Source: an uncultured Candidatus Saccharibacteria bacterium
Lineage (GTDB): Bacteria; Patescibacteriota; Saccharimonadia; Saccharimonadales; UBA7683
Direction of reading: 5' to 3'
Assembly (NCBI GenBank): GCA_964397855.1
Contig: CAYNKQ010000001.1
Span: 104,046 to 160,635 of the forward strand
Length of the DNA stretch: 56,590 nucleotides
Part shown: in pieces, positions 1 to 56,590 of the stretch
How the letters are laid out: every line of letters begins with the position of its first letter
Numbering within the stretch: the first letter of the stretch is position 1
Made by a program: the position numbers and the translations under genes
The notes under the pieces: model-generated
Seen by the model: the letters and a program-made list of their open reading frames with translations, nothing else
Told to the model about the DNA's origin: nothing
Databases searched by the model: none

Positions 1-339
1 GGACGAGCTGTTGACAGCTTCCCATTCCGAACACTTAATACGCAAACGTCTGGTAAGTTCGATATCCTTGATCTTCCAGCACAAACCTACACTGCTCAAT
101 ATGATGAAGCGCAGGGTGGTAACATTGGTGGTACTGACTCAACAAGTCATGTATCTTCAGACGCGAAGTTCAAATTCAACAAAGCAAGTTTGACTGTTCC
201 AGAGCCAATCGCTCAACAGAACGATCAAGTTATTAGCTGCTCAACTGCAAAAATGCGCTACGTAGCAAACATTGGTGCTGATACTCCAGCTGGTGTATAC
301 ACAACCAAGGTTAACTACCTCGCAGCTCCTCAGTACTAA
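1..339 (+). CDS. 3' end of a secreted surface-protein gene (5' end lies outside the window); third paralog of 438..1538 and 3682..4839
   Basis: Frame 1 is open from base 1 to TAA 337-339. It is absent from the ORF track because no start lies in the window. The C-terminus ...DTPAGVYTTKVNYLAAPQY matches ...RAGVYTTTITYIASGQF and ...TPAGSYSTDLSLIATGRF of the two downstream genes. Confidence 0.75.
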   Translation, partial: GRAVDSFPFRTLNTQTSGKFDILDLPAQTYTAQYDEAQGGNIGGTDSTSHVSSDAKFKFNKASLTVPEPIAQQNDQVISCSTAKMRYVANIGADTPAGVYTTKVNYLAAPQY

Positions 340-380
340 ATAAATCATTTAGTAAGCAGCCCGTGTAGTTCACGGACACA

Positions 381-410
381 AAACAGCCGGCCATTTGGTC
401 GGCTGTTTTA
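381..410 (+). terminator. Rho-independent terminator after the partial gene
   Basis: Stem aaacagccg (381-389) pairs with cggctgttt (400-408) and is followed by T-rich sequence. It lies about 40 nt after the stop codon. Confidence 0.7.
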
Positions 411-437
411 ACTGTAGACCACTACGCAGAACCTTGG

Positions 438-1538
438 ATGTCTAGTACAATAACAGTTATGCTACATGGTTTGTATCGCTTTCACGCACATGTTCACCGG
501 GGTGGTCACCACCATCATGTAATCTCTGAAGGAATTCTGTTCTTTTTTGTAGCTCTGATTGTACTTACCAATCCGGCATCGGCTGCTATGCGCTTCCAGG
601 CTCGAAGCTTGTACATTAATAACATTGAACCCGGCGCAACAACCTCTTATACAGTTGGCTTCAGGTATATGAGTCCACCGGCAATTGCTTCGGTTGATAT
701 GCTGTTTTGCATGGATCCAATTCCGTATCATACGTGCGTAACACCACCCGGGCTCAATGTCTCAAATGCAGTGCTGACTAGTCAGACTGGAGAAGACGGC
801 TTCTCGATCCTGACAAAATCTACAAACCATATTGTATTAACCCGTCCACCAGGTACCGTTACTACTACGGATTCGTCATATACGTTTGACAACATCGTAA
901 ACCCAACCACAACTCAGTCGTTTGCGATTCGCCTGAGGAGTCATACGACATCGAATGCCACGGGTCCACAAGTAGACTTTGGTTCCGTCATGGGCCAAAT
1001 CACAAACGGGATTGTCATACAAACCCAGGTGCCCCCAATGTTGATATTCTGTGTGGCAGAAGAAGTTTCCGAAAACTGTACCGATACGAACGAGAACTAC
1101 TATACAGACATGGGTGAGTTGAATCCTCGACAAACACTTACTGCACAGTCCCAGATGGCAGTGGGCACGAATGCTAGTGGAGGGTTTGTAGTTACCGCCA
1201 ATGGTACGCCAATGAGTGCTGGTACAAATGTTATTGACTCTCTTGCTACACCAACAGAGAGCAAGCCTGGCAGCAATCAGTTTGGCATTAATCTCGTTGC
1301 CAATAGCAGCCCCGCAATTGGAGTTGACCCGGAGGGGACATGGGCCAACGCAACGCCATCTTTAAGTTACGGTACGCCTAATAAGTATAAGTTTGTAACA
1401 GGTGATATTGTAGCGTCTTCACCAAATGTAAGTCTTATGAAAAAGTTCACCGTAAGCTACATAGTTAATTCGAACGAACAACTAAGAGCTGGTGTGTATA
1501 CTACAACGATAACCTACATAGCCAGCGGGCAATTTTAA
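438..1538 (+). CDS. Secreted surface protein, paralog A (uncharacterised family)
   Basis: 366-aa ORF with a signal-like hydrophobic segment ILFFFVALIVLTNPASAA. It aligns by eye with 3682..4839 through FC..P....C..P.G..VS, NIVNP, FCVA....NC, FG[IV][NK]LV and the C-terminal AG.Y.T....A.G.F. The start is uncertain because no SD precedes ATG 438. Confidence 0.8.
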   Translation: MSSTITVMLHGLYRFHAHVHRGGHHHHVISEGILFFFVALIVLTNPASAAMRFQARSLYINNIEPGATTSYTVGFRYMSPPAIASVDMLFCMDPIPYHTCVTPPGLNVSNAVLTSQTGEDGFSILTKSTNHIVLTRPPGTVTTTDSSYTFDNIVNPTTTQSFAIRLRSHTTSNATGPQVDFGSVMGQITNGIVIQTQVPPMLIFCVAEEVSENCTDTNENYYTDMGELNPRQTLTAQSQMAVGTNASGGFVVTANGTPMSAGTNVIDSLATPTESKPGSNQFGINLVANSSPAIGVDPEGTWANATPSLSYGTPNKYKFVTGDIVASSPNVSLMKKFTVSYIVNSNEQLRAGVYTTTITYIASGQF

Positions 1539-1592
1539 TGCTACAATGCTGCTTATACTTAAAAGATGTAAAATGTGAGGAGAGTTGAACCA

Positions 1593-2639
1593 ATGAAACG
1601 TATAAAAAGTCTAGTTATTGCCGCGCTTGTGGTTGTGGCCACTCTGAGTGCAGCATACACTCCGGTTTCTGCCCAATCATCGGCCGCACTGAGTATTGTT
1701 CCAAAAAAGAACTACACGGTTGAACCCGGTAAAACAGTTAAAGACACCCTAGTTATTCGAAACCTTGACGATCAGAAGACGCTAGAACTGACGCTTCGGG
1801 TAGTAGACTTCACCTTCATTGACGATGGCGGTTCCCCAAAACTGATGCTGGAAGAAGACGCTCCTCAAACAACGTGGTCGTTGAAGCCATTTCTAAAGAT
1901 CCCTCAAACAGTAAAGATCCCACCAAAAGCAAGCAAAACTCTAGACATGAGTGTTACTATTCCCGCCAAGCACGGCGCGGGTAGCTACTATAGTGCTATC
2001 GTGTACTCAACTGGTGCTCCAGATGGTGGTAATGTTGGCCTGAGTGCTTCTGGCGTAACCCTGGTCTTTGCATCTGTGCCGGGCACTGTAAACGAAAACC
2101 TTAAGCTTGAAAAGTTCGGTGCCTATAACGGTACTCAGGGTAAGGACGGCTACATGTTTATTACTGCAGAAAAACCCGAGCGAATGGCCTATACTCTTAA
2201 GAACAATGGTAACGTTACCCAGAGTCCGGTTGGTAGCATCACACTTAAGCACATGTTTGGTCAAAAGCAGGTTATTACTGATATCAACCCGAACGAATCA
2301 CTTGCGCTTATTGGTCAGTCTCGTACGTTCATATCGTGTATTAAACTCAAATCAGAATCGGTTGATTTAGAGGGTTCAAAATCTCGAACCAAGGCATGCA
2401 CCTCTCCCAGTCTTTGGCCGGGCCGTTACTCAGCCGATCTTAATATCTTTTATGGCCAAAATGGCAACCGTACACAAGAAATTGTAGGATCTGCATCATT
2501 TTGGTACATGCCGCTGTGGTTCATAATTGTGTTGGCAATTCTGGCTGTGGCAATTGCATACGTTATTTGGCGAGTAGTTGGTAAGGTACGCGGCAAGTCG
2601 GGCCCTAAGACTAAAAAATCATCACGACGAAAATGGTAA
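1593..2639 (+). CDS. C-terminally membrane-anchored surface protein, paralog B (DUF916/DUF3324-like architecture)
   Basis: The ORF-track start at 1575 is GTG, whereas ATG 1593 sits 10 nt after GAGGAG (1577-1582). Signal peptide MKRIKSLVIAALVVVATLSAAYTPVSA. C-terminal TM WFIIVLAILAVAIAYVIW is followed by a basic tail. The beta-rich N-terminus LSIVPKKNYTVEPGKTVKDTLVIRN recalls WxL-cluster CscA-type and PapD-like Ig folds (from memory, not searched). Paralog of 4839..5906. Confidence 0.8.
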   Translation: MKRIKSLVIAALVVVATLSAAYTPVSAQSSAALSIVPKKNYTVEPGKTVKDTLVIRNLDDQKTLELTLRVVDFTFIDDGGSPKLMLEEDAPQTTWSLKPFLKIPQTVKIPPKASKTLDMSVTIPAKHGAGSYYSAIVYSTGAPDGGNVGLSASGVTLVFASVPGTVNENLKLEKFGAYNGTQGKDGYMFITAEKPERMAYTLKNNGNVTQSPVGSITLKHMFGQKQVITDINPNESLALIGQSRTFISCIKLKSESVDLEGSKSRTKACTSPSLWPGRYSADLNIFYGQNGNRTQEIVGSASFWYMPLWFIIVLAILAVAIAYVIWRVVGKVRGKSGPKTKKSSRRKW

Positions 2640-2689
2640 CACAGTAGCCCTTTTGTAAGCGCTGCGGGCGCGTTACAATAAGCATAAGC

Positions 2690-3604
2690 ATGGTACACAA
2701 AATTCGTTACGGCACAAAACAGATACTCCTGATTACGATTGGGATGTTTCTGTTTGTGCTGCTGGTTTCTGTAAGATCTGTATCAGCGATTACGCCAATT
2801 CCTACACCTGAACCAAAGCCGGGTTCACACGGACTTGAGGCTACTAAAAAACAAGCGCCACCAACACAAGGGGCGACCATTACAACTCCTGGAAACGGAG
2901 CATCGTTTACGACTTCGCCGATCACTGTTAACGGTATATGTCCAAACGGACTATTGGTACAGGTATATAACAACGGTGTGATGGTTGGCTCGGTAATGTG
3001 CACGAACGGCAGTTTTAGGGTAGAAGTGGGCTTATTTGCTGGCACAAATGAACTCAGTGCCGTAGTCTATGACGACCTTGATCAACCCGGCCCGATCTCA
3101 AATATCGTTACTGTTACGTACACCGACACTCGCTTCACGGCTTTTGGTGCACTAGTAACTCTCACAAGTTCGTACGGTCGGAGATCAGCTGCAACAGGCA
3201 GTGAACTAAATTGGCCCCTCCAGCTTTCTGGCGGTACTGGGCCGTATGCATTTAGTATTGACTGGAGCGATGGCTCTTCGCCTGAGCTTAAGAGTCAGGC
3301 GCTTACAGGCTTGGTAACGATTGCGCATGCTTACAAAAAAGCTGGGATATATCAGGTTAACGTAAAAGCAACTGATGTGAACGGAGTGACCGCCTTCTTG
3401 CAAGTTATCGCAGTCTCAAATGGTAAGGTCGATTCAACACCTGACGCCGCTGCTGCTGGTAAAAGTGCTACAAAAGTGCTGTGGGTTCCAGCTGTTGTGG
3501 CTCTGGTGCTACTTCCACCAACATATTGGCTTGGTAAGCGTAGTCAAATGGTGACGTTACGCAACAAAATGCTTAAAGAACGCGACAGTTACGGAGAAAA
3601 GTAG
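2690..3604 (+). CDS. Membrane-anchored surface protein with a bacterial Ig-like domain and a PKD-like domain
   Basis: N-terminal signal/TM segment ILLITIGMFLFVLLVSVRSVSA. Ig-like block ATITTPGNGASFTTSPITVNGICPNG...NELSAVVYD. PKD-like block YAFSIDWSDGSSPE...HAYKKAGIYQVNVKATDVNG. C-terminal TM VLWVPAVVALVLL. Confidence 0.75.
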   Translation: MVHKIRYGTKQILLITIGMFLFVLLVSVRSVSAITPIPTPEPKPGSHGLEATKKQAPPTQGATITTPGNGASFTTSPITVNGICPNGLLVQVYNNGVMVGSVMCTNGSFRVEVGLFAGTNELSAVVYDDLDQPGPISNIVTVTYTDTRFTAFGALVTLTSSYGRRSAATGSELNWPLQLSGGTGPYAFSIDWSDGSSPELKSQALTGLVTIAHAYKKAGIYQVNVKATDVNGVTAFLQVIAVSNGKVDSTPDAAAAGKSATKVLWVPAVVALVLLPPTYWLGKRSQMVTLRNKMLKERDSYGEK

Positions 3605-3626
3605 CCTTACAGTCAGTAGCTGCTGT

Positions 3627-3657
3627 TTGACAAGCGTAAGTACTACCGTGATAAACT
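3627..3657 (+). promoter_or_regulatory. Candidate sigma70-type promoter for the second module
   Basis: TTGACA at 3627-3632 and TGaTAAACT (extended -10) at 3649-3657. The 19-nt spacing is longer than optimal. Confidence 0.35.
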
Positions 3658-3681
3658 GTAGCTAGTTACAAGGCAACAAAA

Positions 3682-4839
3682 ATGAATGAGGCTGTGAGGG
3701 AACGAAGCGTGAACTCTTCCAGAGTACTAAACCGGCGAGTGGGATACGTAGCGATTATTGTATTCATACTACTACTCACTTTTGTAATGTCAGCGCTTGC
3801 ATCAGCTTCTCTGGTGACAGAGCGTTCGATTGAGCCCAGTAGCTCATCCGTTTCAGCCACCAACGTAACGTACGGAGTTAATTTTACTTCAGTCGATGCG
3901 GCCAATGCTTTCGTGATTGATTTTTGCAGTAATACACCACTGATTGGTCAGACGTGCACATCACCAACTGGCTTTGATGTTTCTGCAGCTGATGCAACGA
4001 CAACTGGCTTTACCGAGGAACAGGCTCTCGACAACAACACGCTACGTATCACGGGCTCAATTGCAGCGACAACTGCCGTATCAGTTAATGTAACTGGTAT
4101 CGTTAACCCCTCAGTAGCTGGCCCAATGTATGCTCGTATTGTCACTTATGATAGCGACACAAATGCGGACACATACCAATCTGACGATTTGGGAAGTGGT
4201 GTAGTCGACAGCGGCAGCGTAGCCATGTCGATCACTCCTACAATAGGAGTATCGGGGTCTGTGCTGGAGAGCATGACATTCTGTGTAGCTAAAAACATGA
4301 TCAGTGCCAACTGTGATCTGACAGATAATCAACCACCAGCTATTAAGCTTGGTGAGGTTGTCGGAGACAACACGGTTTTAAGTACAGATGTAAGCGAAGG
4401 CATTATCTATACGCAGATTTCAACCAATGCGGTAAGCGGCGCAGTAGTCAGTCTTAAGAGTGGTGCTACAGGGTGCGGTGGGTTGCGACGGATGGGCGCC
4501 CCATCTGCTTGTGATATTGCGCCTGCACAGACTAGCGGTATCTCTCCTGGCGAGGCAAAGTTTGGTGTGAAACTGGTCCCAGCGGCAAACACAGGCTCAA
4601 ATCCTGGAGGCATACTGCGGGCAATCAATAATTATAATGATTCAACTTTTACACTAAACTACACGGTGGGTGATACGGCCGGGGTGACTGGTGCCTATGG
4701 TGACCCGTTCTTCGATACCAATGGCGGGCCGGCTAATGGCAAAAATATGGCACTCACCTTCGGCGCTGCCATTAGTCAGACCACACCCGCAGGTTCGTAC
4801 TCAACTGACCTTAGTTTGATTGCAACGGGCAGGTTCTGA
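3682..4839 (+). CDS. Secreted surface protein, paralog A'
   Basis: 385-aa ORF with signal/TM segment VGYVAIIVFILLLTFVMSALASA. It shares the conserved Cys pairs and C-terminal motif of 438..1538. Confidence 0.85.
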   Translation: MNEAVRERSVNSSRVLNRRVGYVAIIVFILLLTFVMSALASASLVTERSIEPSSSSVSATNVTYGVNFTSVDAANAFVIDFCSNTPLIGQTCTSPTGFDVSAADATTTGFTEEQALDNNTLRITGSIAATTAVSVNVTGIVNPSVAGPMYARIVTYDSDTNADTYQSDDLGSGVVDSGSVAMSITPTIGVSGSVLESMTFCVAKNMISANCDLTDNQPPAIKLGEVVGDNTVLSTDVSEGIIYTQISTNAVSGAVVSLKSGATGCGGLRRMGAPSACDIAPAQTSGISPGEAKFGVKLVPAANTGSNPGGILRAINNYNDSTFTLNYTVGDTAGVTGAYGDPFFDTNGGPANGKNMALTFGAAISQTTPAGSYSTDLSLIATGRF

Positions 4840-5906
4840 TGTCATCAAACAGGTCGGATTACAGTTCAGCACAATTACGGGGAGCGTGGATAGTGCTAAA
4901 TCAACCTATCCGAACGGGTATTTATACGATTATGGCTGCTGTAGCGGTGATCGTTTCGCTTTTTGGTCAGGGACTGCCCGCAGAGGCTACCCCAGGTAAT
5001 TCACCTAACGTGCTCAAGGTTTCGCCAGTACGTAGCGATATTGAAGTTCAGCCAGGCACGAGTAAGGCGGTTCGGACAATAATTACAAATCTTACCAAGG
5101 CACCAATTACGGTTCGTCCTGTAGGGAATGATTTCATTGCGGGAGACGAGCGAGGCACCCCGGCCCTTATCTTAGACGGTGATTCATTCGCACCAACCCA
5201 TAGCTTGAAACGCTTCATGGCTCCGTTGTCTGAGGTGACTATTCCAGCAAGCCAAGACAAGGTAGTGAACGTGGTCATAACAGTGCCGAAAGATGCTCAG
5301 GCTGGTGGTTATTTTGGAGCTATTCGCTTTGTGCCGACCACTCCAAATAGCGGCGAACAGGTTAATCTAAGTGGCAGCGTGGCCTCGCTTATGCTACTGA
5401 AAGTTCCTGGTGATTTGGTTGAAAAACTCGACCTTACCGATTTTGAGATTCAGCAGAAGAGTAAATCGGGAGCGTACTTTCATAGTCCAGATAATCTGCA
5501 GGTCACGGTTCGTTTTGCCAATAAAGGCAACGTACAGGTTGGTCCGTTTGGGAAAGTATCTGTTAAATCAGGCAATGAAGTTGTCTATGAAGCTGATTTC
5601 AACACGAAAGATCCGCGGGATATGGCGTTACCCGACGGAGCCCGCCGGTGGGATATTCCGCTAGAGAAGATTGGTACGTTCGGTAAGTATACCGTAAGCG
5701 CAACCTTTACCTATGGGCAAAAGAACCAAACGGTTGAGGTTACAAAATCATTCTGGGTAATCCCAACGGGTATTGTTATAGCAGGGATTTTAGTAGTAGC
5801 TTTACTCATAGCCGTGTTTATTGGTACTTGGCTGTACTTGCGTCGTCGCAGGTTGCGCGCGCTTCACGGTCACGCTCGCGGGGGTAATGGCTATAAGCGC
5901 TATTAG
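4839..5906 (+). CDS. C-terminally membrane-anchored surface protein, paralog B'
   Basis: Its ATG overlaps the upstream TGA (ATGA-type coupling at 4837-4841). N-terminal TM/signal IYTIMAAVAVIVSLFG. Block LKVSPVRSDIEVQPGTSKAVRTIITN parallels 1593..2639. C-terminal TM IVIAGILVVALLIAVFIGTWLY is followed by RRRR. Confidence 0.85.
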   Translation: MSSNRSDYSSAQLRGAWIVLNQPIRTGIYTIMAAVAVIVSLFGQGLPAEATPGNSPNVLKVSPVRSDIEVQPGTSKAVRTIITNLTKAPITVRPVGNDFIAGDERGTPALILDGDSFAPTHSLKRFMAPLSEVTIPASQDKVVNVVITVPKDAQAGGYFGAIRFVPTTPNSGEQVNLSGSVASLMLLKVPGDLVEKLDLTDFEIQQKSKSGAYFHSPDNLQVTVRFANKGNVQVGPFGKVSVKSGNEVVYEADFNTKDPRDMALPDGARRWDIPLEKIGTFGKYTVSATFTYGQKNQTVEVTKSFWVIPTGIVIAGILVVALLIAVFIGTWLYLRRRRLRALHGHARGGNGYKRY

Positions 5907-5946
5907 CGATAGTATAATGAATACCAATACTAATGAAGGAGTATAC

Positions 5947-6477
5947 GTGTCAGCAATTCGTTTTACAGCCACACTTCGTAAGCTTGATGCAGCTGAAAAG
6001 GTCGGATCGGGAGTTATTGTGGCCTTGCCAAAAGAGGCAAGCCTAGAGCTGCCGTCACGAGGCATGGTTATGATTGAGGGGTCAGTTAATGACGCTCATT
6101 TTCGTGCACCGCTAGAGCCGGATGGTCAAGGAAGTCACTGGTTTAAAGTCGATAAAGATATGCGCAGTGTAGTTGGAATAGACGTAGGTGAAGCCGCTAC
6201 CTTTAATATTGCATCAACCAAACAGTGGCCAGATCCAGAGGTCCCAGACGATCTGCAACGTGCGCTGCAGGCTGATCAAGAGGCGAACGAAATGTGGTCA
6301 AAAATCACTCCAATGGCACGATGGGATTGGATTCGTTGGATGGACGCAGTTGTACTAGAAAAAACCCGCAAAGAACGCCCGGAGAAGCTCTGTTCGATGC
6401 TTCGTGCAGGAAAGCGGAGGCCATGCTGTTTCAATCGTGCTTACCGCGCCATGCCGCGTGCTGCGGAGTTGCTTTAG
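5947..6477 (+). CDS. DUF1905 / YdeI-OmpD-associated family protein
   Basis: FTATLRKL...GVIVALPKEAS...RGMVMIEGSVN is DUF1905-like. VPDDLQRAL...WIRWMDAVVLEKTRKER is YdeI-like. In-frame GTG 5947 lies 5 nt after GAAGGAG (5935-5941). ATG 5917 and the track start 5821 would overlap the upstream gene. Confidence 0.7.
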   Translation: MSAIRFTATLRKLDAAEKVGSGVIVALPKEASLELPSRGMVMIEGSVNDAHFRAPLEPDGQGSHWFKVDKDMRSVVGIDVGEAATFNIASTKQWPDPEVPDDLQRALQADQEANEMWSKITPMARWDWIRWMDAVVLEKTRKERPEKLCSMLRAGKRRPCCFNRAYRAMPRAAELL

Positions 6478-6497
6478 TAGCAGGGTAAAACCCCACC

Positions 6498-6698
6498 TTA
6501 TTTTAGCCGCTCGAGTGCGCCACGTCGTTTAACAATATTTTTATAATCCCACTGAATAGACTTAGATTTTTTGAGCCAGCGTTTTAGATCCGAAATATTA
6601 ATCTGTTCTAGGTCTGTGTACCGGATTTCGGCAGCTTTAAAACTGCCCTCTATCTGTAAGGTTGGTTCATCAAATGATTGTCCACTCCAAAGGCTCAC
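6498..6698 (-). CDS. Small conserved hypothetical protein (possibly a DUF1801-like C-terminal module)
   Basis: 66-aa ORF with a GTG start 4 nt after the stop of the upstream VOC gene. Its sequence ...GSFKAAEIRYTDLEQINISDLKRWLKKS... resembles the C-terminal part of YdhG/DUF1801 proteins. This is a weak recollection. Confidence 0.4.
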   Translation of the reverse strand: MSLWSGQSFDEPTLQIEGSFKAAEIRYTDLEQINISDLKRWLKKSKSIQWDYKNIVKRRGALERLK

Positions 6699-6702
6699 GT
6701 GC

Positions 6703-7128
6703 TTAAGCCTCCTGAGGTTTTTGACCAGCGATGTTGACCATCCAGAGAATACCGAACTGATCTGTTAGCATTCCAAAAGTATCTCCCCATGGAGCTTTGG
6801 TAAGTGGCTGGGATTGCTGCCCACCTTCGGAGAGTTTGCTGTAGTAGCTACTGAGCTCTGCCTCATTATCACCACTTAGGGAAATACTGATGCTGGTTCC
6901 AGAATTGTATGGCATGCCATCGGGAAGATCGGCCGCCATGAGTGTTATACCGTTTTCTGCTACCAGCATACCGTGCATAATCTGATTTGGATCGCCCTGG
7001 TTTGCCGCCATGCCGCCTTCTTGAAATGTACTGAGTTCAAGTTTTCCGCCAAACACAGTGTTGTAAAATTCCATAGCTTTTCGAGCATTACCGTTAAACG
7101 TAATGTACGGATTAAGTTTTGATTGCAT
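6703..7128 (-). CDS. VOC/glyoxalase-fold protein, PhnB/YjdN-like
   Basis: LNPYITFNGNARKAMEFYNTVFGG...IMHGML...PWGDTFGMLTDQFGILWMVN is typical of the PhnB-like 3-demethylubiquinone methyltransferase-fold family. SD AAGGAG lies upstream. Confidence 0.75.
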   Translation of the reverse strand: MQSKLNPYITFNGNARKAMEFYNTVFGGKLELSTFQEGGMAANQGDPNQIMHGMLVAENGITLMAADLPDGMPYNSGTSISISLSGDNEAELSSYYSKLSEGGQQSQPLTKAPWGDTFGMLTDQFGILWMVNIAGQKPQEA

Positions 7129-7206
7129 CCCGTTCTCCTTCTTATATAGATTAGTATACTCTCGAAGTAGACTAAATGCCGATCCTCACAATAGGATGGA
7201 TCTGCG

Positions 7207-8862
7207 TTACTGCTTTATGTGCCGTTGAAGTGCATCAGGCTTTTCGGTTGTCCAGCCTGCTGGTGGTGCAACAGTAGCCCATGCATGTGGGGCGGTATCA
7301 ATGTAGTAGTGGCCATTGCCGATGGGTGCCGAAGCGGCGATTGCTTGGTCGAGTCCTACTTGCAAGAATGTAATGATCGGGTACCAGCGTGTCTGCGGCG
7401 AGACTGCTCGGCCACGTTCTTCTTTTAGCCAGTCCGGTTTTTTAAACAGTAGATCAAAATTGAACCAAACAACTGGATCATTGGCGTGTTGCAGAAAAAG
7501 TATTCTCGTGTCATCTATTGACGGGCTGGTTGCAATAATATCTTCTCGGCTTGATGCAAATACGACCGACTTTCCTGATTTATATTTTGGTTGCCATTCT
7601 GGTGACCCGGGGTCTCTAGAATCTGTTATATTTCGCCATAGGTCCGTATCGTTAGGTGTTCCTGTAAACAATGCTCCGTCTACTGAGCGCCGAATATCAT
7701 TTACACTGCTAAACGCTTCTTGCCCACCAAACGAACCAAGGCTAAGGCCGTACACGACTAGCTTCGGTCTGTTGCTTTGCGGTAGTGATTGCCATTCTTC
7801 AAAAACGGTATCGTAGAGTACGCGACCAGCTTCTTTGGCTCGATCTTGATCAACTAAAAATGATATCCAACTTGGTAAATAAGAATACTGCTGCGAGACT
7901 ATAGCGCTACTTCCGCCGTACATATATTCTAACGAATCGGATGCAGTTGGGTCGATCCAGCCCGTGCCAGTTGCGGTTGCGATAACCAATATGTCTCTAT
8001 TGAATGCACCGGTTCGTTTCAATTCAGCTAAGGCAAGGTCAGCACGAGCTTGTGCAGTGTCCGCTGAGGCTACTCCAGCATATACACGAATAGGGTCCGC
8101 AGCAGGAGTGCCGCTGTACTGGCTAATCTGTTCTTGGGTTGGGCCCTTGCCAAGAAAAGCCCTTCCTTGAAATCCTACCGTATCCCAAGCTATAAACGAT
8201 CCGGGGCCACCGGAGCGGTTTGCGCTTAGTGGCTTGGCTGCTCCTTCAGGAGTAGTTGCATCTCTGATGCCAAACGCCGAGTCAGCTACGTGTAAGAATG
8301 CACTGAATAGAATACCGCTAACTGCCAGGTATACGATGAATCCGCTACTCAGAAGTGCTAGAAATACACCTAACCTTGCGGGCATTCGCTTTGAATACAG
8401 TCGAGCTATCTTCAGGCACATTTCTCGTATCATTCTGCCAAGATAGAAAAAGATCACGGAGACTATCGTAGTGCTAAGCACTATCAACAGTGAGTGGGTA
8501 AGCCCGATTTCTTCCACGCCCAGGAGTCGTCTGACTTGATTCTGCCACACCCTGCCTGCTAATAGGGCTCCAAGTATCAGCAGAGGAGCGGCAACCTTGA
8601 GCAGTCTCCACGATACTTGCTTAGTCTTGTGGCTGAGTTCACTCTGAATAAACCATCTATAGAGCGAGCTACAACCAAGACCTACGCCATATCCGATTAC
8701 CAAGCCAAGACCACTAATAAAACCCTGAATAAACCATGGTCTCGGCAGTAGCGAGGGCAAAACGGAACAAAGAACTGCTCCAATAGCAAAGATAGTTCCG
8801 AGAAAACTGGGCTTCCAATTTTTAGGAGCCTCTTGTTTAATTGACGTGTTTTTTGTGCGCAC
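7207..8862 (-). CDS. Membrane-fused alpha/beta-hydrolase (Abhydrolase_9-like)
   Basis: The N-terminal ~190 aa contain several TM helices. The C-terminal hydrolase domain has the GLSLGSFGG nucleophile elbow (GxSxG). The GTG start lies 2 nt after the stop of the upstream membrane-protein gene. Confidence 0.7.
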   Translation of the reverse strand: MRTKNTSIKQEAPKNWKPSFLGTIFAIGAVLCSVLPSLLPRPWFIQGFISGLGLVIGYGVGLGCSSLYRWFIQSELSHKTKQVSWRLLKVAAPLLILGALLAGRVWQNQVRRLLGVEEIGLTHSLLIVLSTTIVSVIFFYLGRMIREMCLKIARLYSKRMPARLGVFLALLSSGFIVYLAVSGILFSAFLHVADSAFGIRDATTPEGAAKPLSANRSGGPGSFIAWDTVGFQGRAFLGKGPTQEQISQYSGTPAADPIRVYAGVASADTAQARADLALAELKRTGAFNRDILVIATATGTGWIDPTASDSLEYMYGGSSAIVSQQYSYLPSWISFLVDQDRAKEAGRVLYDTVFEEWQSLPQSNRPKLVVYGLSLGSFGGQEAFSSVNDIRRSVDGALFTGTPNDTDLWRNITDSRDPGSPEWQPKYKSGKSVVFASSREDIIATSPSIDDTRILFLQHANDPVVWFNFDLLFKKPDWLKEERGRAVSPQTRWYPIITFLQVGLDQAIAASAPIGNGHYYIDTAPHAWATVAPPAGWTTEKPDALQRHIKQ

Positions 8863-8864
8863 AA

Positions 8865-9269
8865 CTAGCCTAACTTTTTATAGAGGTATGTAATAAGTGA
8901 AGTTGCAATTGTCATGGCTGCTATGACAATAATCAGGCCAATGAAACCACTAATCTGGACGTGTTGGCCAAAAAGTACTTCAATTGCTGCAAGAAAAACA
9001 AATTTTGAAAAAAACATGACCAACCAGACGCTAAACGCCATAGCTACCGCATTCGTTTTTTTACCAGCTTGTTTAAATTGAGAGACTACCCAGTCTTTGC
9101 ACGCAAATGTAGCATAGGTTAGCGCCTGCAGTACCACCGCCACCCCGAATGTAGTTGAATACGACCGTGTATATAAAATATCCGTGTAATCGTTAAAGAA
9201 TCCGAGTACAACTGAGTAGACGAGAACTCCCAGAACCATTTCACATAGCAACTTTTGCCTGTTTGTCAT
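8865..9269 (-). CDS. Small integral membrane protein (about 4 TM)
   Basis: 134-aa hydrophobic ORF. The -10-like TATACT lies 7 nt upstream of the ATG. It is probably co-transcribed with the hydrolase. Confidence 0.65.
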   Translation of the reverse strand: MTNRQKLLCEMVLGVLVYSVVLGFFNDYTDILYTRSYSTTFGVAVVLQALTYATFACKDWVVSQFKQAGKKTNAVAMAFSVWLVMFFSKFVFLAAIEVLFGQHVQISGFIGLIIVIAAMTIATSLITYLYKKLG

Positions 9270-9339
9270 AGGCTACAGTATATACAGTCATAGGTTATAG
9301 GCAAAACTTCATGTTTGGGGTGATAAGCGAGTTTTCTGC

Positions 9340-9640
9340 TTAGCTTGCTCTAGCATTTTCCTTGAGCATCTTTACTGCGTCTTTTAGTGAGCCAGCCGGA
9401 GTGATCGTGCCGCTATTTACGAACAGAATTTGATCAGCACCCTCAATGGTGTTTAGCCGGTGTGCAATCACTACGATGGTCGTTTCTTTCGGTAAGCTCT
9501 TAATAATGTCATCGAGTAGTTTTTCTGTGATGGTATCAACATTGGCTGTTGCCTCATCAAGAATAATTAGTTCTGGATGACGCAGCGCTGCACTAACAGC
9601 AGCCCCGTGTACAGCTTGCACTAAAGCTGCAGTAGAGCTA
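9340..9640 (-). pseudogene. Remnant of an ABC exporter ATP-binding domain (C-terminal third only)
   Basis: Encodes Walker B LIILDEATANVD, H-loop VVIAHRL and the C-terminal end. Walker A, Q-loop, the LSGGQ signature and any TM domain are all missing. The apparent N-terminus of the 122-aa ORF only overlaps the 3' end of the neighbouring CHAP gene. Confidence 0.7.
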
Positions 9641-9646
9641 CATACA

Positions 9647-10438
9647 TTAATATATGTAGGTAAAACTACTGGCTGAAGTGGTGCGACTGCTGACAACGCC
9701 CAGGCCACGCCAGTTCATTTCACTAACTGTAACGGTGCCATCTCCATTAACGCTTTCAATGTAGACAACGTGATTGCCTTGCTGGCCAATAGCACCTACA
9801 CGTGGCGCACTACCTGTTGCAAAACCCTGAGCGGCTGCGCTTGATACCCATGCACTGGCATTTCCCAGTCGGTTCGGTAGATCGGGCCGTCGGCTTTTCG
9901 CGTACCAAGTACAATAGCCAGCGGCATAGGTGTTGCCGGCAGAGCTGCCTCTGGGCTGTGCACTTGTAGTGCTACTTTGTCCAGATGAAATTTGTGGTGT
10001 TATCACAGTTGGTGCAACCACGGGTAGCGCGCGTTCGGCGAGCTGCTCTTCGGGTGTCGGAATGGTTATTACGTCACCAACATTAATTGTGTCTGGTTGA
10101 GCAATTTGCGTATTTTTCGCGAATAAACGAGTCCACTGAGTTTGGTTTGCCTCAGCGATCTTTGTTAACGTGTCACCGGCTACAACTGTGTACTGAACCG
10201 GAGCAGGTATTATTGGGGCGGCTGCTTCGACTTTCTGTTCTTCTTTTGGCTCTGGTTTAACTTCAGCTTCAACCTTCTTCTTCTGAGTGGTTGAATTGTC
10301 GGTTAACTTTATTGTTTCGTAATGAAAGGGGTCTTCTGTAATAGCAAGCTGCTTTGTTGAAAGCGCACTGACATTACCTGTTGATATAAATGCGAGCGCG
10401 CAAAATAACAGTCCCACCTTAAAAGCGGTGCTGATCAT
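9647..10438 (-). CDS. Secreted LysM + CHAP peptidoglycan hydrolase
   Basis: Signal peptide MISTAFKVGLLFCALAFISTGNVSA. LysM block YTVVAGDTLTKIAEANQTQWTRLFAKN...INVGDVITIP. CHAP block GNTYAAGYCTWYA...GNHVVYIESV with the Cys/His pair. SD AGGAGG lies upstream. Confidence 0.85.
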   Translation of the reverse strand: MISTAFKVGLLFCALAFISTGNVSALSTKQLAITEDPFHYETIKLTDNSTTQKKKVEAEVKPEPKEEQKVEAAAPIIPAPVQYTVVAGDTLTKIAEANQTQWTRLFAKNTQIAQPDTINVGDVITIPTPEEQLAERALPVVAPTVITPQISSGQSSTTSAQPRGSSAGNTYAAGYCTWYAKSRRPDLPNRLGNASAWVSSAAAQGFATGSAPRVGAIGQQGNHVVYIESVNGDGTVTVSEMNWRGLGVVSSRTTSASSFTYIY

Positions 10439-10733
10439 GGTTTGTTTCCTCCTAGTAAATGGATACGTTCATAATTAAAATGTAGGATTCGGTCGCTTGA
10501 CGGTGCCTACGAACGTGTCTTTGATTGGTGTTTCAAGGGCACAAGGGTCAATACTACACGACAATATTCACAAGTCAACGTTCGAAGATTTTGTCTTGGC
10601 GCTATATATAGCGTGACAGAGGGGATTCGACGCTACTGATAGAATGTAAATATAACAACGTAAGCGTAATAAGCGGGTGGAAATGCACGACAGAAATTGC
10701 GTACTCTTAATTTTTATGTTAAAATAGTATATT

Positions 10734-11405
10734 ATGTCACGAACCGAAGGCGAAATCGCGTACAGTGGTCAGCTGTTTCAAATACTACACCACCCAATAG
10801 AAGGTCGCGCAAGGCCATATGAGATTGTTCACAGAATTGGGTCAACTACCGTCTTGCCTATACTTTATGATCGACACGGCAGAGCTTCGGTTCTCACGAT
10901 CGAAAATACGCGACCGCACTATGGTACTTCACAAGAACTTCCTGGAGGCAACGAGAACTACTTTTTACAACCAGGCGACACTGGGCCAACAACAGTGCCT
11001 AACCCACTTTGTACGGGCCTGAAAGAACTTCACGAAGAAACGGGCTATGTTCAGGATGATCCAGGGGTGCTACCCGAACTCTACAGACTAAAAAACAGCA
11101 GTAGTACTATTGTGTACGATCGGCATCTGTTGGTTGTGAGGGGTCTGCTCTATGTTGCTGGCGAAGCAAAAAATCCACGGGAGCAGATTACGCTCAGGCC
11201 TACTGCAATCAAGGATTACTTAGAGCCGATATTCGAGCTCGAAAGACCAGAGCTACAGCCCGAGATTTCAATAGCACTTGCCCGAGCGGCTATGCAGCAT
11301 GGAAGAGATGCCGTGCTTGGTTGGCTCGAGACCGGTGAAGGTGTCGAGCATATACAGAAAAGCTTCTTCCCTGATCTTGAAGCTGTCGACATCAGCGGCG
11401 CTTAG
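10734..11405 (+). CDS. NUDIX-like hydrolase (divergent)
   Basis: LPGGNE...(insertion)...GLKELHEETGY resembles a Nudix box with an insertion. Leaderless-type promoter: TGtTAAAAT at 10717-10725, 8 nt before the ATG. Confidence 0.55.
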   Translation: MSRTEGEIAYSGQLFQILHHPIEGRARPYEIVHRIGSTTVLPILYDRHGRASVLTIENTRPHYGTSQELPGGNENYFLQPGDTGPTTVPNPLCTGLKELHEETGYVQDDPGVLPELYRLKNSSSTIVYDRHLLVVRGLLYVAGEAKNPREQITLRPTAIKDYLEPIFELERPELQPEISIALARAAMQHGRDAVLGWLETGEGVEHIQKSFFPDLEAVDISGA

Positions 11406-11477
11406 AGCTAAGCGATGGTATACTACTAAGTAGTAGCAATACCGTACTTATCTTTGCTGCGAAAGGAACTAGTCACC

Positions 11478-11891
11478 ATGAAGTTTATTAAGACCGTTTC
11501 AGCTCACTGCGATCTCTTCTGTGGAGTGTATGATCCTGCACAGGCCCGTATAGAAGCACAAGCTGTCTACAACGCAGTACACAAATACAATGAGTCTGAT
11601 GACGAAGTGTTTCGCCAACGTTGTGTCATTATAAAAGAAGAACGAGCTCAACTTACCAAAGAGCATTTGTGGGTACTTTGGACTGATTACTTTAAAGAAC
11701 CACATGTAGAAAAGTTTCCTGAGCTACATGATCTTTTCTGGCGCGCGACTAAGGCTGCGGGCGAAGCTAAAAAGTCTATGCACGAGGAAGATGCCCAAAA
11801 GCTCATTGATCTTGTAGACGAAGTTGGCTACCTATTTGCTAAAACCAAAGAAGGCTACAACTACGAAGCTGTAGTTAACAACTTGAAGTAA
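11478..11891 (+). CDS. sodN: Nickel superoxide dismutase precursor
   Basis: MKFIKTVSA|HCDLFCGVYDPAQARIEAQ matches the Ni-hook (canonical HCDLPCGVYDP) preceded by a short propeptide. ATG 11478 follows GAAAGGAA. The track start 11454 is TTG. Confidence 0.85.
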   Translation: MKFIKTVSAHCDLFCGVYDPAQARIEAQAVYNAVHKYNESDDEVFRQRCVIIKEERAQLTKEHLWVLWTDYFKEPHVEKFPELHDLFWRATKAAGEAKKSMHEEDAQKLIDLVDEVGYLFAKTKEGYNYEAVVNNLK

Positions 11892-12148
11892 TGCGCTGGC
11901 CGCTGTTCGTACGTCGAGTTGAGGGCCACAGTATGTTGCCAACTTTAGAGCCAGGTAAGATTGTTGTTGCCTCAGGGCTTCTAAAAGTTACCGTCGGTAA
12001 GATTGTCATTGCGCGGCACCAGGGTGGGGAAATTGTTAAAAGGGTTGCATCTATCCAACCAGAAGTTGTTGAACTAACGGGTGACAATAGTAGTTCTTCA
12101 CATAATGCACAAGTCAGCCCGACAGCAGTTATTGGAGTGGTTTTATAG
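11891..12148 (+). CDS. sodX: S26-family peptidase, Ni-SOD maturation protease
   Basis: The GHSMLPTL serine motif and VKRV lysine motif are those of signal-peptidase-like proteases. It lies immediately downstream of sodN, with the start overlapping the stop (TAATG). Confidence 0.7.
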   Translation: MRWPLFVRRVEGHSMLPTLEPGKIVVASGLLKVTVGKIVIARHQGGEIVKRVASIQPEVVELTGDNSSSSHNAQVSPTAVIGVVL

Positions 12149-12169
12149 TTTTGGTTTCTAGAAGTATAT

Positions 12170-12203
12170 TCTCAGGCAGCTCTCAGCTCAAGAGAGGTAC
12201 TAT
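12170..12203 (+). promoter_or_regulatory. Direct-repeat operator plus -10 element upstream of the response-regulator gene
   Basis: TCTCAG at 12170-12175 and again at 12181-12186, an 11-bp period. TACTAT at 12198-12203 lies 6 nt before ATG 12210, a leaderless layout. The same arrangement recurs at 14065-14097. Confidence 0.5.
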
Positions 12204-12209
12204 ACACGT

Positions 12210-12890
12210 ATGAGAATACTCGTTGTAGAAGATGAACATAAAATTGCCAATTCTATAAAGAAAGGGCTAGAAACACAGCGTTACGCGGTTGACGTTGCGT
12301 ATGAGGGCGAAACTGGCTTAGCTATGGCAGTTGATGAGCCCTACGATCTTATTATATTGGACAGAATGCTTCCTGGATTAGATGGAATAGAAATACTGCG
12401 ACAAGTTCGCGAAAAAAATATTCACACACCAGTACTGTTTCTCACCGCAAAAGATAAAGTACTCGATAGGGCTACCGGACTTAACGCTGGCGCAGACGAC
12501 TACTTGGTGAAACCATTTGCATTTGTTGAGCTAATTGCACGAGTTCGTGCGCTACTGCGTCGACCGGCCACAGCTCAGTCGACAGTCCTGAGTTACCAGG
12601 ATCTTAAGTTAGACCCAGAGGCCTCGCTTGTCACACGTGGCGAAACCGTCATTGACCTTAGCCAAAAAGAATTTGCATTACTAGAGTACTTTATGAATAA
12701 TCCAGATCGTCCGCTCAGCAAAGATTTGCTTATTGAGCATGTCTGGAACTATGACGCTGATATCTTGCCCAACACCGTGGAGGTCTATATTGGCTACTTG
12801 CGTACTAAGATTGACAAGCGGTTTCGTGAAAGCCCAGACTTAATCCATACAAAACGAGGGTTCGGTTATATATTTGGGGTAAAAGCATAG
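12210..12890 (+). CDS. OmpR/PhoB-family response regulator
   Basis: Receiver domain MRILVVEDE...DLIILDRMLPGLDG...LTAK. Winged-helix output domain LSQKEFALLEYFMNN...VEVYIGYLRTKID. Confidence 0.92.
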   Translation: MRILVVEDEHKIANSIKKGLETQRYAVDVAYEGETGLAMAVDEPYDLIILDRMLPGLDGIEILRQVREKNIHTPVLFLTAKDKVLDRATGLNAGADDYLVKPFAFVELIARVRALLRRPATAQSTVLSYQDLKLDPEASLVTRGETVIDLSQKEFALLEYFMNNPDRPLSKDLLIEHVWNYDADILPNTVEVYIGYLRTKIDKRFRESPDLIHTKRGFGYIFGVKA

Positions 12891-13903
12891 TGTTTCACAA
12901 GACTTCCCTCAGACTTACCGCAATGTATTTGGCTATTGTTATGGCAATTAGCCTTTCTTTTAGCTTGACGCTGTACAATCTCTCAATGAGAGAGTTCGAC
13001 CGCGGGTTTCGTCGTCAAGATGAGCTGATTGGTCGTATTCCAGTTGATGGATTCTTCCCGCCAAATTTTCAACGTAGATTTATTCAGAGTCGCGAGACGG
13101 CAGCCGAAGAAGCCAAGGCAAGAATTTTAAGTGAGCTAATATTGGCAAACGTTGCAATCCTAATGCTAGGCGGTGGTCTAAGCTACTTCTTGGCTAGAAG
13201 GACGCTTGAGCCTATCGAAGAAGCTCACCAGTCACTGGAACGCTTCACTGCTGACGCGAGTCACGAGCTCAGAACGCCAATTGCGGCAATGCGCTCGGAA
13301 GTAGAAGTTGCATTGATGCACCCAAAATTGAAAGTCGCAGAAGCTAAAGAAGTTTTACAAAGCAACTTAGAAGAACTCGACCGTCTTACGCAGTTGACAA
13401 GTGGTCTATTGAGCCTTGCTCGGTTAGAAGATGACACACTAGATGTTAAGAATCAGGCCGTTGAGCCAATTCTAAAAACCGCGGTAGAAAAAGTCAGCGC
13501 TACTTCAAAGCAGAAGAATATTTCGTTCGCAGTGGAGGTGAGCGGCGATAAGCTTTCGGCTAAAGCCGACAAGGCTAGTTTGCTTGAATCGTTGGTTATT
13601 CTTCTAGATAACGCCATTAAATATAGTCCGGCGGGCTCTACGGTTGAGATAAAAGCTCGCAGGAAGAAGGACAGAGTTGTTATTAGTGTTATCGACCACG
13701 GTCGAGGTATTAAGCCGAAAGACCTTCCGTATGTGTTTGATAGGTTTTATAGAGCGGATATCTCACGTTCACGGCAGGAAACGTCTGGACATGGCCTTGG
13801 CCTTGCTATTGCCAAACAACTGGTTGAACGTCAAGGCGCGAATATTTCACTTACAAGTACGCTTGGTCAGTCAACTATGGCCACCATAACACTAAGTTCG
13901 TAA
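12890..13903 (+). CDS. Sensor histidine kinase (HisKA + HATPase_c)
   Basis: Two TM helices and the H-box FTADASHELRTPI. N/G boxes LLDNAIKYS and DHGRGI...GHGLGLAIAK. The GTG start overlaps the stop of the regulator by 1 nt. Confidence 0.9.
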   Translation: MFHKTSLRLTAMYLAIVMAISLSFSLTLYNLSMREFDRGFRRQDELIGRIPVDGFFPPNFQRRFIQSRETAAEEAKARILSELILANVAILMLGGGLSYFLARRTLEPIEEAHQSLERFTADASHELRTPIAAMRSEVEVALMHPKLKVAEAKEVLQSNLEELDRLTQLTSGLLSLARLEDDTLDVKNQAVEPILKTAVEKVSATSKQKNISFAVEVSGDKLSAKADKASLLESLVILLDNAIKYSPAGSTVEIKARRKKDRVVISVIDHGRGIKPKDLPYVFDRFYRADISRSRQETSGHGLGLAIAKQLVERQGANISLTSTLGQSTMATITLSS

Positions 13904-14064
13904 CCCATTCAGCCAACTCAACAAGTTCTGGGTTTGTAGACAGTATTCTTCGCAGCTTCCTTTATTAATTTTGTCTTTTTGACGGACACAGTCTTTGATG
14001 AATAGGCGAGGCAGCTGAGCCGCATCGAGAGGCGTTATTTTTAAATGCTTTAACTACGTACATT

Positions 14065-14097
14065 TCTCAGCGGTAGCTCAGCATCAAGATCTATACT
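14065..14097 (+). promoter_or_regulatory. Direct-repeat operator plus -10 element upstream of the ABC transporter operon
   Basis: TCTCAG at 14065-14070 and GCTCAG at 14076-14081, an 11-bp period. TATACT at 14092-14097. Flanks TTCTCAG...CTCAGC..CAAGA are shared with 12167-12195. Confidence 0.5.
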
Positions 14098-14136
14098 TCC
14101 TACTAGTTTATAAGAATGTAGAAGAAAGGAATGTAG

Positions 14137-15525
14137 ATGAACGTTGTTTCAAGAGGAGTAAGAAATGCGTTTCGCAACGTGATTCGTTCGGGGTCAATTA
14201 CGCTAATTTTAGGTTTAAGCATTGGGCTGAGTTTAACAATGTTGCTAGCGCATCAGGCGGTAGATAATAAAATAGCATCGGTCAAAAGTTCAATTGGTAA
14301 CACGATTACGATCTCACCAGCTGGTGCACGTGGATTTGAAGGTGGTGGTGAGCCGCTAACAATTCAACAGCTTGCAGAAGTTGCGACAACCGAGAATGTT
14401 TCCAGCGTGATTCAATCGCTTAGCGACAGGCTCACAACAGAAAATACATCGCTAGTCTCAGCTATTGATGCCGGTACACTCGGCAATCGTGGTGCTGGAA
14501 ACTCTGGGGTTGGTTTCCAGGCACCGCCAGCCATGGATCGTTCTGATATGAATGGCAGCTCTGCTGGCTCAGGTCAACAGGTCTCTCGTACATTTACACC
14601 TCCAGTCACCATAACGGGCGTCGATAGTCTCTCTGATGCTTCGGTATACGGCGGAGGCACAGTAACCTACAGTAGCGGAGAGGCTCTTGACCCTACGAAA
14701 GATGAAGATGTAGCAGTCGTTGGCAAGGCCTTGGCTGAAAAGAACTCGCTTACTATTGGTTCTACGTTTAAGGCGTATGGTACAGACGTTACGGTTGCTG
14801 GAATTTATGATACCGGCAGCGTGTTTTCTAATAACGGGCTGATTGTACCACTAGCAGCTCTTCAGAGACTCTCTGGTCAGCCAGCAAGTGTGACAAGCGC
14901 GACAGTAACCGTGAACTCGATTGATAATGTTGAAAACGCAGTTAATTCTATTCAGACAGTACTTGGCGAAGCGGCTGATGTGGTGAGCCAAGTTGATAGC
15001 GCAGAGTCTGCGGTTGAGCCGCTTGAGAATATTAAGAAAATCTCTGTTTTCAGCCTTGTTGGTTCAGTGGTTGCAGGAGCCACGATAATTCTTCTTACTA
15101 TGGTAATGATTGTGCGTGAACGCAGAAGAGAAGTTGGAGTGCTTAAAGCAATTGGTGCTTCAAATACAAAAGTTGTTGTACAGTTTGTTGTTGAAGCTCT
15201 AGCATTAACTCTTGCTGGAGCCATTATTGGCATAGTCATGGGGTTCTTTGCGGCTCAGCCAATCACAAAAATGCTTGTCAGTAGCAGCGCAAACTCTAGT
15301 ACACAAAACAACACTGGCCCTGGCCAAGGTGGCCCGGGTGGAATGAGTCGGCGACGAGGTTTGAGGTCTATCGAAACAAATATTCAAGACGTAACTGCTA
15401 TTGTTGACATCCGAACCGTGCTATACGGACTTGGTGCAGCCATGGTAATAGCCTTTGTCGGCAGCCTTGTTCCCGCGCTACTAATTTCTAAAGTTCGACC
15501 AGCAGAAGTAATGAGAGCAGAATAG
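14137..15525 (+). CDS. MacB/FtsX-type ABC transporter permease
   Basis: N-terminal TM helix, a large extracytoplasmic domain, then a C-terminal three-TM FtsX domain (VFSLVGSVVAGATIILL...RRREVGVLKAIGAS...). SD AAAGGA lies upstream. Confidence 0.85.
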   Translation: MNVVSRGVRNAFRNVIRSGSITLILGLSIGLSLTMLLAHQAVDNKIASVKSSIGNTITISPAGARGFEGGGEPLTIQQLAEVATTENVSSVIQSLSDRLTTENTSLVSAIDAGTLGNRGAGNSGVGFQAPPAMDRSDMNGSSAGSGQQVSRTFTPPVTITGVDSLSDASVYGGGTVTYSSGEALDPTKDEDVAVVGKALAEKNSLTIGSTFKAYGTDVTVAGIYDTGSVFSNNGLIVPLAALQRLSGQPASVTSATVTVNSIDNVENAVNSIQTVLGEAADVVSQVDSAESAVEPLENIKKISVFSLVGSVVAGATIILLTMVMIVRERRREVGVLKAIGASNTKVVVQFVVEALALTLAGAIIGIVMGFFAAQPITKMLVSSSANSSTQNNTGPGQGGPGGMSRRRGLRSIETNIQDVTAIVDIRTVLYGLGAAMVIAFVGSLVPALLISKVRPAEVMRAE

Positions 15526-15532
15526 GAGATTC

Positions 15533-16225
15533 ATGTTAAAAGTATCAAATCTTACAAAAACGTTTAGTTCCAGCGGGGGAACGGTGACAGCTGTCAGGGA
15601 TATAAGCTTTGTAGTGCCAGAAGGCTCGTTCGCATCAATAATTGGCAAAAGTGGATCAGGTAAAAGCACGTTGCTTGCAATTCTCGGTGCACTTGATAAG
15701 CCCACCAGTGGAAAAATTGAAGTCGATGGTAAAGACATCACCAAACTTCGCGACCTCGGGCTGGCTTCGTATCGCAGTCAAAAGATCGGCTTTGTGTTCC
15801 AAAATTATAACCTTATACCCAATCTTACTGCACTAGAAAACGTTATGTTGCCAATGGAGTTTGCTCGAACCAAGGTGGGCGGCCGTAGGCAGCGTGCAGC
15901 AGAGCTGCTTCGTCAAGTTGGGCTTACAGCGGAGAAGCATTTACGTCGGCCAGGAAAACTGTCTGGTGGCGAACAGCAGCGCGTAGCTATTGCTCGTGCA
16001 CTCGCTAATAAACCAAGCCTCATACTGGCGGACGAACCTACCGGAAACCTCGATAGTCAAACAGGAAAAATGATCTTTGATCTTTTACACAACCTGGCTA
16101 AAACTGAAAATACAACTATTATTGCCGTTACTCACGATCTTTCAATTGCAGGTAAAACTGACGTAACCTTTACACTCAAGGATGGCAAGATCACTAGTAG
16201 TGAGAAGCAACGAAACCTTAGTTAG
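15533..16225 (+). CDS. ABC transporter ATP-binding protein (MacB/LolD type)
   Basis: Walker [10 protein letters not shown], signature [15 protein letters not shown] and Walker [20 protein letters not shown] lies upstream. Confidence 0.92.
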
Positions 16226-18045
16226 TGATTGATAGTCAGTGAACCATCTGCTGATGAATTGTGGTGCCCATGGCTAACTTCTGGTATTTGTTCATTGGTA
16301 TCAAAGTGAACTGGCGACGTCGGTAAATCGGCTGTTGAAACAGGAGTAGCGTTGGTGTCAACTGCTGCCTCGGTTTGCGGCACTACAACCAAATCCTTAA
16401 GTGAGGTGTGCTGGGGAATCTGCTGGCCAGTTGGGGAGATATTTTCCAAAGGTTTGGCGATCGGGACTGGTTGCTCTGTTATTCCGTACCTTCCAACCAT
16501 TTCTGGTAGAGTTGTGTGGTGTTCTGGGCTAGAAGCTTCAAGTGGCTGGAACTGTGGTTCTGGCTGCTGAGGAAAGGGCGCTGGCTGAGGCATTATTGGT
16601 GTGACTGGCTCGGGCAAAGGTGTCGACGTAGAGGGAAGTACTGGAGCTACGTAGTTTTCTACTGAAAGCGGGTCAGAATAATAATTGTTTTGTCGTTTTT
16701 TACGCCAAATCATAAAGGCCACGAACCCACCACCGGCCAAGATGATTGGCAGAAGAATCAGGAGTATAGCCGGTGATGTCTTCTTCGCTGTAACTGCGGT
16801 TACTTTCGGCGCAGCTGATTGCTCGGTAAGTGCTAGACTGACGCGTTGGATCGGTGTATCATCGCCTTCCGGTAGGGTAACTGTGGCGTCTGTTTCTTGG
16901 GAAAGCTCATCTTTTTGTGCAAATATTGTTACATCGCCTTCCGGCAGCTCTAGTGTGGTTTCGCCGTTTTCGTCAGTGTTTTGAATAATTTCATCAACTG
17001 TAATGGTTGCATCTACAACCGGTGCTTCATCTTTGTCGGTGACTTTGATTACAACTGCAATTGGCTTGGTTGTGAACTCACTGTCAACGGTTACGGGACC
17101 ACTCCCGTCGTCGGCGGTTACGCGAATGTAGTATGCTGTGCCAGCTCGAAGTTTCTGGGCGTCGATCTCCATAGTATGCTGGGTGGTGGCTTCTGCGGAA
17201 ATTTGTTCAGTGGAAAGGTCGTCTGGGTTTGTCCCAAAGTTTATTTTGCTTGGGGTGGGTTTTGTTGTATTCCAAGACAAGGACGCCCCTCTGTAGCGCA
17301 GATTAGTAATAGTGAAGTCGGTTAGCTGTAGTCCGGTCTCAGAAGTTGGTGATTCCCCTGGGTCTTCCGGAGTGCTTCGGCTACTACCGCCACTCGGTGT
17401 TCGGGGTTTTGAAGGAGTTGGTGTAGTGGGGGTGGTAGACTTTGGAGCTGTTGGTTTTGTTGGAGTGGTAGGTTTTGTTGGCGGAGTCACGGGTGGAGTA
17501 ACAGGGGGGACAACAGGAGGGGTGACGGGTGGTGTTACCACCGGATTACTCACAGCAAAATCTGCTCTACCGACAGTAAAGCTGACATTATTTTTTGGGT
17601 AATTAATGATCTTACTCTCGGTACCTGGTCTGAATCCCCAGCTACCCGCTGCTGTTGCTTTGAATCGAATAGTTGCAAAATGGAAGTCACCGGCAGTTGT
17701 GGTGTTGCGTGTACTTTCCATGTAAATCTTGCCTTCAGCCCCTGGTGTATGTTTTGTGGTAGTGTTTTGATTAGGAAAATCTGCGCCTCGCTGAATGCTC
17801 AAAACTTGCAGTCCCCTGCCGTTGTAGTAAAGGTTCACAAAAGCAGCGTTGATAGGGCTCGGGCTGCTTACTCTAACGAGTGCGTTAAATTCTTGGCCAA
17901 CTGTGTAGCCCGCGGACGAAGGAGTGATGTATATTCGGCCACCGCTTGCGGCCTGTACGGAACTCTGGGCATCAGCAAAGTAGATCCCGCCGCCAAGCAC
18001 TGCGATCATACAGAGCACTAATATTTTGTGTACGAATTGTTTCAT
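16222..18045 (-). CDS. Large type-I membrane surface protein: cohesin-like + P/T linker + FN3-like + CarboxypepD_reg-like domains, TM, proline-rich cytoplasmic tail
   Basis: Signal peptide MKQFVHKILVLCMIAVLGGGIYFADA. Cohesin-like block RIYITPSSAGYTVGQEFNALVRV...FATIRFKATAAG. FN3-like block TITNLRYRGASLSWNT...YYIRVTADD. TM ILLILLPIILAGGGFVAFMIW. The stop region overlaps the convergent ABC ATPase gene by 4 nt. Confidence 0.8.
   Translation of the reverse strand: MKQFVHKILVLCMIAVLGGGIYFADAQSSVQAASGGRIYITPSSAGYTVGQEFNALVRVSSPSPINAAFVNLYYNGRGLQVLSIQRGADFPNQNTTTKHTPGAEGKIYMESTRNTTTAGDFHFATIRFKATAAGSWGFRPGTESKIINYPKNNVSFTVGRADFAVSNPVVTPPVTPPVVPPVTPPVTPPTKPTTPTKPTAPKSTTPTTPTPSKPRTPSGGSSRSTPEDPGESPTSETGLQLTDFTITNLRYRGASLSWNTTKPTPSKINFGTNPDDLSTEQISAEATTQHTMEIDAQKLRAGTAYYIRVTADDGSGPVTVDSEFTTKPIAVVIKVTDKDEAPVVDATITVDEIIQNTDENGETTLELPEGDVTIFAQKDELSQETDATVTLPEGDDTPIQRVSLALTEQSAAPKVTAVTAKKTSPAILLILLPIILAGGGFVAFMIWRKKRQNNYYSDPLSVENYVAPVLPSTSTPLPEPVTPIMPQPAPFPQQPEPQFQPLEASSPEHHTTLPEMVGRYGITEQPVPIAKPLENISPTGQQIPQHTSLKDLVVVPQTEAAVDTNATPVSTADLPTSPVHFDTNEQIPEVSHGHHNSSADGSLTINH
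17395..17547 (-). repeat. Low-complexity Pro/Thr-rich coding repeat (PPVT/PTKPT units)
   Basis: Residues 167-217 read NPVVTPPVTPPVVPPVTPPVTPPTKPTTPTKPTAPKSTTPTTPTPSKPRTP. The DNA shows reiterated ggtgg(a/t)gt(a/c)ac units. Confidence 0.85.
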
Positions 18046-18129
18046 GTTTATATCAACTAGTTTACACCTTATAGTATAGCAAATTTGATATCAGTATGTC
18101 CTTATGTCTGGCTGTGGCATAATAGAATC

Positions 18130-18585
18130 ATGCAAACGCCATTCCAAAATCTTAAAGTGCAGGTTGTCAGACGCAGTAGCAGCCCTGTTAATGATGTGAA
18201 GCCAAAGGTTAAATCAGATGGCTTTCATAAATTATCGGTGAAAATAGCCAATAAACTAGGTAGCTCAACGGCATTTTACTTGGCGGTTATAGTGATACTT
18301 GCCTGGGTGGTAAGTGGTCCACTATTTAATTTTTCTGATACGTGGCAGTTGGTTATAAACACTGGCACAACTATAATTACATTTCTCATGGTGTTCGTTA
18401 TTCAAAATACGCAGAACAGAGACGGCAAAGCCATGCAGCTCAAGCTTGACGAGCTCATCAGTAAAACAACCGGGGCCCGTAACGAGTTTGTTGATGTTGA
18501 GGATCTGAGCGATGCTGAGATAGATGTGCTGCAGGAACAATTTCGTAAGATTCACCAAAAGATCCAAGACAAGAAAAATAAATAG
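18130..18585 (+). CDS. Low-affinity iron permease (Fet4-like, PF04120-type) family protein
   Basis: FSDTWQLVINTGTTIITFLMVFVIQNTQNRDGKAMQLKLDELI is the signature core of this family. ATG 18130 lies 6 nt after TGgCATAAT (18115-18123). The track start 18085 is upstream of that promoter. Confidence 0.7.
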   Translation: MQTPFQNLKVQVVRRSSSPVNDVKPKVKSDGFHKLSVKIANKLGSSTAFYLAVIVILAWVVSGPLFNFSDTWQLVINTGTTIITFLMVFVIQNTQNRDGKAMQLKLDELISKTTGARNEFVDVEDLSDAEIDVLQEQFRKIHQKIQDKKNK

Positions 18586-18598
18586 TTTAGGTTAGATA

Positions 18599-18943
18599 TT
18601 ATTGATTCGACTGGGCTTTAAACTTTTCAATAGCTTCTTTGTAGAATGGCTGAAACTTTGGTCCTACGCAGTCAATTTGAAGTTCGTTGAGAGCGGCCTC
18701 TTCGCTGCCAAGCACCTTTGCTCGTTCGCGGGCACCAGCGACATTCTGACAGTAACGATCTCTAGAAGCAGAGTAGAAGCTTCGATCGAACGAATCTGTG
18801 CTAGTCAGCACTACGATCGTTACAAAGAACAATATGTTAAGTAAAACTGAAGCAACAGCGATGCTCTTGAAGATATCGCTCTGAACGACTTTATGTACTC
18901 TTTGTGTAAATTTCTTAGTAGGGGTTTTCTTGTTTGTGGCCAT
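18599..18943 (-). CDS. Small membrane-anchored hypothetical protein
   Basis: 114-aa ORF with a basic N-terminus, one TM (IAVASVLLNILFFVTIVVL) and two Cys in the C-terminal domain. Confidence 0.6.
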   Translation of the reverse strand: MATNKKTPTKKFTQRVHKVVQSDIFKSIAVASVLLNILFFVTIVVLTSTDSFDRSFYSASRDRYCQNVAGARERAKVLGSEEAALNELQIDCVGPKFQPFYKEAIEKFKAQSNQ

Positions 18944-19017
18944 AGTAGTACTGTAGCATAAGCATAATAATTCTTACAATATTTTACTACCTATGGTGTA
19001 GTTTATCATTGCACTTA

Positions 19018-19190
19018 CGCTATCAAGAGCGTACAATAAGTGGTGTTAACAATTCGACCTATGTTACAACGGAAGTTGGTGACCTGTTCTTCGTTAAAAG
19101 CTGCGAAGGGCGCGAATTCCAACACTGTGCCGCAACGGTGAATCCTCTCAAGCTTTATGCAGCAGGGGAAAGTCCGATACGTTTGTAGCG
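19018..19190 (+). promoter_or_regulatory. Riboswitch-like structured leader with a cobalamin-riboswitch-like core
   Basis: GGAAGTTGGTGA (19071-19082) and GAATTCCAACACTGTGCCGCAACGGTGA (19114-19141) resemble the conserved GGGAA..GGTGAGAAT.CC....CCCGC.AC.GTGA core. GTTGG pairs with CCAAC. GGGGAAAGTCCGATAC lies at 19165-19180. A closing helix forms from CGCTA/CAA/CGTA (19018-19033) with TACG/TTG/TAGCG (19178-19190). Class assignment is by eye only. Confidence 0.45.
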
Positions 19191-19257
19191 ACTAGTAGGT
19201 CTCCCGAGCAGGAGGAAATAAAAAGATCAAAAATTAAAGGGTTTGTCTTTTTTGAAA

Positions 19258-19293
19258 CTTCTGCCTGGATAATACCAAAAGCAGGAGTTTTTT
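19258..19293 (+). terminator. Leader terminator / SD-sequestering hairpin
   Basis: CTTCTGC (19258-19264) pairs with GCAGGAG (19281-19287, containing the SD) and is followed by TTTTTT, 1 nt before ATG 19295. A second GCAGGAG at 19208-19214 could form the alternative pairing. Confidence 0.6.
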
Positions 19294-19294
19294 A

Positions 19295-20932
19295 ATGAGG
19301 AAGGTAATTGAAGGAAGTTGGGTGGGCCAACGGTCTCAACTTGAGACTGCTGAATTTCAGGTTGGGCCAGAAGACTTTGGCGCCATTGGTGCAGCCTGCG
19401 AACAATTGCTTCAAGCTAACCTTGCTCAAACTGCCTACTTTGCGAACGATATTCTGATGCATGGTTCGGTCCGACCAGAAACAAGGCAGCGTGTTTCTAA
19501 CGAGCTTGTTGGTGTGGCGATTGAAAAACTTGGCAAGCCATTTTGTGTTGAACTAGAGTATAAAAATAGCCTCAACGGATTGGTTGCAGAAAACGGCGAA
19601 ACCCTTCGAAGCCTTAATGAACGTGGTCTCAGCAGGGCTATTGAAGAACAGTCGAAAGACCCAAGGCTGGCATTTATGGTAGAGCGACGTAGAGCAGATA
19701 TTGCGTTACTTGATTTTATTGAAAACAAATTACCAGTTGGAAGTAGTGTTGTAGTGGCGTCTGCCTGCCCAGATGCTAACGACCTCCAGATACCTATACA
19801 AGTTTTGGAAGATGCCCACTATCAACCAGAGCTTGATCAGGCTATGGTTTGGATAGTTACAAAAAATGAGACAGGCGTCACGTTTAAAACCATAAATCTA
19901 TTCCATGCGAATCCTGAAATTCTTGCCCAAACGATTGCTACCGCGACCTCTCGGCCAGTTGCTGTTGACTCTCGTGAGCGCACGCCTTGGAGCAGAACAG
20001 TGGTTGAAGGCTCTGCCGACCAACTTGAGAATACAATTATTGAAACATTTGACCAAGTTCTAACAACACTTAGGGGCCAAGAAACATTTCACGGCTTAAC
20101 AAGCGTGGAACGCGGGACTTCAGCGGCAGTTAGTTCCGAGGATCTTACTAGCGATAAACAATTTATCAAAATGCTTCAGGCAACTGAGAACATTCTGGAA
20201 AGCGTCGCAATGAGTATCACCGGTGAACGTTCTGTTATCCCAAATAATTACTTGCAAAAAATACTAACCATAAAAAAAGCCAATGGCAGCTTTGAGCTTG
20301 AAGGTGAAAAACGCAGAGCAGTCACAAAGCTGCTAAACAATGCCACAACCATAGAGGAGTCTATGATTGCATATCAAGTGGTGCACACTGCCGCTTGTTC
20401 AGGGCTTTGGGCCACCATTGATCAGCTCTATCATCAGCAAGGTGGCAAGCAGCAAATGGAATTTAACGGCGGCGATTCAGGTGTTGCAATTGGTGGGCTT
20501 AGCAATCTTGAATCAAGCAGAAGTTCAGGTCGCGTAGAATACGGCTGCCCTGGAGATAGTGCGCCGAGTAGTGAAACAAAAAGTATTTTTGATATGAATC
20601 AATCGGAAATTGCCTCCACGATATTTGGTCGCAAAGTTATTCAAACTAACTGTCCTAAGTGTGACACAAAAGGGGTAGAGGCTGTTGTTGAACACGGAAC
20701 CATCACTTGCGGAACCTGTAATGCCTGTGTTGACGTGTGTACGGGTAGGACTCTGCGTAACGCTCGATTTCGAAAACGTGCTGCAAAGGTGGCTAAGAAA
20801 GCTTGGACGTTGTTTGGCTCTGTTAAAAAACCAAAAAAAGAACCAACGTTTAAACTTTTTGATTTTTCAAAAGTAAAACAATCTAAGCATACCCAAAAAA
20901 TCCAAAAACGTGAGACAATAAAGGCTGCATGA
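19295..20932 (+). CDS. Hypothetical 545-aa protein with C-terminal Cys4 zinc ribbon and Lys-rich tail
   Basis: Long ORF with SD AGGAG, no TM segment and no family I recognise. C-terminus NCPKCDTKG...TCGTCNACVDVC is followed by a KKxxKK-rich tail. Confidence 0.75.
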   Translation: MRKVIEGSWVGQRSQLETAEFQVGPEDFGAIGAACEQLLQANLAQTAYFANDILMHGSVRPETRQRVSNELVGVAIEKLGKPFCVELEYKNSLNGLVAENGETLRSLNERGLSRAIEEQSKDPRLAFMVERRRADIALLDFIENKLPVGSSVVVASACPDANDLQIPIQVLEDAHYQPELDQAMVWIVTKNETGVTFKTINLFHANPEILAQTIATATSRPVAVDSRERTPWSRTVVEGSADQLENTIIETFDQVLTTLRGQETFHGLTSVERGTSAAVSSEDLTSDKQFIKMLQATENILESVAMSITGERSVIPNNYLQKILTIKKANGSFELEGEKRRAVTKLLNNATTIEESMIAYQVVHTAACSGLWATIDQLYHQQGGKQQMEFNGGDSGVAIGGLSNLESSRSSGRVEYGCPGDSAPSSETKSIFDMNQSEIASTIFGRKVIQTNCPKCDTKGVEAVVEHGTITCGTCNACVDVCTGRTLRNARFRKRAAKVAKKAWTLFGSVKKPKKEPTFKLFDFSKVKQSKHTQKIQKRETIKAA

Positions 20933-21528
20933 AGATAGGACTATTCGCCGGAACTTTCGATCCAATCCATAATGGGCATCTTGCGTTTGCACAAAAGGCC
21001 GTACAAGAAGCTGAGCTCGATAAAGTTGTTATAGTTGCTGAAAAGAACCCTTACCGTAAAAAGCCACATGCCCAATGGGATCATCGCCAATCAATGATTG
21101 AGCATGCTACTGAATCCGACACATTTGCCGACCATGATTACGAGTTTTCAAATCAGTTAGCCCACAAACACACCATGATAGATTTTCTGAATGTTGCTCA
21201 AAAACATTACGGTAATGAGCATGAATTTTGGTTTTTGGTAGGTGCAGATACATTTGAACATATGCATAAGTGGCGTGATGTTGCTGCAACCCATGTCTAT
21301 GGTGGTTTCGTGGTTGCTCTGAGGGACGAACAGACTATGGAATGGCTTGAATCAAAGATCAAGACTCTCAAAGATATCGGTATGCACGTTCAGTATAAAG
21401 TAGTGCCTAACATGTACGGATCAATAAGTTCAAGCAAGGTTCGTACTCAGGTACAAAATGGCGGGATTGTTTCTGACATTTCACCAGCCGTCGCTAGTTA
21501 TATGCAGGCCCACAAACTCTATATTTAG
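20929..21528 (+). CDS. nadD: Nicotinate/nicotinamide-nucleotide adenylyltransferase-like (cytidylyltransferase fold)
   Basis: GLFAGTFDPIHNGHL is the (H/T)xGH motif, and ISSSKVR is the C-terminal ISST-like motif. The start overlaps the upstream stop (ATGA). Confidence 0.7.
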   Translation: MKIGLFAGTFDPIHNGHLAFAQKAVQEAELDKVVIVAEKNPYRKKPHAQWDHRQSMIEHATESDTFADHDYEFSNQLAHKHTMIDFLNVAQKHYGNEHEFWFLVGADTFEHMHKWRDVAATHVYGGFVVALRDEQTMEWLESKIKTLKDIGMHVQYKVVPNMYGSISSSKVRTQVQNGGIVSDISPAVASYMQAHKLYI

Positions 21529-21570
21529 TTGCGTAGCATCTGAGTAAAATGCTTATGATATACTAACTCT

Positions 21571-22929
21571 GTGCTTGCAATACAAACATATTCACTCCTC
21601 GTTGTCGGGGCATTTTTAATAGTAGGCTACTTAGTCGTACGCTTACCGTTGCTGAGTCGAGCCTATCTACCTGGTTCGCTTATTGCTGGTGCCCTGCTAC
21701 TGCTTGTTAGTCCGCAAATTGCTGGTCAGTACTTTCCGGATTGGCAACTCAACGCACACTTTTATGAATTCTGGCGGATGCTGCCCAAACAGCTGATTAA
21801 CATTGTCTTCGCCAGTCTCTTTCTGGCTAGGCCACTTTTTCCAATGAAAAAGATGTGGAGCATGGCAGGGCCGCAAGTGGCCTTTGGGCAGATGTTGGCT
21901 TGGGGTCAGTATGCACTCGGTGGAATAGTAACGCTGTTGATACTAATTCCATTCTTCAAGGCTAGGGATATTACAGCTGCATTAATCGAAGTTAGTTTTG
22001 AGGGTGGTCACGGTACTGTTTCTGGCATGGCACCAGTTTTTAATAACCTTGGTTTCCAAGATGGTCAAGAAGTTGCGCTGGGCTTGGCAACGCTCAGTCT
22101 CTGCACGGCGCTAGTTAGTGGAGTGTTGCTTGTAGGCTGGGGGCGACGTCGAGGTCATATTAAAGCGGTCTACAAGACGAATCTTCGGGAGCGAATATAT
22201 CACCGGAGAATCATCCATGAACTTAACAAAAAGGGAGTCAAGCTCCGCGAGCATCTAACACCCAAGTGGGTGTTTAGTCACGTTGTTCTGATTGGCTTGA
22301 GTGTTCTGATTGGCTGGTTTATTTACCAAGGCTTGTTGCTTGTTGAAGTAAATACTTGGGGCAAGCATAACGTAACAGCACTACGTTACGTGCCGTTCTT
22401 CCCGTTTTGTATGTTTGGGGGAATGATCGCACAGATTATTTGGTCTAAGCTTGGGCTCTCTACTTCTCGGCCACTAGTAGAGCTCCTAAGCAGTATTGCG
22501 CTGAGTATTCTTATTGCAACCGCGGTTGCAACGATGTCGATTAATGCGATTGGTCATAATATTGGAATATTCTTGGTGCTTGCAGTGACTGGCATAGTTT
22601 GGATACTATTTGGCTTTACGGTGCTTGCACGTCATATGTTTAAAAAGCACTGGTTCCAAAATGGAATTGTTAATGCAGCCCAGAGTATGGGGATGACGGC
22701 TACGGGCCTGCTGTTCTTGCATATGGTAGATCCAGATGACAAGACTAACTCAGCAGAAAGCTTTGGTTTTAAGCAGCTGATGTTTGAGCCGTTCGTTGGT
22801 GGTGGCATTGTAACTGCACTTTCAATGCCAGCAATTATTGCTATAGGCTTGCCCATGTTCACTGCAATTGCTGCTGGAATCTGTGCGTTTTGGATGGTTA
22901 TTGGTGTTACGTACTTTGGTCGTAAATAG
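21571..22929 (+). CDS. Sodium:glutamate symporter (GltS/ESS family)-like permease
   Basis: About 12 TM helices. N-terminus LLVVGAFLIVGYLVVRLPLLSRAYLPGSLIAGALL is typical of GltS. GTG 21571 lies 6 nt after TGaTATACT (21556-21564). Confidence 0.65.
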   Translation: MLAIQTYSLLVVGAFLIVGYLVVRLPLLSRAYLPGSLIAGALLLLVSPQIAGQYFPDWQLNAHFYEFWRMLPKQLINIVFASLFLARPLFPMKKMWSMAGPQVAFGQMLAWGQYALGGIVTLLILIPFFKARDITAALIEVSFEGGHGTVSGMAPVFNNLGFQDGQEVALGLATLSLCTALVSGVLLVGWGRRRGHIKAVYKTNLRERIYHRRIIHELNKKGVKLREHLTPKWVFSHVVLIGLSVLIGWFIYQGLLLVEVNTWGKHNVTALRYVPFFPFCMFGGMIAQIIWSKLGLSTSRPLVELLSSIALSILIATAVATMSINAIGHNIGIFLVLAVTGIVWILFGFTVLARHMFKKHWFQNGIVNAAQSMGMTATGLLFLHMVDPDDKTNSAESFGFKQLMFEPFVGGGIVTALSMPAIIAIGLPMFTAIAAGICAFWMVIGVTYFGRK

Positions 22930-22942
22930 AAAGCTAAAAGTC

Positions 22943-24634
22943 CTAAGCGGATTCTTCGGAGTAGTGAGTTTCAAGGTAGTGCAAATGTTTTTCGCGGAAC
23001 TTGTTGAACTCAGATTTCTTAAGCCCAGATCGTTTCATGAAAGTACTGATTTTTTCCGAGCCAATAAAGTGTGGCATCATAACGTAAGCTGCGCCATTTG
23101 AGTACAGGTGTGCAGCTTGTCGGGCGGTGTCTGCGGATCCTACAAAAACTGCACCCGGGTTGTTAGCCTTGAGCCAACTTGCTAGAAATTCGTTTGTCGC
23201 AAAGTCACTAATTGTTGATACAACCAGTTTGCTTGTGTCAAGATTTAGTTCTTCTATCAGCTCAGCATCTGTTGCGTCACCATACATGAAATTAACGTGC
23301 TGTCGTTCAATAAGTTCAACAGCGTCTGGATCATAATCAACGACTACAAAGCGTTTCTTCATAGAACGAAAAGTGCGTATAAATTCTGCCCCGCCTTTAC
23401 GATAGCCAAAGAGCACAATCGGGTAGCGTTGAAGCGCAGTTTTCTGTTCAAGCTTTGTGACTTTACGCTCAAACAAGCGAAGGCGTTTTTCTAGCAAGGT
23501 ATATAGTTCGTCGTCATACTTTATGAGATAGGCTGAACCAGCAAAAGTGATTAAAGCAGTTAGGCTGATTACTGCTTGAACTGGTTTACCGACAAAGTTT
23601 CCGTGTAGTGCAGCGACTACAAACACCAAAGAGAACTCGCTGATCTGACTCATAGCAATTGCCGCCTTAAAGCTCGCCCGTTTTGTATAACCTAAAATGC
23701 CAAGAGTGATAAGAGTTATCAGCGGCTTTACAATAAAAACGAGTAACGAAAATATCACCGCGGCAACAATCGTTCCTCTGAGCTGGTGGGGAGCGAGTGT
23801 GTGCCCGAGAGTGATAAAGAAGATAATAATAAAGAAGTCACGAAGTGGCTTGAGGCGGGTTGTTATCTCGTGACTTACGGGTAGTCCAGCAAGGCTAATT
23901 CCTGCAAACAATGCACCAACTTCAATTGAAAAACCTATTTTGGCAAACAATGTTGCGATTCCAAGCGCCCAGCCAATAGAAACAACAAGCAGCAGTTCTT
24001 TAGAAGATTGAAGTATTCTAGCTAAGCGGGGTAATATATATCTACTGATGAGGTAGAGTAGCACGGTTACGAGTAGCCCCCGTCCAACTAATAGGCCAAG
24101 ACTTATTAAAGAGCCGCCCTCTGCTTTGCCAGACAGTACGATCTTTCCTACGGTTGCCACTACGTCTTGTAGTAGTAGGACGCCAATTGCGATCTGAGCA
24201 TACAATCTGCCGGTTTCTTTTTTATCATGCACGAGCGTAACAATAATAATTGTGCTACTCAGCGCTAAACACAGGCCGATAATTAGCGATTCTAGTCGTC
24301 CGAAATTAAGTAGCTGTGCAGCAATAGCGCCAACTGCTGTCATAAATCCAACTTGCGCTAAAGTTGTTGTAAACACGACCTTACCGAGACGTGAAACAAT
24401 TTTGAGGCTGAGTTCTAAGCCAACAATAAATAGCAACAGGGCAACACCAAGCGTGCTGAGCACCTCAAAGCCACTTTCATCACGAATAATATTAAACAAT
24501 GCTGGTCCCGCCAGTACGCCAGTGATGATATGTCCAATAATCAGCGGCTGCTTAAGCGTGCGCATGATGATTGCAATACCAGCACCAAGCCCTACTACAA
24601 GGCTCAGTTGCGTAAAAAAATCTAATCCATGCAT
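22943..24634 (-). CDS. CPA2 cation:proton antiporter with C-terminal RCK/TrkA-N domain (Kef-like)
   Basis: The Na_H_exchanger-type TM domain spans about 380 aa, followed by YPIVLFGYRKGGAEFIRTF...VVVDYDPD (Rossmann-like RCK). SD AAGAGGAA lies upstream. Confidence 0.85.
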   Translation of the reverse strand: MHGLDFFTQLSLVVGLGAGIAIIMRTLKQPLIIGHIITGVLAGPALFNIIRDESGFEVLSTLGVALLLFIVGLELSLKIVSRLGKVVFTTTLAQVGFMTAVGAIAAQLLNFGRLESLIIGLCLALSSTIIIVTLVHDKKETGRLYAQIAIGVLLLQDVVATVGKIVLSGKAEGGSLISLGLLVGRGLLVTVLLYLISRYILPRLARILQSSKELLLVVSIGWALGIATLFAKIGFSIEVGALFAGISLAGLPVSHEITTRLKPLRDFFIIIFFITLGHTLAPHQLRGTIVAAVIFSLLVFIVKPLITLITLGILGYTKRASFKAAIAMSQISEFSLVFVVAALHGNFVGKPVQAVISLTALITFAGSAYLIKYDDELYTLLEKRLRLFERKVTKLEQKTALQRYPIVLFGYRKGGAEFIRTFRSMKKRFVVVDYDPDAVELIERQHVNFMYGDATDAELIEELNLDTSKLVVSTISDFATNEFLASWLKANNPGAVFVGSADTARQAAHLYSNGAAYVMMPHFIGSEKISTFMKRSGLKKSEFNKFREKHLHYLETHYSEESA

Positions 24635-24814
24635 GTTTGTTTCCTCTTAATTTAAGGTAAATTATGACACAAACTACTTATGTTTGTCCACAGTGGAGTA
24701 GTTAGTAAGGTAAACAAAAAGCAAAGACCATTCCTTCGCCGCTGCAAATTTAATAATTCTCGCAACGCGAGACAGCTAATCCACCCATTCACTACTCACC
24801 CGAATACTTAACGA

Positions 24815-24926
24815 CTGGATCCTCAGTCAAGTTGAGGATGACAGAGGCAGGAGATTGATTATTGAATGGCTGGATCCCGTACCCGCCTGTCTGGCCGACA
24901 GGACGGGCAGGTCAAGTCCAGGATGA
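24815..24926. repeat. Two related hairpin units in the dsbA-kef intergenic region
   Basis: Unit a (24815-24841) is CTGGATCC-TCA-GTCAAGT-TGAGGATGA. Unit b (24870-24926) is CTGGATCC-[33-nt insert with hairpin 24882-24907]-GTCAAGT-CCAGGATGA. Confidence 0.5.
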
Positions 24927-24943
24927 GACCAGAAAGAAGGCGC

Positions 24944-25615
24944 CTATTCAGCCTTTGCTGCGGGAGGAGTTCCACCAGCTTTCGTAATGGCTTCGTTAAG
25001 AACCTTTGTAAACGCTTCGAGGTTGGCAGGGTTTTCAATCTTGTTGCCATTAAGAATAAAAGTTGGTGTGCCAGTAATATTAAACTGCTTGGCGCTTGAA
25101 ACATCACGGTTAATACGATCAGCTACAGACTCGCTAACATAATCAGCTTTAAATTTGACCATATCGAGACCAAGCGCTTTTGCGTAGTCTTCAAAAAGAG
25201 CCTGTTGGTTTGCCGAAGCTTGACCCCAGTAATTCTGTGATTCGTAGAGCTTGTCGTGCATTTCAAAGAACTTACCTTGGTTACCGGCAGCTTCTGCGGC
25301 ACGTGCTGCAGAAAACGCGTTCGGGTGAATGCTAATAATTGGGTAGTGTCTGAATACGAAAGTAACTTGTTCGCCAAATTGTTCTTCAAGCGATTTGACT
25401 ATTGGATAGTACGCCCCACAGCTTGGGCACTGGAAGTCGCCATATTCAATAAGAGTAACCTTCTTATCTCGGCCATTCCTGACATGGTCATCAGCCTGAA
25501 CTTGCTTGGCATCTCCAGTAAAGTTTGCGGCAGTGTTTTCCTTTGGCTTTGTGATAACAAACAAAGCCCCGAGTCCAACAATAACAACCGCTAAAATAAT
25601 CCAAAATCGATTCAC
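24944..25615 (-). CDS. DsbA-family thiol:disulfide oxidoreductase (membrane-anchored)
   Basis: N-terminal TM FWIILAVVIVGLGALFVI, a CPSC active site in YGDFQCPSCGAYYP and a thioredoxin-fold C-terminus. GTG start with SD AGGAG. Confidence 0.85.
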   Translation of the reverse strand: MNRFWIILAVVIVGLGALFVITKPKENTAANFTGDAKQVQADDHVRNGRDKKVTLIEYGDFQCPSCGAYYPIVKSLEEQFGEQVTFVFRHYPIISIHPNAFSAARAAEAAGNQGKFFEMHDKLYESQNYWGQASANQQALFEDYAKALGLDMVKFKADYVSESVADRINRDVSSAKQFNITGTPTFILNGNKIENPANLEAFTKVLNEAITKAGGTPPAAKAE

Positions 25616-25711
25616 GTATTTCTCCTGTTAGGTAGACTAATAATACCATAGCAGTAGTCGGATGTATTAAAGCTAGCGTCTATAACGGGAGTGGGTTACT
25701 ATAAGTACATT

Positions 25712-26641
25712 ATGAGAACATTCCTTTGGATAGTACTCGCGTGTAATCAACTTGGCCTACTACTTATTGGTGCCGTAAAACTGAATCAATTTGAGATGAG
25801 CGAGTTTGCATTTAAAGAAGCTCTAACACATCAAAGTGGTCATCAGGCAAAGCTTCATAGGGCGCTTCATCGACTCCTTCCAAAGGTTCGTCTGCTACAG
25901 CTGACTAAGATAACGGTACTGCTGATTACATCTGCTGTTCTTTTTAGTCACCTTAACCAGCCCGTGCTCGGCTTGGTGTACACACTACTGAGCTGTCTTG
26001 TTATCATAATGCTCAGCCGAATCTTGTTTATACAGAATCAAGCGACAAGATTGTTCGAGTATTCACTTGAGTTACTGCTAAAAGTCACTGAGCTGCTTCA
26101 GCCGCTGTGGGTACTCACGGGTGTACCGAAAAGACGAGAACTTTTGCAGCCACATTCGCTAGCAGAATTTACAGATCAACTCCGGAGACTACCAAGCACC
26201 GTAGTTAGTCCGGTCCAACGACAGCGCCTCGAGACATTGCTAGAGAGTGACACCAAGGAAGTTAAAGATATCATGACACCAAAAAAACGCGTGATTATGG
26301 TTGAGCCTTCAGCTACGCTTGGTCCAATCGTTCTGAGCGATTTGCAAAAGAGTGGACACGGTTACTTTCCTGTGGCCACCAAGAAGGGTGAACCCGAGGG
26401 TGTACTAACACTAAGCGACGTATCAGATCTGCAGCTCGCAAAACAGCGACCACTTGTACGAGATTTCATGTCAGCACATGTTGTTTGGGTAGAAGAAGTC
26501 AGCTCGCTTTCTGGGTTGACCCAGTCGTTCTTACAAGAAAAACAGTATTTGGTGTTTGTTCGCAACCAAGAAGGTGAGCTAAGTGGCGTGGTGACCATTG
26601 CCGATCTCATGAAACACTTGGTGGGAATCGTTAAAGAATAG
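25712..26641 (+). CDS. Membrane protein with CBS-domain pair (CNNM/CorB-like, lacking a CorC_HlyC domain)
   Basis: N-terminal TM region, then DIMTPKKRVIMVEPSATL...YFPVATKKGEPEGVLTLSDV and a second CBS block. ATG 25712 lies 6 nt after TATAAG (25700-25705). The track start 25691 is GTG. Confidence 0.7.
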   Translation: MRTFLWIVLACNQLGLLLIGAVKLNQFEMSEFAFKEALTHQSGHQAKLHRALHRLLPKVRLLQLTKITVLLITSAVLFSHLNQPVLGLVYTLLSCLVIIMLSRILFIQNQATRLFEYSLELLLKVTELLQPLWVLTGVPKRRELLQPHSLAEFTDQLRRLPSTVVSPVQRQRLETLLESDTKEVKDIMTPKKRVIMVEPSATLGPIVLSDLQKSGHGYFPVATKKGEPEGVLTLSDVSDLQLAKQRPLVRDFMSAHVVWVEEVSSLSGLTQSFLQEKQYLVFVRNQEGELSGVVTIADLMKHLVGIVKE

Positions 26642-26818
26642 CCCGGTTCGAAGGGCCACCTTCCTTTCCAACTTACATCTGTTATAATAAGCTCCAAGAT
26701 GATCTATTTGGTAAATAACAATATGAATTCACGGGCCGGCGTATAAAATCGCTTGGATTTATGCCGCCTCAGCCCCTGCACAAGCCTGAAGCCAGATAAC
26801 CTAAAAGGAAACCATACT

Positions 26819-28564
26819 ATGAAGCGAACACTCAGCAACGAAGTGTCAGGAAAGATAAACGAAGAAGTCACACTAAAAGGATGGGTTAATTCTCGACGCG
26901 ATCACGGCGGCCTCATTTTTATAGATGTTCGCGATCACAACGGTGTCACGCAGCTTATTATCCAGCCAGAACAGCAGGAGGCATTTGCAACTGCCGAGCA
27001 GCTTCGAGATGAATTCGTAATCTCTGCTACTGGTCTAGTCAAAGAACGAACTGACGAACTTAAAAACAAGAACATCGCCAGTGGTGATGTAGAAATAGTT
27101 GTCGCTCAGCTTACGATTCTCAACCGTTCTGAGCCGCTGCCAATTCAAGTGCACAGCGACCAGATTGCGAACGAAGATACCCGACTCAAGCACCGGTACC
27201 TAGATCTCCGCCGTGAGAAGATGCAGAACATGCTCAAAAAACGCGCTGCGTACTACAAGTACATGCGTGACTATATGGAATCGCTTGAATTCACCGAAAT
27301 CGCGACGCCAATTCTTGCCAACTCAAGTCCAGAAGGTGCTCGAGATTTTCTGGTACCATCGCGTGTGCACGAAGGCAAGTTCTACGCCCTGCCACAAGCC
27401 CCGCAACAATTTAAACAACTCTTAATGGTTGGTGGGGTTCCGCGTTACTATCAGATCGCTACTTGCTTTAGAGACGAAGATCCTCGCGCCGACAGGCTCT
27501 ACGGTGATTTTTACCAGCTTGATGTTGAAATGTCATTTGTCGAAGATGGCGAAGAAGTCCGAACGCTCATGGAGCCACTTGTCAAAAATCTGGTAACCGA
27601 GTTTGGTGGCAAGAAGCTGCTCACGCCAGACGTACCGCGAATCACATATCAAGAATCCATGGATCGCTACGGTTCAGATAAGCCTGATCTTCGTTTTAAA
27701 ATGGAATTAGTTGATCTTTCCGAGGCGCTTGCCACTACTGAGTTTGGTGTTTTTAAAAACACGCTTACAAGTGGTGGGGTAGTCAAAGCAATTCGTGTTG
27801 AAGGTGCAGCTAGCTTAAGTCGTTCACAGATTGACAAGTTTACAGAGATCGCCAAGCAAGAAGGCGCTGGCGGTTTAGCGTACCTGACGTATGATGGTGA
27901 TGAAGTAAAATCGCCAATAGCTAAGTTCCTTTCGGAAGATGAGCTTGAAGCTATCAAGGTTGAAACTGAAGCACAGAGTGGGGACGCCGTATTTTTTGGT
28001 GTTGATAAACGCGAAGTAGCCAATAAAGTACTTGGCCGACTCCGTTCAGAGTTTGCCGATCACTTTGAGCTTAAAGATCCAAATGTAGTTGCACTTGCTT
28101 GGGTTGTCGATTTTCCATTCTATGAATGGGACGAAAAAGCCAAAAAACTCGACTTTGGACACAACCCGTTTTCTATGCCGAAGGGTGGTGCCGAGGTGCT
28201 TGAGGCAGAAGACAAACTTAGTATAGTTGCTGATCAGTACGACATGGTTATGAACGGCTACGAAATCTGCTCAGGGGCAGTACGAAACCATAACCCAGAT
28301 ATCATGTATCAAATGTTCGGCGGGCTTGGCTACGACACAGAATATGTAGACGCAAAGTTTGGCGCCATGATTAACGCCTTCAAGTTCGGTGCACCCCCAC
28401 ACGCCGGCTGTGCATTCGGTATTGACCGCATTTTCATGGTACTCATGAACGAAGAAAATATACGCGAAATCGTGGCCTTCCCGAAGAATGGTTCAGGAGT
28501 GGATGTTATGATGAACTCACCATCAGCAGTAGATAGAGCACAACTTAAGGAATTAGGATTATAG
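26819..28564 (+). CDS. aspS: Aspartate--tRNA ligase
   Basis: OB-fold block VTLKGWVNSRRDHGGLIFIDVRDHNG, class II motifs FRDEDPRADR and GAPPHAGCAFGIDR, and the bacterial-type insertion domain. ATG 26819 follows AAAAGGAAA; the track start 26753 is a TTG extension. Confidence 0.95.
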   Translation: MKRTLSNEVSGKINEEVTLKGWVNSRRDHGGLIFIDVRDHNGVTQLIIQPEQQEAFATAEQLRDEFVISATGLVKERTDELKNKNIASGDVEIVVAQLTILNRSEPLPIQVHSDQIANEDTRLKHRYLDLRREKMQNMLKKRAAYYKYMRDYMESLEFTEIATPILANSSPEGARDFLVPSRVHEGKFYALPQAPQQFKQLLMVGGVPRYYQIATCFRDEDPRADRLYGDFYQLDVEMSFVEDGEEVRTLMEPLVKNLVTEFGGKKLLTPDVPRITYQESMDRYGSDKPDLRFKMELVDLSEALATTEFGVFKNTLTSGGVVKAIRVEGAASLSRSQIDKFTEIAKQEGAGGLAYLTYDGDEVKSPIAKFLSEDELEAIKVETEAQSGDAVFFGVDKREVANKVLGRLRSEFADHFELKDPNVVALAWVVDFPFYEWDEKAKKLDFGHNPFSMPKGGAEVLEAEDKLSIVADQYDMVMNGYEICSGAVRNHNPDIMYQMFGGLGYDTEYVDAKFGAMINAFKFGAPPHAGCAFGIDRIFMVLMNEENIREIVAFPKNGSGVDVMMNSPSAVDRAQLKELGL

Positions 28565-28566
28565 CC

Positions 28567-29490
28567 ATGAGCACCACTGCAGAAGAAGTTGCTAATGGCA
28601 AAAGATCAATGCAGGAAACAGTTAATCAGGTCTCACATGAATTTAAAATTGAAGTAATTTCCGACCCGCATAGTCCACGTATTGAGGAAGTCGCAGCCCT
28701 TGATGCGAGACTTTTTGGTGAGCACAAATCATTACCGCCGGAGGCATTCAGAGAAATTTTAGAATCGGGGGGAGCAGTACTGGGGCATATCAACGAGAGT
28801 GGCGCACTGATTAGTGAGGCTAGTATTATATTGAACGCTGTTGAGGACGGTGAATGTTCTCTCGAGAGAGAACTGCCGCAATGGCTTGCTTATTGTGACG
28901 GGGCAGCAGTGGACACTGAATACAGAGGACGCGGTTTGCAAAAACAATTGCTTGCTGCACGAGAAGCTGTTGCAATTGAGGCTGGTAAAGAGGCCTCTTC
29001 GGCGTCGGTAAGACAAAAGAATGTTGCAAGTGTGCGTTCTATGCTGGCCAAGGGGTATATTCTAATTTCTGATGCACCTCAATATTACGGGTCGGCACCA
29101 GAAGATGACAGGGTGGCAATGTTACATGATTTTGAACTGGGCAATCCTTTTAATGATCTTGATACCGACCACAAAATGTTAGAACGAAGCATTCAGGGTA
29201 TCATTCAGCCACAAGATGTTTTAGACAGAGTTGCTCAAAAAGCCGATGTTGTTTCACTGCCCACCGAGCAAAGTGATGAAGTTGACGATGTATATAATAA
29301 AGCTGTGTCGGCACTTTTATCTAATGGTTACATTGGGGTTGCGTGTGGTGACATCGATGTAGGTGATGGTGATGCTGTCGCAACACACGCTATGACATTC
29401 TTACGAGTTGCGGCGCTTCCTCCTGAGCTTGCTAACAAGGTTCTGAACCGTAAGCATGAGCTTGATCTGATTGTGAGCGAGAGCTCTTAA
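28567..29490 (+). CDS. GNAT-family N-acetyltransferase domain protein with an uncharacterised C-terminal half
   Basis: YRGRGLQKQLLAAREAVA matches acetyl-CoA motif A (R/Q-x-x-G-x-G/A). About 120 aa of C-terminal extension is unassigned. Confidence 0.6.
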   Translation: MSTTAEEVANGKRSMQETVNQVSHEFKIEVISDPHSPRIEEVAALDARLFGEHKSLPPEAFREILESGGAVLGHINESGALISEASIILNAVEDGECSLERELPQWLAYCDGAAVDTEYRGRGLQKQLLAAREAVAIEAGKEASSASVRQKNVASVRSMLAKGYILISDAPQYYGSAPEDDRVAMLHDFELGNPFNDLDTDHKMLERSIQGIIQPQDVLDRVAQKADVVSLPTEQSDEVDDVYNKAVSALLSNGYIGVACGDIDVGDGDAVATHAMTFLRVAALPPELANKVLNRKHELDLIVSESS

Positions 29491-29539
29491 AAGAATGACT
29501 TCCTGCTGTTAATCCAGCGGGCGTGATAAAATACAGATC

Positions 29540-30478
29540 ATGAAAGCATTTATATTTGATCCATTATGGGATGAATTGGTCACTAGTGACTTGCGGAGCA
29601 AACTTCAGGAGGCTGGAGTTGAGGCGATTGTTACAAAAGATATCGCACCTATTAGTGATATGGCGGCGCTTTTCGAAGGCTCTGAAGAGAGAATTCTGTG
29701 TATTAACCCTGACTATGTTGGATGGAACTTATCGTCAGACGACTATAAAGGTGTACCTGAACTAAAGGGTATTTTCGGTGCAGCGACATCTTTTTCTTGG
29801 ATTGATACAGCCTATGCTGACAAGAATAATATACCCGTTTGTAATATCAGAAACTTTTCAACACAGGCCGTTGCCGAGTGGGCGATGACTATGATGTTTA
29901 ATGTCGCTAGGCAGGTCCCAAGAATTATTAAAGATGATTTTCCGTTAGACTTCGATAAAGATTTTATGAAGTACCGAGGTATTGAGCTTCACGGCAAGAC
30001 GGCTGGAATTATTGGGCTAGGCAATAATGGTACTGCAATTGCAGAGCGTTGTGCAGGGCTTGGTATGGATGTTGTCTATTGGTCACGTTCATCAAAGAAT
30101 GATAGATATAAACGGGTAGAGCTTGCTGAGTTGTTCGAGACCTCGGATGTTATATTCCCAGCTTTTGCAAAAAGCGACGAAGCTAATGCACTTATCAATG
30201 ACGCGGTACTCAAGAGCGTCAAGCCCTCTGCTATGATCATCGACATTATCGAACTAGACGACAACAAAGCTACGATTCTTAGTATGATTAAAGCGGGCAA
30301 ACTATTTGGTTACGCCTTTGAGGCCAAGCCTTCAGCTTTTGAAAAATATGAAGGTAATGTTTGGGCGGCTCCAGCTTATGCGTGGGTCACGGACGGATCT
30401 ATGGACAACGCAATGACAAAGTGGGTGGATAACATGGTTAAAGCAGTGCAGGGTGAGTTTCCTAATAAGATAAACTAA
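29540..30478 (+). CDS. D-isomer-specific 2-hydroxyacid dehydrogenase family protein
   Basis: NAD-binding motif GKTAGIIGLGNNGTAIAERCAGLGMDVVYWSR. Leaderless-type promoter TGaTAAAAT lies 7 nt before the ATG. Confidence 0.8.
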   Translation: MKAFIFDPLWDELVTSDLRSKLQEAGVEAIVTKDIAPISDMAALFEGSEERILCINPDYVGWNLSSDDYKGVPELKGIFGAATSFSWIDTAYADKNNIPVCNIRNFSTQAVAEWAMTMMFNVARQVPRIIKDDFPLDFDKDFMKYRGIELHGKTAGIIGLGNNGTAIAERCAGLGMDVVYWSRSSKNDRYKRVELAELFETSDVIFPAFAKSDEANALINDAVLKSVKPSAMIIDIIELDDNKATILSMIKAGKLFGYAFEAKPSAFEKYEGNVWAAPAYAWVTDGSMDNAMTKWVDNMVKAVQGEFPNKIN

Positions 30479-30494
30479 TTACAAGGAGCCCGTT

Positions 30495-31394
30495 ATGAAC
30501 AAAATACTATTAGCAGGCAAGTTTGCTTTAAGCGAGGACCAAAACGCACGACTTCAAGACATCGCGGAAGTCGATATTGACACAGAAATCTCTTCAAAAG
30601 AAGAATTAATTGAAAAAAGCAAAGATTACGACGTGCTTTGTAACTGGGGAGAGTACCTGCCAGAAGCATTGTATGAGCTGGAAAACATGCTCGTTACTTA
30701 TCCATACACAGAAATTGGAGAATTTGATTCAAAGAAGTTAGCTGAAAACGGCGTCTATGTCGCAAATGCCCAAGGTGGAAATCGTAAGTCTATAGTTGAA
30801 TGGACAATCTTTATGACCATTTCATTATTCAGGCAATTCCCAACTTTTTTGCGCATAACCACACAGCATCCGTTTACTTCAACGGAGAGTCTTGAAGGCA
30901 AGAAGGCGGTAATTATTGGTCATGGCACAATCGGAAGTGAGGTGGGTGAGCGTTACAAAGCATTTGGTATGTTGGTTGAGTATTATGAGCGTGGCGAGGA
31001 CCTTAAGGCAAAAGTTGCCGATGCTGATGTGGTTGTGAACTCACTTAACTGCAATAGCTCAAGTAAGAATCTTCTTGATGCTGAATTCTTTATGAACATG
31101 AAGAAAGGTTCATATTACATTACGTTTGCTCGGCCATTTACCTATGATATAGATGGTTTGTCCGATGCGCTGGGTAAAGGCCAGTTGGCGGGCGCAGCCA
31201 TCGATTGTGATCCTGAGCCGCTTTTTGACGTAAGCAATGAGTTCTATAAAAGATGTCTGGCTAACGAAAAAATTCTAGTAACTCCGCACGTAGCTGGAGT
31301 CACTAGGCAAGCTGCCGCAAATGGTCTTGAGATTATGGTTCAAAATGTTGAAGCGTACCTTGGAGGCCAACCAATCAACGTACTCCACAAATAA
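30495..31394 (+). CDS. D-isomer-specific 2-hydroxyacid dehydrogenase family protein (second, divergent copy)
   Basis: GKKAVIIGHGTIGSEVGERYKAFGMLVEYY and the catalytic-region block LVTPHVAGVT. SD AAGGAG lies upstream. Confidence 0.8.
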   Translation: MNKILLAGKFALSEDQNARLQDIAEVDIDTEISSKEELIEKSKDYDVLCNWGEYLPEALYELENMLVTYPYTEIGEFDSKKLAENGVYVANAQGGNRKSIVEWTIFMTISLFRQFPTFLRITTQHPFTSTESLEGKKAVIIGHGTIGSEVGERYKAFGMLVEYYERGEDLKAKVADADVVVNSLNCNSSSKNLLDAEFFMNMKKGSYYITFARPFTYDIDGLSDALGKGQLAGAAIDCDPEPLFDVSNEFYKRCLANEKILVTPHVAGVTRQAAANGLEIMVQNVEAYLGGQPINVLHK

Positions 31395-31413
31395 TCAAAA
31401 TAATATGTCTGCA

Positions 31414-32010
31414 CTAACTAGCTAAGTTTTGAAAACGAGCTTCTATCTGAGGGATTACCATTCCTAGCAGGACGCCAACGCTTCTCATTTCTTGCATCTC
31501 GCCCCTCGAGATGGCTTCGCGTATTTCGGTTGTACTGAGCCAAGCTAGTTCGATGTCTTCACCAAGTTCGAGTTCTTGTCCGCTGGGATTTTCTTCGTAG
31601 TCGTCAGCTAGAAAGTAGTAAAGATCCCATTCAACAGTAGCGCCTGCACCAGCAACTGTCACTAGAGTAGGGTCTCGTACTATGTGACCCGTCTCTTGAA
31701 CGCCTTCAGCTATAGCCGCTTCACTTGCCGCTGCGAGCATGTCCGCCCCGCTATCAAGCAGCTGGTGGTATTCCTCAAGCGAGTCTCGCACCTTTCCTCC
31801 GGGTACGCGAAGATCAACATTGTCCGTTTCTTGGCGATGCTCTTTAGTGAGGAGTATCTTGCCTTCAGGGGAGACAATTATAAGTCTTGTTCCCGGTGGC
31901 CTTCTGTATCTCTCAAATATTCTCCCGTCGGGCTGCTCGGTGTGTATGACTTCACCGATCCTACCCGTAAACACTGCAGATTCATTGCTATGTAGTCTTC
32001 TCTCACTCAT
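31414..32010 (-). CDS. NUDIX hydrolase (ADP-ribose pyrophosphatase-like, divergent)
   Basis: RVPGGKV...(insertion)...AAIAEGVQETGH is a Nudix-like box. ATG 32010 lies 6 nt after CATAAT (32017-32022, minus strand); the track start 32034 is TTG. Confidence 0.6.
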   Translation of the reverse strand: MSERRLHSNESAVFTGRIGEVIHTEQPDGRIFERYRRPPGTRLIIVSPEGKILLTKEHRQETDNVDLRVPGGKVRDSLEEYHQLLDSGADMLAAASEAAIAEGVQETGHIVRDPTLVTVAGAGATVEWDLYYFLADDYEENPSGQELELGEDIELAWLSTTEIREAISRGEMQEMRSVGVLLGMVIPQIEARFQNLAS

Positions 32011-32065
32011 AACAACATTATGTCCCAATAGCAAGAATATTGAAAGCCATTGCTATAATTGGAGG

Positions 32066-32647
32066 ATGAAGCACAAAAGTATCGTAGTTGTCGGCACGTC
32101 GGGTAGCGGTAAGACAACAACCGTCAATGGTCTTAGGAGCGCAAATCTAATAGATGTTGTGATCCCGAAGAGATTTATTACACGACCAAAGAGGCACAAC
32201 GATGATTTAACAGAAAACACTCATATAGACATAGATGAATTTCATAGTGGTAGAAAGAGTGGAGCCGTTTGGCCATCTTGGAGCCGTGATCTTGGTGGAG
32301 AAAAAGAAGAATGGTATGGCTTTGAGCCGATCAGTCAGGGCGCGAAGCTGACTGTATTCTCAGCAAATAACGCGTTTATACGAAGTAGCGATGAAACAGT
32401 CAAAGACGTACTTGCAACGGCACAGATCGTAGTTGTCCACGCGCCTTTAGAGACTAGATATGAACGCCTAGCACTAAGGTCACCAGACATGTTGGAGCAT
32501 GAGAGGCAGAAGAGACTCTCGGACGATAGTAGCGACATTCTCGAAAGAGAGGATGTGATCATTATAGACACTTCTGTGCATAGTGAGGTCGAGGCACAGG
32601 CACTCCTCATTAAGATAGCCCAAGATATTCTTAGTAGCTTGGGCTAA
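32066..32647 (+). CDS. P-loop kinase, PhnN (ribose 1,5-bisphosphate phosphokinase)/guanylate-kinase-like
   Basis: MKHKSIVVVGTSGSGKTTTVNGL (Walker A) followed by KRFITRPKR...ENTHIDIDEF...WSRDLGGEKEEWYG parallels PhnN (RYITR...ENH..L....F). ATG 32066 lies 6 nt after TGcTATAAT. The track ORF 31739.. is an artefactual 5' extension across the divergent gene. Confidence 0.6.
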   Translation: MKHKSIVVVGTSGSGKTTTVNGLRSANLIDVVIPKRFITRPKRHNDDLTENTHIDIDEFHSGRKSGAVWPSWSRDLGGEKEEWYGFEPISQGAKLTVFSANNAFIRSSDETVKDVLATAQIVVVHAPLETRYERLALRSPDMLEHERQKRLSDDSSDILEREDVIIIDTSVHSEVEAQALLIKIAQDILSSLG

Positions 32648-32703
32648 AGCACTGCGAATGAACAATTGCATAGATCGCACAAACTGCGGTACCATATTAC
32701 GCA

Positions 32704-33621
32704 GTGCATATACTCTCAGCAGATCAATTCACGAAACAGCAACTCGAGGCGCTTTTTGCTCGAACTGAACAAATTCGAGATTTATTCCAATCCGACAGAG
32801 CGGCTGTTCGAAATCTTCATAGCGGGAAGCTCGCTGCTCTCCTTTTCTATGAACCTTCAACTCGTACTCGGCTTTCTTTTGCTGCTGCAGCAGCTCATCT
32901 TGGTATGCAAACAATGTCTACGGAAAATGCTCGAGAATTTTCTTCGGCTGCTAAGGGCGAAACAATCGAAGATACATCTCGAGTACTCTCGCAGTATCAC
33001 CCAGACGTGGTCATTATTCGACACCACGAAACTGGTGAAGTAGAAAAGGCCTCAAAAGTATCTGCGGTACCAATTATCAATGCTGGAGACGGTAAAGGTG
33101 AGCATCCAACGCAGTCACTTCTCGACGTATATACGATCTGGCGTCATCACAAAAAGCTTACCGGACTCAAAGTAGTTATAGGCGGGGATCTATTGCACGG
33201 TAGGACTGCGCGCTCACTCGCCAAGACCCTCGCTTGTTTTGAAGGTAACCATATTATTTTTAATTCCATACCAGCTCTACAAATGGCGGATGATATTAAA
33301 GAATACTTAACAGACCATGGAGTTACGTTTGAAGAACAAAGTGACATGAAGAAGGCCTTCACGGGTGCTGATGTTGTGTACTGGACTCGTCTTCAAAAAG
33401 AGAGGCTGCCAGAAGGTATTCAAATAACGCAAACGTTCAGAATCGACGCCAAGGCTATGGGCTACCTGCCAAAGAAGGCAATTGTTATGCACCCGTTACC
33501 ACGCGTGGATGAAATTACCGTTGAAGTTGACCAAGATCCAAGAGCGATTTATTTTGAACAAGCCGGTAACGGTATGTTTGTCCGCATGGCTTTACTTGAT
33601 CAAATTTTATCTTCTGAGTAA
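32704..33621 (+). CDS. pyrB: Aspartate carbamoyltransferase catalytic subunit
   Basis: FYEPSTRTRLSF (carbamoyl-phosphate site), GEHPTQSLLD and HPLPRVDEI. GTG start. Confidence 0.92.
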   Translation: MHILSADQFTKQQLEALFARTEQIRDLFQSDRAAVRNLHSGKLAALLFYEPSTRTRLSFAAAAAHLGMQTMSTENAREFSSAAKGETIEDTSRVLSQYHPDVVIIRHHETGEVEKASKVSAVPIINAGDGKGEHPTQSLLDVYTIWRHHKKLTGLKVVIGGDLLHGRTARSLAKTLACFEGNHIIFNSIPALQMADDIKEYLTDHGVTFEEQSDMKKAFTGADVVYWTRLQKERLPEGIQITQTFRIDAKAMGYLPKKAIVMHPLPRVDEITVEVDQDPRAIYFEQAGNGMFVRMALLDQILSSE

Positions 33622-33698
33622 AAATTCTGAATTCTTATGCTTATGTCGTATAATTGTTGTTAGTTAAACTGAAGTGAAGGCAAAATGCAGGTTTGCTC

Positions 33699-35345
33699 AT
33701 GACGAGAGAGACACATAAACATTCAAAAAACCCCACTGAACCTGAGACAGTAAATCAGACTGTACTTGAGAGCCCTGAAGCTCCGCAACAAGCTGCTCAA
33801 GAGTTATCCGCGCAAGCTGGGGCGGTTGTGAACGCCAAAGCACAAGAACCGGCCCAAGTTGAAGCAGTCGAGCCGCAGGTTGCTGCTAGTTCAGTTGCGG
33901 CTGTAACTCATTCCAGCGCAAAGCCCAGAAGCAAGAACCCCAAACTGCCAGTTATTAAAGTGCAGAAACGCTGGGTCAAGATTACAGGCCTGGTTGTTGG
34001 CGTATTCGCAGTCACGGCCCTCGCTATCAGTGGCGGTGCAAGCCAGTACTACAAAAACAAAACACTCCCAAATGTCTACGTTGCAGGCGTTAAAAGTAGT
34101 GCCAAGAGCTCCGAACAGCTGAAGAATCAGCTTAGTCAACAAAAGCAGCAGCTAAAGTTTTCATTTAAAAATGAAGACAAAACGTTTGAGCCAAAATTTG
34201 AAGAAATCGGTTTTCAGATTGACGTTGATAAAACCGTAGAGGCAGCACTGCGTGCTAAACGAGAGCAAGGTTTATTTACAAAGATTGCCTTTTGGCGAGA
34301 ATCTTCAGTTCCGGCCTCAGTTGCCATCAACGACACGCTCTTTAGTCAGTATATAGAGGCAAATACTCCAAATCTCAGCAAAGTTCCACAAGACGCCCAA
34401 CTTAAGTTTGATACTGAGCAAGGTCTGTTTGTAGTTACGTCGCAAGCTGATGGTCAGAGCGCCGACTTGAATAAGATTAAGCAAGAACTCTATGCAGTTT
34501 CAAGTAATCTCACCTCCCGAACATTCAATGTAGGAGTAACCAAAAAAGGTCCTGCAATTACAGAAGCGAAACTTACTCCGCTACTCAAGCCCGCAAATGC
34601 AATTATCGGCAGGAAGGTTGTACTCACTGGTCTTGGTTACACCTATCAGGCAAAACCCTCGGAAATCGCCGGATGGCTTACTCCGACCCCACAAGAAGAT
34701 GGCACAATTAAGCTAGCAATAGATAACTCAAAAGTTCAAAGCTACGTAGATTCAATTAGCAAACGTATCGCCAACGCTCCAGTAGACAAAAAAGTGCTTC
34801 GTGATGAAGCGACTGGTGCGGAAGTCGTTATTCAACAGGGAAGAGATGGCACCGAGCTTGAAGATAAGCAGGCACTCTCACGCGCTGTTACTGAAGCCCT
34901 AAAATCAGGCCAAGATACCACTCAGACAATGAATATCACGACTGCCGCATACCAAACAATCAACATGAACGCATATGAGAAGTGGATAGAAGTTGACATC
35001 AGTGAGCAGCGTACAACTGCCTACGAGCGCGCTACTCCAGTAAACAACTTCTTAATTGCATCAGGCACTAAGGGCCACGAGACCGTACTTGGTGAGTTTG
35101 CTATTTGGCACAAAGTCCGTTCGCAGACGATGCAGGGTGGATCAAAGGCGTCGGGAGACTACTACAGTATTCCTAACGTAGAATGGGTGAGTTATTTTTA
35201 CAAAGACTATGCACTTCATGGGGCCTGGTGGCGTGAAAAGTTTGGCGCGCCAGCTAGTCATGGCTGTGTGAATATGACAAACGCAGATGCTAAATGGATA
35301 TTTGACTGGGCTCCAATGGGGACAAAAGTAATCGTTCATGCATAA
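33699..35345 (+). CDS. Membrane-anchored L,D-transpeptidase (YkuD domain) with N-terminal PG-binding/VanW-like region
   Basis: TM ITGLVVGVFAVTALAISG. C-terminal YkuD block ...HETVLGEFAIWHK...GAPASHGCVNM with the catalytic Cys. ATG 33699; the track start 33693 is TTG. Confidence 0.85.
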   Translation: MTRETHKHSKNPTEPETVNQTVLESPEAPQQAAQELSAQAGAVVNAKAQEPAQVEAVEPQVAASSVAAVTHSSAKPRSKNPKLPVIKVQKRWVKITGLVVGVFAVTALAISGGASQYYKNKTLPNVYVAGVKSSAKSSEQLKNQLSQQKQQLKFSFKNEDKTFEPKFEEIGFQIDVDKTVEAALRAKREQGLFTKIAFWRESSVPASVAINDTLFSQYIEANTPNLSKVPQDAQLKFDTEQGLFVVTSQADGQSADLNKIKQELYAVSSNLTSRTFNVGVTKKGPAITEAKLTPLLKPANAIIGRKVVLTGLGYTYQAKPSEIAGWLTPTPQEDGTIKLAIDNSKVQSYVDSISKRIANAPVDKKVLRDEATGAEVVIQQGRDGTELEDKQALSRAVTEALKSGQDTTQTMNITTAAYQTINMNAYEKWIEVDISEQRTTAYERATPVNNFLIASGTKGHETVLGEFAIWHKVRSQTMQGGSKASGDYYSIPNVEWVSYFYKDYALHGAWWREKFGAPASHGCVNMTNADAKWIFDWAPMGTKVIVHA

Positions 35346-35363
35346 TGTTGGTAAAGGGATGGG

Positions 35364-37115
35364 ATGAAGCAGCAGAATCAGACAATAAGTGAGCTACGCG
35401 AAACAGAAGAACCGCTCGAACATCACACGGATGTTGAGCTTGATTTTGACGAAGCCGATCTAGAAGATGTTGAAATTTCAGACTCAAGTCTAGAAGAAGA
35501 CGACAAGAAGATGGCGGCAGCACGCAAAGAAGCCAAAAAAACCGCCAAGAAGATACGCACACCTGAAGAAAAAAAGAAACTTCGTATCAAAAAGGCATTG
35601 ATTGGCACTGGGCTGGCTATTATTCTGATATTTGTTTTGTTAGCCATCCCGCTTACTCGTTGGCCGATACTTAATGTTATCGGGTTTAGGGGTAAACTAG
35701 TGGTTACTATTTCTGAGGATAGTTCAAAAAAACCAGTCTTTGGCGCATACGTAAGACTGTCTGACGGCACTCAGTTAACCACCGACACATATGGAAGAGT
35801 CGCATTTGTTGACGCCAAGTTGGGCAAGCAGGAGGTGGTGATACAGAAGACTGGTTATGGTGAGAAACGAGTAACGTTTACCAATGGCGTCGGCACAACT
35901 CAAGGAGCAGCTTTACTAAAGTCGATTGGAATAAAAATAGATTTTGATATTAAAGACTGGCTTTCAGGTGACGCCGTTTCCGGTGCCACGGCAACTTACG
36001 GTAAAGCCACGGCAACCAGTGATAAGACAGGGAGGGTAAGTTTGGTTATTCCGCCAACAGACATTCCAAAGGTAGACGTAGAGCTTTCTGCACCGGGTTA
36101 TATCGCCAAGACTATTAGCACGGAGACTAATGTAGAGAGTCGCGAGGTTTCGCTTGTGTCAGCGCAGAAGAACTATTTTATCAGTAAGCGAGACGGAAAG
36201 TTTGATATATTTTCCAGCAACCTTGATGGTACGGCTCAGCAAAAAATAGTTGAAGCGACTGGTAAGGAGGAAGAATCTTTACTTCAGTTCACAATCAACA
36301 AGAACAACAAGCAGGCAATACTGGTTTCTAATCGTGACGGTAAAATTCAGGGCGGTAAGGTGGTGGCTGGTGTCTATCTGATTGATCTAGAAAAGTCAGC
36401 AATCAAAAAGATTGATGAGGGCAGCGATGTTCAGTTGCTTGACTGGAGCGAGAGCACTCTTGCGTATACAAAAACTGAAGCAGCACTCAATTATGATGAT
36501 CCTGCTCTGAGCCGTATCGTGAGCTACAACATTGCCACGTCAAAGTTAGCTCAGATTGCTCAATCAAATTATTTCCCGCTTAGTATCGTGGCGCAGAACA
36601 AACTATTCTTTATGCCTGCAGATGCATATCGATCGATCGATAATGCCAGTCTTACCAGTATCGATCTTGGCAACGGTGTAAAAAAGACATATCTCACCGA
36701 TCGGCAAATTGGGTACGGTGTTAGAGTAAGTTACAATACGATTGAATTGCAAGATAGCGGTGGTGCTAACTTCGAACTACAGGTTGGTAGCGGTAGCACC
36801 AGGGCCATTGATAGACGCCCGGGCGCGCAGCTTTCGTTTGCGGCAAATCCAAGTGGCCAGAATGTTATTTGGAGTGATCGTCGCGACGGTCAAGGGGCGC
36901 TACTTGTGAAAAACCTAAAAGCTAACGATGAAAAAGTGGTGCTCAAGGCCGGGGGACTGACCGCGCCCGTTCGTTACGTAACAGATACACTAGCCGTTGT
37001 TCGCATAGCAACAAGTGAAGAAACTGCAGACTATGTTGTTAACACCAACTCTGGTAAGATTGCTAAAATCGTAGACGTCTCAAATATCGGAATACTTCGT
37101 CAGCCTGGCTTGTAG
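35364..37115 (+). CDS. Membrane-anchored protein with CarboxypepD_reg-like domains and TolB/PD40-like beta-propeller
   Basis: Acidic N-terminus, TM GTGLAIILIFVLLAI, Ig-like blocks (KLVVTISEDSSKKPVFGAYVRLSDG...) and PD40-like repeats (FISKRDGKFDIFSSNLDG; ILVSNRDGK). Confidence 0.7.
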   Translation: MKQQNQTISELRETEEPLEHHTDVELDFDEADLEDVEISDSSLEEDDKKMAAARKEAKKTAKKIRTPEEKKKLRIKKALIGTGLAIILIFVLLAIPLTRWPILNVIGFRGKLVVTISEDSSKKPVFGAYVRLSDGTQLTTDTYGRVAFVDAKLGKQEVVIQKTGYGEKRVTFTNGVGTTQGAALLKSIGIKIDFDIKDWLSGDAVSGATATYGKATATSDKTGRVSLVIPPTDIPKVDVELSAPGYIAKTISTETNVESREVSLVSAQKNYFISKRDGKFDIFSSNLDGTAQQKIVEATGKEEESLLQFTINKNNKQAILVSNRDGKIQGGKVVAGVYLIDLEKSAIKKIDEGSDVQLLDWSESTLAYTKTEAALNYDDPALSRIVSYNIATSKLAQIAQSNYFPLSIVAQNKLFFMPADAYRSIDNASLTSIDLGNGVKKTYLTDRQIGYGVRVSYNTIELQDSGGANFELQVGSGSTRAIDRRPGAQLSFAANPSGQNVIWSDRRDGQGALLVKNLKANDEKVVLKAGGLTAPVRYVTDTLAVVRIATSEETADYVVNTNSGKIAKIVDVSNIGILRQPGL

Positions 37116-37145
37116 TCACTGAATAATTACGGTATCTTCAAGGGT

Positions 37146-37985
37146 ATGTTGACAGAACTCCCAACCAGCGAGCAGCTGACTGATTTTCAAAATATAGTTT
37201 GGCGATATTACAGAGATCACGGAAGAGATTCGCTGCCGTGGCGCTCTCCCGCCAAAGCTGGTGAGATTGATCCGTATCACGTTTTGGTCTCTGAACTAAT
37301 GTTACAACAGACACAGGTTAAGAGGGTTGAATCCAAATTCCATGAATTCTTATCTGTATTTCCAACCATTACATCCTTATCTCAAGCGCCACTTTCACGG
37401 GTGCTGATTCTGTGGTCGGGGCTTGGGTATAATCGGAGGGCTAAATTTCTTCATGCATCTGCGCAGGAGATCGTACGTCGCTACAATGGTCATGTACCGC
37501 GTACCACCAAAGAACTCGTCGAACTACCCGGTATAGGACCAAACACTGCTGCTGCCATTGTTGCTTATAGTTTTAATGAACCGGTGGTTTTTATTGAAAC
37601 TAATATTCGCGCAGTATTCATCCATCATTTTTTTGCTGAAGTTGATCAAATTATAGATTCTCAGATCCTAGAGCTTGTTGAGGCAACGTTGGACGTTGCT
37701 GACCCAAGGCAGTGGTATTGGGCGTTGATGGACTACGGTAGTCATCTAAAAGCCACCCTGCCCAATCCGAGTCGCCGTAGCAAGCATCACACTGTTCAGA
37801 GTTCGTTTGCTGGTTCCCGCCGCCAGGTTAGGGGGCAGGTGCTTAAGTTATTACTTGAAGAGCCCCTGACTCTTGAGGCGCTCAAGCTTGAAATTATAGA
37901 CGAGCGACTTGATTCAGTTCTAGCTGACCTCCTAAAAGAAGAATTAATTAGCTTGTCTGACACTACGTATGTACTAGGAAAGTGA
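37146..37985 (+). CDS. HhH-GPD base-excision glycosylase, MutY-like, without an Fe-S cluster
   Basis: LPWR...DPYHVLVSELMLQQTQVKRV...WSGLGYNRRAKFLH...LPGIGPNTAAAIVAYSF...LMDYG is MutY-like throughout. The protein contains no cysteine at all. Confidence 0.75.
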   Translation: MLTELPTSEQLTDFQNIVWRYYRDHGRDSLPWRSPAKAGEIDPYHVLVSELMLQQTQVKRVESKFHEFLSVFPTITSLSQAPLSRVLILWSGLGYNRRAKFLHASAQEIVRRYNGHVPRTTKELVELPGIGPNTAAAIVAYSFNEPVVFIETNIRAVFIHHFFAEVDQIIDSQILELVEATLDVADPRQWYWALMDYGSHLKATLPNPSRRSKHHTVQSSFAGSRRQVRGQVLKLLLEEPLTLEALKLEIIDERLDSVLADLLKEELISLSDTTYVLGK

Positions 37986-37989
37986 TACA

Positions 37990-38547
37990 ATGACAGATGT
38001 GAAATTCCGCGTTATATTACTGGTTATTGCCCTTGTCTCCGTTTTTACGGTAGCAAATGTTTCTGCTCAAGAATCTGCACCACAGACTACTCAGGAGTTC
38101 ATTGCTCAGCGCTGTCAGCTCACACAGAACTACATAAAAGATATTCAGAAGCCGCGTGACCTTCGGGCCCGAGTTGATCGCCTGCAAGCCTACAGATACA
38201 TCTACCAGCGACTCGACATGTTCACAAAACGCCTTGAACGTAACAAGCAGCCAGAAGCCGAAAACTTGCGCGCAAGCCTTGATGATTTTAGTAAAAATAT
38301 AGAGCAATTCAAGATCAGCTATGAGCAGTATGATGCAGCTAGAGAGAGTCTTACAAAAGTACAAAACTGTAGAAATAACATAACCTCGTTTCAAACAAAG
38401 CTGGAAGACACTCGCACCAAGCGCCAAGCCGTAAATGACAGTGTTGTGGCGATTGAAGGTATATTAAGTCCAACGGTAAAAGGCCAGCTGGCCACGCTTT
38501 ACCAAGGGCTTTTGGCAACTGGCAAGACTGGAGTACTCAGTGAGTGA
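37990..38547 (+). CDS. Secreted coiled-coil hypothetical protein
   Basis: Signal peptide VILLVIALVSVFTVANVSA. The rest is helical, with Q/K/R-rich heptad-like sequence and two Cys. Confidence 0.6.
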   Translation: MTDVKFRVILLVIALVSVFTVANVSAQESAPQTTQEFIAQRCQLTQNYIKDIQKPRDLRARVDRLQAYRYIYQRLDMFTKRLERNKQPEAENLRASLDDFSKNIEQFKISYEQYDAARESLTKVQNCRNNITSFQTKLEDTRTKRQAVNDSVVAIEGILSPTVKGQLATLYQGLLATGKTGVLSE

Positions 38548-38914
38548 TCAACCTGCCACAGTAGTGCCCGAGCCAAAGCAGACTCGGTGGAAGCCGCAAC
38601 TTAATCTTACTGCGGCAATTGCCATCGCCATTTTTGTTGCTTGTTGTATTGTGGCGGTCGCTTATGCGATGTACTGGAACGATTCTAACCGCAAATATGA
38701 TATTGCACGAGGTGGCGAAAAAGCCAACCAGGCACTTGCAGTTGAAGACGAAGAAGCCGACACAACGAGTCCAGTTACACCAGCTGCTGCTCAGAATAAA
38801 ATAGAATATCTCACTAAAGAACTTACTGCACTCAACAGTCTCAACAGGTTCAATGCCGATGATCTAAGTGATCAAAGTATTCAGCTAGTTCCATCAGACC
38901 AACCGTCGCTCTAG
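38540..38914 (+). CDS. Small single-pass membrane protein
   Basis: GTG start overlaps the upstream gene by 8 nt. TM LTAAIAIAIFVACCIVAVAYAMYW. Confidence 0.55.
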   Translation: MSDQPATVVPEPKQTRWKPQLNLTAAIAIAIFVACCIVAVAYAMYWNDSNRKYDIARGGEKANQALAVEDEEADTTSPVTPAAAQNKIEYLTKELTALNSLNRFNADDLSDQSIQLVPSDQPSL

Positions 38915-38919
38915 GTGTT

Positions 38920-39774
38920 TTACTTTTTCTGTTTGTGGTCGAAGTTGCCGTGTGTACTTATGAGCACCGCAAGCCTCTTTCTTAGCTCAGAAGAGACTCT
39001 CCACTGTTCGTTTGGTATCGTTTTTGCGCGGACCTCAATAGTCACATGGTCATTTTCAAGAGTCTGCACTCCGTGGAAGTAAGGTGCTTGAATCAGGTTT
39101 TTGTGCCAGACCTCTTCCTTATTCATGGTGGCGCCGAGTGCATTGATCATCTTCTCTGCAGTATCAAAATCTGCAGTCAGCGGTAGCGTAAGTTCAACAT
39201 TAATTTTAGCGTAGTCGAGTGTTTGATTGGCAGCTCTTGCTATATTCCCATTTGGTATGAAGTGAATTGCTCCGTCGTTATCCCTGAGTACCGTTGTCCT
39301 GAGTGTAATACGGACTACCGTGCCTTCAACGTCGCCCCCTACAAGTGTTGTTATAGAAGCAAAGTCACCAACTCGATACTGGTTATCGGCTACAATAAAC
39401 ATACCGCTTATAAAATCTTTTACAAAGGCTTGAATTCCAAAACCAAGCACAAGGCTAATTGCCACTGCACTACCAAAGAGAGGGGCTAAATACGCAATTA
39501 TTCCAAGCTCAGAGAGCACCGTTACTAAGGCGGCTGTCCAGGTTACAAACTTAATGATTGAACCCACAAGGCTCGTTAGCGTGTCGGCTCGTAACTTACG
39601 GTCTCGGGCATTTTCAAAACGCCCAGAAGACTCAACACCGCTCGTAACAATGCGTCCGAAAAACTTAGCACCAAATCTTTGTACTAAGCCAGCAATGATA
39701 ACTATCAAAAGGATCTTCCAGCCATGATCCGAGAACCAGCTCTGGCTCGCTGTAAGTACTGTGTCGAAGTTCAT
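38920..39774 (-). CDS. mscS: Small-conductance mechanosensitive channel (MscS family)
   Basis: Three TM helices followed by FISGMFIVADNQYRVGDFASI...GTVVRITLRTTVLRDNDGAIHFIPNG, the MscS beta-domain signature. TATACT lies 6 nt before the ATG. Confidence 0.85.
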   Translation of the reverse strand: MNFDTVLTASQSWFSDHGWKILLIVIIAGLVQRFGAKFFGRIVTSGVESSGRFENARDRKLRADTLTSLVGSIIKFVTWTAALVTVLSELGIIAYLAPLFGSAVAISLVLGFGIQAFVKDFISGMFIVADNQYRVGDFASITTLVGGDVEGTVVRITLRTTVLRDNDGAIHFIPNGNIARAANQTLDYAKINVELTLPLTADFDTAEKMINALGATMNKEEVWHKNLIQAPYFHGVQTLENDHVTIEVRAKTIPNEQWRVSSELRKRLAVLISTHGNFDHKQKK

Positions 39775-39919
39775 GTAGTGAGTATAGCAAATTTCTCATG
39801 GTTAGTATGTAGCCGCCCATCTGTTATTATTGAAGTATGAAAACATATGACTCATTTACGCCAGAGGTGGCGGCTACTTTAGCGGACGACAGAGTTGGTG
39901 TAACCAGAGAGGATAAAGA

Positions 39920-40627
39920 GTGAAAGTAAACAACGAAATAGATACCACTGGCTTATTCATCACCCGCAAACGTAAACTGTGGAAGTTTGCACACTTCGAC
40001 AGCTACCCGAACTGCTTCTCGCATGCTCGTAAGGACGACGGCCAAAGAACATACGAAAACTTGCTTTCTTATCTTCCAAACTTAGAAGACGGAAAGAGAC
40101 AGCTGGTGTTAGAAATCGCTGCAGGTAATGCTCAGTTCAGTCTTCAGCTCGCGAAAAAATACCCTGAAGTAAACTTCGTTGCTGCTGATATTAAGTCAGA
40201 TCGTTTATATACGAGCGCTAAGCAGGCTCTTGAAGAGGGCGTAGAGAACATCGCGTTTGTACGGATGAGTATCAATGAAGTCGAAAATGTGTTTCCGGAA
40301 AATTCAGTTGAAACACTTTGGTTAACGTTTCCAGATCCGTTTATGCGCAAACGTAGTATTCGAAGGCGGTTAAGTCATCCATTGTTTTTGCGACAGTATC
40401 TCAAATTATTAAGTAAGACGGGGAAACTAAAATTCAAAACCGATAACCGTGACCTGTTTTTATGGAGTCTAGAGCAACTTGTGGCCGAAAAGTGGCGATT
40501 TGAAGAGCTTACATTTGATCTTCATGAATCCGACCTTTCGGAAGACTACAAAATAATGACCTACTATGAAAAAAAGTTTATGGCAGAAGGTTTTTCTATT
40601 AATTTTTGCAGTGTCGTTCAGGGATAA
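39920..40627 (+). CDS. trmB: tRNA (guanine46-N7)-methyltransferase
   Basis: VLEIAAGNAQFSLQLAKKYPEVNFVAADIK (SAM motif) and TLWLTFPDPF...KRRL. GTG start after GAGAGGA. Confidence 0.8.
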   Translation: MKVNNEIDTTGLFITRKRKLWKFAHFDSYPNCFSHARKDDGQRTYENLLSYLPNLEDGKRQLVLEIAAGNAQFSLQLAKKYPEVNFVAADIKSDRLYTSAKQALEEGVENIAFVRMSINEVENVFPENSVETLWLTFPDPFMRKRSIRRRLSHPLFLRQYLKLLSKTGKLKFKTDNRDLFLWSLEQLVAEKWRFEELTFDLHESDLSEDYKIMTYYEKKFMAEGFSINFCSVVQG

Positions 40628-40642
40628 CTAGTAAATTATCGT

Positions 40643-41047
40643 CTACACTTCCATCCAATGAAGCGCATAGAGATCACTGGTGTCTGTAGCAGCAGGTGCA
40701 GCCCATACGGCACTAGTACCATCTGTTTGTAGTATTTCTCCGCTGTGTCCTGTCTGATCGGGCAAGAGTGCCTGCAGCGCGTTGGCGGCCGTCGTCTGTC
40801 CTGTGCCACCCTGGGCAATTGGTAATGCGTTTGCTAACGAAACTGAAGTCACGATTGGTGCCTCTGCGGTACCACTGAGATCACCACTAAGTTTCACCAC
40901 ACCTTTTGTGTTTGTAGTGGCATCAGCCACTGTCGGCTGTGGACTTGTCTTAAGGGTTCCGTCTGGGTTGTGGGCAACGTGCAAAAAATCGTTAAGAACA
41001 GCTCCCCACGTACCAACGTCTTGGCCAGGTTGTGGAAGTCGCGCCAT
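40643..41047 (-). CDS. Phage tail-fibre-like protein (N-terminal-type module only)
   Basis: MARLPQPGQDVGTWGAVLNDFL... and LPIAQGGTGQTTAANALQALLP are motifs I associate with phage tail-fibre or minor-tail proteins. Its start overlaps the end of the upstream small gene. Confidence 0.6.
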   Translation of the reverse strand: MARLPQPGQDVGTWGAVLNDFLHVAHNPDGTLKTSPQPTVADATTNTKGVVKLSGDLSGTAEAPIVTSVSLANALPIAQGGTGQTTAANALQALLPDQTGHSGEILQTDGTSAVWAAPAATDTSDLYALHWMEV

Positions 41048-41048
41048 T

Positions 41049-41300
41049 TTACTGGATCACCTTTGCACTGATGAGGGGGTTCTTTGGGGGAATACCAGAA
41101 TAGCCGCTCCATCCGTAAGCACCAAGTTGAGGTCCAGGCTGTGAGGTCTTCTGAGGTAAGGACGTAGTCGCGCCATTAAGAGCTTTGAATATAAAAGGGA
41201 TGCCTACAACAGCCAGTAAAGCCATACCAATATGCATTAAAAATTGCCGACGTGTCATTTCGGTTTCTAGCAGGGTTTGAAATTTCTGCAACTCTAACAT
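41049..41300 (-). CDS. Small protein with twin-arginine-like signal/anchor
   Basis: ...EMTRRQFLMHIGMALLAVVGIPFIF matches the Tat motif (S/T-R-R-x-F-L) followed by an h-region. The C-terminus is Gly/Tyr/Pro-rich. Confidence 0.55.
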   Translation of the reverse strand: MLELQKFQTLLETEMTRRQFLMHIGMALLAVVGIPFIFKALNGATTSLPQKTSQPGPQLGAYGWSGYSGIPPKNPLISAKVIQ

Positions 41301-41338
41301 TTTGTTTTCCGTTTTTGTATTTTTAGTACCTATTGGTC

Positions 41339-41367
41339 AGTATAATAGGCTGCTGGGGTACTGTCAA
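41339..41367 (-). promoter_or_regulatory. Near-consensus sigma70 promoter internal to the operon
   Basis: The minus strand reads TTGACA, then a 17-nt spacer (gtaccccagcagcctat), then TATACT, about 38 nt upstream of ATG 41300. Confidence 0.6.
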
Positions 41368-41372
41368 CATGC

Positions 41373-42671
41373 TTATGTGTAGTTTATAGTGTAGATTAAT
41401 TTGAGGGTTTGGGTGTTATTTTTTACCACGGGGGTTGGCAAAAGCGCCCTTGTCCCCATTCCATCAAGCTGGCACGTCGACATACTGTAGCTAGAGCCGT
41501 CACCGTCTCTTAAGCAGAACACGAACTGGCTGGACGAAACCATATCAAAATCTCCACTACCACCGTTCCAATAACTGTATCCAAGATTTGTAGTGTAATT
41601 GGCGCTGCTGGGCACGTAGGCATGCATAGACACCTCAACGCCCGATGGCTTACCAGTTGAATCCCACGCTTGTATGCCAGATGTTGTCACACTGTTGACG
41701 AAGCGTCTTACCCAAAGCAAGTTTTTATATTTATCCCAAGCTATACCAGACACACCATTTGAGGGCGGTGTGCTAAAGGAAAAGTTGCTGACATCTGTGC
41801 CATCAGTAGGGCTTAGTTTCCAAGCGGTGTAATTATTGCTGCCATTATCAGTAATTGACCATAAATTGCTGCCATCGTGAGCAAGAAAACTGTAGGCACG
41901 GCTTGTTGGTGTAAACGGACCAGTTTGAAGCACCCCGCTAGCATTGTAGGCTGCGATGCGACGATCCGAGCCGTTGTCACCTATTACCCATAAAAAACTA
42001 TTTGTGCCATCCCACGCTATGCCACGAATCGCGCTGAACTGCCCATTTACATTAAACGTTGTTGTTTGGGCGTACGTTGTTGCATCAAGCACGTAGATTA
42101 TTGTATTACCAGTATTGCCAAAAGCCTGTGTAGGGTTCGCCTGCGTAAACCGTGTCCACCATGCGGGTGTTGCATTTGTTTTCTGTTGTGTCATTGTTTG
42201 GGTGAAAACGGGCATAGTAGCTGACTCAACTCGTTGTTGTGAGTCTATCCAGCCTACCGAACCAATAGTGCCATTAGCCGCGTGTGTTGGCCAGTCAAAC
42301 ACCCATTTAACGTGATCTGGCGTGGCCTCAATTTGGGTGGGGGCAGCAGTACCGCGCCATATGTCGGTTCCTGCATAGGTACTCTTAAGAGCGTATCCTA
42401 CGGTCTTGCCATACATAAACGATTCATTTGCGGGGTCTTCTGGCAGGGTTGAATCGGTTAATACAACGGCATTTGCTGCCCAGTGTGGCTGATAATCAGT
42501 ATCCACCCCTCCGAGCGCACCGAGCCCCGTCTTAAATGCATTACGTTGTTGCCAGGCACCATTAGCTATTGTTTGATTTGCAGCAAAGTTGTGAGTCACA
42601 CATTTTTGTAGTTCCCCAGTGTGTGCGTTGCGAAGTTCTAGAGTGATAGTACTGGTATAAGGCTGCTTCAT
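41373..42671 (-). CDS. Tail-fibre/adhesin-like protein, paralog 2 (conserved N-domain + repeat-rich, propeller-like C-domain)
   Basis: 432 aa. The N-domain shares DTDY...LTDS...EDPA...KWVFDWPTHAANGTIGSVGW with 42679..44016. The C-domain carries recurring blade-like units (IRGIAWDGTNSFLWVIGDNGS, YSFLAHDGSNLWSITDNGS, VSGIAWDKYKNLLWV). Confidence 0.75.
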   Translation of the reverse strand: MKQPYTSTITLELRNAHTGELQKCVTHNFAANQTIANGAWQQRNAFKTGLGALGGVDTDYQPHWAANAVVLTDSTLPEDPANESFMYGKTVGYALKSTYAGTDIWRGTAAPTQIEATPDHVKWVFDWPTHAANGTIGSVGWIDSQQRVESATMPVFTQTMTQQKTNATPAWWTRFTQANPTQAFGNTGNTIIYVLDATTYAQTTTFNVNGQFSAIRGIAWDGTNSFLWVIGDNGSDRRIAAYNASGVLQTGPFTPTSRAYSFLAHDGSNLWSITDNGSNNYTAWKLSPTDGTDVSNFSFSTPPSNGVSGIAWDKYKNLLWVRRFVNSVTTSGIQAWDSTGKPSGVEVSMHAYVPSSANYTTNLGYSYWNGGSGDFDMVSSSQFVFCLRDGDGSSYSMSTCQLDGMGTRALLPTPVVKNNTQTLKLIYTINYT

Positions 42672-42678
42672 AGTGCTC

Positions 42679-44016
42679 CTAGCTATAATCCATTCGATAC
42701 GTTATTCGTAGCGACTGTTGGTCGGTTTTTGTGATTGGACTTGGCAGCAGGGCTCTTGAGCCCATTCCATCGATTCGCAGCGTTTGCACCATGGTGCCCG
42801 TTGGATATGGATAGTAAGGAACGTTAGTGTTTGAGCCGTGAGTAGTTATAAGTCTGAGGGTGCTGTTTCCGCTGTAGTCAAAATAAGATGTCGATATATC
42901 CCCTTGATAGTAGTACCCTCGATTACCTTGGTAGAATGGCTGCATTGATATAAATGTGCCAGTGCTTTGTCCCGACAGGTTAAACACACTACACGCTAGT
43001 TGGCCAGAACCGTCGTAGACACCCCGTCCCAAAATGTAGAGGAGGCTTCGTTCTATGTCGTAGGCGATGTCACATACGTTTGCGGTTCCCGGAGAGATTG
43101 CGCCCGGATACGCGTTAAATTCTGACACGTCACCACCGGACGTATTCAATCTGTGCACATGCCAGTCAGTATTGGATACACTTACGGTTGTCCAAAGTGT
43201 GGTGCCATCAAAAGTGAGCCCGCGATATTGCCTATCGGTGACGGAAACAGGGGCATCAATAAGTGTGCCGTTTTCGCTATATGATGCGATTTGATTATTG
43301 CTAATAACCCACAACTTGTTGTTACTACTATCCCACGCAATCCCGCGGATCGATATAGTCGTGAAGCTAGCTTGTTGATCCATGTTGGCATCATATTTTG
43401 TAACAGTTGTATTGGTTCCGGCAAACAGTAAATTATCATTAACATAAGCGATGGGCCGATTGGTTAGTGGCACTTGTTTAATACTGGTTGCAGTAGTACT
43501 TTTACGTATGTCGGTCGGGAAGTATAAGCGAGATTCTGTAATATCAGGGTTACTATTCCACGATACCGAACCGATAGTGCCATTGGCCGCGTGTGTTGGC
43601 CAGTCAAACACCCACTTTGTGTGGGTCTGAGTGGTTTCAGACAGCCCAGCGTTAGGTGTTCCACGCAGTGTGTTGGCACCCGAGTAAGTTTCTTTGGTGG
43701 CATACCCGGTGATTTTACCGGGAAATGACCACTCAGTGGCAGGATCTTCTGCTTGAACGGAATCAGTGAGGAGGATATTGGTAAAAACACTTGGGACTGC
43801 GTAGTCGGTATCAGAAGCTGCGTTCAGTGTACTGATTTGGTTTTTAAAATTAGTCCGCTGTAAGTATCGCAAATATTCTTTACCGTGGTTAGCTATAAAG
43901 TTGTGGTTTTCTTGTTTTTCAACAAGCTTGCCAGTTTTAGCGTCAAAAAGTTCAACGGTGACTGTACCTTTGATGTTATCAACAGCCTGACTGGTGTTTA
44001 AATTTTCCTCCAACAT
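42679..44016 (-). CDS. Tail-fibre/adhesin-like protein, paralog 1
   Basis: 445 aa with the same N-domain (HTKWVFDWPTHAANGTIGSVSW). C-domain units are IRGIAWDSSNNKLWVISNN, YRGLTFDGTTLWTTV and VCDIAYDIERSLLYILG. Confidence 0.75.
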   Translation of the reverse strand: MLEENLNTSQAVDNIKGTVTVELFDAKTGKLVEKQENHNFIANHGKEYLRYLQRTNFKNQISTLNAASDTDYAVPSVFTNILLTDSVQAEDPATEWSFPGKITGYATKETYSGANTLRGTPNAGLSETTQTHTKWVFDWPTHAANGTIGSVSWNSNPDITESRLYFPTDIRKSTTATSIKQVPLTNRPIAYVNDNLLFAGTNTTVTKYDANMDQQASFTTISIRGIAWDSSNNKLWVISNNQIASYSENGTLIDAPVSVTDRQYRGLTFDGTTLWTTVSVSNTDWHVHRLNTSGGDVSEFNAYPGAISPGTANVCDIAYDIERSLLYILGRGVYDGSGQLACSVFNLSGQSTGTFISMQPFYQGNRGYYYQGDISTSYFDYSGNSTLRLITTHGSNTNVPYYPYPTGTMVQTLRIDGMGSRALLPSPITKTDQQSLRITYRMDYS

Positions 44017-44041
44017 TACAATCTAGTATAGTCCATCAAGC

Positions 44042-45274
44042 TTATGTTGTCACGGTATCTGTTGGAATGCTGTCGTACTGATGCGAATCGTTGATTGTAA
44101 TAGTGGTGGGTGCGGTGCTGTCACCAAGAATGGTGTCAGTAGGGGTGGCCGCATAATTATAAGTGTCATTTACGGTGATAATTGGCACCGAGTTAGTTCC
44201 CGAATCGTTGGTGCTATCCACGGGAATAGTCGCATAGCTGTAGGTATCGTTAATTGTGATGGTGTAGAGAGAAAACGGTGCGTCGGCTTCGAGTATATCC
44301 GCAGGAATAGCCGCATAGTTATAAGTGTCATTTACGGTAATAACTGCTGGATCAAAAGCCTCACTAAGAAGGCTATCAAGTGGGGGTATAGCGTAGGGCG
44401 CGTAATCTTGCACGCTAATGGTAAGGGCAGAATCATCCTGAATAATAGGCTTTAGGCTGGTAGATTTTCCAGTTCCTTCTAGGCTGTGGTTAGAAAACGA
44501 AACCATAGTGCTTGGTGCCAGTAGTTGTTCGCGACTGCGTCTAAATGGGGCATAGGGATCTTGCCAGAGCTGCCAAATTTCAGATGTTGATATGGGCCGC
44601 TCCCACACGTAGAGGGGTCCAAGGGTGCCGCCAAGGGGCGTGTTTCCACCGGCGGTATTACCGAGATATATCCTATTAACGGTAGTCGCCTGTGTGCCGA
44701 TTCCGCTGTTGTGTGCGGTGTATGAGACAGGCTGATCTGGCGCAGACGTGAATCCTTGGTTAGTTCGAAGTTGTGCGGGCGGAAGATCGGAACCTTCATA
44801 TACGGCAACGACCATCATGAGGTTGCTGGTAGGAAAATCTGAGGTTGGGAGAATCGAATAGGCGTCAGCGGTATTATACTTTTGCCAGCTCCATATTCCC
44901 TGATTATCTGCCCAAGCTCTTGTATGAGCTTCGCTTGGACCTTGCAAGGTTAAAATGCTTTTTTCGGTGCCAGACGGGGCTGCGTCAAGCTTGACCCAGT
45001 ATACAAAAGACCACTGACCTGGTAGCGTTTTGTTAATGCTGCCACTTTGAGCACTGGCACCTGGTCCAAAATGAAGCGTAGCAAGGCCTGCTTGTCTCGT
45101 GTGAGTAGTGTTTTGTAGTGTAAGGTCGCCAGCACTTCCCCATGAGCCGTGATTTCGCAGTGTTGTACCACCTTCAAGCAGTGGGTACGCAAGCACGAGG
45201 CCGTTTGCTAGAAAACGTGATTTTTCATCAGCGAGCCGCAACGGCATAGTTGGCGGGGTAAGTCGGGTAGGCAT
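44042..45274 (-). CDS. LamG/concanavalin-like lectin-fold protein with four C-terminal tandem repeats
   Basis: WSFVYWVKLDAAPSG...MMVVAVYEG...NRIYLGN...GTLGPLYVWERPISTSEIWQLWQDPYAPF is typical of Laminin_G_3 domains in phage tail or baseplate proteins. The C-terminal repeats have the form IT[VI]ND[TS].[NSQ]Y...P.D. Confidence 0.75.
   Translation of the reverse strand: MPTRLTPPTMPLRLADEKSRFLANGLVLAYPLLEGGTTLRNHGSWGSAGDLTLQNTTHTRQAGLATLHFGPGASAQSGSINKTLPGQWSFVYWVKLDAAPSGTEKSILTLQGPSEAHTRAWADNQGIWSWQKYNTADAYSILPTSDFPTSNLMMVVAVYEGSDLPPAQLRTNQGFTSAPDQPVSYTAHNSGIGTQATTVNRIYLGNTAGGNTPLGGTLGPLYVWERPISTSEIWQLWQDPYAPFRRSREQLLAPSTMVSFSNHSLEGTGKSTSLKPIIQDDSALTISVQDYAPYAIPPLDSLLSEAFDPAVITVNDTYNYAAIPADILEADAPFSLYTITINDTYSYATIPVDSTNDSGTNSVPIITVNDTYNYAATPTDTILGDSTAPTTITINDSHQYDSIPTDTVTT
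44045..44350 (-). repeat. Four tandem coding repeats of about 26-28 aa (last one truncated)
   Basis: VITVNDTYNYAAIPADILEADAPFSLYT / ITINDTYSYATIPVDSTNDSGTNSVPI / ITVNDTYNYAATPTDTILGDSTAPTT / ITINDSHQYDSIPTDTVTT. In the DNA, compare ataattataagtgtcatttacggtgataat (about 44155) with atagttataagtgtcatttacggtaataac (about 44315). Confidence 0.85.
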
Positions 45275-45277
45275 ATC

Positions 45278-45769
45278 TTAATACTGGTACACAGTAAGGC
45301 TCAGATGTACATCGGTCGCCGCATTAAATGTTCCATGCTGAGTAAGGGTAACTAGGTAGCCGTATAACGAAGTAGAGTTGGTGGTGTATGTAAGGCCGAT
45401 CGCAGAAAGACTTGTCGCGCGGTTATTTACCAGTGTGGTTGGTCCTGGAAAAGAAACCGTACCTACGTAGTGCTGCATATCGCTATCTGAAAAGTTGGCG
45501 GCTGTTTTGTCGGTTGCTGGTGTTACTGGTTGTGAGAACAAGTAGAGATCAGTCGCACCTATAATATTGGCGTTATCAACCAAAGTTGCCGAAGTAATGG
45601 TAGAAAATCCACTTGTTGCACGGGTGGCATTCGTAAATTCAATTTGCCCACCCAGTTGGTTATTTGGTGTGTAGCTTGCACCACTGGTAGAAAGGCCATT
45701 AGTAGAGGCCGTCAAACGACGAACAATTGGCCTGGGGTCAACCGCATTTATGTTGGTAGAAAGTGCCAT
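45278..45769 (-). CDS. Hypothetical beta-rich protein (operon gene 2)
   Basis: 163-aa ORF, Thr/Ser/Asn-rich, with no TM or signal peptide. Its start overlaps the stop of gene 1 (TAATG). Confidence 0.65.
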   Translation of the reverse strand: MALSTNINAVDPRPIVRRLTASTNGLSTSGASYTPNNQLGGQIEFTNATRATSGFSTITSATLVDNANIIGATDLYLFSQPVTPATDKTAANFSDSDMQHYVGTVSFPGPTTLVNNRATSLSAIGLTYTTNSTSLYGYLVTLTQHGTFNAATDVHLSLTVYQY

Positions 45770-46101
45770 TAACTTACTTCCACTCCCGAAACAGTCACGG
45801 TCACTGCGGCAGCCGTACTGTTCCTACCATATAGCTGTGCACCAGTTGGCAGCACAATGCTGCAATCAAGTGTACTCATACCATGGGGCGGTATCCCGAG
45901 TTGAGACACGATGCGGTTAGAAGGCTGCGCGACACCACTTGGCGGTATAACATTAAGAGTGATAGTAGCCTCGTTATTGGTTGTATTTGTCATAACAATA
46001 TTTTTAACGATAATACTTTTTCCTGATGGTACTGTATAAAGAGTTCCACCGCTGTCTGGCGGAGTATTGGTTGGGTAGAAAACAGTTGGAATATAGGGCA
46101 T
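45769..46101 (-). CDS. Hypothetical small beta-rich protein (operon gene 1)
   Basis: 110-aa ORF. TLYTVPSGKSIIVKNIVMTNTTNNEATITLNV...LPTGAQLYG...VTVSGVEV resembles small proteins I recall from phage tail modules (unverified). Confidence 0.65.
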   Translation of the reverse strand: MPYIPTVFYPTNTPPDSGGTLYTVPSGKSIIVKNIVMTNTTNNEATITLNVIPPSGVAQPSNRIVSQLGIPPHGMSTLDCSIVLPTGAQLYGRNSTAAAVTVTVSGVEVS

Positions 46102-46190
46102 ATTATAGTGTTACCTGTGGATTATGACTCGTTAAGCTGTCAATTGCCTCGTATAAGTTATACTTAAAGCATAACCAAAAATACATCTAT

Positions 46191-47753
46191 ATGCAATTGA
46201 TCTACAGCCATCTCAAAAGAACGCGCTACATCTTGATAGCCGTATTGATACTAGGATTTCTAAGTCTCTGGCAGCCTGTAAGAGCCCAGTATGGCAGCGA
46301 TGCTTACGGTGCCTGTGCGTATGGCGAGGCCTGTCCAGAAGATCCGATAATAAAAGAAAAGCCTCCTGTGGTCACTCCAAATGAAACCACGCCACAATCT
46401 GCTCAATCAGAACCAAAGATCACAGAAGATTCACCAAGGGTAGTACAGAAGGGCGCTCCCGCCCACTGGTTCGCGCGGATATTTTCTCGTCTGTCTCCCA
46501 GCAATCAAACACTCTTGCCGTATTATCTTTGGATACTCCTCCTCATATTGGCAATCATCTTGTTGATCCAGGCGTATATAGATAGACACAGAGTAACCAA
46601 GCTGATAAAACAAGTCGAATCACTAGAGGCAGTAATTCACGAGCGTAAAAACTTTTTAAGGCTGGTATCCCATTACTTAAATACGCCACTGACTGCTATT
46701 AAAGGAGGACTAGAGTTGATGACTTCAACCAGTACAGTTGATTCCGCCGTCTTGCAGCCGCTACACGCGGCAGCCCTGGAGCTCACGGCTGTTGGGCAGC
46801 AGGCGCAGGCCGATGCTGCACTCGAAACTTCTTCAACTCAACAGGCCGACACGTCACCCCCAGGCCTGGGTAGTATACTGGGCAAGTGGTACTGCTTTAT
46901 TCCCATAATTGTTGCGCTTTTGCTAGGACTTGGCATCAACTATCTACTGGTGCATACCAATACGGTACAGCCAGCTCACGCTGCTATATATCAAGTAGCG
47001 GTCGCCATTATGTCAATCCTTATTTTCGTTAACGCGGCTAGAATGTTTACACTGGGGCGTACGCACAAAAAAATGCTCAACGTGCTTGCCAATAGTATCG
47101 CCGAGCTTAATAAAAAACGCGAGCTTGTGTTGCTTGAATTGAGCCAGTCACTTCATTCGCTTGTTACGAGGTTTAAGCAAGGCCTAGAGGGTCTTGCTGG
47201 TGAGAAGTCTGCTAAATATATTGCTGGAGGGGTCTTGGCCCTTGCAGATGTTAGTACTAAAACTCGTGCCGCAACAGGGTGGTTAAGCCCAGACGTTCAA
47301 GAGGTCAACGTCCGTGATCTTATGCAGTCGGCAGTCAATAAATACCAAGCTGAAGCTGACAATCGATCTATTACATCTAATATTCAATATAATATTGAAG
47401 GCTCGGTTGCGACTCATACTAATGACCTTAGCTTTATCATGGAGAATCTTGTAAGTAACGCTTTCGCATATAGCAAAGACAAAGGGGAAGTTGTGCTGGA
47501 GGTCGCTGAGTTCAAAAATCAACTGCGCATCACAGTTCGAGATAACGGCGTGGGTATGACTCACAGGCAAGTTGAAGAACTATTTCACCCGTTCGCAAAA
47601 GTTGGTGACGTGCTTACATTTGATCATTCAGGTATTGGCTTAGGGCTCTACGCAAGTAAACAGGCGGCAGAGCGTCTTGGCGGTGATATAACGGTTACAT
47701 CTAAAAAAGATGTTGGCACTGAGTTTGTTGCTGCGCTACCTATGCAAGTGTAA
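46191..47753 (+). CDS. Orphan membrane sensor histidine kinase
   Basis: Signal/TM segments, an H-box-like FLRLVSHYLNTPLTAIKGG, and HATPase_c boxes (ENLVSNAFAYS; VRDNGVGMT; GIGLGLYASKQAAERLGGDITVTS). No response regulator lies adjacent. Confidence 0.8.
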   Translation: MQLIYSHLKRTRYILIAVLILGFLSLWQPVRAQYGSDAYGACAYGEACPEDPIIKEKPPVVTPNETTPQSAQSEPKITEDSPRVVQKGAPAHWFARIFSRLSPSNQTLLPYYLWILLLILAIILLIQAYIDRHRVTKLIKQVESLEAVIHERKNFLRLVSHYLNTPLTAIKGGLELMTSTSTVDSAVLQPLHAAALELTAVGQQAQADAALETSSTQQADTSPPGLGSILGKWYCFIPIIVALLLGLGINYLLVHTNTVQPAHAAIYQVAVAIMSILIFVNAARMFTLGRTHKKMLNVLANSIAELNKKRELVLLELSQSLHSLVTRFKQGLEGLAGEKSAKYIAGGVLALADVSTKTRAATGWLSPDVQEVNVRDLMQSAVNKYQAEADNRSITSNIQYNIEGSVATHTNDLSFIMENLVSNAFAYSKDKGEVVLEVAEFKNQLRITVRDNGVGMTHRQVEELFHPFAKVGDVLTFDHSGIGLGLYASKQAAERLGGDITVTSKKDVGTEFVAALPMQV

Positions 47754-47775
47754 AGCTCTAGGTACTAAGTAATAG

Positions 47776-49041
47776 CTAGAACCCCGCTCTTAACCAATCA
47801 TCGAGGTTCCCGGCTGACATGCCAACAATAAGGTCTCCCTCAAGTTGGTGTTGTTTGAGCTTTTCCAGCAAACTCTGGTTTAGTTCCGTGATCTGTATTG
47901 CTGTGCTGTTTGTAGTAGATGCAATAAGTTCGTCGGGCTCTAGTGTGTCGAGGTCTTGATATTCTCGGCTAAGATAGGTTGGTAACCAGTAGACTTTTCT
48001 GGCATCTTCAAAACAGTTCTTATAGCCACCCTCGCTCATTATTTCGTGCTGACGTATATTTTGGTGTGGCTGATAGACTACGACAACCTTGGGGTTCAGT
48101 TCTCTGGCTAGCTCAATAGTCGCAGCAATTTCAATGGGATGATGTGCGTAGTCTGTGTAGACGTTCTCGTCAAGTTTTTCGAATCTTCGATTGGTTCCGG
48201 GGAACCTGTTAATCTGTGCGATAACTGATTCCGTTAAGGCACCTGGTGCAATCATTCCCATAGCCTGTACTGCAAGCCATGCATTTTTTCGCACGTGTTC
48301 ACCTGGTAGGGTAATAACAGATTGTCCACCGCTTTGTTCACCAAGTACGGTTATCGATTCATCCTCCGCCAGCTCAAGGTATTGAAAAGCCTGATTCCAT
48401 AAGATGTTGTGTTCACTCTGTTTGGTAAACTGCTTAAAAGCATCTATGTAGTCGTCTTGAGTTGGGTAGGTATCTGGGTGGTCATAGTCAACAGATGGAA
48501 AGATGCTGAGATGTGGTTTGAAATCAAGAAAGTTTCTGTCAAATTCATCACATTCATATATGAAATACTGTGAACCTGGCTGGTGCTGTGCTGGTGGCCC
48601 AAAGCTGATACTTGTTCCAATTGAGTAGCTAACAGGGATATCAAGTTTTTTGAATAACCAGACTAGCATGCCAGTTGTAGTTGTCTTGCCGTGTGTTCCA
48701 GACACAGCAACAAGCTTTAAATCGTTTTCTCTCATAATGTGGTTAAGAAATTCAGATCGTTTACTACGTTTAATTTTGTGCTTGTCGATGAAAGTTAGTT
48801 CAGGATGGTCGAGAGGGAGCGCAGAGGAGTGTACAAACCAGTCGATAGCACTGTCTTCATGTACCCTTGCAATTTCCGATTCGTCTTGGCCAATGTGTAT
48901 ATTGGCACCACGTACTTCAAGCAGTGCTGTCATCTCGGTATTTTTTAGATCAGATCCGCTAACTTCGTAGCCGCAATCAAGCGCCAACATAGCGAGTGGG
49001 CCAATCCCAACACCGCCAATCCCTGAGAAGTATACATGCAT
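47776..49041 (-). CDS. murC: UDP-N-acetylmuramate--L-alanine ligase-like Mur ligase
   Basis: FSGIGGVGIGPLAMLALDCGYEVSGSD, VSGTHGKTTTTGML and DYAHHPIEIAATIE. At 421 aa it is somewhat short for MurC. Confidence 0.7.
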   Translation of the reverse strand: MHVYFSGIGGVGIGPLAMLALDCGYEVSGSDLKNTEMTALLEVRGANIHIGQDESEIARVHEDSAIDWFVHSSALPLDHPELTFIDKHKIKRSKRSEFLNHIMRENDLKLVAVSGTHGKTTTTGMLVWLFKKLDIPVSYSIGTSISFGPPAQHQPGSQYFIYECDEFDRNFLDFKPHLSIFPSVDYDHPDTYPTQDDYIDAFKQFTKQSEHNILWNQAFQYLELAEDESITVLGEQSGGQSVITLPGEHVRKNAWLAVQAMGMIAPGALTESVIAQINRFPGTNRRFEKLDENVYTDYAHHPIEIAATIELARELNPKVVVVYQPHQNIRQHEIMSEGGYKNCFEDARKVYWLPTYLSREYQDLDTLEPDELIASTTNSTAIQITELNQSLLEKLKQHQLEGDLIVGMSAGNLDDWLRAGF

Positions 49042-49112
49042 AGCAGTATTATCTGGTATTGAGATCTAAATATCAAATTGGTGATATACTAAGTTCAAAG
49101 GTTTAAACAAAA

Positions 49113-50315
49113 ATGATAAGAAAAGTGTTACACAGTATTATGGCACCGCGTCACCCATGGCGTAAGGTTACGTTTACTGAGCTGAGTGAAATGTACCTAG
49201 CGGTATTTTTACGAACCGTAGCCCTCACTATGGTCGGGGTTTTTGTACCCTTGTATCTGCTTAAAAATGGCTATAATTTTACCGATGTGCTTGGTTTCTA
49301 CGCCCTCTTTTATATATTTGGGATGTGCTACGACATCGCTGTTGCCCACTTAATTGCCCGGTTTGGCCCCAAGCATGTCATGCGGGTTAGCTTCTTACTG
49401 CAGGTCGTATTTTCGCTCCTTCTGGCAAACTTGCAGAGCATTCCATTCGCGGTACCTATCTTGGCTGTGATAGCATCACTTGCTTCAACCATGTACTTTA
49501 TGCCATATCATGTTGATTTTTCAAAAATAAAACATACAGAACATGGCGGTAAAGAACTCGGCTTTTTACAGGTAATGGAACGCATTGCATCAATAATTGG
49601 TCCAATAGGTGGGGGGCTTCTAGCTACCTTTGTGGCGCCGCAAGCTGCTTTTTGGGCTGCCGCAGCAGCAATGTTTTTTGCAACTATCATTTTAATGTTA
49701 ACTCCCGAACCCGTGCAAACACATCAGAAACTCCGTTTTCACGGGCTAAAACTGAGTAAAGAATGGCGTGACTACACTTCATTTGCAGCGATTTGTGTTG
49801 ATGGTACCGCAACAATTTCACTTTGGCCGGTATACTTGGCCGCTGTAGTCTTTGCGGGTGGGGCATACGTAAAAATAGGTGGAGTTGCCTCGCTGTCGGT
49901 ATTGGTGGCAGTTGTGGTTGCGGTACCCCTAGGAAAACTTCTGGATAACCAACGAGGCCATCTGATGATTCGGTACGGCACCGCAGTGAACGCAATTATT
50001 CATCTTAGTCGCCTGTCTGTTACTGGTGTCACGGGGGCGATTGCTGTCGCCGGAGTCAATGAGCCAGTGACTCTCGTGTATAAGATGGCATATCTAAAAG
50101 GATATTATGACGCTGCAGATGACCATCCTGGCTATCGAATTAGCTACATTACAGCTCACGAGATAGTGGCTGATGCAGCACGAGCATTTTTTTGGCTGAC
50201 TTTAGTAGTGGCAAGTCTCTTCTTTACGCCGTTTGTAACCTGTGCGGTTGGCTTCTGTATAGCCGCGGCTGCCTCAATGCTCATCCGTCTTGAACGCTTT
50301 AAAGCGATCCGTTAA
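49113..50315 (+). CDS. Polytopic membrane transporter, MFS-like
   Basis: 400 aa with about 10-12 predicted TM helices split into two halves by a loop near residue 200. No diagnostic motif was recognised. Confidence 0.5.
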   Translation: MIRKVLHSIMAPRHPWRKVTFTELSEMYLAVFLRTVALTMVGVFVPLYLLKNGYNFTDVLGFYALFYIFGMCYDIAVAHLIARFGPKHVMRVSFLLQVVFSLLLANLQSIPFAVPILAVIASLASTMYFMPYHVDFSKIKHTEHGGKELGFLQVMERIASIIGPIGGGLLATFVAPQAAFWAAAAAMFFATIILMLTPEPVQTHQKLRFHGLKLSKEWRDYTSFAAICVDGTATISLWPVYLAAVVFAGGAYVKIGGVASLSVLVAVVVAVPLGKLLDNQRGHLMIRYGTAVNAIIHLSRLSVTGVTGAIAVAGVNEPVTLVYKMAYLKGYYDAADDHPGYRISYITAHEIVADAARAFFWLTLVVASLFFTPFVTCAVGFCIAAAASMLIRLERFKAIR

Positions 50316-50336
50316 ATATTTGCTACAATAGTACTA

Positions 50337-50957
50337 ATGAATGGGTGGCAACAACACAGGTTTTTGCGTCATTGGCGTAAAAAACACATCAAGAACGGGT
50401 ATATAGTACTTTTGCTTGTAATATGCGTTGTGCTCAGTGTTTATCTTTTGCGCCAGAATAATCTTAAGATGGACCAGCTGCGCAACGAAGTCATTAAAGC
50501 AGATCAGTCGGGCGTTGATGTATCCGGTGCGCTTGTACGGCTAAATCATCACGTCTTTAACCATATGAATACACAGATAGTGCGCCCGGTAGAACTGGTA
50601 GAATCGTATAATCGGGCGGCCAAGGTAGCTATCGAAGATGCCAATAAAACGTCGGGCAGAGATGTATATGCCGAAGCAACAGCAGCATGCGAACGCAGAG
50701 GTGTGCCACTTGTAAGTATCGCGCAGTGTGCGGCTGACTATGCCACTATCAACAACCCAGGGGTAGGTTCACAAAAAATAAACTTACCGAACAAGAACCT
50801 TTTTACCCATACCTTCGCCACCCCACTATGGACGCCGGATGCAGCTGGAATATCATTAATTATAACAGTAGTAGTTTTGACTTGGATCACCCTGAGACTA
50901 CTGGAATATATCTTGGTCAGATTGATAGTTCGCCACCGACTCCGAAATACCTTCTAG
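50337..50957 (+). CDS. Bitopic membrane protein (N- and C-terminal TM), hypothetical
   Basis: TM GYIVLLLVICVVLSVYLL and TM ISLIITVVVLTWITL. The central domain has two Cys. Confidence 0.6.
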   Translation: MNGWQQHRFLRHWRKKHIKNGYIVLLLVICVVLSVYLLRQNNLKMDQLRNEVIKADQSGVDVSGALVRLNHHVFNHMNTQIVRPVELVESYNRAAKVAIEDANKTSGRDVYAEATAACERRGVPLVSIAQCAADYATINNPGVGSQKINLPNKNLFTHTFATPLWTPDAAGISLIITVVVLTWITLRLLEYILVRLIVRHRLRNTF

Positions 50958-51031
50958 ATACAATAGTGTTGACAACAGATGAGACCTGATCTAGTCTGGG
51001 GGTACGCGAACTAACTAAGGAGGATTAACTT

Positions 51032-51241
51032 ATGGCACAATATTCGCACACAAACTCAAAAGGTGTAACATACTACTTGTTCACTTCAGTCACAAAACTT
51101 CGTGGTGGCAAAGAACAGCGAATTTACTACTTTAGCAAGTCTGATACAAACGCTAAGGGCGAACCTTGTGATCTTCCAGATGATCGAAAAGTTGAAGAAA
51201 ACCCACGAAACGGTTTCCTCGTACTTAAGAAGAAAGTGTAA
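51032..51241 (+). CDS. Small conserved hypothetical protein (69 aa)
   Basis: A strong SD TAAGGAGG lies 8 nt upstream and a strong terminator lies immediately downstream. Sequence includes KGVTYYLF...RIYYFSK...LPDDRKVEENPRNGFLVLKKK. Confidence 0.7.
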   Translation: MAQYSHTNSKGVTYYLFTSVTKLRGGKEQRIYYFSKSDTNAKGEPCDLPDDRKVEENPRNGFLVLKKKV

Positions 51242-51256
51242 TCACACAATTTTCTA

Positions 51257-51284
51257 TAAAAACGCACCGCAAGGTGCGTTTTTA
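51257..51284 (+). terminator. Rho-independent terminator
   Basis: aaaaACGCACCgcaaGGTGCGTtttt is a perfect 7-bp stem with a GCAA loop, flanked by an A-run and a T-run, so it may act bidirectionally. Confidence 0.85.
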
Positions 51285-51361
51285 GTTGGTGCGCCCAGGA
51301 GGAGCACAGTGAGGTGTGTAGTATAACCATAAACTTGCAGGCCTTCAAAAATATGTTATGC

Positions 51362-51390
51362 TTGCATAATTTGACATTGCGTGATATAAT
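51362..51390 (+). promoter_or_regulatory. Sigma70-type promoter giving a leaderless transcript
   Basis: TTGCAT (51362-51367), a 17-nt spacer and TATAAT (51385-51390), 6 nt before ATG 51397. Confidence 0.65.
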
Positions 51391-51396
51391 ATAGCT

Positions 51397-52296
51397 ATGA
51401 GTAGTCATCCAGAATCTGGTATTGATCCTCGAAGCAAGGTACCCCAAGAAGTACTGCCTAATCCTGTCTCGCGGGAAGAGCAAATAGCCAGTATGGGGCC
51501 TGACGAACTGGCGCAAGCACGCCGTGAAGATCGGGAGAGTGACCTCGACTACATTCCTAGGTCAATAGAGGTCGATGACACGACAACTAAGTCATCTTCA
51601 CCAGCTACTAAAATGATCTCCTCGGCTGCGGTTGCTGCAACTGTTGGGGCCCAGCCGTTACTTCCTCCTGCCGAGACTGTCTCAGGTGCACAAGATTCGC
51701 CCGAACAGCAATCCAACTCGGCAGAGGCTGAAGCCAAACTTCCTGCTCGAACGACTGCTTTTTTGAATGTTCACCTCGATTATGCTCGAAGCAATGAAGA
51801 ACGCGACGCCGACGGTAACTTAACCAAAACGGCACAAGCTGCATGGGATAGGTTTGACAACAGCATAAGTAAATTTATAGAACGTAACGGCTTTGCTGGA
51901 TTAGCCAGGGTTGATGCCGAAGTTACGCAAGCCTACATTACTCGCTTTATGGAGGCACAGGGTCAGAGGCCAGTAGAAAGAGATCTCCTGAGCGCTATTG
52001 GAAACCTTGACCCCGTTACCATAAAGCTGTTCGCGGACTTGTACGAAAAAGCAAACGGCATAGCTGCGGTTGAAGCGGAGTTGCCTGCCAGTATCCTTGA
52101 AGTTCATTACGATGTTGAAGACCAGCCAGACATAATTGATCCGCGGATACTGATTATAGATCACCTAGGGCGCCCTATATCAGTTTTAGATGAAGATGGA
52201 GAAGTTAAGGGCATTCACGATGTACCTGATTTAGACTTCCCCGATCCCGATGATGACAGAGTGGGCAAGCCGCGCCACAAAGACCATGCTGCCTAA
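51397..52296 (+). CDS. Hypothetical acidic protein with a disordered N-terminal half
   Basis: 299-aa ORF with a leaderless promoter upstream and a terminator downstream. No recognisable motifs. Confidence 0.65.
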   Translation: MSSHPESGIDPRSKVPQEVLPNPVSREEQIASMGPDELAQARREDRESDLDYIPRSIEVDDTTTKSSSPATKMISSAAVAATVGAQPLLPPAETVSGAQDSPEQQSNSAEAEAKLPARTTAFLNVHLDYARSNEERDADGNLTKTAQAAWDRFDNSISKFIERNGFAGLARVDAEVTQAYITRFMEAQGQRPVERDLLSAIGNLDPVTIKLFADLYEKANGIAAVEAELPASILEVHYDVEDQPDIIDPRILIIDHLGRPISVLDEDGEVKGIHDVPDLDFPDPDDDRVGKPRHKDHAA

Positions 52297-52312
52297 GCTT
52301 GATACTAAGTAA

Positions 52313-52345
52313 AAATACTGCCAGCTGAGGCAGTATTTATATTTT
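52313..52345 (+). terminator. Rho-independent terminator
   Basis: ATACTGCC (52315-52322) pairs with GGCAGTAT (52329-52336) and is followed by TTATATTTT. Confidence 0.75.
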
Positions 52346-52589
52346 GAGCTAGATTGTGTGGTGGAGATTGGCTAACCTTATTTGAAACTCGCCCACTAGA
52401 GGATATTCTAGCAGACATAGCCGAGGGCTGGGATAGTACACGCCGTTGCATGGGTAGGGTCAGAGCTAGTGCATTTACTGAGGTTAGCTATGTACTCTAA
52501 GGTGGCTAGGAGTATAAGACGAAAGCGTTTGAAACAGTATGGTGGTTAGCGCCATCTAAAAGATAGAAAAATGGTATAATTCTACTTAA

Positions 52590-53105
52590 ATGACAGAAGT
52601 AAAACATACGACAAAAGAGGCAGATGAGATACTAGCAGGCGCATCAGATTATGCATCTGGTGAGTTTGCGGGTACAAATCTGTCCGACAAGCATAAAGAA
52701 ATATTTGTTGCAGCAAGGACAGAACGCCGCATAAGAATTAGTGGTGATAAAGCTGCGCAAGAATATTACAAAGAAACTGGGCGACACTTTGATAACGATA
52801 ACGGAACTGAGGCTTATATTCGTATCACCGCGATGGCTTTTGTATATGCTATTCTCGCTTTGCTAGTAAACCTAATCCTGTATCTACCAGTAAACTATCT
52901 GGTTAAATCGTGGGGAGGTGCTAACAGCCACGATGCTGTATATATCACCATTATAATAAGTACAGTAATTAGCACTATTCTTGCAGGTATTAGTTCCGAA
53001 ATCAGCACGAAACGCAAAGCGTTTATAGCTGGAATGAATGCAGAGGCAACTGACCGCGTAGTTGGCGAATATCACGATGCAACTACGAAGTTACATCGGA
53101 AATAG
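52590..53105 (+). CDS. Hypothetical membrane protein (soluble N-domain + 2 TM)
   Basis: 171 aa with TMs ITAMAFVYAILALLVNLILYLPV and VYITIIISTVISTILAGISS. TGgTATAAT lies 9 nt before the ATG. Confidence 0.65.
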   Translation: MTEVKHTTKEADEILAGASDYASGEFAGTNLSDKHKEIFVAARTERRIRISGDKAAQEYYKETGRHFDNDNGTEAYIRITAMAFVYAILALLVNLILYLPVNYLVKSWGGANSHDAVYITIIISTVISTILAGISSEISTKRKAFIAGMNAEATDRVVGEYHDATTKLHRK

Positions 53106-53185
53106 CTAGCGTGTCGCCAACAGGCGTAATAAGAGTACGAGCAATCATTTACTGGTTCTCAGGTGTTTGAACATATAATGGGTTT

Positions 53186-53983
53186 ATGGCTAAGAAAAAA
53201 GTATATGGAAAATGTAGGATTTGCGGTGAGGAAAAGCAACTCACCCAAGAACACTACATACCCCGCGCAGCTGGTGGTGGTACAAAGAGGACGCTTTATA
53301 GTGGCGATGAGCTAATCAAGACACTGCACAAAGATGAGGACGGTAATGACTATAAACCGCGCGGCAAAATTAAACAAAATGGACTTTCTGACTATTCCTT
53401 ATGCAAGGAGTGCAATGAGCTATCAGGCATTCTATACGATAAAGATTTCGCCGAGTTTTATAAGCGCATTCACTATGTGATAACCTCGTCAACCGAAATC
53501 CCTAAAGGCGTAAACATAGATGAATATCTTGATAAAAAAGTTGCAACAATAGTACTGAAAGATATTAAGCCGTTTAATATCGCCAAGCGTATGCTGGTGT
53601 CCTTTTGTACTATTGAACACGCTGGGCTTACAGACCGGCAGACAGAGATAAGGAAGGCTATCTTAGATAAAGACTACCAACCAAACACCGATAACTTTGC
53701 TTTATATATGAGCCTACACCTAGGTAATAGTGCCTTTTATGGTACGGTTGCCGCATTAAAGAATGTAGGTGGCAGGCATTTCAGTCAGGTTTATGCAGGG
53801 ATTGAGAGTGAGCTGGTAGCGTTCTATTATTCTGCGGATAAGGATACAAAAGCCGTGGGATTAGACAACTGTACTGATATTACGCCGTGGCTTACGCGAT
53901 ATAAATATGACCAAATAGCCACGATAAAGCTAGAGTTAATGTTTAATAAATCGTTAATGATACGCTTTCCAATAAGCTCATAA
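53186..53983 (+). CDS. HNH endonuclease-family protein (HNH_5-like N-terminus + unknown C-terminal domain)
   Basis: GKCRICGEEKQLTQEHYIPRAAGGG...(about 40 aa)...LCKECNELSG gives CxxC...EH..P...CxxCN, a beta-beta-alpha-metal finger. About 170 aa of C-terminal domain is unassigned. TATAAT lies 6 nt before the ATG. Confidence 0.7.
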   Translation: MAKKKVYGKCRICGEEKQLTQEHYIPRAAGGGTKRTLYSGDELIKTLHKDEDGNDYKPRGKIKQNGLSDYSLCKECNELSGILYDKDFAEFYKRIHYVITSSTEIPKGVNIDEYLDKKVATIVLKDIKPFNIAKRMLVSFCTIEHAGLTDRQTEIRKAILDKDYQPNTDNFALYMSLHLGNSAFYGTVAALKNVGGRHFSQVYAGIESELVAFYYSADKDTKAVGLDNCTDITPWLTRYKYDQIATIKLELMFNKSLMIRFPISS

Positions 53984-54168
53984 TCTACACAAACAAAGCG
54001 GGGGGTATGTCCCTCCACCTCTGTTAAATTGGCACTCCGCTGTCTAAATACCTAATTTTCGGGCGTAATTCTGCCATCGTTTTTTTGGCAAAAATAGGGA
54101 GTACCGAATTTTTGTCTCTCTGTCTCAAATGACCAACTTTTTAGCAAATACTAAGCTATAATTGCCAT

Positions 54169-54636
54169 ATGAATGAAGTAATTTTAGAAACCAAGACCTT
54201 TTCCGTAGAAGTACCAGAGAAACCTTTTGTAGACCGTGAGGATGGTGGGCATTTAAGGATTATGTCTAATATAAAGGTTAAAGATAGAACTGAGCTTAAT
54301 GCCGAGCAGACCGTAGAGTACGCCTTACTCTCAGAGGTTGTCGGAAAAGCTCTTGAGCTTGCGATGACTAAACGAGGCATTGATATTGGTAATGTTAACT
54401 GGCAGGAGATGGGAAACTGGAGCGTGTTTAAACCCGAGGGCATAACACTGCATATGCATATATTTGGACGAGCTAAAAACGCAAGAACGCAAAAGTATGG
54501 TGAGGCAGTGAAGCTACCTTTTCGGGATACAGGGTTTTATGATGACTTTGAAAAACTAAATCAAGATGATGTATCGGCAATAAAACAAGAGATTGCAGAA
54601 CTACTCAAGGTAGAAAAATACCAGTCGCTAAGTTAA
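54169..54636 (+). CDS. HIT (histidine triad)-like nucleotide hydrolase/transferase
   Basis: GITLHMHIFGR matches the H-phi-H-phi-H-phi-phi histidine triad. The N-terminal FSVEVPEKPFVDREDGGHLRI resembles the HIT nucleotide-binding strand. TATAAT lies 6 nt before the ATG. Confidence 0.65.
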   Translation: MNEVILETKTFSVEVPEKPFVDREDGGHLRIMSNIKVKDRTELNAEQTVEYALLSEVVGKALELAMTKRGIDIGNVNWQEMGNWSVFKPEGITLHMHIFGRAKNARTQKYGEAVKLPFRDTGFYDDFEKLNQDDVSAIKQEIAELLKVEKYQSLS

Positions 54637-55007
54637 TCGCTCAGTGCGTTATACTAAGATTACATATTAACAACTCCACCTTTTATGTAGCTGTATAGCG
54701 GAACGGACCGCGCAAAAAACGGGCAGCAATAACGCATAAAATGTAAGAATACGAGGACGGCTCGGCAAAAAACGGACTTATCTGTGGGCTAACGCGCCAT
54801 ATGACACTACCTAGTGTTTATGGCTTGGGAGTTTCAAGCCGTGAGTACCGTTTCTCAACAAGAGCAAGAAGTAGGCAGTTTTGTAGAGCTAATTAAAGTT
54901 TTGCAAGAAATAGATACATCAAGTCCAAAAGCCAAAATTAACGAGCAGTCCATAGACGATAATAACGGTGGACGCATCATCTTATAGTCAATGGTAGAAT
55001 TGGCTGT

Positions 55008-56579
55008 ATGTACGATGAGCAGGAGCTAGACCTAAGAACGCTTAAATATGTGCTGTACCTGCGTAAGTCCACTGAGGATGAGGGCAGGCAGATTAGGTCT
55101 ATTAAAGACCAAGAGCAGGATTGTAGAGACTTAGCTAAACGCTTAGGGCTAACTATCGTTGACACCATATCTGAGCAAAAATCGGCAAAGAAACCAAACA
55201 ACCGCCCTGAGTTTACCAATATGCTAAAGCGCATCAGGGCTAAAGAGTTTGATGGCATTATTGCTTGGCATCCCGACCGACTTGCCAGAAATATGGTTGA
55301 GGCGGGCAAAATTATTCATATGCTTGATACGGATGTTATTAAAGATATTCGTTTTGTTTCGCATCAGTTTTCAAACGATGCAAACGGCAAAATGCTTTTG
55401 GGTATGCTGTTTGTATTTAGCAAGCACTATTCCGATGACTTATCTAGCAAGGTTACGCGCGGGGTAAGGGGTAACTTGCGCGACTATAAATCAGGTGGCA
55501 CGCCAAAACACGGCTATATACGCGACACTGAGGGCATCTACCGCAAAGACGGCGATAACTTCACCATCATACAGACGGCGTGGCAGATGCGGGCTAAGGG
55601 CGTAAACCAGCAAGAGATTTGCGACTACATAAACTCTCAGGGCTATCAAAAGTTCATAGCCAAACGCGGCGGTCATACTACATTTACGATGGCTGACAGT
55701 ACGCTGAGCAACTTATTCAAAGACACCTTTTATTATGGTGAGCTAAACCAAGCTGGTCAGACCATTGACTTAATAACAGCGCCAGTACCATTTGAGCCAA
55801 TGATTGACCGAGATACATTCTTTATGGTCCAAGAGCTTAGCAGAACTAGGCGGCGTGCTAGCAAGAAAAACCGTAAGCCAATCTTGCCACTTCGCTATAT
55901 GGTTTATTGCGATGTATGTAAGTTTGATAAACCGATGCAAGTCGGACGCACGCGAGGCAGGGATAAAGTTCATCGCCTCAACTATGCTTGCCTAAATAAG
56001 GATTGTCCGAGAGAAAGGGGCTACAAGAGCATTCGCGGCAAGCTGGTGTTTAGCGAGATTGATAGAGTAATAAAAGAGAAACTGCTCAGCTTGCCTGATA
56101 GCGCATACGATGAGTACCTCAAAGAGATTAAATCTTATAGCGATACAGCCAAAACAAAGTTGCGCTCTGACCTTAGTAGAGCAAGGACAACTAAAGCTGG
56201 TTATGAAAAGAAAATAGCAGAGTTGTCGCCAAGCCTATCAATCATAAAAGACGAACGCGCCCTGCAAACCATCACCGAGCAGATTGGCGAGGCATCGCAA
56301 ATCGTACAACAGCAAGAGCAACTTATTGAGAAATATCAGAGGAGTATTGAGCGCAGCACCTTGCCTGCCATTGATAAAGATGAGTTTAAGGCTACCCTAA
56401 AAGAAATGGCTCAAAAGCTCAAAGCTGCCGATGTGGTTCAAAAGGACATCATTGTCAGTAATTTGTTTTTGAAACTCTATTTTGACCAACAAAAAATGAC
56501 GCATTACTCCTTTAAAGAGCCAGTTGCGTCATTAGTTGCGTTACCGTCATTCCAAACTGGTGGGGGCGCCTGGACTTGA
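55008..56579 (+). CDS. Large serine recombinase / integrase
   Basis: Resolvase catalytic domain YVLYLRKSTEDE...(catalytic Ser)...GIIAWHPDRLARN. Recombinase domain GGTPKHGYI. Zn ribbon YCDVCKF...YACLNKDCP. Coiled-coil C-terminus. TGgTAGAAT lies 7 nt before the ATG. Confidence 0.9.
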   Translation: MYDEQELDLRTLKYVLYLRKSTEDEGRQIRSIKDQEQDCRDLAKRLGLTIVDTISEQKSAKKPNNRPEFTNMLKRIRAKEFDGIIAWHPDRLARNMVEAGKIIHMLDTDVIKDIRFVSHQFSNDANGKMLLGMLFVFSKHYSDDLSSKVTRGVRGNLRDYKSGGTPKHGYIRDTEGIYRKDGDNFTIIQTAWQMRAKGVNQQEICDYINSQGYQKFIAKRGGHTTFTMADSTLSNLFKDTFYYGELNQAGQTIDLITAPVPFEPMIDRDTFFMVQELSRTRRRASKKNRKPILPLRYMVYCDVCKFDKPMQVGRTRGRDKVHRLNYACLNKDCPRERGYKSIRGKLVFSEIDRVIKEKLLSLPDSAYDEYLKEIKSYSDTAKTKLRSDLSRARTTKAGYEKKIAELSPSLSIIKDERALQTITEQIGEASQIVQQQEQLIEKYQRSIERSTLPAIDKDEFKATLKEMAQKLKAADVVQKDIIVSNLFLKLYFDQQKMTHYSFKEPVASLVALPSFQTGGGAWT

Positions 56580-56590
56580 ACCAGGGACCA
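56558..56590 (-). tRNA. 3' portion of a tRNA gene (5' part outside the window; identity unknown)
   Basis: The minus strand reads tggtc-CCTGG-TTCAAGT-CCAGG-CGCCCCC-A-CCA. That is variable loop, 5-bp T stem, canonical T loop, 7-nt acceptor strand, discriminator A and an encoded CCA. Confidence 0.75.

Follow-up and report, generated by a model that had tools for sequence, protein, structure and literature searches.

Genes of the region and their order

The stretch of DNA that was analysed, the window, is 56,590 nucleotides long. The six open reading frames that an earlier sequence-only reading had placed on the + strand within positions 1–5906 were all confirmed; they comprise three genes for secreted (A-type) proteins, two for membrane-tethered (B-type) proteins and one for an Ig/PKD protein. 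It is very likely that positions 1–5906 are the downstream section of the pam operon in a bacterium of the Saccharimonadia (TM7/CPR), containing the 3' end of pamA followed by pamE, pamD, pamR, pamB and pamC, and equally likely that pamT and the remainder of pamA lie just past the left edge. The Pam system, thin surface filaments built by ultrasmall parasitic CPR bacteria, was published in 2026 with a cryo-EM study of Ca. Mycosynbacter amalyticus, in which the seven genes of the operon run pamT-pamA-pamE-pamD-pamR-pamB-pamC (bioRxiv 10.64898/2026.03.03.709456). The system is also already modelled in NCBIfam (NF058578, NF058579, NF058581). Using the NCBIfam cut-offs of 300 bits for the PamR equivalog, 240 for PamT and 55 for the Pam pilin C-domain, the thresholds were passed by PamR, PamT, PamA and PamE. 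For PamT (275.6 bits) and full-length PamA the proteins scored were those of contig L074, which is 99.92% identical to window 1–4844 and carries pamT and the complete pamA gene (535 aa) upstream.

The order T-A-E-D-R-B-C adjoins the ATP synthase operon in contigs L001, L071, L072 and L074, in agreement with the order of the M. amalyticus protein accessions and with the ATP-synthase neighbourhood described in the preprint. Gene order was consistent in 80/80 metagenome loci from many environments, 40 of them complete, bearing out the expectation that the A-type and B-type genes would be conserved together in related genomes. In every locus reaching that far upstream pamE lies between pamA and pamD, and the positions of pamD between pamE and pamR and of pamB between pamR and pamC are conserved in these metagenome loci as well. 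The first B-type protein is named PamD and the second PamC on the basis of a gene order read from accession numbers. Homologues of the operon proteins number hundreds to thousands, and 953 clusters at 50% identity match the Pam pilin C-domain. All five complete proteins have signal peptides: each starts with a hydrophobic stretch that closes on an AxA-type site.

The two A-B pairs resemble a repeated module and no Pfam domain is matched by the A-type proteins, as might be expected of a recent, lineage-specific duplication of surface-protein genes that serve no assembly system, the A and B genes merely encoding secreted and membrane proteins side by side. However, PamE and PamB are only 27% identical over their full length (E=2e-10), PamD and PamC are 29% identical (E=3e-24) and no DNA-level repeat was found between the pairs. 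They are therefore ancient paralogues, and the tandem duplication proposed from the sequence survives in that sense but not as a recent or DNA-level repeat. With the seven-gene order found in 80/80 loci, many homologues and curated NCBIfam models, an explanation by duplication without function is already refuted by the conservation data and retains next to no credence. The only DNA-level likeness between the pamA fragment and pamE is in the C-terminal strand region, positions 288–323 against 1487–1522, at 72%. The junction of pamB and pamC, previously given as an ATGA overlap, is actually TGATG with a 1-nt overlap (stop 4837–4839, ATG 4839–4841). The spacer at this junction in relatives is mostly 85–140 nt, so the coupling is not a conserved feature.

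The pilins PamA, PamE and PamB

The 3' end of pamA occupies 1..339 (+), where frame 1 is open to a stop at 337–339 and the protein ends in ...AGVYTTKVNYLAAPQY. It encodes the C-terminal 112 residues of PamA, the thick major pilin of 535 aa, and thus part of its acceptor domain. The fragment scores 34.4 bits on NF058581, under the cut-off, whereas full-length PamA scores 64.6. The PamA precursor is 55.5 kDa, the published M. amalyticus PamA 55.3 kDa.

[quoted passage not shown] It scores 161.3 bits on NF058581 (CPR_Pam_pilin_C) and has 1437 homologues with identity up to 83%. Its C-domain has a nearer relative in the tip pilin PamT (32% identity, E=2e-17) than in PamB. The PamB-like thin major pilin (3682..4839, +) likewise has a signal peptide, an N-domain, a linker (SVLESMTFCVAKNMISANC, 4258–4314, +) and a C-domain. 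Its 39 bits on NF058581 fall under the cut-off, but an HMM built from 135 diverse Pam C-domains gave E=1e-44, and 780 homologues were found with identity of at most 61%. The paired cysteines reported for the A-type proteins are present, with four in PamE (91/100, 205/214) and six in PamB (82/92, 201/211, 265/277), the three pairs of the latter agreeing with published PamB.

The shared C-terminal strand, AG.Y.T......A.G.F, is also real, and the suggestion that it resembles the terminal strand of a pilin was right in pointing to donor-strand subunits. The donated strand was, however, misplaced: in PamA and PamB it is the linker that joins the N-domain to the C-domain, and the strand at the C-terminus is part of the acceptor domain (bioRxiv 10.64898/2026.03.03.709456). 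The candidate donor strand of PamE, TQVPPMLIFCVAEEVSENC (1023..1079, +), is flanked by a Cys pair. In this linker 11/32 positions are invariant among 52 orthologues, compared with ~15% in the N-domain, yet in the AF2 monomer model its pLDDT is <50, with ~90 for the N-domain and 58–88 for the C-domain. The likeness to SCPU/Csu pilins was not recovered, sequence searches of PamE and PamB against the Pfam SCPU, Fimbrial and WxL families giving no match.

Foldseek searches with the full-length pilin model, against a PDB copy lacking the Pam entries, returned only adhesins of a generic two-Ig-domain type, with low TM-scores. SdrG, ClfA, Cna and FnBPA were among the top matches, as a sortase-type Gram-positive pilus or an MSCRAMM-like set of covalently anchored adhesins would lead one to expect. 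These matches have a TM-score of ~0.2 and RMSD >16 Å and so reflect only the presence of two beta-sandwich domains. Moreover, the A-type proteins end ...SGQF, ...TGRF and ...APQY with neither an LPXTG motif nor a hydrophobic tail, and no sortase gene was found in or adjoining the operon in the window and related loci searched. Covalent anchoring of this type is thus extremely improbable.

PamR and the putative membrane-anchored chaperones

PamR, an RbmA-like/PKD protein (2690..3604, +), has a signal peptide and, like the two B-type proteins, a C-terminal TM helix (3476–3532) and basic tail. It scores 380.8 bits on NF058578 (CPR_pilus_PamR, equivalog), with weak PKD matches in Pfam, and is an integral member of the operon, not a mere insert between the A-B pairs. 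AlphaFold complexes have led to the proposal that PamR is the pilus terminator and membrane anchor (bioRxiv 10.64898/2026.03.03.709456).

The PamD-like chaperone (1593..2639, +; the best start is 1593, giving 348 aa as called on L074) and the PamC-like chaperone (4839..5906, +) each consist of a signal peptide, two Ig-like domains of the WxLIP family, a TM helix (2514–2570 and 5769–5840, respectively) and a basic tail, as the sequence-only reading had described. Its comparison with DUF916 was also well founded. PamD and PamC fall just under the 27.3-bit threshold of PF06030 (WxLIP_PGBD, i.e. DUF916) with 22.0 and 26.4 bits, and NCBI labels their orthologues 'DUF916 domain-containing protein'. 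Using hhalign, PamD orthologues matched Firmicute WxLIP at 98.1% (E=1.2e-13, 298 columns) and PamC at 98.4–98.7% (E=4e-15 to 2e-16). A Firmicute WxLIP HMM found PamD at E=7e-4, reciprocal HMM searches matched 80/82 PamC-type and 37/55 PamD-type proteins at E<1e-3, and the PamC HMM matched 33/68 Firmicute WxLIPs. Controls for the hhalign and HMM comparisons were negative. The AF2 model of PamC comprises two beta-sandwiches and a helix at 310–343, and Foldseek placed the E. faecium EfmWxLIP1 structures 9i25_C and 9i1y first (E=1.6e-11), followed by the chaperone-usher chaperones CfaA, DraB, CsuC, FimC and Caf1M (E=1e-8 to 1e-6), in keeping with the PapD-like fold also suggested earlier. Given the agreement of hhalign, HMM and Foldseek, the homology of PamC and PamD to Firmicute WxLIP is genuine and covers both Ig-like domains. 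The preprint (bioRxiv 10.64898/2026.03.03.709456) makes no mention of this kinship.

The densest run of invariant residues among 50 PamC orthologues, NDFIAGDERGTPALILDGDSFAPTHSLKRF (5127..5216, +), coincides with a dip in pLDDT to 60–65 between confident blocks and was aligned by hhalign to part of the DUF916 domain, the first of WxLIP. In WxLIP, a hairpin of the DUF916 domain is predicted to insert into WxL (PMC10599100). The PamC segment may be a donor hairpin, the aligned WxLIP stretch being a candidate for the inserting one.

This homology raises the question of whether the locus encodes a WxL/Csc-type surface complex, with PamD and PamC as permanent membrane scaffolds, as in the role proposed for WxLIP, that fix one or a few secreted A-type proteins to the cell surface by strand insertion so that their N-domains serve as adhesins and no long-range polymer forms. 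In Firmicutes, WxLIP would bind WxL proteins and stabilise them by inserting a hairpin strand that completes the WxL sandwich (PMC10599100; PDB 9i25), and completion of the subunit beta-sandwich by a strand of the anchored partner is predicted in both systems. In both (Csc: PF13731, PF06030 + PF11797; 9i25, 9i1y) the cluster encodes a small subunit of a single domain, large subunits that carry their acceptor domain at the C-terminus and a two-Ig partner anchored by a C-terminal TM helix. However, the orthologous PamA and PamB form long helical filaments in the solved structures, with strands donated between subunits (bioRxiv 10.64898/2026.03.03.709456), whereas WxL proteins are viewed as complexes bound to peptidoglycan, and the linker, for which a non-polymerising adhesin would have no use, ranks with the best conserved parts of the pilin. 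The Pam pilins also lack WxL motifs and any detectable sequence homology to WxL domains (best HMM E=0.05; hhalign at most 5%). Neither the WxLIP signature NQIDKxxxYFDLK nor a match to PF11797 was found, and Pam clusters have two chaperone paralogues plus PamR. A non-polymeric complex is thus unlikely, and a Pam pilus is preferred.

Proposed assembly of the Pam pilus

The resemblance to chaperone-usher pili (Pap/Fim, CFA/I, Csu, Caf1) extends beyond the Foldseek matches of the two-Ig-domain chaperone. Both systems have subunits whose incomplete Ig-like fold is completed by a donated strand, a dedicated terminator and, at the tip, a subunit that has no strand to donate. The Pam system, however, has neither an usher nor an outer membrane, its chaperones are membrane-tethered rather than soluble, its pilins have an extra N-terminal domain, its strand for donation is an internal linker instead of an extension at the N-terminus and its fibre has an extended rather than a coiled form. 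At the sequence level Pam proteins gave no match to PapD_N, Fimbrial or SCPU.

Assembly may be envisaged as follows. All Pam products would be exported by Sec. PamD and PamC, tethered to the outside of the single membrane through their C-terminal helices, would close the open groove of each newly exported pilin with one of their own strands, which the linker strand of the next pilin would displace. Such donor-strand exchange at the base would allow the fibre to grow from there without an usher or outer membrane. PamT, consisting of a C-domain only, would form the distal cap, PamB and PamA the long shaft and PamE the basal adaptor. The N-terminal strand of PamR would insert into PamE, so that the TM helix of PamR anchors the finished fibre, which would extend toward the host bacterium. 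The part of this scheme demonstrated by experiment, with the M. amalyticus orthologues, is the formation of filaments by PamA and PamB with a donated linker (bioRxiv 10.64898/2026.03.03.709456). The chaperone role, subunit order and PamR anchor, which both the preprint and we infer, are suggested by the AlphaFold complexes of the preprint.

Filament formation in the organism of the window is probable by orthology with one cultured relative, M. amalyticus. The gene set, gene order and upstream ATP synthase operon are the same, and the protein sizes match, as do the three Cys pairs of PamB, the signal peptides throughout and the C-terminal TM helices of the chaperones and PamR. Orthology, synteny and domain architecture are shown by the present analysis. 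The window comes from a different, uncultured Saccharimonadia species, whose closest database relatives are 61–83% identical by protein; its PamB and PamA fragment lie under the NCBIfam domain cut-off. The idea of a surface-fibre assembly system of secreted subunits and membrane-tethered chaperones is supported by the NCBIfam matches and synteny. As the operon had been described and modelled beforehand, that idea is no longer new, nor can it be said that no such system is known in CPR bacteria (bioRxiv 10.64898/2026.03.03.709456). The pam region is real and important, though previously known. What the present analysis adds is that the membrane-anchored Pam chaperones share a protein family with the WxL-interacting proteins (WxLIP) of Gram-positive bacteria.

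Assignment of the pam genes

All six open reading frames that the sequence-only reading had placed at the left end of the window, on the + strand, were borne out. Frame 1 of 1-339 enters across the window edge, runs uninterrupted to its stop and has ...TPAGVYTTKVNYLAAPQY as the C-terminal end of its translation. The five complete proteins, encoded at 438-1538, 1593-2639, 2690-3604, 3682-4839 and 4839-5906, all have a signal region, a hydrophobic N-terminus closing in an AxA-type site. At the C-terminus the second, third and fifth alike have a TM helix and then a basic tail, and the first and fourth contain two and three Cys pairs respectively.

The gene at 2690-3604, previously read as an Ig/PKD protein, gave 380.8 bits on the NCBIfam PamR equivalog NF058578 ('pilus system RbmA-like protein', cut-off 300 bits), covering profile positions 5-296 of 297. 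The product of 438-1538 gave 161.3 bits on NF058581, the C-domain of the 'Pam pilus system pilin subunit' (cut-off 55 bits). The original reading of the region as a surface-polymer or adhesin assembly system was essentially right. The product of 3682-4839 and the 1-339 fragment gave 39.0 bits (E=8e-10) and 34.4 bits (E=2e-8) on NF058581, under the cut-off, and our own HMM of 135 diverse Pam C-domains matched them with E=1e-44 and E=1e-10.

The NCBIfam Pam models stem from a 2026 preprint in which two filaments of Ca. Mycosynbacter amalyticus were solved by cryo-EM and their subunits identified as PamA (55 kDa) and PamB (39 kDa, three Cys pairs); PamT was proposed as the tip, PamE as a third pilin and PamR as terminator and anchor (bioRxiv 10.64898/2026.03.03.709456). 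The M. amalyticus protein accessions run PamC, B, R, D, E, A, T, the exact reverse of the window order. Thus the 1-339 fragment is the 3' end of pamA, 438-1538 is pamE, 1593-2639 is pamD, 2690-3604 is pamR, 3682-4839 is pamB and 4839-5906 is pamC. No M. amalyticus orthologue appeared by name among the best 120 of the 780 PamB homologues. The sequence-only reading knew of no such system described for CPR-type bacteria; with the 2026 publication of Pam and its inclusion in the NCBI annotation models, the system is no longer a new discovery. What is contributed here is the gene-by-gene assignment, the missing upstream genes, conservation statistics, some corrections and the membership of PamC and PamD in the WxLIP family.

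PamE and PamB are 27% identical along their whole length (E=2e-10) and PamD and PamC are 29% identical (E=3e-24). The two pilin-chaperone pairs had been taken for a tandem duplication and they are indeed paralogous. However, a recent duplication is rejected at these identities: no DNA-level repeat is present in the region except where the shared last strand and the F-C-V linker are encoded, and the C-domain of PamE is nearer to the tip pilin than to PamB. The pairs are therefore ancient paralogues. Scans for DNA repeats, promoters and terminators yielded nothing above chance. The supposed ATGA coupling of pamB to pamC is actually a TGATG junction with a one-base overlap. Relatives usually have 85-140 nt between the two genes, and the idea that their coupling is a conserved trait is rejected.

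Past 5906 the genes have no relation to the operon and encode YdeI/OmdA, glyoxalase, Abhydrolase_9 and LysM-CHAP proteins, a two-component system and a MacB-type ABC transporter. ORF 5821-6477, as listed, begins with TTG, shares 86 nt with the 3' end of pamC and lies outside the operon in relatives; its DUF1905/OmdA (YdeI-like) domains are found from residue 48 onward, so that translation probably begins at the ATG near 5917. Our own HMMs found no additional Pam-like genes elsewhere in the window and Rfam found no RNA families in it. Four large ORFs of 432-607 aa, at 16222-18045 (- strand), 19295-20932, 21571-22929 and 41373-42671 (- strand), matched nothing in Pfam at E<=1e-5. At the right-hand window end, 55008-56579 encodes a large serine recombinase (Resolvase and Recombinase domains), which may be the boundary of a mobile element or prophage.

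Upstream genes and conservation of the operon

An exact look-up of the PamR sequence led to L074, a 36-kb contig; the same look-up with PamB found no identical record. Bases 7312-12155 of L074 are 99.92% identical to window 1-4844, window base 1 being L074 7312. The pamT gene lies at L074 5275-5901, 2.0-1.4 kb upstream of window base 1, and its product gave 275.6 bits on the PamT equivalog NF058579 (cut-off 240 bits). Full-length pamA runs from upstream into the window edge and encodes 535 aa (55.5 kDa) with 64.6 bits on NF058581, above the cut-off of 55; the window therefore opens with the last 112 codons of pamA. The ATP synthase alpha, gamma, beta and epsilon genes were also found on L074 upstream of the window edge, and between them and pamT is a divergent gene of 399 aa (4023-5222, - strand). 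All four of the long contigs have a divergent gene of 338-399 aa in this place, the counterparts being L001 6235-7257, L071 1752-2768 and L072 74-1093, each on the - strand. This gene has a faint PASTA-like similarity only and may be the 'tail fibre-like protein' mentioned in the Pam neighbourhood (bioRxiv 10.64898/2026.03.03.709456).

The window and L074 combined give the full order pamT-A-E-D-R-B-C, and this uncultured member of the Saccharimonadia has a complete, canonical pam operon. Three contigs from other Saccharimonadia (L001, L071 and L072) have the identical seven-gene order adjoining the ATP synthase operon. With PamC as the seed, a metagenome scan yielded 80 loci, which were annotated by our own HMMs. 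The T-A-E-D-R-B-C order fits all 80 and is complete in 40. Homologues in 90% clusters number 1437 for PamE, 780 for PamB and 1662 for PamC, the C-domain profile matches 953 clusters at 50% identity, and the organisms, where the sources name them, are Candidatus Saccharimonadales or Saccharibacteria. The best non-self database identity was 83% for PamE, 68% for PamC and 61% for PamB, indicating that the distal shaft pilin, PamB, is the fastest-evolving and the basal adaptor, PamE, the slowest. This pattern fits host exposure or host specificity.

Departures from the canonical set were seen in a few loci. Two of them (L083 and L088) contain an extra small pilin (201 aa) and chaperone (~300 aa) downstream of pamC, with a second PamR-like gene of 314 aa besides in L088; pilin-chaperone modules can therefore join the canonical seven genes. 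In L072 a 471-aa gene (7218-8633) with faint PD40 similarity lies between pamR and pamB, and its product has no match to the Pam pilin C-domain.

Homology of PamC and PamD to WxLIP

PamC and PamD have been proposed, using AlphaFold and Foldseek, as PapD/FimC-like chaperones that are held at the membrane via a C-terminal helix (bioRxiv 10.64898/2026.03.03.709456). The AF2 model of PamC shows two beta-sandwiches and a long C-terminal helix (310-343), and PamD has a TM segment at 308-326. The most conserved stretch of PamC, residues 97-126, coincides with a local dip in confidence and we propose it as a candidate donated hairpin. A Foldseek search with the PamC model placed an E. faecium WxLIP, the WxL-interacting protein of Firmicutes (DUF916-DUF3324-TM), on top (9i25_C, E=1.6e-11; 9i1y), followed by CfaA, DraB, CsuC, FimC and Caf1M. 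PDB entries 9i25 and 9i1y are E. faecium WxLIP1, WxL-bound and alone, and were released on 2026-01-28. PDB sequence searches with PamB, the PamA fragment, PamC and a PamC profile found nothing relevant in a set without the Pam entries 25PZ and 25QA.

The earlier comparison of the chaperones with PapD stands for the fold (E=1.6e-8 for CfaA to 6e-6 for Caf1M, TM-scores 0.25-0.5) but not for the sequence, since the PapD-like families of chaperone-usher pili, PF00345 and PF02753, have no match in PamC or PamD. The further suggestion that the pilin C-terminus is of the SCPU or chaperone-usher type was not upheld by Pfam, with no Fimbrial or SCPU match in the full proteins at E<=1 or in the C-domains at E<=10. 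Neither the first 16 kb of the window nor the 7 kb upstream on L074 contains an ORF for an outer-membrane usher. Sortase-assembled pili have LPXTG on their subunits whereas Pam subunits end in ...ASGQF, ...ATGRF and ...AAPQY, and no sortase gene was found in the neighbourhood.

The likeness to DUF916/DUF3324 proteins fared better. PF06030 scored 26.4 bits for PamC and 22.0 bits for PamD, just under its gathering score of 27.3, and PF11797 (WxLIP_HBD) has no match in either at E<=1. Most PamC/PamD-type orthologues have a precomputed PF06030 hit and some are named DUF916 proteins by NCBI. For comparison, 68 Firmicute loci were gathered by a DNA pattern for the WxLIP motif NQIDKxxxYFDLK, with the reference proteins verified as PF06030 + PF11797 for WxLIP and PF13731 for WxL. 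Using hhalign, PamC against Firmicute WxLIP gave 98.4-98.7% (E down to 2e-16, 221-226 columns) and PamD gave 98.1% (298 columns), the alignments covering both domains in each case. The motif itself is absent from the chaperones, where hhalign sets LKVSPVRS...DIEVQPG opposite with an 11-residue gap. The Firmicute WxLIP HMM matched 80 of 82 PamC-type and 37 of 55 PamD-type proteins at E<1e-3, and in return the PamC HMM matched 33 of the 68 Firmicute WxLIPs. Pilins and PamR as controls were negative save for a 71-column match at the PamR C-terminus. Given the hhalign results, the reciprocal HMM matches and the first place of WxLIP in Foldseek, homology of PamC and PamD to WxLIP is established. 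The preprint, which calls Pam 'exclusive to CPR', mentions neither WxL nor DUF916 (bioRxiv 10.64898/2026.03.03.709456), and this homology is the sole point here that goes beyond the literature.

The C-terminal end of PamR (3476-3604) and its orthologues align to the same part of Firmicute WxLIP with hhalign 67% (E=5e-5, ~70 columns). The match covers the end of the second domain and the TM region, the rest of PamR being without similarity, and may be compositional.

Pam pilins and WxL proteins

In the AF2 model of PamE the pLDDT is ~90 in the N-domain, falls below 50 in the linker (185-216, numbered on the 359-aa form) and is moderate only in the C-domain. The density of invariant positions in the linker and C-domain is about twice that of the N-domain. 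Low confidence in a part that is yet rich in invariant positions is the pattern that would be expected of a strand and groove folding only in complex. It lends indirect support to the proposal that the inter-domain linker is the strand by which the subunits would polymerise in donor-strand exchange. Foldseek with the full-length PamE model, in which the inter-domain geometry is unreliable, returned generic two-Ig-domain adhesins only (TM-score ~0.2). Ahead of the hydrophobic core of its signal peptide PamE also has a His-rich N-terminal extension (438-533), unusually long at ~32 residues, with M1, H9 and E24 (359-aa form) among the near-invariant parts in orthologues.

Homology between Pam pilins and WxL domains was undetected by sequence. 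The pilins have no match to Pfam, including PF13731, at E<=10, and the WxL HMM run against 359 Pam pilins reached a best E of 0.054, neither HMM direction being significant. The hhalign values against WxL never exceeded 5%: this value was obtained with PamE orthologues, 0.5% with mixed T/A/E/B C-domains, and 3% with 135 representatives at 50% identity, where the last strand alone was aligned. At least one WxL gene lies beside the WxLIP gene in 62 of the 68 Firmicute loci, whereas no WxL partner was found beside the chaperones in Pam loci. A WxLIP-WxL complex has been deposited in the PDB (9i25). A weakly bound N-terminal strand is predicted to lie over the WxL platform (PMC10599100, PMC9772566), an arrangement that would be donor-strand complementation in all but name.

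Homology of the whole Pam and WxL systems is an attractive possibility. Tentatively, and as something possible rather than probable, Pam and the WxL/WxLIP (Csc) clusters might both descend from a single ancient system of monoderm cells. In that system a membrane-anchored two-Ig-domain protein would complete a subunit with an unfinished beta-sandwich and then hand it over. WxL domains and the C-domains of Pam pilins would then be divergent homologues, perhaps sharing the ending ...G.Y.T.(L/I).(W/Y).(L/A)..., with the same platform covered in both by a detachable N-terminal or linker strand. If so, Pam would not be exclusive to CPR, contrary to the publication, and donor-strand exchange may also assemble, perhaps even polymerise, the WxL proteins of enterococci, listeriae and lactobacilli.

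The worth of the window lies in confirmation and annotation, the operon logic having been deduced correctly from sequence alone. In one cultured parasitic CPR bacterium, M. amalyticus, Pam pili rank 2nd and 9th in protein abundance in whole-cell samples. The pili presumably touch the host cell first, and thus the operon, when recognised in a genome, tells how the organism probably finds its host. WxL/WxLIP clusters form a large and poorly understood Gram-positive family, linked to the virulence of enterococci and listeriae and to adhesion in lactobacilli. The homology of PamC and PamD to WxLIP ties a 'novel, CPR-exclusive' pilus to these surface clusters and offers both fields the idea that WxLIP may be a donor-strand chaperone and WxL proteins its exchangeable subunits.

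Follow-up and report, generated by a model that had tools for sequence, protein, structure and literature searches.

A seven-gene operon of phage ancestry, linked to tat and sensor kinase genes, as a candidate surface-binding module of Candidatus Saccharibacteria

A minus-strand operon of seven genes was analysed at 40643-46101 of the window, by which we mean the whole 56.6 kb stretch of DNA that was studied. As judged from sequence and gene-order comparisons, it is of phage ancestry, conserved in structure, under purifying selection and physically linked to tatA/tatC and to a sensor kinase gene, and it probably encodes a surface device for gripping other cells. We give an even chance to the reading that it is a domesticated module of phage origin, kept in the chromosome of one Candidatus Saccharibacteria group, whose products would be assembled into a folded binding complex in the cytoplasm and be exported or anchored through Tat for binding at the cell surface. 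The new observations are a twin-arginine (RR) protein of about 80 aa tied to the fibre gene, and the presence of tatA/tatC beside the operon.

Organisation and conservation of the operon

In the window none of the seven reading frames is interrupted (Table 1). The seven genes and their lengths, the 1-nt TAATG overlap between g110 and g163 and the subsequent gaps of 3, 25 and 7 nt, all described in an earlier sequence-only reading of this DNA, were borne out by the ORF coordinates; the overlap which that reading had also assigned to the last two genes proved to be a 1-nt separation (TAA-A-ATG). It had further proposed an internal consensus promoter, and the 72-nt spacer 5' of the RR83 gene does hold the region's best such site, matching at 11 of 12 positions, but this is a consensus match only, as sites of this kind are no commoner in the region than in shuffled sequence. 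A spacer before the two-gene RR/fibre sub-unit is also found in L003, L007, L014, L052 and L053, where it is sometimes widened by genes on the opposite strand.

Table 1. Features of the operon and its divergent neighbour, with positions in the window
Feature	Position	Strand	Description
g110	45769..46101	-	110 aa, operon's first gene, all-beta protein
g163	45278..45769	-	163 aa, stand-alone jelly-roll domain
LamG protein	44042..45274	-	410 aa, N-terminal concanavalin-A-like/LamG jelly roll and C-terminal repeats
RBPa	42679..44016	-	445 aa, phage receptor-binding-type protein
RBPb	41373..42671	-	432 aa, RBPa paralog
Promoter-like site TTGACA-17-TATACT	41339..41367	-	in spacer, heads two-gene sub-unit (RR83 and fibre)
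RR83	41049..41300	-	83 aa, putative twin-arginine signal or signal-anchor
Mini tail fibre	40643..41047	-	134 aa, DUF5907
Sensor histidine kinase	46191..47753	+	divergent from operon; HisKA and HATPase_c

The operon has a TrmB-type methyltransferase, MscS, the histidine kinase, a Mur ligase and an MFS transporter as neighbours in the window, in agreement with the housekeeping flanks noted before (methyltransferase, kinase and Mur ligase), and the flanking sequence from 33.7 to 51 kb consists of cellular genes. The G+C content of the operon, 0.46-0.48 against about 0.45, is not anomalous. Further along, about 5-10 kb from the operon, the window contains a low-GC stretch (51-56.6 kb) and a large serine recombinase (55.0-56.6 kb), and four housekeeping-type genes keep this region apart from the operon.

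The same genes were found in the same order, amid ordinary cellular genes, in at least 15 further Candidatus Saccharibacteria contigs, the largest of 701 kb; the 16 loci counted below are the window and 15 related loci, inspected over 56.6 kb in the former and over about 10 kb per side in those of the latter that carry precomputed annotation. A comparison of L003 with L014 gave pN values of 0.09-0.22 against saturated synonymous sites (pS 0.70-0.90), the mark of purifying selection, and the pN/pS range of the operon matched that of the adjacent tatC and kinase genes. L007 is the sole locus with an extra, degraded partial copy. An ortholog of the kinase, whose ectodomain bears a conserved Cys motif, stands divergently adjacent to the operon in 12 of the 16 loci. 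As had been claimed for the window, no capsid, terminase, portal, tape-measure or lysis genes occur within about 7 kb on either side of the operon; within 10 kb of the related loci with precomputed annotation, neither these genes nor integrase, tube, sheath, Dit or Tal genes were present.

Kinship with phage tail and virion proteins

On present comparisons, phage tail or virion modules contain relatives of five of the seven proteins, and the kinship with phage tail-fibre and receptor-binding proteins that had first been read from motifs is now supported by sequence and synteny. RBPa and RBPb matched PHROG family phrog_25763 (E 4.3e-27 and 8.8e-19, respectively) and belong to it by sequence, though the Dit/Tal tail-module setting of its proteins is absent at the locus, which has no Dit or Tal. 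RBPa is built of conserved N- and C-terminal beta-sandwich domains with an inserted, variable and roughly five-bladed beta-propeller (AF2 model pLDDT 92.5), and its best BFVD matches are Siphoviridae proteins (E 4e-19). Its N-domain is 38% identical (E 9e-15) to gp33 of Geobacillus phage GBSV1, where the gene order is TMP-Dit-Tal-[gp33]-holin-endolysin, and P0076 of a Thermoanaerobacterium prophage, a homolog over the full length, propeller included (29% identity, 98% of the query covered), occupies the same slot as gp33, after Tal and before holin. Further relatives of RBPa/b were found in that slot of a Clostridium phage and, at 25-38% identity, in 33 IMG/VR loci, no viral relative exceeding 38%; the phage homologs are annotated as hypothetical and owe their presumed receptor-binding role to gene position only.

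The paralogy of RBPa and RBPb, recognised earlier, holds over their full length at 34% identity. RBPb has separate orthologs in other loci (43-60% identity), and since each of the two proteins has its own orthologs in other lineages, the duplication is older than the lineage split. In the RBP comparison the anchor domain is conserved at 48-55% and the propeller at 28%, and the number of paralogs varies from 2 to 3 among loci. A conserved anchor, a variable propeller and a changing paralog count together suggest a receptor-binding pattern.

An anchor of this type raises the question of what it docks on. In siphophages its gene neighbours those of Dit/Tal and its docking site is presumably the tail tip, and no docking partner is recognisable within the operon, no protein of which showed homology linking it to Dit, Tal or another known partner. 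The operon might be a host-range cassette belonging to a larger phage-tail-like particle (a tailocin, a gene-transfer-agent-like particle or an injection device), the remaining genes of which would lie elsewhere in the genome, beyond the 56.6 kb inspected in the window or the roughly 10 kb per side in the related loci. Against such a particle, however, stand annotated flanks devoid of tube, sheath, tape-measure, Dit, Tal, capsid and lysis genes, the very small size of saccharibacterial genomes, which according to a review are under 1 Mb (PMC12173739), and steady neighbours that are Tat genes and a kinase rather than phage structural genes. We regard this explanation as improbable.

The first two genes of the operon also have virion kin. 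Orthologs of g110 are present in all related loci at 50-63% identity, the protein matches phrog_1276 (E 1.4e-7), and the viral contig L038 encodes a homolog that aligns end to end (32% identity, HMM E 4e-12) in its tail module, with the major capsid protein on one side and the endolysin on the other. The best-conserved gene of the operon is g163 (53-73% identity across loci), modelled by AF2 as an 8-strand beta sandwich (pLDDT 81). Foldseek matched it to viral jelly rolls, Chlamydia Pgp3 and the tip of Bdellovibrio Bd2734 at E about 1e-4 and low TM, the last being a weak fold match (E 5.6e-4, TMq 0.26). A profile search returned 1749 representative clusters, in the best 150 of which the domain is C-terminal in proteins of 150-980 aa, and it was also found within the virion modules of 21 IMG/VR contigs. 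Going by these matches, g163 is a domain of the type found elsewhere as the C-terminal tip of fibre-like proteins of phages.

The mini tail fibre matched Pfam DUF5907 (PF19264) over residues 42-73 (31.4 bits, E 2.2e-7; cut-off 27), and over residues 1-38 it shares 55% identity with a collagen-repeat protein encoded by Streptomyces phage BRock. Among the orthologs, longer ones matched minor-tail and tail-fibre families of PHROG at about 1e-6, and many tail-fibre families, down to 1e-19, were matched by the L006 variant; the ends of the orthologs are conserved and their internal repeat number differs. The LamG protein had been assigned its domain in the sequence-only reading. The window protein scored 23.7 bits (E 5.7e-5) against Laminin_G_3, below the gathering cut-off of 27.6, while a precomputed PF13385 label is borne by 27 of 28 homologs, the window protein's own cluster included. 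The homologs form 28 clusters only, all of 408-430 aa. To the four clear C-terminal repeats already described must be added a fifth, degenerate one, so that five repeats of about 27 aa span residues 286-410. No phage homolog of this protein was detected by tblastn, and hhalign gave a probability of 0.2% for a match to Tal.

Given this kinship, the operon had been viewed either as the last surviving block of a degraded prophage or as a domesticated system of the cell. Every recognisable homolog is a phage tail or virion protein, and the recombinase and low-GC stretch at 51-56.6 kb are about 5-10 kb away, as a prophage remnant with no function for the cell would lead one to expect. Yet the seven frames are intact and their order is kept in the 15 related loci; pN is low against saturated synonymous sites; other lineages have distinct orthologs of RBPa and of RBPb; viral relatives reach 38% identity at most; the G+C content is normal; and four housekeeping-type genes intervene between operon and recombinase region. 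No complete prophage was found beside the homologous loci in the annotated flanks either. The conserved order across lineages, the separate paralog orthologs, the purifying selection and the linkage to cellular genes essentially refute the remnant explanation, to which we attach a very remote probability, and it is the domesticated module that is favoured of the two.

The twin-arginine protein and a proposed route to the surface

The Tat-like small protein, which had been singled out as intriguing from the window alone, was reinforced in its interest by the finding of tatA and/or tatC flanking the operon in 9 of the 16 loci, in three different arrangements. RR83 carries TRRQFL at residues 16-21, a hydrophobic segment at 20-38 (Kyte-Doolittle 2.29) and the basic residue K39, and thus has the motif, h-region and basic c-region residue of a putative Tat signal, followed by a short tail with a conserved YG..(Y) motif. 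The pattern (S/T)R(R/K)xFL is kept in all ten RR sequences aligned or listed, four of which have RK instead of RR. Most orthologs have a basic residue after the hydrophobic segment, and no conserved AxA cleavage site was found among them. Against NCBIfam NF038009, 'twin-arginine translocation system-associated protein', RR83 scored 41 bits (E 1.7e-10) and its orthologs 22-36 bits where the cut-off is 100, which makes it a relative of this family but not a member; against TIGR01409 (cut-off 16.7) RR83 scored 13.4 bits and the L007 ortholog 17.1.

In 9 loci an RR gene of about 80 codons immediately precedes the fibre gene, the two overlapping by 1 nt or standing 1 to about 45 nt apart, and it is the fibre gene, not tatA/tatC, that the RR gene adjoins. 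No tatA/tatC is present within the 56.6-kb window or in the inspected part of the contig of its closest relative, L012. In L006 and L008 the operon has neither an adjacent RR gene nor tat genes nearby, and in L045 an RR-like gene is about 4 kb off, so that the RR protein is not a strictly obligatory neighbour. According to a 2018 comparison, a complete Tat system was present in just one of the Saccharibacteria genomes that it covered (PMC6031116). The loci sampled here may form a narrow clade, in which case part of the linkage could be inherited, not selected.

It could be argued that the Tat link does not concern the large proteins: the RR protein would be a Tat substrate or accessory in its own right, and the fibre-like proteins would stay in the cytoplasm or be freed by lysis or in vesicles. 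The naming of the related NCBIfam family as merely 'Tat system-associated', the retention of the operon in L006 and L008 and the lack of tat genes in the window are all compatible with this. On the other hand, in 9 loci the RR gene comes just before the fibre gene and is not beside tatA/tatC, it has stayed with the fibre gene in the window despite the absence of nearby tat genes, and the linkage of tat genes and operon has survived three different rearrangements. We consider a separate role of the RR protein unlikely.

The usual course for phage fibres is to fold and form oligomers in the cytoplasm and to be released when the cell lyses. If fibres fold in the cytoplasm and are to be displayed without lysis, a route for folded proteins is needed. 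As stated in the earlier reading, the five large proteins have no signal peptide; a hydrophobic segment was found in RR83 only, and as the six other proteins are without signal peptide or membrane segment, no other export route is apparent. The surface location, Tat dependence, binding function and target that we infer would come together as follows. The module comprises two to three RBPs, a lectin-like LamG protein, a jelly-roll 'fibre tip', a small beta protein and a short trimer-type fibre, and would be expressed under the control of the divergent sensor kinase. The proposed route is the Tat translocase, to which the twin-arginine protein would be targeted, either hitch-hiking its signal-less partners across or remaining as an N-in/C-out membrane anchor for them to dock to. 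On the cell surface, the complex would then attach to cell-wall glycans or proteins of a second cell, which would most likely be the Gram-positive host that carries these epibionts. That Tat and a dedicated carrier or anchor of about 80 aa display a pre-assembled, phage-derived RBP/fibre complex without lysis, under kinase control, for host recognition and attachment by the epibiont is a tentative proposal, possible but doubtful as a whole; if true, it would define a new class of Tat cargo and a new phage-derived host-range determinant in Patescibacteria.

A Gram-positive target could also be the cell itself. The phage ancestors of these proteins are binders that naturally target the walls of Gram-positive cells, and the envelope of Saccharibacteria is itself of Gram-positive type, as was set when localisation was predicted (PMC6031116). 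The binders might mask the cell's own phage receptors or serve as decoys or sensors, in the manner of superinfection exclusion, and the variable propeller and changing paralog count are what an arms race would produce. But neither the seven proteins nor the kinase matched PADLOC defence models at E <= 0.01, the annotated flanks show no defence-island neighbours, what the operon is steadily linked with is an export system and a sensor kinase, and seven conserved structural genes seem elaborate for receptor masking. Anti-phage protection is accordingly given a small likelihood only, and attachment to another cell is retained as the preferred reading.

Comparison with known systems

The tail-tip proteins of Firmicutes siphophages (GBSV1 gp33, Bacillus phage 1 and the Thermoanaerobacterium prophage; PHROG 25763) are related to RBPa/b by true sequence homology and share the layout of anchor and variable propeller. 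In contrast to these, the operon stands alone in a cellular chromosome, without Dit, Tal, tape-measure, tube or lysis genes, and RBPa/b are duplicated into stable paralogs that form their own clade and are tied to Tat and a kinase. Tailocins and contractile injection systems are likewise domesticated phage tail parts, fibres included, put to use by the cell, but they possess a tube, a sheath or tape measure, a baseplate and lysis genes, none of which is found at the locus or in the inspected flanks.

Among bacteria that live off bacteria, Bdellovibrio bacteriovorus recognises prey by means of phage-fibre-like mosaic adhesive trimer (MAT) proteins (PMC10769870). These have interchangeable tips, including TNF-like jelly rolls, to one of which, that of Bd2734, g163 bears its weak likeness. 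MAT proteins are, however, single long trimeric beta-prism/beta-helix polypeptides with a swappable C-terminal tip, an arrangement not found here, whereas the Saccharibacteria module consists of short separate proteins, most of them without signal peptide, and is linked to Tat, and no sequence homology between MAT proteins and those of the operon was detected.

For export, the nearest parallel is Tat hitch-hiking, in which one subunit bears the twin-arginine signal and signal-less partners are encoded beside it, as in HybOC and DmsAB. A precedent with multiple subunits is E. coli PaoABC (PMC4273604). The known hitch-hikers are cofactor-containing redox enzymes with a full-size signal subunit, whereas RR83 has about 40 residues past its putative signal and its proposed cargo would be phage-type fibres.

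A conserved seven-gene operon in Saccharibacteria

The seven minus-strand ORFs were recovered exactly as the sequence-only reading had listed them, with its spacing for the first five (a TAATG overlap of 1 nt, then gaps of 3, 25 and 7 nt), but the 83-aa and 134-aa genes, described there as overlapping, are separated by one base. The LamG protein does carry C-terminal repeats, yet these number five of about 27 aa (four clear, one degenerate) rather than four; as to its domain call, the homologs carry a precomputed label, and the Laminin_G_3 match of the window protein lay under the Pfam cut-off. A 72-nt spacer after the RBPb gene holds TTGACA-17-TATACT, the best sigma-70-like match of the region, but the internal promoter read from it is a consensus match only, because the region held no more such matches than shuffled sequence did. 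A hydrophobic segment with a TRRQFL motif was found in the 83-aa protein (RR83) alone; the other six proteins have no signal peptide, as had been noted for the large ones, and no membrane segment.

Coordinates of the operon and of other features in the window and at related loci (L numbers)
Sequence	Coordinates	Strand	Feature
Window	16222-18045	-	607-aa ORF with the window's highest G+C (0.505) and strongest AT skew (-0.196)
Window	40643-46101	-	Operon: g110 (110 aa), g163 (163 aa), LamG (410 aa), RBPa (445 aa), RBPb (432 aa), RR83 (83 aa), fibre (134 aa)
Window	45278-45769	-	g163, stand-alone jelly-roll domain
Window	46191-47753	+	Sensor histidine kinase
Window	51000-56590		Stretch with G+C down to 0.41-0.43
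Window	53186-53983		HNH-like protein
Window	55008-56579		Large serine recombinase (Resolvase and Recombinase domains)
L006	1-6178		Variant operon layout
L007	7487-11436		Degraded partial operon copy (g110, truncated g163, LamG and RBPa fragments)
L007	12297-17857		Intact LamG-RBP-RBP-RR-fibre set
L045	1570-1854		Variant operon layout
L051	12696-14518		tatA and tatC after RR and fibre genes, co-directional, short gaps
L053	2426-5996		Cu/Zn superoxide dismutase and GSDH-type propeller dehydrogenase

As previously read, the operon is flanked by cellular genes; these are MscS, a TrmB-type methyltransferase, the histidine kinase, a Mur ligase and an MFS transporter, with an L,D-transpeptidase and a base-excision glycosylase further out, and its G+C is not anomalous. 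Scans of the whole window for tRNAs and Rfam families found none, and a DNA-level tandem-repeat search gave nothing relevant. Four cellular-type genes separate the operon from the low-G+C stretch. Within this stretch only the HNH-like protein and the serine recombinase have a Pfam match, and an integrated mobile element or prophage that runs past the window end may have its edge here. No database record was found for the recombinase, and its 155-aa neighbour matched just one 3.4-kb contig, from another sample.

Homologs of RBPa, the first receptor-binding-type protein of the operon, form 106 clusters in a large protein collection, nearly all of unnamed metagenome proteins and one labelled Candidatus Saccharibacteria. 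Related loci were sought via homolog contexts, species-representative genomes, metagenomes and a gene-position index, and 15 further loci were found that share these genes and their order, so that the synteny check proposed by the sequence-only reading came out in favour of conservation. Each locus has two or three RBP paralogs, and the RR and fibre genes usually follow a spacer. All organism-named loci are Candidatus Saccharibacteria, and the loci sampled may belong to a fairly narrow clade. Identities to the window proteins were 50-63% for g110, 53-73% for g163, 36-52% for LamG, 33-49% for RBPa, 43-60% for RBPb, 33-51% for the RR protein and 45-71% for the fibre. RBPa and RBPb are 34% identical to each other and each has its own closer orthologs at other loci; their duplication thus predates the divergence of these lineages.

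Between L003 and L014, the two most similar loci, pS was 0.70-0.90 and pN 0.09-0.22, the latter in the range of the neighbouring tatC (0.13) and kinase (0.21) genes; these values are given instead of a classical dN/dS because synonymous sites were saturated even in this pair. The flanks with precomputed annotation contained no capsid, terminase, portal, tape-measure, tube, integrase or lysis genes. The alternative that the operon is the last block of a degraded prophage, which had been left standing beside domestication, is therefore essentially excluded by the conserved gene order, the low pN, the separate orthologs of each paralog and the absence of phage structural genes from the annotated flanks. 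Instead, the operon is, with high confidence, a maintained and functional module of phage origin.

Variant loci were also seen. L007 has a degraded partial copy ahead of an intact LamG-RBP-RBP-RR-fibre set, and the related L052, with the same flanking genes, has the whole operon intact; the degraded copy could be a duplicate that has truly decayed, or an artefact of assembly. At L006 and L045 the fibre gene lies upstream of g110. The L006 fibre gene encodes collagen repeats, is preceded by three genes for large LRR_5 repeat proteins and adjoins neither kinase nor tat genes.

Phage ancestry of the operon proteins

The kinship with phage receptor binders suggested earlier was borne out for both paralogs, RBPa and RBPb matching PHROG 25763 with E values of 4e-27 and 9e-19. 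A tblastn search matched the N-terminal ~150 residues of RBPa, at 38% identity, with Geobacillus phage GBSV1 gp33 and with its counterpart in Bacillus phage 1; a weaker match, in a Clostridium phage, covered half of the protein. The annotated order in GBSV1 and the Clostridium phage is tape measure, Dit, tail protein (Tal), RBPa homolog, holin and endolysin, and it is in the slot between Tal and holin that siphophages of Gram-positive bacteria keep their receptor-binding protein. A full-length homolog (P0076, 29% identity over 98%) occupies the same slot in a Thermoanaerobacterium prophage, and relatives at 25-38% identity occur on 33 IMG/VR viral contigs.

Structure searches, which had been proposed for all seven proteins, were run for RBPa and g163 and gave propeller and jelly-roll folds. 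The AlphaFold model of RBPa (pLDDT 92.5) has a propeller of about five blades at residues ~171-405; the remainder (~15-160 and ~406-445), read from its strand pattern, would form one beta-sandwich domain. Foldseek against the PDB returned generic WD40-type propellers only, confirming the fold class and not the function, whereas among predicted viral structures the top three matches were uncharacterised Siphoviridae proteins (E 4e-19 to 2e-14), with generic propellers far behind at about 1e-8. Across 56 homologs the median identity to RBPa was 48% in the N-terminal part, 55% in the C-terminal part and 28% in the propeller. Receptor-binding proteins usually show this pattern, their attachment domain being fixed and their binding domain variable.

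The 134-aa fibre scored above the Pfam threshold for DUF5907, and its residues 1-38 share 55% identity with Streptomyces phage proteins that carry collagen repeats. Among its orthologs, the longer ones match minor-tail and tail-fibre families of PHROG; the ends are conserved, and the count of internal GGTG-containing repeats differs among loci.

For g163, the model (pLDDT 81) is an eight-strand jelly roll with only weak, low-TM jelly-roll matches in the PDB, including viral capsid jelly rolls, the C-terminal domain of Chlamydia Pgp3 and the TNF-like tip of Bdellovibrio Bd2734. An exhaustive profile search collected 1749 representative clusters, superseding a weak match (1e-4) to N4-like Rhizobium phages. 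In the best 150 of these clusters the domain stands at the extreme C-terminus of proteins of 150-980 aa; N-terminal parts resembled repetitive fibre shafts in the seven sequences inspected, and Pfam and PHROG scans of the long proteins gave no informative N-terminal domains. The domain occurs on 21 IMG/VR contigs. On one viral contig (L026) its gene has the portal gene on one side and the scaffold and major head genes on the other, and on another contig (L038) the order is protease, capsid protein, g110 homolog, virion structural protein, fibre-like protein and g163-domain protein, with an endolysin two genes beyond. The g110 homolog of L038 aligns end to end with g110 at 32% identity; tblastn of g110 against cultured phages gave no match. 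No Pfam or PHROG model covers the g163 domain (found in proteins P0149-P0297), which looks like a widespread phage fibre-tip domain deserving a family definition.

LamG has only 28 homolog clusters, and all homologs with a visible neighbourhood belong to this operon; tblastn against cultured phages detected no relative. A Tal-like docking role for LamG was tried with hhalign, with a negative result. PDB sequence searches with RBPa, LamG, a long fibre ortholog and the g163 and g110 profiles gave nothing useful. In all, five of the seven proteins descend from phage virion or tail parts, apparently of more than one kind of phage.

Linkage to tat genes and a histidine kinase

In RR83, a short N-terminal region leads to TRRQFL and a hydrophobic stretch; a lysine comes next, and then a tail of 40 residues in which YG..(Y) is conserved. 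Ten sequences from different loci share (S/T/D)R(R/K)(Q/E)FL, with RK in four of them, as well as the YG motif and the hydrophobic stretch, which is followed by a basic residue in most; no conserved AxA cleavage site is apparent. RR83 matched NCBIfam NF038009, 'twin-arginine translocation system-associated protein', at E 1.7e-10, well under the family cut-off, and scored just short of the generic Tat-signal model; its orthologs behave alike and one passes that cut-off.

The RR gene lies directly upstream of the fibre gene at nine loci (window, L001, L003, L007, L014, L018, L051, L052, L053). Nine of the 16 loci have tatA and/or tatC next to the operon, and the arrangement takes three forms. 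At L003, L007, L014, L052 and L053 the order is tatC, kinase (opposite strand), tatA and operon. At L001 the operon has tatA and the kinase to one side and tatC beyond the fibre gene; L017 and L019 have the tatA-kinase side, their contigs stopping short of the far end of the operon. At L051 tatA-tatC follow the operon co-directionally, as if RR, fibre, tatA and tatC were one transcription unit. The histidine kinase divergently adjoins the operon at 12 of the 16 loci. In the window the RR gene and kinase are present and no tat gene occurs within 56.6 kb; the available part of the contig of its closest relative, L012, has none either. L006 and L008 carry the operon with neither RR gene nor tat genes nearby, and at L045 an RR-like gene lies at a distance of about 4 kb. 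A 2018 comparison, old and of small sample, found a complete Tat system in only one of its Saccharibacteria genomes (PMC6031116), which suggests that Tat is not a common default neighbour.

The linkage could concern the small RR protein alone, but the partner that the RR gene keeps is the fibre gene and not tatA or tatC, also in the window, where tat genes are lacking.

The superoxide dismutase and dehydrogenase genes of L053, just upstream of tatC, could encode conventional Tat or Sec substrates. The short kinase ectodomain (residues ~33-50; also at L001, L003 and L007) has a conserved Cys motif, approximately YG-x-D/N-x-YG-x-C-x-Y-x-x-x-CP, followed by a proline-rich linker. The tail motif of RR83, GAYGWSGYSG, is loosely similar, and a common extracellular ligand or contact is conceivable.

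A putative surface binder and its known counterparts

Saccharibacteria are obligate epibionts of Gram-positive hosts, and to our knowledge host choice and attachment by ultra-small epibionts (Patescibacteria/CPR) are largely unknown. The folding and oligomerisation of phage fibres and receptor binders take place in the cytoplasm, and it is normally lysis that releases them. The Tat system translocates folded proteins and can carry signal-less partners. PaoABC is a natural three-subunit case of this kind (PMC4273604).

On balance, the module probably acts as a binder outside the cell. An anti-phage role, by receptor masking or decoys, is possible in principle but improbable: the defence reading was rejected when a scan gave no PADLOC match, and no defence-island context was seen in the annotated flanks. 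We tentatively propose Tat and the RR protein as the route of export or anchoring of this binder, because the sole signal is of Tat type and no neighbour is more constant than the Tat machinery. The operon parts would assemble in the cytoplasm and be brought to Tat by the RR protein, which would carry them across or remain as an N-in/C-out membrane anchor; the latter role is favoured because no conserved cleavage site is present. The complex would then bind surface structures of another cell, and the kinase may time operon expression. The host cell wall would be the obvious target, given an epibiont of Gram-positives and binders from phages of Gram-positive bacteria, though we put forward the host bacterium as target with a little more reserve than the Tat route. 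Variable propellers and changing paralog number would fit adaptation to different hosts.

A search of the accessible literature found no earlier description of the operon, of DUF5907 or of a Tat-fibre link in Saccharibacteria. For a cultivated saccharibacterium, the published genetic survey puts the weight on adhesins, type IV pili and a type IV secretion system, and it implicates the pili and a few adhesins in attachment of oral strains; its text, searched by term, mentions neither Tat nor laminin nor propellers (PMC10633639). In environmental Saccharibacteria, a conserved binding module of phage origin whose propellers vary would offer a concrete candidate for a determinant of host range. 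The tatA/tatC linkage suggests a solution to the export of cytoplasm-folded, oligomeric fibres without lysis and, if confirmed, a new class of Tat cargo. The analysis further marks two large families that lack annotation, those of the RBP anchor domain and of the g163 tip domain, as phage tail components.

By descent, the closest relatives are the siphophage PHROG 25763 proteins of the slot after Tal, themselves uncharacterised. With tailocins the module has the domestication of tail parts in common, but the tube, sheath and baseplate genes by which tailocins are defined are missing at the operon loci. That the operon is a cassette for a larger tail-like particle encoded elsewhere in the genome is improbable, since no structural gene was found in any flank inspected and the carrier genomes are very small. 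By use, the closest precedent for a surface binder is the MAT fibres of Bdellovibrio, phage-fibre-like surface proteins that recognise prey through swappable tips, including TNF-like jelly rolls (PMC10769870). MAT proteins are single long chains, in contrast to the multi-gene operon, and no homology between them was found. The module would be a second, independent re-use of phage recognition hardware by a bacterium living off other bacteria. The co-option of such hardware by a bacterium-dependent bacterium is known, while the multi-gene architecture and the linkage to Tat and kinase are new.
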